A DNA stretch of 28,666 bases from Pseudomonadota bacterium (GTDB lineage: Bacteria > Bdellovibrionota > FAC87 > UBA2466). Positions 1 through 28,666 of this stretch are shown one piece after another. Position 1 is the first letter of the stretch. Every line of letters begins with the position of its first letter. The translations under genes were made by a program, and so were the position numbers. The notes beneath the pieces were generated by a model that worked only from the letters and a program-made list of their open reading frames with translations, had not been told where the DNA came from and did not search any database. The DNA lies in NCBI GenBank assembly GCA_043767805.1, contig JAYUGC010000110.1:1-28666 (forward strand), in the 5' to 3' direction.

Positions 1-774
1 GGTAAGTTAGTGGTTGCAGCGGGATTGGCCTCGTCGCTTTCGGTAATGGCAGTGGACTCGGCCGCTCGGCTGGAAGATTTCGCCGGTGAGCCGACGGTGC
101 CCCGGTTGAACACCGCCCTTCTCATGAATGCCAAAGGCGCTCAGAACGAAGCTCTGAAGAAGTTGTTGCTCGAGAAGCCGGCGAACCCCTCCGAGCTCGC
201 CGGGAAAAAGGTCGCGGTGCTCTCAACCGACGGAGTCGAAGAAATCGAGCTTCTCGGAGTGATTCAGTACTTCAGGGAACGGGGCGCGGTGGCCGATCTG
301 GTGTCGCCCCGCCGGCCGGTGTTTCCGGCTCAGTTCGGGGTGCAGTACCCCGAGCAGCGCAAAACGCACATCCTGACCGCGAAGTTCATGGAGCACGCGA
401 GCTGGGTGCGCATCGATAAGTTCATCGACCAGGTGAAGGCGACGAGCTACGACGCGGTCTACATCCCGGGCGGAGCGTGGAACCCGGACTCGCTTAGAAA
501 CGATCCGGCGGCCGTAAAACTAGTCCAAGAGTTTTCCGACGCGGGCCGAATCATCTCGGCGATTTGCCACGGACCCTTGGTGCTCGTATCGGCGGGTCTA
601 CTCAAAGGCCGCACGGCGACTTCTTACTGGGCGGTGCAAATCGACCTTAAGAACGCGGGCGCGACGGTGGAAGACAAGCCGGTCGTCGAAGACGGTAACT
701 TGGTGACCAGTCGTTATCCCTACGACTTGCCCCAGTTCTTGGATACGGTCCGCGCTAAATTGCTCCGTAAGTAA
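1..774 (+). CDS. PfpI/DJ-1 family protein (type 1 glutamine amidotransferase-like protease/deglycase), 5'-truncated by window edge
   Basis: Motifs KKVAVLSTDGVEEIE, YDAVYIPGG, SAICHGP (nucleophile Cys-His) and VVEDGNLVTSR. The frame is open back to base 1 (GGT AAG TTA GTG), so the true start lies upstream. Confidence 0.9.
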   Translation, partial: GKLVVAAGLASSLSVMAVDSAARLEDFAGEPTVPRLNTALLMNAKGAQNEALKKLLLEKPANPSELAGKKVAVLSTDGVEEIELLGVIQYFRERGAVADLVSPRRPVFPAQFGVQYPEQRKTHILTAKFMEHASWVRIDKFIDQVKATSYDAVYIPGGAWNPDSLRNDPAAVKLVQEFSDAGRIISAICHGPLVLVSAGLLKGRTATSYWAVQIDLKNAGATVEDKPVVEDGNLVTSRYPYDLPQFLDTVRAKLLRK

Positions 775-793
775 GCGAACCGACTATTCCCTC

Positions 794-837
794 AGCGGCG
801 TCTCTGCGATGGATATTCGCGGAGGCGCCGCTTTTCT
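794..837 (+). terminator. Intrinsic terminator after the PfpI gene
   Basis: AGCGGCGTCTCTGCGA-tggatat-TCGCGGAGGCGCCGCT stem (with G-U pairs) followed by TTTCT. Confidence 0.7.
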
Positions 838-969
838 CTAGGCTTGGCGCATTGCGTGAGCCTCCGCTCGATTTCCGTTGTTAACAACCGCAACCGCCAG
901 AACTCCGCCTTTACTAAAAACCTCGAACAGACCTGATACGCTTTTCTTCACCAACCGTCAGGAGACTGC

Positions 970-1608
970 ATGACAATCAAACAAATTTTCACCGCTTGCG
1001 CCGTCCTTTACTCTTTTTCGCAATCCGCCATGGCGATGAGTGACTGGGCCATTGATTTTCAGTGCGACACCGCCAAATGGGCTTCGGCCCCCACAATTTC
1101 AGGCGGACTCTTCGACGGTCGAATAGATACCGAATGTAAGTTCAAAGCCAACCAAGGCGGAACCTTCGCACAATTAGAGACCGCGCTGTCTCGCGAAGTG
1201 ATCGAAAAGGCTGAGAAAATTTACTCCGGCCCGGACGCTACGACTTACGACGGCCTCGCGGCGACTCACTTCGACGCCGAGCAGACGCAGAAGCTCGACT
1301 CTCTCCAAGCCAAGGTCCGCGCGGATCTTCATTTCGCGACCGACGGCGTCCGTTTCGTGAGCGCCACCAAGTCAAAAGTGATCACGGCCACCGGAATGGC
1401 GAAGAATTTGAAGTCCATTCTCACCGGCTGCGAGATCAAAGGCGACGGCGCCGGCAATTACACGGCTCATTTCTTTAACCAGGTGCAAATCGCCAAGCCC
1501 ACCCTCGTTCCCACGAGCCTTTTTAAGTCGGAAGTGATGAAGGGCATGGAAGAAAGCGCCGAAGAGCGCACGGACACGCTCCTCACCTTGTACCTCCAGA
1601 CGTTGTAA
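970..1608 (+). CDS. Hypothetical secreted protein
   Basis: AGGAGA RBS at ~960-965, Sec-type signal peptide (MTIKQIF...SAMA), 212 aa, no family recognised. Confidence 0.8.
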   Translation: MTIKQIFTACAVLYSFSQSAMAMSDWAIDFQCDTAKWASAPTISGGLFDGRIDTECKFKANQGGTFAQLETALSREVIEKAEKIYSGPDATTYDGLAATHFDAEQTQKLDSLQAKVRADLHFATDGVRFVSATKSKVITATGMAKNLKSILTGCEIKGDGAGNYTAHFFNQVQIAKPTLVPTSLFKSEVMKGMEESAEERTDTLLTLYLQTL

Positions 1609-1614
1609 GGCAAA

Positions 1615-1652
1615 GCGGGCCGCTCCGGTGTGCAGACCGGAGCGGTCCCCGC
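1615..1652 (+). terminator. GC-rich hairpin, probable terminator
   Basis: GCGGGCCGCTCCGGT-gtgcag-ACCGGAGCGGTCCCCGC just after the stop codon; U-tract is weak. Confidence 0.5.
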
Positions 1653-1695
1653 CTAAATTTGCTCCTTCTCCGGGCCTAGAGTATTAGCTCTCCTT

Positions 1696-2532
1696 ATGCC
1701 GGGCCCAGTGCTTCCTCCGCTTCACTTAGAGTCTTCGGGTGAGACCTCCGTCTCCTCGCTGCTCACTTTGCACGCGGATCTCCTTGCGCTTCCTGCGAGC
1801 GAGCTTTTGAGCCTTGGGGCCGTTTATCTCAATCGCTGCCGCGTGCTCGAAGATGCGCCCATGAGCCTAGGCGACGTCTTGCGCCTCCACCCGAGCCCGC
1901 GGCGCTTTCCCGTGCTCGAAGCCCGCGTGGTTTACGAAAACGACACCTACCTCGTCGTGGATAAACCGGCCGGCCTTCCCGTGCACCCCACTTGCGACAA
2001 TGCCCGGGAAAATCTCATCGCTCAGTTGGAAGCCCGGACAGGGGGCTCGCTTTGGATTTGCCATCGCCTGGACATCGCGACTCAAGGTCTCGTGGTCCTC
2101 TCGAAAACGAAAGCCTTCTGCGCCAAGTTCAATCGCTGGCTCGACGAGCGAAGAGTCAGTAAGCGCTATCGGGCTTTGGTTCCTCGGAAGTTAGAGAAGG
2201 GCGCGCTCACGCATTACATGGCGCCAGGGGACCGCGCGCCCCATTTGGTTTCGACCGAGGCCCGAGACGGTTGGAAAGCCTGCGAGCTGGTTATCGATCA
2301 GGTCGAGGCTCACGGCACTCAGTGGGAAGTGGAAGTGACTTTGGGCACTGGAAGGCATCATCAGATCCGGGCTCAGCTCGCGCTGCTCGCCGCTCCCATC
2401 CTGGGAGACGATCTGTACGGCTCAATGCTCGCGACTCCAAAAGGCATCGGCGAGGGCGAGTGCATCGCGCTTCAGGCCTTTGCTCTCAGTTTTCCCGACG
2501 AGAATGCCTTTGCCTTGTCTCGCCCTTGGTGA
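1696..2532 (+). CDS. RluA-family RNA pseudouridine synthase
   Basis: Motifs VVYEND-YLVVDKPAGLPVHP, HRLD (catalytic Asp), TGRHHQIR and PILGDDLYG. Confidence 0.92.
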   Translation: MPGPVLPPLHLESSGETSVSSLLTLHADLLALPASELLSLGAVYLNRCRVLEDAPMSLGDVLRLHPSPRRFPVLEARVVYENDTYLVVDKPAGLPVHPTCDNARENLIAQLEARTGGSLWICHRLDIATQGLVVLSKTKAFCAKFNRWLDERRVSKRYRALVPRKLEKGALTHYMAPGDRAPHLVSTEARDGWKACELVIDQVEAHGTQWEVEVTLGTGRHHQIRAQLALLAAPILGDDLYGSMLATPKGIGEGECIALQAFALSFPDENAFALSRPW

Positions 2533-2982
2533 CTAACCGAGCTTCGAGAAAAGCTTACGCACGGTCTGCATCCAGGCGTCGACCGTGGTGATCTCGTTGT
2601 TTCTGCCTTTGACCACGATGGAGTCCGCGACGAGGTCATGGACCGCTTGTTTTCGCTTCGTGAAGAAGGCCACCAAAAGACCGATGGCACAAATCCCCGT
2701 GGAACCTAAGAAGAAGAGCTGCCGCAGGAATGCCATCCCGAAGCTCAGGGTCTCTCCCTTGGAGTCGGTAACTTGCAGATCCATCGCTCGTTTGCCGGGC
2801 GTCGCGCGCGCCGGCGAAGCGTGGAATATCGGGTAGTAGAGAAACGTCACTATCGCGGGCCCGAGAAAGGGAAGGCCGGCGTGAAAGGCGCTCATGGGAA
2901 TGAAGAGCACCACGGCGTCGATAATCATGGCAACGAATCGGGACCAGAGGGAAGCGATAGGGACGATAGGGGCGTCATTCAT
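2533..2982 (-). CDS. RDD family membrane protein
   Basis: ASLWSRFVAMIID, ATPGKRAMDLQV and KRKQAVHDLVADSIVV are typical RDD motifs. Confidence 0.9.
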   Translation of the reverse strand: MNDAPIVPIASLWSRFVAMIIDAVVLFIPMSAFHAGLPFLGPAIVTFLYYPIFHASPARATPGKRAMDLQVTDSKGETLSFGMAFLRQLFFLGSTGICAIGLLVAFFTKRKQAVHDLVADSIVVKGRNNEITTVDAWMQTVRKLFSKLG

Positions 2983-3080
2983 GCTCTGTCTTTACCTGAT
3001 AAGCCTGGTTTCGGTCCAGCCTAACCATTGCCCTGGGAAGTTCGGCACCCTAGAATGCGTTTCCATTCAGGGGGAGTTTT

Positions 3081-3273
<193 letters not shown>

Positions 3274-3274
<1 letters not shown>

Positions 3275-3690
3275 TGGGCGCGGCGTTTCTCGGAGGCTTA
3301 CTCATCGGTCTCGCGTCCCTGCTGCTTCTGGCTTACAACGGCCGGGTCTGTGGGATCAGCGGCATCTTGGGCGGTCTGATACGAATGCCGTCTCAAGAAA
3401 ATCGCTGGCAACTCGCGTTCGTGCTGGGTCTCTTCGCGGGCGGGCTTGGGTTCGCCTGGTTCAATCCCGAAGCGCTCAGAAACGAGCTCGTCCGTTCTAC
3501 TTATGCTTTGGTCGCGGCCGGTCTACTCGTCGGCTTCGGCACTCGGTTGGGCGGCGGCTGCACCAGTGGCCACGGCGTCTGTGGCATCGGCCGATTCTCC
3601 GTTCGTTCCGTCGTGGCTACTCTCGTCTTCATGGCGGTGGGAGCCATCGTGGTGTTTGTCGTGCATCGTAGCTTTGGGGGGTTCGTTTGA
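3274..3690 (+). CDS. YeeE/YedE family sulfur-compound transporter subunit (PmpA-like)
   Basis: [11 protein letters not shown] and [28 protein letters not shown] signature; four hydrophobic segments. Confidence 0.92.
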
Positions 3691-4103
3691 TGGAAACGCT
3701 TCTCGCCTTTTTCTGCGGACTGATTTTCGCCATCGGTCTTGGCATTTCGGGCATGACCCAGCCCGCGAAGGTCACGGGCTTTCTGGATTTTACCGGGCAT
3801 TGGGATCCGAGCCTCGCCTTCGTCATGGCGGGAGCGGTGGCCCTTTATGCTTTAGGGTATCGGTTTGTGATGAGATGGCAAAAGCCCATCGTCACCAGTC
3901 AGTTCGATTTGCCCAAGGCCCGGCCCGTGGACTCGAAACTTCTGATCGGGGCCGCACTTTTCGGCGCGGGCTGGGGCCTTGCGGGGTATTGCCCTGGCCC
4001 GGCTTTAGTGTCGCTTGCGACTTTCGACAGCCGTCCGGTGATTTTCGTCGCCGCCATGCTGATCGGGATGGCGCTTCACCGCATTCTATTTGCCCGCAAG
4101 TAG
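3687..4103 (+). CDS. YeeE/YedE family sulfur-compound transporter subunit (PmpB-like)
   Basis: [33 protein letters not shown] and [17 protein letters not shown]. Overlaps the upstream stop (start TTG 3687 or ATG 3690). Confidence 0.92.
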
Positions 4104-4376
4104 CGCGAGCCGGAACGGATGGACTTCGCCCGTGAAGACGCCCTTCTGAATGGCGGGGTCTTTGTCCAGGAATTGGCGGGCGTCCCCTTCCGAGGCCGCC
4201 TCGATGACCGCTATGCCGTACGGTTTGTCTTCTCGCCGGCCCGCCATGAAGAGTTTCCCTTCGTTCAGGGCCTTCTGCAGGTAGGCGAAGTGTTGGCCCA
4301 CGGCCGTTCCTTCATCGGCAGTCATGTCGGTTAACAGTGAGGGACGGCATCCGTGGAGCAGAATCAAGAATTGCAT
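4086..4376 (-). CDS. YciI family protein
   Basis: HFAYLQ...GKLFMAGR...GIAVIEAASE..AR.FL..DPAIQKGVF pattern. Confidence 0.82.
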   Translation of the reverse strand: MQFLILLHGCRPSLLTDMTADEGTAVGQHFAYLQKALNEGKLFMAGRREDKPYGIAVIEAASEGDARQFLDKDPAIQKGVFTGEVHPFRLALLAGK

Positions 4377-4428
4377 AGGATTCCTTGGCGATGGTGTCGG
4401 GTCATAGTTAAATGCCAGAGCGCCTTAA

Positions 4429-4944
4429 ATGAAACTCGCTTTTCTCATCCTTGGCACATTAATTTTTTCAGTCGGCCTTTTGGCGCTGTTTCTGTATTGG
4501 TACGGGCGCCGCTTGCCGCTGCATCATCGTCAATCGGCGAACGCCGATTTGCCGGTTCCGCCCCAAAGAGTGTGGGAAGCCATCACTCGTTACGATGAAA
4601 TGCCGCGTTGGTGGGACGCTGTCAAAACGGTCGAGACTGAATCGCGTAAGGACGGGACGACGGTCACTTGGAACGTGGATAAGCACGGTCAGCGCATTGG
4701 CTTCGTCACCGAGGCGACCGAAGAGCCGCGTCGCCTCGTACGTCGCATTCTCGACGAGGATCTGCCTTTTGGCGGCAGCTGGACTTTCGAGCTCGAGCGT
4801 AAGGGCAACGGCACCAAGCTCACTCTCAGCGAAGACGGTTTCATCCGGCCGCCGCTCTTTCGGGCCATCGCGCATCTTTTCATCGGCATGAGAGCTACGC
4901 TCGAGGATTTTCTCAAAGCTCTGGCGAAGCACCTGGTTCAGTAA
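4429..4944 (+). CDS. SRPBCC (START-like) family protein with N-terminal membrane anchor
   Basis: N-terminal TM, then PPQRVWEAIT...MPRWW, LPFGGSWTFELE and GTKLTLSEDG. Confidence 0.85.
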   Translation: MKLAFLILGTLIFSVGLLALFLYWYGRRLPLHHRQSANADLPVPPQRVWEAITRYDEMPRWWDAVKTVETESRKDGTTVTWNVDKHGQRIGFVTEATEEPRRLVRRILDEDLPFGGSWTFELERKGNGTKLTLSEDGFIRPPLFRAIAHLFIGMRATLEDFLKALAKHLVQ

Positions 4945-5980
4945 GGTTTCCACCGCAGCTCGAGCCGGAGCCCGCCGTACAGCCGTAGCAATGCTGATTA
5001 ATCTCGATGCTTCGGCGGCTCAGGAAATTCCAATCGGCGTCTTTCACATGAACGCCCGCTTCTCCCGGAGCGCGGATGGGCATGCCGAGCATCTGGTTGA
5101 AGTCGCAGTCATAGAGATAGCCGTCCCAGCCGATGGAAACCGTATTGCGGCACATGACTTCTTTTGCCGCGGCAGGGTTGTAGGCGTTGACGAGCTTTTC
5201 CAAGTACGCCTGTAAATTGCCGCTTGCGTGCAGAAAGTCGAGGAAACGGCTGATGGGCATGTTGGTGATGGCGAAGAGATGATTGAAGTGCACGCCGAAA
5301 CGTTCGCCTAACTGCCGTTTAAAGTCCGCTTCGAGTCCCTTTTGCGGAGGGGGAAGGGACGCTCCCAACGGATTGTAGACGAGATCCAAGAGGAGTCCGG
5401 TGCCCTCTTTGCCGTAGCCCACCTCATTGAGTTGTTTCAGAGCTTGAATCGATCGCTCGAAGACTCCCTCTCCTCTTTGGCTGTCGGTATTTTTCTTCTC
5501 GTAGCAAGGGAGCGAGGAGATGACGTGAACCCCGTGCTCTCGGTAAAAGGTCGGCAAGTAGTGATAGCTCGGGTTGGCGGTGAGGATCGTCAGATTGCAG
5601 CGGACGATGACTTTCCGCCCGAGCTTGGAGATTTCCTCCACGAACCAGCGGAAATTCGGATTCATCTCGGGCGCGCCGCCGGTCAGGTCCACGGTCTCGG
5701 CTCCGCTGCGTCGGAGAGCGGCCAAGCAAGCCTCCATGGTCTCGCGGGTCATGATCTCTTTGCGATCGGGACCGGCATCGACGTGGCAGTGCGCGCAAAT
5801 TTGATTGCACATCTTGCCGACATTGACCTGAAAGACTTCAATCTTCGTCGGCCTTAGTGGAAATAGACCCGACTCCGCGATTTTATCTCCGAATCGGGGA
5901 AGTTTTTCCGAAGCGGTTTCCAGCAGCGCGAGTTGTTTTTCCGAGCTGGCGAGCGGATTCGATTTAGAAAGTAGAGACAC
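4913..5980 (-). CDS. arsS: ArsS-family radical SAM protein with C-terminal Cys-rich (DUF3641-type) domain
   Basis: CNQICAHCH (CxxxCxxC), DLTGGAPEMNP, VMCR..SIGWDGYLYDCDFNQML and HCYGCTAGSGSSCGG. The ORF-track start at 6070 overlaps the YkgJ gene; GTG at 5980 is a more plausible but uncertain start. Function in this genome is not established. Confidence 0.88.
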   Translation of the reverse strand: MSLLSKSNPLASSEKQLALLETASEKLPRFGDKIAESGLFPLRPTKIEVFQVNVGKMCNQICAHCHVDAGPDRKEIMTRETMEACLAALRRSGAETVDLTGGAPEMNPNFRWFVEEISKLGRKVIVRCNLTILTANPSYHYLPTFYREHGVHVISSLPCYEKKNTDSQRGEGVFERSIQALKQLNEVGYGKEGTGLLLDLVYNPLGASLPPPQKGLEADFKRQLGERFGVHFNHLFAITNMPISRFLDFLHASGNLQAYLEKLVNAYNPAAAKEVMCRNTVSIGWDGYLYDCDFNQMLGMPIRAPGEAGVHVKDADWNFLSRRSIEINQHCYGCTAGSGSSCGGNLTEPGASPEL

Positions 5981-5991
5981 TAGAGAGGACT

Positions 5992-6258
5992 TTAGAGACG
6001 TTGGGCAGGCTGGGTCAAGCGCTCGAGCTCGTCGATGAGACGCACGGCTTCGGCGGAGGAAGTTCCGCAAACGGCGAGATCGGGGCTGAAGCGGCGGCAG
6101 ACTTCGGGATAATGCGGCGTATTCCAGACGGTACAGCGGTTAGTTTCGTCCAGATTCACGCAACGCACCCCGGCCGCCTTGCCGTGGGGCATGCCGGGAA
6201 GCGGGCTGGAGATGGATGGCGCCGTACAACAGGCGCCGCATCCGGGTCTACAATCCAT
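5992..6258 (-). CDS. YkgJ-family Cys-cluster (Zn/Fe-chelating) protein
   Basis: MDCRPGCGACCTAPSISS...KAAGVRCVNL...C...PEVCRRF...CG. Confidence 0.88.
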   Translation of the reverse strand: MDCRPGCGACCTAPSISSPLPGMPHGKAAGVRCVNLDETNRCTVWNTPHYPEVCRRFSPDLAVCGTSSAEAVRLIDELERLTQPAQRL

Positions 6259-6559
6259 GATGCCGCCCTTGTAACGGATTCGCGCGCTTGATTCCAGGTG
6301 TATTCCCTCGGAGCCGGCTGCTCAGCCCTTGGGCGTTATTTTTTCCAGAATGCGTTAAGTGCTCGGAACTGAGGAGCGAACTCGCCTTCCCAAGTTTTTA
6401 CGGAGTGTTCAATCTCTTCACTCATGGATGAGCTCTGGGCGCGAGGTGCCGTTTTGCGCTGCGCGGGCCGTTCGTTTTGTAGAGCGAATGGCTCGTCGAA
6501 GCTGGCCCCTTCGTTGCAATTCCGATCCCACAGGGTGTTGGGTACGGTCGGAGGTCCGG

Positions 6560-7612
6560 ATGAAGGTCGCATGGGTCCTCACCATACTGGTGATTAGTCT
6601 TTCCGCTTTTGCCGAGCACGGGGATAATTCCGCGAGCGGTCCCGTCCAGAGGCCCAAAGGCAAACCGACCGACGCTGACGCCCACTCCGTCTTTGGAAAC
6701 AAATGTCAGAGCTGTCATGACGGCGACGGCAAGTTCACCGATAAAGATTTACCCTCCGAGGAATGGCGAGACAAAATCCTCAAAGCCCTCAACAGGGAGC
6801 CGGGTGTAAGGCCGATGCCTCCCGCTTCGAAACCTCAGCTTACCGACGACGAAAAGTCCCTCATCAACCGTTGGGCGGGCATCGAACAAGCGGTCCCCCA
6901 GGACGACGTTTGCGCGGGTAAAATCCAGGCGCCGAGCGCCGAGGTCATCAAAGGAATTTTCGCCGATCGTTGCGTGACCTGCCACGGAAAGCTCAGCTTC
7001 AATCCGACGAGTCTTCTCCGTCCGGTTCACGAGCAATTTTTGAGCAACGATGGCACTTTCGACTTATCCATCTTGGGCGACATGAGCGAGATCGAACAAT
7101 CGCAGCTTCCGGCGGGAAAGACCTCCATCCCCCGCATGGTCGATGCGCTGACGGGTTACACCATGCCTCCCCGCGGGAACTTGCCGGTCATCAGCACGCC
7201 GTCCGATAGGCTTTTGCCCAAGGTGGGAACGCCTCACATGACGACCGCGGAGCGGCAGTATCTCGTCAACGTGCTCAATCAGCAGATGCGCCGGGAGAAT
7301 TGTCCCCTCAAGACTTTCACCCCCGTGGCTTTTTTGAAATCTGGAAAGCCCGCGCTCTCGACTTTCGCGAGCGCCAGCAAGGCTTGCGAGGCGCTCGGCA
7401 TGCGGATCCCGACCCGGAAGCAGGTAACGGATAACCGCGAAAAAGTAGAGGACTCGGTGAAATCGGAAGGCTGCGTCTGGACGAGCACCTTCGATGCGGA
7501 TCCGAAACAAGAACGCGCGGTCAGAAAGATTCTCGACTTCGATAAGAGCGGAAAATCTTCGATTAGCTGGGCCACTGAAGGCTACAAATGCCAAACGCTT
7601 TGCGTGAAGTGA
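6560..7612 (+). CDS. Secreted di-heme c-type cytochrome with C-terminal Cys-rich domain
   Basis: GGAGG RBS at 6550 before ATG 6560 (MKVAWVL...AFA signal peptide). CQSCH and CVTCH motifs are each followed by an MPP distal-ligand motif. Confidence 0.82.
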   Translation: MKVAWVLTILVISLSAFAEHGDNSASGPVQRPKGKPTDADAHSVFGNKCQSCHDGDGKFTDKDLPSEEWRDKILKALNREPGVRPMPPASKPQLTDDEKSLINRWAGIEQAVPQDDVCAGKIQAPSAEVIKGIFADRCVTCHGKLSFNPTSLLRPVHEQFLSNDGTFDLSILGDMSEIEQSQLPAGKTSIPRMVDALTGYTMPPRGNLPVISTPSDRLLPKVGTPHMTTAERQYLVNVLNQQMRRENCPLKTFTPVAFLKSGKPALSTFASASKACEALGMRIPTRKQVTDNREKVEDSVKSEGCVWTSTFDADPKQERAVRKILDFDKSGKSSISWATEGYKCQTLCVK

Positions 7613-7716
7613 CAGCCGACTCCTTCGATCCACTCACGGGAATCGAATCATAAACAATTTGGCGAAGTGAACCGACTTGGCGCGCAAAGGTATTCCTTAA
7701 AGGGAAGGAGAACCTT

Positions 7717-8292
7717 ATGAAACTCAACCAAGTCGTCTGGAAGTATGCAATTGTCCTGGGCTGTCTTATCGGAACCTCGGCGTTCGCCGCGGGAAGAGAG
7801 AAGACGCAGCCCCAAACTGTAACGGATGAGAGTTACCGCATGGCGCGTCGGGCTGGGATGTACGTCGCCTACGGAGATCCTTATCCGACGGTGCTGGGAG
7901 TGGGGGTCGCTTATCAGCTCACTGATTTTCTGAGAGCGCAGGCCGGCTTCGGAAAGATCAGCGTGACCAACGGCATCACCATTTCCGCCTCGGGTATCAC
8001 AACGCAGGAATCGAGTGCCACCACGGTCGGTCTGGGGCTGAAAGGAATGGTGCCGGGTTGGAACTTCACGCCGACGGTCGGCCTCCATTTCTCGCATCTG
8101 TCCTACTCGAGCTCGGGAATCTCGGTGGGTGGGTTCACCGAAAGCGGAAGTCATGTCTACACCTCGCTTGGCTTTGACTGGCAGGCGCAGGGGGGATTCA
8201 ACCTCACGGGCGGTTATCAGCTCTCGTTCAAGTCCGGCATCGGCGGCGGCTTGTACCTCGGCGCTGGCTGGTTCGTGGACTGGTTGGGCTGA
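7717..8292 (+). CDS. Small outer-membrane beta-barrel protein (hypothetical)
   Basis: AAGGAG RBS, signal peptide, alternating Gly/aromatic amphipathic strands ending GLYLGAGWF. Confidence 0.72.
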   Translation: MKLNQVVWKYAIVLGCLIGTSAFAAGREKTQPQTVTDESYRMARRAGMYVAYGDPYPTVLGVGVAYQLTDFLRAQAGFGKISVTNGITISASGITTQESSATTVGLGLKGMVPGWNFTPTVGLHFSHLSYSSSGISVGGFTESGSHVYTSLGFDWQAQGGFNLTGGYQLSFKSGIGGGLYLGAGWFVDWLG

Positions 8293-8346
8293 GCCTTAAG
8301 TTCGCCGTTTTACAGCCTGGGGGAGGTGGTGCTAAGTCATCTATGA

Positions 8347-10221
8347 ATGAAAATGACGTCGCTCTCGGCCGCTAGTCAGTTGGATAACGCGTGGTCGTGT
8401 CGTTTCAATCAGCAGATCGATGAGTGCCGCCTCCTCCTGGAGCCCATCCGCGTGGCTCTGGGTCTTCCCCAGGGGCCCCTAACCGAAACCGTCCTCGGGC
8501 CTTTCACCGGGACACATAAAGTCGAAGCCGCGAGCTACGTCTTGCTTTGCGCTTCTCTGGCGCGTGCGGAAGGTAAGCACGGTCAGGCGAAAGATGGGAT
8601 CGCCATGGTGGAAAGGCAATTTTCCAATGGAGAGAGAGTTCCCTTTCACTTGCCCTTGCAAAAGGGGCTCACGCTTTTCGTCGATGGGGATTATTCCCAG
8701 GCACTCGACCAGTTTCTTCTCGCCAAAGCACGGGCGGAGCACCCGACCCAAGCGATGATTGCACTCGCCAACGCGGTTCTCTGTCTCGAAAACCTCGGGC
8801 TTCCGTTCGAAGGCGCCCTGGAGGATTTCCGCGCGCTTTTCCGCAGGCAATCGGCTCTCGATGCGACGTTGATAGATCTCCGAAATCAGCTTGAAGCCCT
8901 GGAAATGCGCCGCGGATTTCGTTCTGGAGATCTCGCCGCCGCCTTCGCTCGTTCCATTTTACCGCCCGTCAGCCAGGCGACCTATTACCGCCTCTGGTTG
9001 AGCGAGCTTCCCTTCCATCGTTTTCATTCCGTGCTCGAGCCGTCGGAGATGGAATGCTTTCTGCTCGCGAGCCCGTACTTTCATCAGAAGAGCTTTCGGC
9101 TGCGCACTTTGCAGGGGCTCGTGCACTCAGTCGATTCCGATTCCTACCGCCCCACCGAGCTTGCGGACCGTCTTTACCTTTGGACCTGGCGCTGGCTGAC
9201 CGCGCCCGACAGATTTCCCGCCGACAAAGTCACCGCCTTGATTCAGAAACTCGATTTTGCCCAGTTGCGGGAGAATTTCACGGCGGAAGACGCGCAGATG
9301 TTTCGTAACGCGCTTTTGTGGCTCTCGCTCTTTTTGCCGGCGCGATCGGGGCCGCTCCGCCGGCTGGCGCTCTCTCTCCGCTCCGGAGGGCAGTCGGATT
9401 ATCCGCTCTATGATTTCGAAGGGCAGGTCATCGCCTACTTCACTTTGCTCCGAGATCAAAAGACGGTGGAAGCCCGAAAGCGCGGCCATGACCTGCGCTC
9501 TCATCCGCTCTGGCCCAATGTCGATTTAAAGCTTGCCGCTTTGGTCGAATGCGTTGAGGACGAGGCCTCGCCCATTCCCCCGGCCCTCTCTGAGCTGGCC
9601 AGCGAGCTACGTGTGCTTTGCCGGCTCGATAAGGTCACGGCGGATCTCACCGTGGATCTGGCGGCGCTTCGGCTGACGACGTTCCGGGGTGACGAGGTTC
9701 TTTCGGATTCCATGTGTTAAGCGTTTGAGTTGCTGAGCGGCAAACCTTGCGTCGAGGTGGCGGAGTTCGCCCTCGTTTGTTTCGGGCTCTCGCGTTTTGA
9801 CGCTGAGATTCATAACCCCAAGGTATTCAATTTGCTCGCTCGCATGAAGGCGTTGAAAACTCCCGGCATCCGCTTTCAGCTTAAATCGGGCCGTATCTAT
9901 GCCTCCGGCTCCTGGGAAGGCGTGCGCTTCGTAAGGCCGCACGGCATGGGTTTACAGCTCGAAAGCCGAGCCGGATGGAACGAGCTATTCGAGAAAAAGC
10001 AAAAGCCCATCGAGCCAGCCGCTGAACGTTGGGTAAAGCCCTCCGTCGCGCTTAAACAAGCCGAGAAAAACACGGAGCTCACTCGCGAAGAAATCGAGCG
10101 AATGACCGGAAAATCCCGCAGCACCGCTACCCGTCTCCTAAATCGGTGGCTCAAAGACGGCATCCTCAAGAAGGTAGGCCGCGCAAAAAACACGCGCTAT
10201 CTCTGGCTAGGAAATCCATAA
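8347..10221 (+). pseudogene. TPR-like / winged-HTH transcriptional regulator interrupted by one in-frame TAA (9718-9720)
   Basis: ORFs 8347-9720 and 9730-10221 are in the same frame and read through as ...SDSMC*AFELLSGK. The second ORF has a TTG start with no RBS. The N-terminal part is helical/TPR-like (GDYSQALDQFLLA); the C-terminus is wHTH (LTREEIERMTGKSRSTATRLLNRW...KVGRAKNTRY). Confidence 0.68.
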
Positions 10222-10228
10222 TAAGGGC

Positions 10229-10373
10229 CGGTCACTGGTTGCTGGTACGAGGTAGGCTATTTCGATCTTAACCTCACGGACTCCTCATTGAGATTGGACT
10301 GGCGCTAACGAGCAGTCCGCAAGGGAGAGATCAAATGGATTACCTCGTACCAGCATCCAGCAACCAGTGACCG
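10229..10373. repeat. Long imperfect inverted repeat / rod-like RNA candidate
   Basis: 10229-10245 is the perfect reverse complement of 10357-10373. 10246-10254 pairs with 10341-10349, 10257-10268 with 10328-10338, and there is an inner GGACTG/CAGTCC hairpin. Confidence 0.8.
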
Positions 10374-10521
10374 CCCCGGATCGAACGCGCGCTAGCGCGG
10401 GTTTTCGTCCCCTGCCTTTCGACCCACCTGATTCGAACCATAAAAGTTTTCTCGCCTCAAATTGAGGTTCGTCACGGCGTAACGTCGAAGAATGAACTTC
10501 TCTTTGAAGAAAGGACCTCCC

Positions 10522-11298
10522 ATGAAAAAATGTTTCCACCTACTGGCGATCCTGACGATCGCCGCCGTCTTTACCCGCTGTTCCACGCTATCTCTCGATA
10601 AGACCCGCGTGGGCTCCATCAAGAAAGTCGCCGTCGTCGGCTTCGTCGTCGCGCAAGAAATGCCCAAAGGCCCGCAGTTTAGCTTATCAGGCAGCCGCGA
10701 CCGCACCATGATGCCGGCCTGGACTTCTTCCCTCCCTCACGCCAGCGAGCATTCCACCGAAATGTATGGCCGTCTCGCCGTGGCGTTGAAGAAGGAGCTT
10801 CGCTGGACCGTCACCGAGCGAAAAGCGCTGGAGACGAGCTCCGTCTACCATCCCATCTATGAAAAATTCATGAAAGGCCTGCAGAGCCGCCCGCCCATCG
10901 GCACGAACGTCGAGGCGTTCGGTGCCACTGGCATTCTGGATCCCTATCCCATCGAGCGCATGACCCTCGACGAGCGCCAAACTCTGATGAAAGCGCTAAA
11001 CGTCGACGCTCTCGCGGTGGCGACGGTACGCATTCGTCTCGAGAAAGCGGGCGGCTTCAAGATGCTGGTCGGCGCGGGCGACTTCAAGCCGGTCGCCGAG
11101 ATGGCCTTCACGGTCTTTGATGCGAAAGGAGAAGCCCCGGTCTGGCGCGATCTGCAAGCGACCGGTGAAGTCGTCGCCGAAGGAACGTCGCACGTCTTCG
11201 GTATCACCGACATCAAAGCGCTACTCAATCAGTCCATTCAGGCGGCGCAGAACTCTTACGAGAAGTTAATGCTGCGTTACCGCGAGCAGAATGGATGA
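10522..11298 (+). CDS. Hypothetical lipoprotein
   Basis: AAGGA RBS before ATG 10522. MKK + hydrophobic stretch + lipobox-like FTRC, followed by IKKVAVVGF, a motif common in envelope lipoproteins. Confidence 0.75.
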   Translation: MKKCFHLLAILTIAAVFTRCSTLSLDKTRVGSIKKVAVVGFVVAQEMPKGPQFSLSGSRDRTMMPAWTSSLPHASEHSTEMYGRLAVALKKELRWTVTERKALETSSVYHPIYEKFMKGLQSRPPIGTNVEAFGATGILDPYPIERMTLDERQTLMKALNVDALAVATVRIRLEKAGGFKMLVGAGDFKPVAEMAFTVFDAKGEAPVWRDLQATGEVVAEGTSHVFGITDIKALLNQSIQAAQNSYEKLMLRYREQNG

Positions 11299-11314
11299 GC
11301 CTTGAAGGAAGGGA

Positions 11315-11351
11315 CCGGACTCCGAGGGGTGTCTCTACCCTCGGAGTCCGG
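11315..11351 (+). terminator. Strong hairpin after the lipoprotein gene
   Basis: CCGGACTCCGAGGG-gtgtctcta-CCCTCGGAGTCCGG perfect 14-bp stem; no clear U-tract on the + strand. Confidence 0.55.
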
Positions 11352-12003
11352 CGGGAAGATCAAAATTCAAAACCGTTCGTCATGTATTCACTTTCCCACG
11401 AATCATCAGAGGCGGATTAAAGCGCCGCCCTCTTTGCTAACATTCGTTAACGGACTTACTGAGCGGCGAGAAAGGCTCTTTGTAATGGCTAGTGGAAGTT
11501 TGGCCTCCAGAAGAGCCGAGCACGCCACTGAGCCCAGTAAACTCAAGGGGACTTCGCCCACAGTAGTTTTTGGGAAGCTAGAAATTAATTTGTCGAAGGC
11601 AATTGAAGGGCTGAGTAATCAGCCTTGCATCCCTTACCCATTCGCAGCGAGTGAATGGCTCGCTTGGCGTGGGTGAAGGTAGTGACTTTTTGGCCAAGGT
11701 GCTTTCCGAGGCAGGTGAGCACTTCTTTCTCCGCCATCTCATTTATCGTTTCCACCGTGACTCCCGGGTAAAGGCCTAATCAATCGCTCAAGGGGCCCAA
11801 ACAAAAAGGCTCAGGCCTGCAAGTTGTTGAACCCACACGCAACTGTCGCGATTTCAAAATCGACCGACTACAGCGACCGAGACTCACCTTTTCTTGATTT
11901 GCAGAAGGCGGGGGATGGATAGGCACCATTTCGCGCATTTCCTTCCTGCTCCTAGTAGCGATAAATTAGGTTTCGGGCAATAAGTGCCCCGAAACGCCGT
12001 CTA

Positions 12004-15000
12004 CTAGCGCTTACTCGGAAGCGCTGAGCGCTTACTCACGACGATCGAGAGAATAAAGAACAGAAGCACTAAGACGGACTCGATTGGCCGCGTGGGCCGG
12101 CTCGCTCCGCGCGCGCGGCCGCAGCCTCCGCCTTCCGCGCTGACCGTTCCTCCTGTCGGAGCGGCGTCTTCGGCCGAGTCAGCGGCAGCGACCACCGGCG
12201 CAGCCGCGCCGAACGCGGAAGCGGGAAGCCGCACGGAAGGATCTCCGAAGAAGGTCCAGCTGCGCATCGTATCGGTCATCGCCCTGCCAGTTCCCACCGC
12301 AGTTTTGGCTCTCACCATCACTTCGCCCACCCGCACCGTCGTACCCGGCCGCGCTGTCCCCTGCGCCAGCTCGTTTTGAAATGCCGTCGCGAGCGCCACC
12401 TGAGAGGTGGGTGAGGTGAGTGACGTCGAGCCCCAGAACCCGATCGCCCCTCCGGTCGGGTTCAGCACGAGGGATTCGCCCAGGCTCGTTTCGGCCGGAT
12501 CGGGGTAGTAGAAAACCGAGTTGAGACAGTTAAGTCCGACGACAAAAGGCAAACGCGCATTGGAGAGGCCGGTGGCATCCGCGTTTTTAAAGAACTGGTC
12601 CGTCGCCCAAAGGCCTTCCGCTCCATGACCGAGATAAGTCATGAGCAAAGGTGCTTTACCGAACTGATCGAGCACGGACACTTTTGCCAGAGCGTCCGAG
12701 GCGAAGTCACCGCGGGAGACGGTGTCCGTCACGAAATCGGGCCGCAGCGCCTTCGCACCATCCGAAAGCGCCGCCGCCTTCCCGGCAAAGCCTTCGCCCA
12801 TGGTGTCTCTATCGACGATAAAAGAGAGGGAGGCGGCTGTCGGCGCGCGACCGCCCGATTCATAGGCGAGAAGCTTGGTTACATAGCCTGCGATCACTCC
12901 CGGCTTGTCGGTGGGAAGGCGCCCCACCGCCATGGTCGGCAATCCCGTCGTTTCGTCGGCGACGAACCAGTGGTCGGAGCCGAAATCGTCGTAGGTCCCT
13001 CTTTCCAGAGGCATCGGCATGAGATCGGCTGCGCGCCCATACTCCATGCGATCGGAGGCATCATAAGAAGCATCTCCCAAAAGGAGAACGAACCTGGGAG
13101 CCGGGGCGGCCCACGAAGCTCGCGCGTACAGAAGGAAATCGCGGATGCCCTGAGAGGACTTCATGCCCTGGGAAAACTCTGCGTAAATCTGAGCGGGAGT
13201 TGCCGTTACGACTCGCAAGCCCTCGGACTGCCTCTGGCTGATAAGAGCGCTCGCCGCTTCGAGAAGGGACTGATTTCCGATCACAATGAGATCCGCCCTG
13301 CGGGCCGCGTCCTTTAGAGCGCCGGCGTATCCCTCCACAACCACCACCTGATCTGGAATCAGATAAGCGCCCTCCTGAATGGCGACGAGACGGTACCCCG
13401 AGGTCTCTTCAGTGCCGGCATTTACCAGAAACTGTACTTGGGTGGTCGGACCATCCGCGGCGGAGGAAACCACGTTTGCCACTTTTACCACTCTCGAAGG
13501 ATCGCTTACGTCGTAAACCGATACGTCCGCGTTCTCATTAAAATTGCCCGCGGTGATCACCGCGCCTCTAGTCTCGTTATTTAGCGTTGCCACACCGTTC
13601 AGCGCGAGCCGCGTGGCCCGGTAATCCACCTGGATGCGATCGATATCCAAAATTTCGTACTCGTCGGTTTTCATTCCGGAGGCTATGGCCTCGAGCTTCA
13701 CGCGGTTGGTGCCGGGAACGAAGTAGAGCGAGGGAACCTCGAGGGAAACCTCAGTGGGATCGGCGTCGGTAAAGGCCGCCTCCGCCAGCCGAGCCGCCGA
13801 GCCATTCACCCAAACCGCCAGATGGTGCTCGGGATTTACGGAAAGAGTGCCCCGCCCACGCAGCGCGATTCGGAGGCGCACGGGACGGCTTTCCTCGGGC
13901 TCGAGCGCGGGCAAGGTCAGCTGAAATTCGTGAAAGGCATGAGAGTCCGGCACACGCCCCTGTTGGTGGTAGATGCGCACCCAGTAGAGATGATCCACAG
14001 TGGAGCCCATGGGAACATCGAAGACCTCGCGCAGATTCTCCTCGAACTCGGCATGCCCGGCGGTCGAAGCCAATGTGGACGGAGTCTGACCCGTGGGATC
14101 GCCGTTCAAAACGCCAAAGCGCTTCGCCGGTCCGGTACTTCCCGCTAGCCGCTGCCGCGAAAGGACGATTTCCGAGTACGGATCCTCGAAGCTACGGGTG
14201 CGAACGCCCCAGAACCGGATCGCGTCGCCGGAATTGAAGACGTTATCCGAGTCGACGATCTCGATGGGAATTTCCGAGCCGAACGCGTACGCGCGGAGAT
14301 CGCTCGTCGCCACGCCCGCTAAAGTTGCCTCCGTCCCCCACCGTTTGAGGTCATCGAAGGCCACTTCGTAGAAACCCGTCGCCCCAAAACGAACTCGGAC
14401 GGTTCCTTCCACGGAAGCCGGAGACTGGGCGGCCGCCACCGACGGAGCCTGAGGGGTCCATCCCTGTCCATCCAAACCCACATCGATGGTGATCCGGGTC
14501 GTTCGCCGCACCTGACTCGTCGATCCGTGAAAGAGCACCGGGTTCACCCGGACGCGGACATATTTCTTCAGCTGAATCTGGACGAGAGCTGGGTCCACCT
14601 CGAAGAAGGCGGCGGGATAGTCCGCGTCCAGAGCATAGGCCGGGGCGCTGGGAGAGTAGCTGGGCCGCAGGACTCCCCCCGCGTCCACCGCCCAGGACGG
14701 CGCCGGCTGAACGAGCCGCCCCTCGGAAGCCGCCTCGGTGATGGTTGAATCGAGGACCGCGGCCCCGCTGAAGTCGGCCGGCACTTCCACGAGAATGATT
14801 CGTTCGGGAAGCTCGGGCTTTCCGGCCTCCAGCAAGTTGCTATAGCCCGGCACGCTGATGCTGACGTAACCGGCGTTCCAAGCGGAGACCGGGTATGTGG
14901 TGGCGGGAGGGACGACTTCGAGACGAAACGCCTTCTTGGTTTGGGCGAGGATATGAGCGCCGTTGCCGAGATCCTTCAGGCCTCCGTTCGGACCCATTCC

Positions 15001-18000
15001 CACATCGGAAGGGCTATTGCCCGTGCCCGCGCCTGTCGACGAGTCGGCGGTATTCGTATCGCCCGAAGGAGCAGGTGGCGCGCCCGCGGAGGAGCCGGGG
15101 ATCGCATAGACCGGCCCATGCCGGGTCTTCGTACCGGAAACGGCCACGTCCTCGACGAGATAATAATAGGTGACGTCATTTTCTACGTCGCTATCCACGT
15201 AGCGGTACCTGCCGGAGGCGGAGCTGCTGGAGCTGAGATTTCGGATGAGCGAGGCGTTCACCTGAATGTAGCCGTAAAGCGGGTTCGTGCTCCGATAGAC
15301 ATTGAATCCTTCGTGGCTGGTTTCCACCGTTGTTCTCCAAAGCAAGGCCACCGCGGAGTTATACCCCTCCGCCGACAATGAGTGAAACGTCACCGGCGAG
15401 TTGGCGGCGGAAACCGTGATCGTGCAGTTCGTCGCCGATACTTTGGATTGGGCGACCGGAGCCGGTGCGACGTCCATATCGAAATCTCCGAACCACTGAT
15501 TGAAAGTGATCGTGTTACCGCCACAGCCAGTGGAGGACGCGAGAGTATAAGCCTGGGTATCGGCGGGCACCGGATTATTAGGGCCCCAGTTCCAGCCGAA
15601 GTTCGAGGCGGTGGCGGGGAGCGAGCTCGTATTGAGCTGAAGCGCTTTCATGGACGAGTAAGACGCCGAGAGATTACGAAGCTGTCCCCCGTTGAGATTG
15701 CTGAGAACGGTGGTTCCCCCAACGACCAGCCCGTTCAGATTCAGGTTGTCGATAAGAAACCCGGTCAGGTTCACCGTTCCGCTCGTGGCATTGAAGCCCC
15801 AGGTCCCCGCTCCATTGATTGTGACCAAAGCTTTGTTCGCGGTGGCTTGGGGATAGGCATCGTTCACGCCCGAGGTCGTGAACGTACCGCCGTTCACAGT
15901 AAGTGTCTGGCCCGTGCTGATTTTCAGCGTGCCGCCGCCCTGCACTTCCAAAGTGCCGGCCGCGACGGAAACTCCGTTCGGAAGAATCAAAACCTTTCCG
16001 CTGGGAACGCGAAAAGTAAAATTGGATGTGCCCGGAAATGTCAACGTGGTCACGGTGAGCGTGGTCCCCGCCACGGTAACCGTGCCGCCTCCCGTCTTAT
16101 TGAAAGTGAGCGCGGTAATGGGGGAGGTGCTGGAAATTTGCTGGGCGGCTCCCGTCGCCGCGTCCTCGAGTCTCAGTGTCCCATCATTCTGTGTAAAAGT
16201 CCCCGAGTTGGAAAAGTTGCCCCGAACGGAAAGTATCGCCGAGGTGGCATTCTGCAGGGTCAGCGTCCCGTTTCCGATCGTGAGATTCTTGCAGGTGGCG
16301 GTGCCCGAAGCTCCGTTTACAAGAGGGTTGTTCGAGGCGCTGTCGATCTGACAATCGACGGTGGCGCTCGGCAGCCCGGCGCTCCAGTTGGTGGCGGTGA
16401 ACCAGTTGGTGCTCGTAGTGCCGGTCCAGGTAGTCAAGGTCGACCCTACGATACTGGCGGCCGTCCCCAGAGTAATCGGCGGAGAAGTGGCCCCCGAAAC
16501 AAGGTAACCCTGATCCGTGACCAGATCTCCCGTCGCATAGATTTGCACGCCTACTGTATTTCCGCCCACCGCCGCCGTGGCGACGTCGTACTCCACGTAA
16601 ACGCATCGCTTAGGGGGCGTGGTCGTGCTGGCATGAACGGGAATCTGGCCCACGGACGGACTAAACGTCACGGTTCCCGGACTTCCCGCGAAGGTTCCCG
16701 TGCCCACGAGAGTTCCCGACGCGCCAACACAAGTGGAGTCATAAAAGATCCGTACCTGAGAGATATCGGTGGATGAGCCCGTGCCCGTTAAAGTCAGCTT
16801 GAGAGAGATAATGCTCGCGTCGACGAAGGAGGCGCCCGCCTGACTCTGAGTGAACCCGAACCGCCCCATATTGTAAGTCTGGCCTGCGTTTACGCTGGCA
16901 GGACCCGCGGCGTCCCGGTTGATGGATATCGTATTGGTCGCGCCCGTCCACGAGATCAAGTAGGTGGGAGCCACGTTAAAGGGAATACCCGACAGGTCGC
17001 CGGAATAGCTCGTGATGGCGAGGGTTCCCGCGCTGGCTCCGGTGGTATCTATGTTTTTCACGCCCGTCGCGGCCGAACCGGCGCTTTGAAAGCTCAAAGA
17101 GTCGATGGCATTTCCGGGAATCTGCCGCTTCAGCTTCAAAAAGGTGGAATTGTTGGTCACCGGCGAAGCAAAGGAACCATGCTGCAGATGGTTGGTGTTG
17201 TCTATCGTCGCTCCCGCCTCGATGGAGAGCCCGTTCAGTCCGAGATGATCGAACGTATAGTAGTTGGCGGAGATATTTCCGTTCACGACGACGCTGTAAG
17301 TATTGGCTCCACCCGTCGAGGTGACTTTTACGGTTTGAGAGGCATTTCCAACTAGGGTCAGCGTGCCGCCCAAGTTCACCGTTAGTACGGTTCCGTTTCC
17401 AAGGGCAAGGGTTCCCCCCGGCTCGACTTGCAGCTCGGCACCCGACTGAACGGTGACTGCCGCTCCAGTCAGAGTCAGAGTTTTGCCGCTGCTAATCCGC
17501 AACACTCCGCTGGTCAAAGTGACAGCGCCGCTGAAGGCCGAGTTCTCGTCCACGCTAACGAGATTGTTTCCCGCCGCTCCCGTATTGGCCACGACAAAGC
17601 TGCCCGGAAAGGTGGTTCGCATTTGCAAGCTCTGGCTATTGGCCCCGCGCATTTTGAGCACTCCGGGACCGGCGGTGGCCGCCGTGAAGGTCATGCCCGT
17701 GTTGGCGTCCAGGCTCCCGTAAAGGCCCAGCTCATTCGTCGTATTGTTGTAATCCAACGTGCCGCCCGTCTGCAGAATGCCATTCAGACAGGAGGCCAGT
17801 GCCACGTTCAGGCGCGCGAGGAAAGTCCCGTTTCCGACGCGGCAATCCTGGGTGGAGGTTGGAATCGTATTGGGCGTCCAGTTGTTTTTTGTGTTCCAGG
17901 CATTGGACGCGCCCCCGTCCCAAACGCTCGTCGTTCCGGCGCTCACCGTGGAGGTACCTCCCACGACCGGCGGGCCCGAAGAGCCGGAGAAGCTGTAAGC

Positions 18001-19584
18001 CAGGGAGTTGGTGACGTCCGAAGTTCCTTCGATTCCGAACTGGATAGTAACCGCATTGCGCGCGATGGCACTGGTGGCGGCCAGCACGTGAATGCACGCG
18101 AGATTGGTCGAGCTATTCGTAGCCAGATCACCCGAGGGGATCGAGAAGGTCGCGGTGGGGGGCGAGCCAGAAAGGGTAAGGTCACTACCGATCTGCAGAT
18201 CGGTGCCCGCGTTGTAGACGCAGTTGTAACTCGCCGGCGCGTCCCGGTAGACCCGCACCCGAAGGATATCGGCAGAAGTTGCCGTCCCGGCCTGGGTGAG
18301 AGTCACCGAGGTGATATTGGTGGCGGTGCTCGCTTGATTGAGCGAAAAGGCGAGCGTCGTAAACAACGTGTCCGCCGAGCTTCGCCCCAACGTCGACGTC
18401 GGGCTTCCGACAGCCGTGTTATTGGACAGCGAGAGCAACGTTCCCGCCTGGCTGCCCCAGCCAATTTTTCCGTTGGGATCGTTCTCAAAGGTGCTTCCGC
18501 CCACGCCACCACTCCATTGATTGATCGTTACGGCTGTCAGATTATAGGTGGCGGCATCGAAGTTTTTGACGCTCGCGGCACTGTTATCGTTAAAGAAGCC
18601 TAGGGTGTCCATCGTGGTGGGAATGGAAGCGGCGGCGCCGAGAGTCACCGCGTAACCGCTGGCGGGAAGGTAATGGAACTCACCGTGATCGAGCTTTTGA
18701 ATGGTTCCCGTGACGTTCAAGCCCGCCGCGGTCATGCGATCGATGCGAAAGTAATCGGCGTTGATTTGGCCGGCCACATTCAGCGTGAAAGTAGAGCCCG
18801 CTCCGGCGGACCGAAGCGTCGCGATATTGCCCGCCGCGCCGGCGAGCTGAAGCAAGCCCCCCGAGTTCACCGTAACGGTAGCTCCGTTACTCATGATGAC
18901 CCGGGCTCCCGCTCCAATCTTTAGGGTTCCGGAAACGGTGAGGTTGGTATTGACCGTGAATGTCTGGCTGTTACCGATTTCCAATGTCGCACTGGCCGGG
19001 ATCGTGATCGCGGAGGCGGTGGATTCCACCGTGACGTCCGCGTTCACGAGAACCTTTCCCGTGAAACCGGCCTGCCAGGCAAGTGAGTTGCGGATGGAGA
19101 ACGCTTTCGTGAGAGTCACGGTGGAGTTGGTGGCGATCCGCAAATTATTGATCGGATCGACGTTCTCGAAAGTTTGAGGCGCCGAGCCGGCCATCGAAAT
19201 GAAGGTGGTCGTATCCGCGGCCCGGAAGTTGAGTTGATTGAGAGTGAGGTTGCGGAAGTAGTCTCCACTTACCGTCAGGACGCGGCCGGCGGAAGTGGTG
19301 AGCACTCCGCCCTGAATGTCCACGCAGCCAACCGTGTAGGTAGCGTCAAGAGTGGGAAATCGAACGGCGGAAACGAGTACGGCGTTCTCGGCGGCGGTAT
19401 TGGGGATGTCGGCGATGGTCCAGTTGCCGGCCGTGCCCCACGCCGTGCTGCCGCTACCATTCCAGGTTCGGGTGTTCGCTCCGCACGCGCCGAAAGCTTC
19501 GCCCGTCCGCCAAAGGCAGAGCAGCGCCAAGCCAAATAATAGAACGCGCGTACGTACCACTTTCACCACCTTAAGAGTCCCCAA
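12004..19584 (-). CDS. Giant secreted adhesin-like protein fused to a C25 (gingipain/PorU-like) cysteine peptidase, with a C-terminal GGGC-TM sorting signal
   Basis: Signal peptide (…GEAFG). Three WxG-x3-4-W-x4-NW-capped beta-rich modules, then a PVTF…LLWRT..E…GFNVYRS Ig/FN3 domain and a C25-propeptide-like VPGY…GKPELP region. C25 motifs IYAEFS.G, RFVLLLGDASYD, SDHWF, MAVGRLP, YLGHG and GLNCLN. Tail AEGGGCG…VLVLLFFILSIVVSKR. Start may be TTG 19584 or a GTG at 19569/19566/19560. Confidence 0.88.
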   Translation of the reverse strand: MGTLKVVKVVRTRVLLFGLALLCLWRTGEAFGACGANTRTWNGSGSTAWGTAGNWTIADIPNTAAENAVLVSAVRFPTLDATYTVGCVDIQGGVLTTSAGRVLTVSGDYFRNLTLNQLNFRAADTTTFISMAGSAPQTFENVDPINNLRIATNSTVTLTKAFSIRNSLAWQAGFTGKVLVNADVTVESTASAITIPASATLEIGNSQTFTVNTNLTVSGTLKIGAGARVIMSNGATVTVNSGGLLQLAGAAGNIATLRSAGAGSTFTLNVAGQINADYFRIDRMTAAGLNVTGTIQKLDHGEFHYLPASGYAVTLGAAASIPTTMDTLGFFNDNSAASVKNFDAATYNLTAVTINQWSGGVGGSTFENDPNGKIGWGSQAGTLLSLSNNTAVGSPTSTLGRSSADTLFTTLAFSLNQASTATNITSVTLTQAGTATSADILRVRVYRDAPASYNCVYNAGTDLQIGSDLTLSGSPPTATFSIPSGDLATNSSTNLACIHVLAATSAIARNAVTIQFGIEGTSDVTNSLAYSFSGSSGPPVVGGTSTVSAGTTSVWDGGASNAWNTKNNWTPNTIPTSTQDCRVGNGTFLARLNVALASCLNGILQTGGTLDYNNTTNELGLYGSLDANTGMTFTAATAGPGVLKMRGANSQSLQMRTTFPGSFVVANTGAAGNNLVSVDENSAFSGAVTLTSGVLRISSGKTLTLTGAAVTVQSGAELQVEPGGTLALGNGTVLTVNLGGTLTLVGNASQTVKVTSTGGANTYSVVVNGNISANYYTFDHLGLNGLSIEAGATIDNTNHLQHGSFASPVTNNSTFLKLKRQIPGNAIDSLSFQSAGSAATGVKNIDTTGASAGTLAITSYSGDLSGIPFNVAPTYLISWTGATNTISINRDAAGPASVNAGQTYNMGRFGFTQSQAGASFVDASIISLKLTLTGTGSSTDISQVRIFYDSTCVGASGTLVGTGTFAGSPGTVTFSPSVGQIPVHASTTTPPKRCVYVEYDVATAAVGGNTVGVQIYATGDLVTDQGYLVSGATSPPITLGTAASIVGSTLTTWTGTTSTNWFTATNWSAGLPSATVDCQIDSASNNPLVNGASGTATCKNLTIGNGTLTLQNATSAILSVRGNFSNSGTFTQNDGTLRLEDAATGAAQQISSTSPITALTFNKTGGGTVTVAGTTLTVTTLTFPGTSNFTFRVPSGKVLILPNGVSVAAGTLEVQGGGTLKISTGQTLTVNGGTFTTSGVNDAYPQATANKALVTINGAGTWGFNATSGTVNLTGFLIDNLNLNGLVVGGTTVLSNLNGGQLRNLSASYSSMKALQLNTSSLPATASNFGWNWGPNNPVPADTQAYTLASSTGCGGNTITFNQWFGDFDMDVAPAPVAQSKVSATNCTITVSAANSPVTFHSLSAEGYNSAVALLWRTTVETSHEGFNVYRSTNPLYGYIQVNASLIRNLSSSSSASGRYRYVDSDVENDVTYYYLVEDVAVSGTKTRHGPVYAIPGSSAGAPPAPSGDTNTADSSTGAGTGNSPSDVGMGPNGGLKDLGNGAHILAQTKKAFRLEVVPPATTYPVSAWNAGYVSISVPGYSNLLEAGKPELPERIILVEVPADFSGAAVLDSTITEAASEGRLVQPAPSWAVDAGGVLRPSYSPSAPAYALDADYPAAFFEVDPALVQIQLKKYVRVRVNPVLFHGSTSQVRRTTRITIDVGLDGQGWTPQAPSVAAAQSPASVEGTVRVRFGATGFYEVAFDDLKRWGTEATLAGVATSDLRAYAFGSEIPIEIVDSDNVFNSGDAIRFWGVRTRSFEDPYSEIVLSRQRLAGSTGPAKRFGVLNGDPTGQTPSTLASTAGHAEFEENLREVFDVPMGSTVDHLYWVRIYHQQGRVPDSHAFHEFQLTLPALEPEESRPVRLRIALRGRGTLSVNPEHHLAVWVNGSAARLAEAAFTDADPTEVSLEVPSLYFVPGTNRVKLEAIASGMKTDEYEILDIDRIQVDYRATRLALNGVATLNNETRGAVITAGNFNENADVSVYDVSDPSRVVKVANVVSSAADGPTTQVQFLVNAGTEETSGYRLVAIQEGAYLIPDQVVVVEGYAGALKDAARRADLIVIGNQSLLEAASALISQRQSEGLRVVTATPAQIYAEFSQGMKSSQGIRDFLLYARASWAAPAPRFVLLLGDASYDASDRMEYGRAADLMPMPLERGTYDDFGSDHWFVADETTGLPTMAVGRLPTDKPGVIAGYVTKLLAYESGGRAPTAASLSFIVDRDTMGEGFAGKAAALSDGAKALRPDFVTDTVSRGDFASDALAKVSVLDQFGKAPLLMTYLGHGAEGLWATDQFFKNADATGLSNARLPFVVGLNCLNSVFYYPDPAETSLGESLVLNPTGGAIGFWGSTSLTSPTSQVALATAFQNELAQGTARPGTTVRVGEVMVRAKTAVGTGRAMTDTMRSWTFFGDPSVRLPASAFGAAAPVVAAADSAEDAAPTGGTVSAEGGGCGRARGASRPTRPIESVLVLLFFILSIVVSKRSALPSKR

Positions 19585-19686
19585 GGTACGGATCGGCGCT
19601 AAAGAGCTGCAACTAAAGCGAATTGTATCTAGAGACAGCTACTTAGAGCCGGGTGGCGCCTTGGGTATCTACAAGGATAGCAAAAC

Positions 19687-19709
19687 AATGTGAATTGCTT
19701 CTCACAATT
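19687..19709. promoter_or_regulatory. Palindromic operator candidate upstream of the giant gene
   Basis: AATGTGA-attgcttc-TCACAATT (TGTGA-N8-TCACA) in an AT-rich divergent intergenic region. Confidence 0.35.
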
Positions 19710-20205
19710 GGCAGTAACCTATAGATTTTACTCGATTATTTTAATTTTGCGGCCGGACGAGGTTCCGTCCCCGAAGGGGTTCTGCGCGAGCGAGTCTTTG
19801 TAGAGAAGGGAACGTGGGCGGGAGAGCTCATCCATCGGGTTACTCCAGCGAATCGGCGTGAGCGGTCGCCGCCGACAGGCTCTTGGCCAGTTTCCTCGCA
19901 TTGAACAGCGAGAACGCTTCTATCGTTGGGCGGTCCGCCTTCTTGAGAGGTTTCTCTAGATCATCCCACTTATGATTATGGCACCTGGGCCGGATAGCTT
20001 CCCGCGTTTCACGGGGTCATGCACAGCGTACTTGCTTTGAAGCGCCTTGTTCAGGCCGCTGCCATCGTCGACGACATGCGCGACTCCAACCGGAGAAACA
20101 CCGCGCTTCTCGATATCGCCCAGATACTGCACGTTAGACCCAGAACATGGTACTCTGCTGGGCTCAGTTACCTTTTTCTAAACCACTCCTCGGAGGTTCC
20201 AGTCT

Positions 20206-20763
20206 ATGAGAGCCGATTGCTATAAAGTTTTTACGCTCGCCTTTGTTGCCCTTTTTATCCTGGCTCCAGTCTGTTTCGCCGACGATGTGGCGAAAGACCC
20301 AGTAGCCATGGAGGCGGACGCGGCGGCCCATACCCGGAATCGCGTAGTTTCTCTTTCAAAGTTAACGCCCGAGCAGGTGGACTCACTTCGTGCCAATAAC
20401 TATGGCTGGGGCGAGATACTCCACGTCGGAGCATTCGTCGCCAACGGCCAGTCCTACGATGCGATCGTCGCGGACCGTGCCAGCGGCATGGGATGGGGCG
20501 AAATTGCCAAAAAATATGGCGTGAAATTCGGCGATATCAAGAAGTCAGTCCACGCGGGAATCAAAGACGCGAAAAAAGCCGTTAAGGGAGATGACGCGGC
20601 CAAAAAAGAACTAGGCCAGCTCAAAAAGGAAGCGGACGATATCGAAAAGAGCGACAAAAAAGCAGACAAGGCCGAGAAGCCTGCAAAAATGGACAAAGCC
20701 GATAAATTGGCCAAGCCCGACCATTCTTCCAAACCAGACCATCCCGCTAAGCCGACCAAATAA
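20206..20763 (+). CDS. Hypothetical exported protein with duplicated GWGEI motif and Lys/Asp-rich tail
   Basis: GGAGG RBS, signal peptide (…VCFA), YGWGEI and MGWGEIAKKYGV repeats, tail of KADK/KPDH triplets. Confidence 0.8.
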   Translation: MRADCYKVFTLAFVALFILAPVCFADDVAKDPVAMEADAAAHTRNRVVSLSKLTPEQVDSLRANNYGWGEILHVGAFVANGQSYDAIVADRASGMGWGEIAKKYGVKFGDIKKSVHAGIKDAKKAVKGDDAAKKELGQLKKEADDIEKSDKKADKAEKPAKMDKADKLAKPDHSSKPDHPAKPTK

Positions 20764-20768
20764 GCACT

Positions 20769-21590
20769 ATGGCGCCCGTTAGATATTCGTACCTTGGAAT
20801 GGCGAGCGGTCTCCGGAGAGGCCGCCCGCCTTTTTTAATCGCCATCTTCGTTTCCTCCTGGTTTTGGAGTGGAGCGAATGTCAGTGCAGAAACCCATCCC
20901 TACCTCGGCGCGAGTCTCACCGTCACTCCTTCGGCCAGCGCGACCTCAAGCGCTAGTGACTATTACACGGTGATTTCCACGGGCCTTTCTTGGAAACCCA
21001 AGGAAGCGTGGGTGCATCAGTTTGGCTACGATTTTGGAATCGATGCGCTCAGTGGGGCGGTCACGACCTACTCGACTGTCTCCGTTGGTACCCTTTACCG
21101 GCTGAGCGACACTTTTCGTCCAAAATTTTCGCTACAAAATACGTTTTCGAATAACTTCGATTTCTACGGAGTGAAACTGAAAGCGGCGCTTCGCATGATT
21201 CCGCTCGATGTCTTTCGCATAGATCCCGGCATTCTCTTTTATGCCGATACGGTTGGCTCTAGCTCCCTTGGGGGCTATTTCGATATGAACTGGCAGTGCA
21301 GCGAAACGTGGTCGGTTCAGTTTAACGGCCAGCTACTCGGGTCGGCACCGACCGAGTACGCGCTCGGAGCCGGCGTAACGTACGATGCTTCGGGTGAGTT
21401 CAGCTTGTACGCCTCCGTGAACTACTCAACCGGAATTTCCGCGGCCCCCGTCCTGGGCACGCCGGTGGTAGGCTCTACAAAAAAGCCCTCGATTAAAAAC
21501 CCCAAAGCGGGCCAAACCACCATTGCGGATTACTCCGGCACCACATCCAACAAAACCGCCTGGACGCTAGGAATGCTCTACTCCTTCTAA
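20769..21590 (+). CDS. Hypothetical outer-membrane beta-barrel protein
   Basis: Starts 5 nt after the previous stop (start could be ATG 20799). Signal-like N-terminus, amphipathic aromatic strands, C-terminal beta-signal-like WTLGMLYSF. Confidence 0.7.
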   Translation: MAPVRYSYLGMASGLRRGRPPFLIAIFVSSWFWSGANVSAETHPYLGASLTVTPSASATSSASDYYTVISTGLSWKPKEAWVHQFGYDFGIDALSGAVTTYSTVSVGTLYRLSDTFRPKFSLQNTFSNNFDFYGVKLKAALRMIPLDVFRIDPGILFYADTVGSSSLGGYFDMNWQCSETWSVQFNGQLLGSAPTEYALGAGVTYDASGEFSLYASVNYSTGISAAPVLGTPVVGSTKKPSIKNPKAGQTTIADYSGTTSNKTAWTLGMLYSF

Positions 21591-21740
21591 ACACGCCAAA
21601 AAGGGAACTGTCGCAGACCTGCGGCTTTTGACCGTACCCGGGAAAATCGTCTTCGACGCCCAGACTTCACAAATATTGCCCCGAACACATGAGGCTAGCC
21701 TCTTTCGTAACCCGGACCCCTTGGATTTCTATAACCTCGA

Positions 21741-23831
21741 TTAGTAGCGCTTCGACCATTCGAGGAAAGACGAAACGGATCTCTGTTGCTGCGTACCGAA
21801 GGGGTTGTCGATGAAGGTATTGAGAATCCACGAAGGACTCAACCGGCGCTTCAATCCCAGCTGATTCAGGCTTCTCAGGCCCCCGCCCACGTTGAGCGAA
21901 GTGCCATCCGCGATGCGGATCCTCGCCGCGAACGTGTTGGAAGTCGGATCGTAAGTGACGCTCTCGATGGGAGTTGTCGCAAGTAGGTACATGGACGCGA
22001 GCCCCATGGCGCGGTTGGATACGGCGGCTCTCAAGTTGGCTACCGTATCCCCGTCCGTGGGGCTCAGTTCGCTCAACGGCCGGCCGAAGACCAAAACGGA
22101 GTACGCATCTTCTTCGGATAAAGGCGGATTGCTGTCGATGGACAGATGCGGCACTTCCACCGTGCCGTTGATCAAAATCTTCAGACGATACTCCGCGTAC
22201 TTTACGTCCACTTCGCCGTCGATGGGAGGTGACTTGGCCCCTTCGGCTAGCTCCACTCTGAAATGGTGCACGGTTGCCTTGCGCCGCAAGATTTCCACGG
22301 GGAAGGAGTTAATCCGTAGCGTGCCTGTGGCGTCGGACTCCGACGATAAGAAGAGCGTCAGATCCAAAGGCACCGGCGCGGTGGCCAGATTCGAGACGAG
22401 CCGCATCGGCCCGCCGTTATCGGTGTGAATCTTGATCCGATATTGAAAATTCGATTTCGCTTCCGCCACTTCGCGGTCGGGGAACTTGATGCGCGGATCG
22501 GGAAACAGCCGTGGCAGCTTTCCCGGCTCGAGGGGCGGCAAGACCAGCTCCACGTTGGCGAGTGAAACGTCGGCGTCGAGATTGACCAGGGTTTGCTTGG
22601 CTACGCGGCGAAAGCTAATCGCCCCCGTGGCTTTGGTGACGAAGGTCTGGGAAGGAGAGCCGAGCTTCGTCTGGACTAGAAAAGGAATCCTCCCCGATTT
22701 CAGATCGATTTCTGCTCGGCCATCCGTCGAGACCACCAGCTCGCCTTCCATGGCGTTGAGCGGGCTTGGAACGGCGTAGGCTTTGTCTTCGACGACGTTT
22801 ACCGCTCGCTGGAAATTGACGACGTGAGCATCGATTTCGACGGCGGCCGCTAGTTTCTCTTTCGTCAGGTCTTCCAGATGAAACTGCACTTTGCCGTGCC
22901 CGTGCACGATGTCCGTGCGAAAGGGCAGCAGATCGATTTCGACGTTTCCTTTGGGGTCTCGGGAGGCGGTCGTTCCCCCTTCGGCGCGCACGAGCAAGCG
23001 TAGTTTTCCGTCCCAGCCCGAAGTCCATTCGTTGGGAATGACGTTGTCGGTAGGCGTGACCTCCGTCGGGCAGAGCAGGTTCCACTGCATCTTCGCCGTG
23101 AGCAGGTTTTTGAGCTCGAATCCGCAAGCGTCGAGAGACACATGTCTCAGCTCCGGGATGGGCCGCTCGACCCAGCCTTCGATTCTACCTTTGGCGAGCT
23201 TTTCGTTTCCTTGCCCGCGCAAATCCAGCTGAAAGGGCTTAGGTCTGCCGTCTTGGGTGAACTTGCCATGGGCAACGAGTGAATAGTCGGGGCTAGTGCG
23301 GAAAGTGAGCGCGGTTTCCAAAGCCCATTGAGCCGCGTCGATTCTCAAAGACTTGAACTCAAAAGTGAGCGGGCTAACAGCGAGATCTGGGACCTTGGCG
23401 GGATCGGTGGGGCCGGCGTCTTTCGCTTTCTCGGTATCGAGTTGAACCCGGAACCGGCCGTCCATCGCGGTGATGGGGCCCACTTTGAGAAGCCGGGGAG
23501 GAAACGCGGCCAACCGGATTTCCACCTGCGCGTACACGTGACCGAAACAACCCGAGGCGTGGGGCGCGATACCGTCGTAACAAAGGCTCGGCGAGTCCAA
23601 GGTGATTCGCTTATCCCGAAAGCTCAAAGACTCGATCTTGAGGATGGCGTCCGCCGGATAAGTCACATGGATACCCGCGAGCCGGGCGATGGTGGTTGCC
23701 AGCGCGAGAGGGTTCCTAGGCAGAAACCAATGGGGGCGCGCCAGAAACGCGACGGAGAGCAAGGTAAGCAGGGTCGTACCACCGCCCGCCAGCCATGCCA
23801 TGATCCAAAATGTTTTCTTTAGCCGTTTCAA
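21741..23831 (-). CDS. TamB-like (DUF490 / AsmA-like) translocation-assembly protein
   Basis: N-terminal TM anchor, beta-rich body, C-terminal INGTVEVP.LSIDSNPPLSEEDAYSVLVFGR typical of the TamB C-terminus, ends FLEWSKRY. TTG start overlaps the upstream TGA. Confidence 0.8.
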   Translation of the reverse strand: MKRLKKTFWIMAWLAGGGTTLLTLLSVAFLARPHWFLPRNPLALATTIARLAGIHVTYPADAILKIESLSFRDKRITLDSPSLCYDGIAPHASGCFGHVYAQVEIRLAAFPPRLLKVGPITAMDGRFRVQLDTEKAKDAGPTDPAKVPDLAVSPLTFEFKSLRIDAAQWALETALTFRTSPDYSLVAHGKFTQDGRPKPFQLDLRGQGNEKLAKGRIEGWVERPIPELRHVSLDACGFELKNLLTAKMQWNLLCPTEVTPTDNVIPNEWTSGWDGKLRLLVRAEGGTTASRDPKGNVEIDLLPFRTDIVHGHGKVQFHLEDLTKEKLAAAVEIDAHVVNFQRAVNVVEDKAYAVPSPLNAMEGELVVSTDGRAEIDLKSGRIPFLVQTKLGSPSQTFVTKATGAISFRRVAKQTLVNLDADVSLANVELVLPPLEPGKLPRLFPDPRIKFPDREVAEAKSNFQYRIKIHTDNGGPMRLVSNLATAPVPLDLTLFLSSESDATGTLRINSFPVEILRRKATVHHFRVELAEGAKSPPIDGEVDVKYAEYRLKILINGTVEVPHLSIDSNPPLSEEDAYSVLVFGRPLSELSPTDGDTVANLRAAVSNRAMGLASMYLLATTPIESVTYDPTSNTFAARIRIADGTSLNVGGGLRSLNQLGLKRRLSPSWILNTFIDNPFGTQQQRSVSSFLEWSKRY

Positions 23832-25573
23832 AATTCCTCCCCGTAAGACACGAAGAGTTGAAAATGCGATTTCGCGGTATAGCCCGCCGGCGGCGTTCCG
23901 CCGACGATGCCGTGAGCCGCCGAGATTCTAAACGCTCCGATCGGACTTTCCCAACGCAACCCCGCCCCGGGCGAATAGAGCCAGGGCTGGTCGAGTTTCG
24001 CGGGAGCGGACCCGGTTTTTCCGATGTCCAGAAACACCAGGGGTTGCAGTCCCCAGGGAAGCCAGTACCCCAGCCTTAATTCAGTGCTTAGATAAAAAGC
24101 GGTGAGCGCTCCGTTGGCGTTGGGAATTTCCTGAAAACCGAAACCTCTCAAATCCAGCGAGCCGCCGAGATAGTGTCTGAGGTTCGGCGGCAGCGACGTT
24201 TGCTCCGCCGCGGGAGTTAGCGTGGTCGAGAGGCTTCCGCGCATTCCCAGTACGAAGAGCGGCGGATCGAAACTTCCCAGATTCCAAAGTTTGTGAATCG
24301 AGGCGCGCATGGTTTGCGCGGTAATTTCGCCGAGCCACCCTTTGCGGCTGAAGCTTCCGTTGAGAGTGAGCTCGTACCCTGAGCGAGGCGAAGTCCGAAA
24401 CAGCTCGAAGTCGTGACTCATGACCGAAAGATCCGCGCCGAGAGTGAGGTAAGCGGATTGCCGGCGGCCCACGCCGCGCAACGTTCTCTCTCCGATGAGC
24501 GCGGGTCCCGCGTAAAGACTTCCGCCCGCGTCTTGCCCCTCCCACGTTACTCCGGGCGTGATCTGCAATTTCCCGGCGATGACTTCGTAAGCCTGCTGAC
24601 TCTCATGACGGAAAGAAGCGACGGGTTTTACGTGAAAGCGCGACGGCCGATTTTGGTAATACCAAAGCCCGGTGAACGCGAGCTCCTGCTCGTTACGGCG
24701 ATCGCCGCCGTAGTAGCCGGTGAGACTGACTCCCGCTTGCGAGGCGGTGCTACCGACCCGCACGTGTTTCCACGTAGCGCGCGCCGCGAGACCTTTTTCC
24801 GTATTGAGGCCGAAACCGATACTCACCAGCCGGGGCGGCCCCGCGACGTTCTTTTCGAGGATCCCTACGTTAGTTGAGTCGCAGGACGCCGTGAAAAGCG
24901 TATTTTGCAAAACGCCGAGAGAATGAATCCGCTGCGTCGTCAGATCGAGCCAGCGTTCGTTGTAAATCGCGCCGGGATAAAACGCGTGGTAGCGGTTCAA
25001 GACGGCGGCGTTCATGCTTTCGACGGGCTCGATGATGACGTCGCTGATCGTGCCGACGGGGCCCGCGTCGACTTCAATCTTAACTAGCCCTGAGTCCGGA
25101 AAACCCTGAACGCTTACTTTGGGACAAGCGTGGCCAAGACTGCGCAGCTCTTTCAAAAATCGTTTTTCGGTTTCTTGAAGAAGGCTAGGGGTGAGAACTT
25201 CGCCCTTGATGCCGCGGAACCGCGAGAGATCGATGGCGGTAGCGGAGCCTTCCATCACCACATCTTCGACCGTGGTGCGATCGCCCACGTCCACTAGGAC
25301 GCGGTCGGGGGACTCGTCCAAAATGGTGTGGTAGTAGCCGCGGTCCTGCAAAAACGATTTCAGGTGAAAGACCGCCTGGGACCGGGGGACGCGCTTCCAC
25401 GCGGGAACGTCGGCGTCTCCGCAAACGAGGACGGTCTCGGTCATGGTGAGCGAGAACTTGTCGGGGGCCAGAATCCGCACCCCGGGACAGAGCTCCCATT
25501 CCTCGGCCTGTGCCCGAACGCCAAGAAAGGCGGGGACCAGTAGGACCAGGGTTATGAATCGAGACGAGGACAT
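23828..25573 (-). CDS. TamA/BamA-family (Omp85) outer-membrane protein
   Basis: Signal peptide, POTRA-like segments (LQDRGYY, LHSLGVL-like), YLGGSLDLRGF (VRGF lid motif), GAGLRWESPIGAFRISAA, terminal F. Confidence 0.87.
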   Translation of the reverse strand: MSSSRFITLVLLVPAFLGVRAQAEEWELCPGVRILAPDKFSLTMTETVLVCGDADVPAWKRVPRSQAVFHLKSFLQDRGYYHTILDESPDRVLVDVGDRTTVEDVVMEGSATAIDLSRFRGIKGEVLTPSLLQETEKRFLKELRSLGHACPKVSVQGFPDSGLVKIEVDAGPVGTISDVIIEPVESMNAAVLNRYHAFYPGAIYNERWLDLTTQRIHSLGVLQNTLFTASCDSTNVGILEKNVAGPPRLVSIGFGLNTEKGLAARATWKHVRVGSTASQAGVSLTGYYGGDRRNEQELAFTGLWYYQNRPSRFHVKPVASFRHESQQAYEVIAGKLQITPGVTWEGQDAGGSLYAGPALIGERTLRGVGRRQSAYLTLGADLSVMSHDFELFRTSPRSGYELTLNGSFSRKGWLGEITAQTMRASIHKLWNLGSFDPPLFVLGMRGSLSTTLTPAAEQTSLPPNLRHYLGGSLDLRGFGFQEIPNANGALTAFYLSTELRLGYWLPWGLQPLVFLDIGKTGSAPAKLDQPWLYSPGAGLRWESPIGAFRISAAHGIVGGTPPAGYTAKSHFQLFVSYGEEF

Positions 25574-25702
25574 TGGTAGGACGTGGTTCTACCGCAATGT
25601 GATGCGCCGTATCAAGAGGCCAACAGTCTAAATTAACCACCTGGAATTACTACAAAATAATGCCTCTTTTGAACCCTCCCCGTTTGGGATAGAAGGAAAC
25701 CC

Positions 25703-27055
25703 ATGCCGGAGTTCGAAGGTAAGCGAGCGTTAGTGGTGGGTTTTGGAAAATCGGGGGCGGCCGCCGTCCGCTTTTTAGCCGCCGAAGGGGCCCGAATCAC
25801 GGTCTGCGACACCAAGACTTTGGAGCAGCTGGAGACCACCCGAGCGCTCTGTGCCGGCCTCGAAGTCGAGTACCGCCTAGGGCCTTTCGACCCCGATCTC
25901 TTTCGCTCCGTGGACCTCGTGGTGCTGAGCCCCGGCGTTCCTCGCTCGCTGCCCGCGGTCTCGGCCGCCTTGGAGTCCGGCGTGCGCGTCACCAACGAAC
26001 CCTCGCTCGCTTTCCAGCGTCTTCAAGCGCCGGTCATCGCGGTCACGGGCAGCGCCGGCAAAACGACGACCTGCACGCTCATCGCGGCGATGCTGCGCGC
26101 CTCCGAAAAGAACGTTTATCTCGGCGGCAACATCGGCACGCCGCTTCTCGATTTAGTGCGCGAAAAGACGACGGTCGACGCCATCGTCGCCGAGCTCTCG
26201 AGCTTTCAGCTCGAGACCGTCGAGCCTTTCGTTCCCGCGGTGACACTTTTTACGCCCATAGGCCACGATCATCTCGATCGCTATCCCAGCGCCGAGAGCT
26301 ATCACGCGGCAAAAGAACGCCTTTTGAATTTTGGAAAAACCTCGACGACAGCGGTCTTTAAGGTCGGCAATCCCATTCACGAGCGGTTTAGCAAGTCCGC
26401 TCCCGGGAGAGTCCTTTGGTACTCCACCGAGCCGCTTCCCGCAGGCCGTCAGGGCGCCTGGTTCGACGAGAGCACTCAGCAAGTCACCTTCGTTCCCGAC
26501 CGATCTGTCGTCGAGACCAAAGGAAAGCTCGGCGGCATGCTGAACCGCGAGAACGTCGCTTCCGCCGCGTGCGCGGCGCGAGCGCAAGGGGCTTCGGTCG
26601 AAGCGATCCAAAAAGCCGTCGACGAGTTCGGCGTCATGGCGCATCGCATGGAGCTCGTGCGCGAAAAAGCGGGCGTCCGCTTTTTCAACGATTCGAAATC
26701 CACGAACGTCATCAGCGCGACTTCGGCGTTAAGTTCCTTTCCCAAAAAAGAAATCATCTGGATTGCGGGTGGCCGCAACAAGGCGATTGATTTCGCTCCG
26801 CTTCGCGACCTCGCTTCGCGTAAATGCAAGCTCGTGGTCCTCATTGGCGAGGCCCGCTCCGCTCTGCGCACGGCGCTCGAAGGCGCGGTTTCTATCGTCG
26901 AGGCGAAGGACTTTCCCGAGGCAGTGCGCGTGGCCGCGGCGAGTGCCGCTCCCGGCGACAGCGTGGTACTTTCTCCCGCGTGCGCGAGCCAAGACATGTT
27001 CAAAGATTACGAAGACCGCGGCGAGACTTTTCGCCGCTTAGTGCAAGCTCTTTAA
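25703..27055 (+). CDS. murD: UDP-N-acetylmuramoyl-L-alanine--D-glutamate ligase
   Basis: VVGFGKSG, VVLSPGV, AVTGSAGKTTT, GGNIG, ELSSFQL, DHLDRY, NDSKSTN and LSPACAS.DMFKDYEDRG. Confidence 0.92.
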   Translation: MPEFEGKRALVVGFGKSGAAAVRFLAAEGARITVCDTKTLEQLETTRALCAGLEVEYRLGPFDPDLFRSVDLVVLSPGVPRSLPAVSAALESGVRVTNEPSLAFQRLQAPVIAVTGSAGKTTTCTLIAAMLRASEKNVYLGGNIGTPLLDLVREKTTVDAIVAELSSFQLETVEPFVPAVTLFTPIGHDHLDRYPSAESYHAAKERLLNFGKTSTTAVFKVGNPIHERFSKSAPGRVLWYSTEPLPAGRQGAWFDESTQQVTFVPDRSVVETKGKLGGMLNRENVASAACAARAQGASVEAIQKAVDEFGVMAHRMELVREKAGVRFFNDSKSTNVISATSALSSFPKKEIIWIAGGRNKAIDFAPLRDLASRKCKLVVLIGEARSALRTALEGAVSIVEAKDFPEAVRVAAASAAPGDSVVLSPACASQDMFKDYEDRGETFRRLVQAL

Positions 27056-27073
27056 AATATTTTTTGCCCCCCA

Positions 27074-27101
27074 GTTGACTCCAAAAAAACGATATCCATT
27101 T
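27074..27101 (+). promoter_or_regulatory. RpoH (sigma32)-like promoter of hsp20
   Basis: GTTG-N17-TCCATTT, same spacing as the element upstream of groES. Confidence 0.5.
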
Positions 27102-27169
27102 TGTGAGTCGTAAGAGGCAATCCGGAATGAGTCCGGAGCTCCTCGTTCAACTTTCTCTCAGGAGGACGT

Positions 27170-27592
27170 ATGAGTTTTGTAACGTTGTGGAACACTGTGC
27201 CCCGCCGTAACTGGGCCGAGAGCGACTTGGCTCGTTTTTTCGACGAAGCGCTCAGTGACATGGCCCCCACCGTGGCAGCTTTCAAGCCCGCTACGGACCT
27301 GGAAGAGACCGACACCCACTATCAACTGGAGGTCGATCTCCCCGGAGTGAAGAAGGAAGAGATCCAAATCGAAGTGCGCGACAACCATCTGCACATTGCG
27401 GGTGAGCGCAAATCGGAAAAGACCGCTAAACGGGTCGCGGAACGCTCTTTCGGAAAGTTCGAGCGGGTTTGGGCGCTGCCAGAGGACGTCGACGCCGAGA
27501 AGGTCGAAGCGGCTTATGCGGACGGAGTCCTCTCCCTCAAGGTAGCCAAAGCCGAGGCGGTAAAGCCTCGCGTTATCAAAATCCAAGCCTAA
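27170..27592 (+). CDS. Hsp20/alpha-crystallin small heat-shock protein
   Basis: PATDLEET...DLPGVKKEEI...GERK...ERSFGKFER...A.YADGVL.L and C-terminal IKI motif; AGGAGG RBS. Confidence 0.95.
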   Translation: MSFVTLWNTVPRRNWAESDLARFFDEALSDMAPTVAAFKPATDLEETDTHYQLEVDLPGVKKEEIQIEVRDNHLHIAGERKSEKTAKRVAERSFGKFERVWALPEDVDAEKVEAAYADGVLSLKVAKAEAVKPRVIKIQA

Positions 27593-27612
27593 TTCCCCTA
27601 TATCCCTACTCA

Positions 27613-27639
27613 AAGGGCCGGGGCGCCAGCCCCGGCCTT
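27613..27639 (+). terminator. Hairpin after hsp20
   Basis: GGCCGGGGC-gcca-GCCCCGGCC followed by TTCCT. Confidence 0.6.
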
Positions 27640-27682
27640 CCTGTCTCCAACCACCGATAATAATTATCTAAAATTTACTGCC

Positions 27683-27710
27683 CTTGACCCCGCTTATTTA
27701 GTACCTATCT
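27683..27710 (+). promoter_or_regulatory. RpoH (sigma32)-like promoter of groESL
   Basis: CTTG-N17-CCTATCT resembles the proteobacterial RpoH consensus CTTG(AA)…CC(T/C)AT(A/C)T. Confidence 0.6.
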
Positions 27711-27735
27711 AGGACGTTCAAATAGGAGGTTTCCA

Positions 27736-28032
27736 ATGAAGACGAAGATTAGACCCTTGCGCGACCGTATCTTGGTAAAGCGCCTGGAAGAAGAGACGAA
27801 GACACAGGGCGGCATTATCATCCCTGATTCCGCTAAGGAAAAGCCGCAAGCCGGCCAAGTCGTTGCCATCGGCAACGGAAAAGTTTTGGAAGATGGAAAA
27901 GTTGTTCCGCTCGAAGTGAAGCAGGGCGACCAAATTCTCTTCGGCAAGTATTCCGGCACCGAGATCAAGCTGGACGGCGAAGAGTACCTGATTCTGAAAG
28001 AGGAAGAGATCCTCGGAATCATGGGCAAGTAA
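27736..28032 (+). CDS. groES: Co-chaperonin GroES
   Basis: [12 protein letters not shown]...[15 protein letters not shown]...[10 protein letters not shown]. Confidence 0.98.
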
Positions 28033-28052
28033 TTTTAGTTAATTAGGAGTAA

Positions 28053-28666
<614 letters not shown>

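Follow-up and report, generated by a model that had tools for sequence, protein, structure and literature searches.

The stretch of DNA analysed here (the window, 28,666 nucleotides) contains a single open frame of 2,526 codons at 12004..19584 on the minus strand, which starts with TTG and ends with a stop codon at 12004-12006; all features described below lie on this strand. Its product is a genuine 2,526-residue secreted protein of a predatory-type bacterium belonging to the Bdellovibrionota. The database copy of the protein (P0002) comprises 2,518 amino acids and is 100% identical, with a start placed eight codons downstream at approximately 19560. The ORFs that flank the gene have no Pfam family, and none of its neighbors is shared with the 10 other genomes examined. 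TamA/TamB-like genes are located upstream, separated from the gene by two ORFs on the opposite strand. The promoter scan gave no promoter-like site, and the terminator scan gave 7 terminator-like sites compared with a mean of 10.3 in shuffled sequences, which is no excess. A preliminary description of the locus, made from the sequence, had proposed a giant adhesin-like protein joined to an intact PorU/gingipain-like C25 peptidase, and the Pfam, AlphaFold, and Foldseek analyses agree with this proposal, the adhesin-like portion being all-beta.

Passenger and C25 unit of the giant protein

The N-terminus consists of a signal peptide (residues 1-33) followed by a conserved Cys34 (19483..19584). 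The motif around this cysteine, read from the sequences of relatives, is [F/W/Y/L/M]-[G/S/A]-A-C, and Cys34 is kept in all nine relatives that have a complete N-terminus of module 1. The motif could mark a lipobox; alternatively, signal peptidase I would cut here and the cysteine would engage in a disulfide. The subsequent passenger (residues 33-1390) contains 56.0% Gly, Thr, Ser, Ala, and Asn, while the 2,691 ORFs of at least 300 amino acids in the genome contain 32.7%. The Gly/Thr/Ser/Ala/Asn-rich passenger of about 1,390 residues noticed earlier is thus real, and internal comparison adds the correction that it is built from three paralogous modules. Module 1 (residues 38-545; 17950..19473) is all-beta, with a beta-helix-like part and a beta-sandwich, and its residues 38-516 match residues 552-1015 with 29% identity (E=1.6e-28). 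Module 2 (residues 546-1015; 16540..17949) is defined by this homology and by the AlphaFold model of the passenger (m1b1e0e53c222), which has a pLDDT of 86.2 and consists almost entirely of strands. Module 3 (residues 1016-1390; 15415..16539) is a shorter copy of the beta-helix part followed by a conserved C-terminal piece, and is homologous to module 2 (E=5.2e-10) and to module 1 (E=1.3e-4). When the passenger model was searched with Foldseek, weak matches to beta-helix tailspikes, PL6 lyases, and Ag43 were obtained, of which one reached E<=0.001, with TM<=0.2, so that the beta-helix assignment is tentative. A database search with the passenger gave 63 cluster representatives at E<=1e-30. These comparisons show that the long passenger or stalk is a tandem array of three all-beta modules that are paralogous to one another.

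The passenger is followed by an FN3-like beta-sandwich (residues 1397-1494; 15103..15396), whose strands occupy residues 8-104 of the AlphaFold model with pLDDT values of 59-91 per 10-residue block. Trp1416, Thr1418, Glu1421, His1424, Gly1426, Phe1427, and Arg1431 of this domain are invariant in an alignment of 17 sequences. The preliminary description had placed an Ig/FN3 domain at 15396-15105; the model supports a beta-sandwich there, while Pfam gave no significant fn3 match on this stretch. A disordered Gly/Ser/Thr/Pro-rich linker (residues 1495-1536; 14977..15102; pLDDT 44-52 at model residues 120-140) leads to a C25-prodomain-like domain (residues 1537-1705; 14470..14976). The Pfam family Propeptide_C25 matches residues 1575-1707 only weakly (E=0.086), and the propeptide-like region recognized earlier is therefore supported by fold comparison rather than by Pfam: Foldseek aligned it with the RgpB prodomain (4ief_C; E=4.9e-9, TMt 0.64) and the Kgp prodomain (5mun_A; TMt 0.67). 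In a paralogue on contig C23, the prodomain exceeds the Pfam cut-off of 22 with a score of 27.1 bits.

Beta-sandwiches assigned with DSSP (residues 1729-2090; 13315..14400), which are part of a PorU-like module, connect the prodomain-like domain to the C25 catalytic alpha/beta domain (residues 2099-2453; 12226..13290), which was delineated by Pfam, alignment, AlphaFold, and Foldseek. The Pfam family Peptidase_C25 (PF01364) covers residues 2100-2453 with 202.2 bits against a cut-off of 23 (E=2e-59; profile positions 2-374 of 374). The catalytic residues are His2320 (codon 12625-12627) and Cys2353 (codon 12526-12528), exactly the codons given in the preliminary description; both are invariant in the 17 aligned sequences. 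Their motifs, YLGHG and GLNCLN, are in register with YTGHG and DVACVN in RgpB (1cvr/4ief) and also with PorU. The AlphaFold model of the unit (pLDDT 84.1, pTM 0.77) shows the caspase-like C25 fold. Its best structural match in Foldseek was PorU (6za2; E=4.4e-27, 840 aligned columns), together with RgpB (TMt 0.67, rmsd 3.6 over 376 columns) and Kgp (TMt 0.61), and the caspase-like proteases CHAT and separase appeared further down the same list. By profile, dyad, and fold, the protein is a member of peptidase family C25, and the catalytic domain carries a predicted peptidase activity. These data show a complete C25 unit of the PorU/gingipain type, in which the prodomain-like domain and the beta-sandwiches precede a catalytic domain whose His/Cys dyad is invariant.

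By its profile score, the protein falls outside the PorU group of T9SS sortases. The PorU equivalog model NF033707 matches residues 1880-2456 (profile positions 167-735 of 1095) with 168.8 bits, well below the cut-off of 420, and neither T9SS markers nor CTD cargo were found. In the genome, which is rated 100% complete, the markers SprA_N and Por_Secre_tail gave no match; the control genomes were also blank, so this negative result, which accords with the non-T9SS context proposed earlier, has no positive control.

Among 301 genomes and 169 genera of Bdellovibrionota, 27 and 18, respectively, were found to carry giant genes of this family, each an open frame of 702-3,543 amino acids, and the family is so far known only from this phylum. 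A search of genome contigs with the single protein gave just two irrelevant matches at the level of FN3 domains. The preliminary description had regarded the domain order as unusual. This was not upheld, because 44 of 58 database relatives carry the C25 histidine at most 220 residues from the C-terminus, behind 1,200-2,900 residues of other domains. We found nothing in literature titles and abstracts on the giant C25 family, nor on a sorting signal of the kind described below in Bdellovibrionota; the giant protein is an uncharacterized version of a known kind of enzyme.

A C-terminal tail common to unrelated proteins

Only 73 residues follow the catalytic domain. They comprise an Ala/Pro-rich linker, a Gly-rich signature (GGGCG) containing Cys2488 (12121-12123), and a 13-residue spacer (together 12085..12225), then a transmembrane helix (residues 2501-2517; 12034..12084), and finally a basic cytoplasmic end, KRSALPSKR (residues 2518-2526; 12007..12033). 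Cys2488 is invariant in the 17-sequence alignment. The helix, which is seen at model residues 1110-1130 and in the tails of relatives, starts with a hydrophobic-Glu2502-hydrophobic pattern that is the same in most relatives. The linker and the Gly-rich region are disordered in the AlphaFold monomer (pLDDT 30-41) and undocked from the active site. The same tail was read by eye in 16 of 16 giant relatives and at 14 loci with a readable + strand frame. Pfam found no barrel domain in the protein and the AlphaFold model ends in one alpha-helix, so the protein is not an autotransporter; Pfam, NCBIfam, and the model likewise agree with the earlier statement that a T9SS CTD and an autotransporter barrel are absent. 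The membrane tether postulated in the preliminary description is present as a helix, but the last 40 residues are more than a tether, since they form a conserved Cys-spacer-transmembrane-basic tail. The C-terminus is thereby shown to be a tripartite tail, in which a Gly-rich motif with an invariant Cys and a spacer precede a transmembrane helix and a basic cluster.

In the same genome, the tail is also carried by an M10 metalloprotease (contig C122), an M36 metalloprotease (C200), and a Gly-rich protein (C183). The M10 and Gly-rich homologues in four further genomes (G171, G056, G234, and G173) retain it, and lineage-specific details of the tail are common to these unrelated proteins. In addition, six of the seven Gly-rich homologues read from genera without giant C25 genes possess the tail, and the tail-bearing ones belong to genera g7, g11, and g12. 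We had considered that the tail might be specific to C25 proteins, as the first pattern search and an HMM of giant tails matched the two giants only; this idea was overturned by wider patterns, by a mixed-seed HMM, and by the homologues in other genomes. It should be noted that the other clients are not significant with the giants-only HMM and were found by pattern search and the mixed-seed HMM, four of whose five matches were seeds. The possibility that the giant C25 protein acts as the sortase of the tail system was rejected, as the three genera mentioned above have the tail and no giant gene. Since the tail occurs on unrelated proteins and in genera without giants, it behaves as a general sorting signal of a MYXO-CTERM-like type, unrecognized by any curated model and handled by a component other than the C25 domain of the giant. 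The giant protein is accordingly a client of this system and not its own sortase.

Curated models gave the following results. NCBIfam had no match to the tail of the window protein at E<=10, the best score for TIGR03901 in the genome was 15.3 bits against a cut-off of 20 and fell on another gene, and among the tails of 10 relatives one came close to the TIGR03382 cut-off (14.8 against 15.85 bits) and none reached it. As for candidate processing enzymes, the best match to the myxosortase core NF040914 in the genome scored 35.9 bits against 100, which is the level of generic Rce1-like proteins, and such matches below the cut-off also occur in 10 of 14 control genomes. No rhombosortase above the cut-off and no exosortase were found in the genome. 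Phylogenetic profiling did not single out an enzyme either: within the taxonomic family of the window genome, 31 of 34 genomes encode the Rce1-like protein of contig C103 and 3 of 34 the Rce1-like C74 candidate, and neither tracks the giants (6 of 34). The genome contains a GspD secretin (530 bits against a cut-off of 351).

Fate of the giant protein and alternative explanations

As an overall explanation, we consider it probable that the giant protein is a Sec-exported envelope protease whose tail is modified and cut by other enzymes and which reaches the cell surface. The proposed cleavage, lipidation, surface exposure, and proteolysis are drawn by analogy, the fate of the tail in particular from MYXO-CTERM/TraA and GlyGly-CTERM/VesB. 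After export through Sec, the tail would keep the precursor in the inner membrane, where its Cys would be modified and the helix removed by an intramembrane protease. The best candidate for this protease is the Rce1-like protein of contig C103, which is widely conserved. The mature protein would then move to the cell surface, probably via the type II system of the genome. There, the stalk may hold or aim the protease, which would be made as a zymogen and activated by removal of its prodomain. Possible substrates would be prey or matrix proteins, the cell's own surface proteins, or the leader of the linked modified peptide discussed below.

Two other fates of the tail need to be weighed. In the mechanism suggested by the preliminary description, the protein is tethered by its helix and its own C25 domain acts in a PorU-like manner, either cutting the linker or tail so that the passenger is set free, or re-anchoring it by transpeptidation. 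In favor of this mechanism, the closest fold match, PorU, aligns over 840 columns, the tail of the giants always comes directly after the C25 domain, and no dedicated sorting enzyme in the genome reaches a curated cut-off. However, the tail on the M10, M36, and Gly-rich proteins, which have no C25 domain, contradicts self-anchoring or self-re-anchoring of the passenger, and its presence in giant-free genera means that another enzyme must act. The low NF033707 score and the disordered, undocked tail in the monomer model also argue against self-processing, which we regard as improbable. Similarly improbable in our view is that the tail does no more than stop transfer and anchor, with the protein staying in the inner membrane and working in the periplasm. 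A signal peptide, one C-terminal helix, and a basic end would produce such a state at least transiently, and no sorting enzyme was identified, but anchoring would not call for the invariant Cys and the Gly-rich motif that unrelated proteins of several lineages conserve. Moreover, three beta-helix modules and about six more domains seem too long for the periplasm, and the other tail bearers are secreted-type proteases.

A further explanation, that the giants are partners of a radical-SAM/PqqD peptide-maturation cluster, for example as an extracellular peptidase that removes the Lys-rich leader of an exported modified peptide, is in our judgment distinctly unlikely. Such a cluster lies within 5 kb of a giant gene in 12 of the 27 giant-positive genomes, and in the window's taxonomic family the radical-SAM gene is present in five of six giant-positive genomes versus none of the 28 giant-negative ones. 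The cluster encodes a precursor, a radical-SAM/SPASM enzyme, PqqD, a kinase-like protein, a nucleotidyltransferase, and an ABC exporter, and no protease; the leader of the precursor is rich in Lys, and gingipains cut after Lys or Arg. On the other hand, it is paralogues of the window gene that adjoin the cluster, while the window copy itself has none beside it. Thirteen of the 27 giant-positive genomes have no radical-SAM gene at E<=1e-60 (three of these have an adjacent, more divergent copy), the cluster was not found in G066 or G133, four radical-SAM-positive genomes have no giants, and related genomes are not independent observations. In addition, we know of no precedent for a leader peptidase of 2,500 amino acids. 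We also considered the giant tail as a second radical-SAM substrate, given its likeness by eye to the peptide core (FG..C.G...GR..GPP), and rejected this, as the HMMs gave no support: an HMM of six precursors recovered the genome's second precursor (E=4.7e-17) with no giant tail among the best 25 matches listed, and the tail HMM did not match the precursors.

Relation to known systems and implications

To our knowledge, all characterized C25 peptidases come from Bacteroidota and depend on T9SS. PorU of P. gingivalis (PDB 6ZA2) is the best match of the giant protein both in sequence (E=5.1e-11) and in fold, and in both, beta-sandwiches flank the catalytic domain of a multi-domain C25 unit, and the His and Cys align. 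However, the giant protein has 1,390 extra N-terminal residues and a Cys-transmembrane-basic tail in place of a CTD-like domain, falls below the NF033707 cut-off, and comes from a genome where no T9SS marker or CTD cargo was found. The gingipains RgpB and Kgp (MEROPS C25) resemble it in the catalytic fold (TMt 0.67 and 0.61), the fold of the N-terminal prodomain (TMt 0.64-0.67), and the dyad, but share 16-18% identity with it and use a different secretion route. The adhesin/IgSF domains and CTD of gingipains come after the catalytic domain, whereas the giant protein has no IgSF/haemagglutinin-adhesin domains or T9SS CTD in that position and everything else precedes. Uncharacterized giant repeat proteins of other phyla (DUF11/CARDB, 'TIGR01451 family') share the order of a long N-terminal array and a terminal C25 domain, which is seen in 44 of 58 relatives. 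Their N-terminal Pfam families are different, however, and 27 of the 44 end right after the C25 domain without a tail, as judged by eye.

The tail itself is most similar to MYXO-CTERM, as in TraA of Myxococcus xanthus, which is handled by the myxosortase MrtX and a type II system. Both have an invariant Cys, a transmembrane helix, and a basic end, both occur on unrelated secreted proteins of one genome with lineage-specific variation, and a T2SS is present here; among the database relatives, P0044 combines a C25 domain with a short Cys tail of the typical form. In contrast, the giant-type tail has a longer spacer between Cys and helix (13-25 residues) and usually a Glu at the helix start, it does not reach the curated models, and the genome has no myxosortase core above the cut-off. 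Dozens of MYXO-CTERM clients per myxobacterial genome are mentioned in PMC11980579, compared with the approximately five to six tail clients seen here. The sorting biology of MYXO-CTERM proteins is treated in PMC11980579 and 10.1101/2023.06.07.544157, and the latter (Haft 2023 preprint) describes the signal as confined to Myxococcota and Bradymonadales. VesB of Vibrio cholerae, a GlyGly-CTERM/rhombosortase protein, is described as a secreted protease held on the surface via a cleaved C-terminal tripartite signal and the T2SS, which resembles the route proposed here. VesB differs in being a serine protease with a Gly-Gly motif lacking Cys and a dedicated rhombosortase, which has no counterpart above the cut-off in the giant's genome.

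An intact PorU/gingipain unit, including the prodomain, with another delivery route and in another phylum offers a tractable case for the role of C25 peptidases outside T9SS. With this tail, the MYXO-CTERM class of cysteine-type C-terminal sorting signals reaches into Bdellovibrionota, whose examples escape the present curated models, and the Bdellovibrionota proteins that carry it are likely annotated as membrane-anchored though they may be displayed on the surface. As the tail clients are proteases of mostly predatory bacteria, they may serve in contact with prey or in its digestion. Independently of this, the recurrent radical-SAM cluster points to a modified peptide of no assigned class. 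In a broader reading, which we think unlikely, Bdellovibrionota would possess an undescribed cysteine-type sorting pathway (Gly-x-Gly-Cys, a long spacer, a helix usually opened by Glu, a basic end, and few, mostly surface-protease clients), and the giant C25 proteins, as its largest clients, would work with a new class of radical-SAM-modified peptides, whose Lys-rich leader they might process extracellularly or which they might carry on the surface. If this were true, one surface apparatus of the predatory cell would combine a sorting signal and a peptide natural product with a gingipain-like protease.

The giant gene, its C25 unit and its family

The giant gene is a single uninterrupted frame of 2,526 codons with a TTG start on the minus strand of the window (12004..19584), and the public protein P0002 (2,518 aa) is the identical product with a start 8 codons downstream. 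The assembly that contains the window as contig C110 comprises 4.52 Mb in 204 contigs, with a completeness of 100% and a contamination of 2.8%, and the G+C content of the window is 57.9%. Upstream of the gene and on the same strand lie TamB-like (696 aa) and Omp85/TamA-like (581 aa) genes (21741-25573), and the interval between them and the giant gene holds two plus-strand ORFs, one for a Lys-rich secreted protein (20206-20763) and one for a probable beta-barrel ending in LYSF (20769-21590). Two sulphur-transport-like membrane genes forming a split pair (Sulf_transp and DUF6691) are found at 3274-4103 on the plus strand.

All elements of the adhesin-C25 fusion named in the preliminary description exist in the protein. 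Pfam Peptidase_C25 matched aa 2100-2453 over the entire profile (E=2e-59, 202 bits versus a cut-off of 23), and the His and Cys codons had been placed exactly. The active site is intact: both residues (His2320 and Cys2353) align with the GHG motif and catalytic Cys of RgpB (1cvr, 4ief) and PorU (6za2) in a PDB sequence search, and they are invariant in an alignment of 17 family members. When we modelled aa 1391-2526 with AlphaFold from 18 aligned sequences (mean pLDDT 84.1, pTM 0.77), the top Foldseek match was latent PorU (E=4.4e-27, 840 columns), followed by RgpB (TMt 0.67) and Kgp (TMt 0.61). Since separate Foldseek matches were obtained to the prodomains of RgpB (E=4.9e-9, TMt 0.64) and Kgp (TMt 0.67), the propeptide-like region is upheld on fold evidence, though its Pfam support in the giant is weak (E=0.086); in the paralogue from contig C23, this prodomain exceeds the Pfam cut-off (27.1 versus 22 bits). 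The proposed Ig/FN3 stretch is modelled as a beta-sandwich, and no significant Pfam match accompanies it. The giant scores far under the cut-off of the PorU model NF033707. Profile searches with SprA_N and Por_Secre_tail gave no match in the source genome, a type IX secretion negative that lacks a positive control because these profiles matched none of 14 control genomes either.

The giant family is well conserved. Searching with the C-terminal 1,136 aa (E<=1e-20), we matched it in 27 of 301 sampled Bdellovibrionota genomes, corresponding to 18 of 169 genera, usually with 1-2 copies per genome and open frames of 702-3,543 aa. The source genome contains three giant paralogues (C110, C197 and C23) and three short C25 genes (C184, C56 and C122). 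The C23 paralogue (C23:9354-17264, 40% identity to aa 93-2045) reaches the contig end, and therefore its C25 domain is absent from the assembly. Close relatives carry the taxon labels Oligoflexia, Bdellovibrionales, Halobacteriovoraceae and Bacteriovoracaceae, which places the source organism in Bdellovibrionota. Among 58 relatives from a word-indexed database search, the C25 His lies within 220 aa of the C-terminus in 44, preceded by long arrays such as DUF11 or CARDB. Thus the adhesin-then-protease order, previously regarded as unusual, is common in uncharacterised C25 proteins.

The passenger and the N-terminus

Gly, Thr, Ser, Ala and Asn make up 56.0% of residues 33-1390, versus 32.7% in the 2,691 genome ORFs that are 300 aa or longer. 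The passenger is not of uniform low complexity. On self-comparison, residues 38-516 proved homologous to residues 552-1015 (29% identity, E=1.6e-28), and a shorter third copy occupies residues 1061-1366 (E=5.2e-10). A Pfam scan of the passenger matched no family, and a search with it returned 63 cluster representatives among 1.84 billion at E<=1e-30, with weaker repeats in other giant proteins. The AlphaFold model of modules 2 and 3 consists nearly entirely of strands (pLDDT 86.2, pTM only 0.52). Its fold matches were weak, one only at E<=0.001 and all with TM<=0.2, and they comprised right-handed beta-helices (phage tailspikes, PL6 lyases and antigen 43) and small beta-sandwiches. Based on this model, we suggest with modest confidence that the modules combine a beta-helix with a sandwich.

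Directly after the signal peptide, Cys34 (window 19483-19485) stands in a lipobox-like context, [F/W/Y/L/M]-[G/S/A]-A-C, and is kept in 9/9 relatives with the same N-terminus. A Cys pair occurs at the matching place in modules 2 and 3, and in module 1 the first of the two is missing; Cys34 may therefore be the disulfide partner of Cys87 instead of a lipobox Cys.

A C-terminal tail common to unrelated proteins

The catalytic domain of the giant is followed by an Ala/Pro-rich linker and the motif GGGCG (Cys2488); after 13 further residues, a hydrophobic helix leads to the terminal KRSALPSKR. The helix begins Ile-Glu-Ser, and most relatives have Glu at the helix start. This ending is the same in 16/16 giant relatives and in 14 genome loci with a readable frame, and the tail Cys is invariant in the family alignment. 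AlphaFold models the helix as formed and leaves the motif disordered (pLDDT 30-41).

The first, narrower searches suggested that the tail is private to giants, which wider searches overturned. In the source genome, an M10 matrixin-like protease (C122:25547-26464, L050), an M36 fungalysin-like protease (C200:5660-7522, L074) and a Gly-rich secreted protein (C183:3298-4926, L051) likewise carry at the C-terminus a Gly-x-Gly-Cys motif followed by a spacer, a helix and a basic cluster, the M36 protein being the sole non-seed match of a mixed-seed tail HMM (E=0.0073). In four other genomes, the M10 and Gly-rich proteins have homologues that keep the tail. Within one genome, the tails of unrelated proteins are alike in detail, and thus the tail co-varies between them: those of G173 have a common CGT..N/S...GPGA.AIA ahead of the helix, and those of G056 a common proline within it. 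In genera without a giant C25 gene, 6/7 examined homologues of the Gly-rich protein carry the tail, the seventh being apparently truncated. Because unrelated proteins and giant-free genera carry the tail, the giant's own C25 domain is excluded as the tail-handling enzyme. According to the available part of 10.1101/2023.06.07.544157, such features typify a general C-terminal sorting signal.

The nearest known class is MYXO-CTERM, whose signal joins an invariant Cys and a helix to an Arg-rich end; according to the abstract of PMC11980579, the Rce1-like myxosortase MrtX cleaves it, and display goes through type II secretion. The available part of 10.1101/2023.06.07.544157 confines it to Myxococcota and Bradymonadales, and its text contains 0 occurrences of 'Bdellovibrio'. 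The giant tail differs from this class by the curated models. An NCBIfam scan of the window tail gave no match at E<=10, the best TIGR03901 score in the source genome was 15.3 bits versus a cut-off of 20 and not on the giant gene, and one of ten relatives' tails came near TIGR03382 (14.8 versus 15.85). As for enzymes in the source genome, the best score of the myxosortase core model was 35.9 bits versus a cut-off of 100, a level equalled in 10/14 control genomes; no exosortase was found, and no rhombosortase above the cut-off. A GspD secretin was found (530 bits). Two full-length Rce1-like genes are present; within the taxonomic family, one occurs in 31/34 genomes, the second in 3/34 and giants in 6/34. 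The first of these genes is a candidate housekeeping sorting enzyme, with nothing singling it out.

By eye, the Cys tail is present in 17 of the 44 relatives with a C-terminal C25 domain, namely 16 family members and P0044. The latter, a C25 protein of 1,841 aa from another lineage, has a short typical MYXO-CTERM-like tail with TGCSVAG, a helix and RRARGG, so Cys-type sorting signals have C25 proteases among their clients in another lineage as well.

Proposed sorting and surface display, and a peptide cluster near giant genes

We consider it fairly probable that the giant would be exported by Sec, kept transiently in the inner membrane by its tail, processed at the Cys motif by an intramembrane protease and brought to the cell surface, probably via type II secretion, where a long stalk would display a zymogen C25 protease activated by prodomain removal. 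The domain structure, the intact active site, the conservation and the shared, co-varying tail are direct findings of the analysis; what is said here of cleavage, lipidation, location, activation and substrates we infer by analogy. The smaller remaining probability is shared jointly by permanent anchoring in the inner membrane, by the self-processing or re-anchoring of the preliminary description, against which the tails on non-C25 proteins and in giant-free genera argue, and by a role tied to a peptide-maturation cluster.

This cluster emerged when we compared the flanks of giant genes in ten other genomes. The recurrent set comprises an ABC ATPase, an ABC-2 permease, an NTP_transf_5 nucleotidyltransferase, a P-loop kinase-like protein, PqqD and a radical-SAM/SPASM enzyme (rSAM), and no curated NCBIfam family matched it at the cut-off. 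A conserved ORF of 53-82 aa is present in 6/6 clusters examined; in this candidate precursor the leader is rich in Lys, the core holds two conserved Cys, and Ser stands at the C-terminus. A second precursor-like copy lies on contig C134 of the source genome (E=4.7e-17). Direct similarity of the peptide core to the giant tail was tested and unsupported. The radical-SAM protein with DUF3641 in the window (4913-6070, minus strand) is unrelated to the cluster.

Proximity favours a link: in 12/27 giant-positive genomes, no more than 5 kb separates the cluster from a giant gene, and in the source genome (C23:6757-9151, L052:758-3152; elsewhere L044, L049, L039, L036 and L042/L043) it stands immediately upstream of the third giant paralogue on the same strand. 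The rSAM gene is found in 5/6 giant-positive and 0/28 giant-negative genomes of the window's taxonomic family, and giants in 14/18 rSAM-positive genomes of the phylum sample, counts that span related genomes and hence are not independent. Against a strict link, the window copy has no cluster beside it, no rSAM gene was found in the genomes G066 or G133, and four rSAM-positive genomes are without giants. The peptide cluster is an independent lead.

Family members already bear the NCBI label 'C25 family cysteine peptidase'. Among titles and abstract openings, subscription journals being outside the scope, we found no literature that treats C25 proteins of Bdellovibrionota or reports a C-terminal signal of the Cys type there. 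The giant proteins are a genuine family, well conserved and so far uncharacterised; their kind of enzyme is known, and the architecture, the proposed secretion route and the tail form a novel variant.
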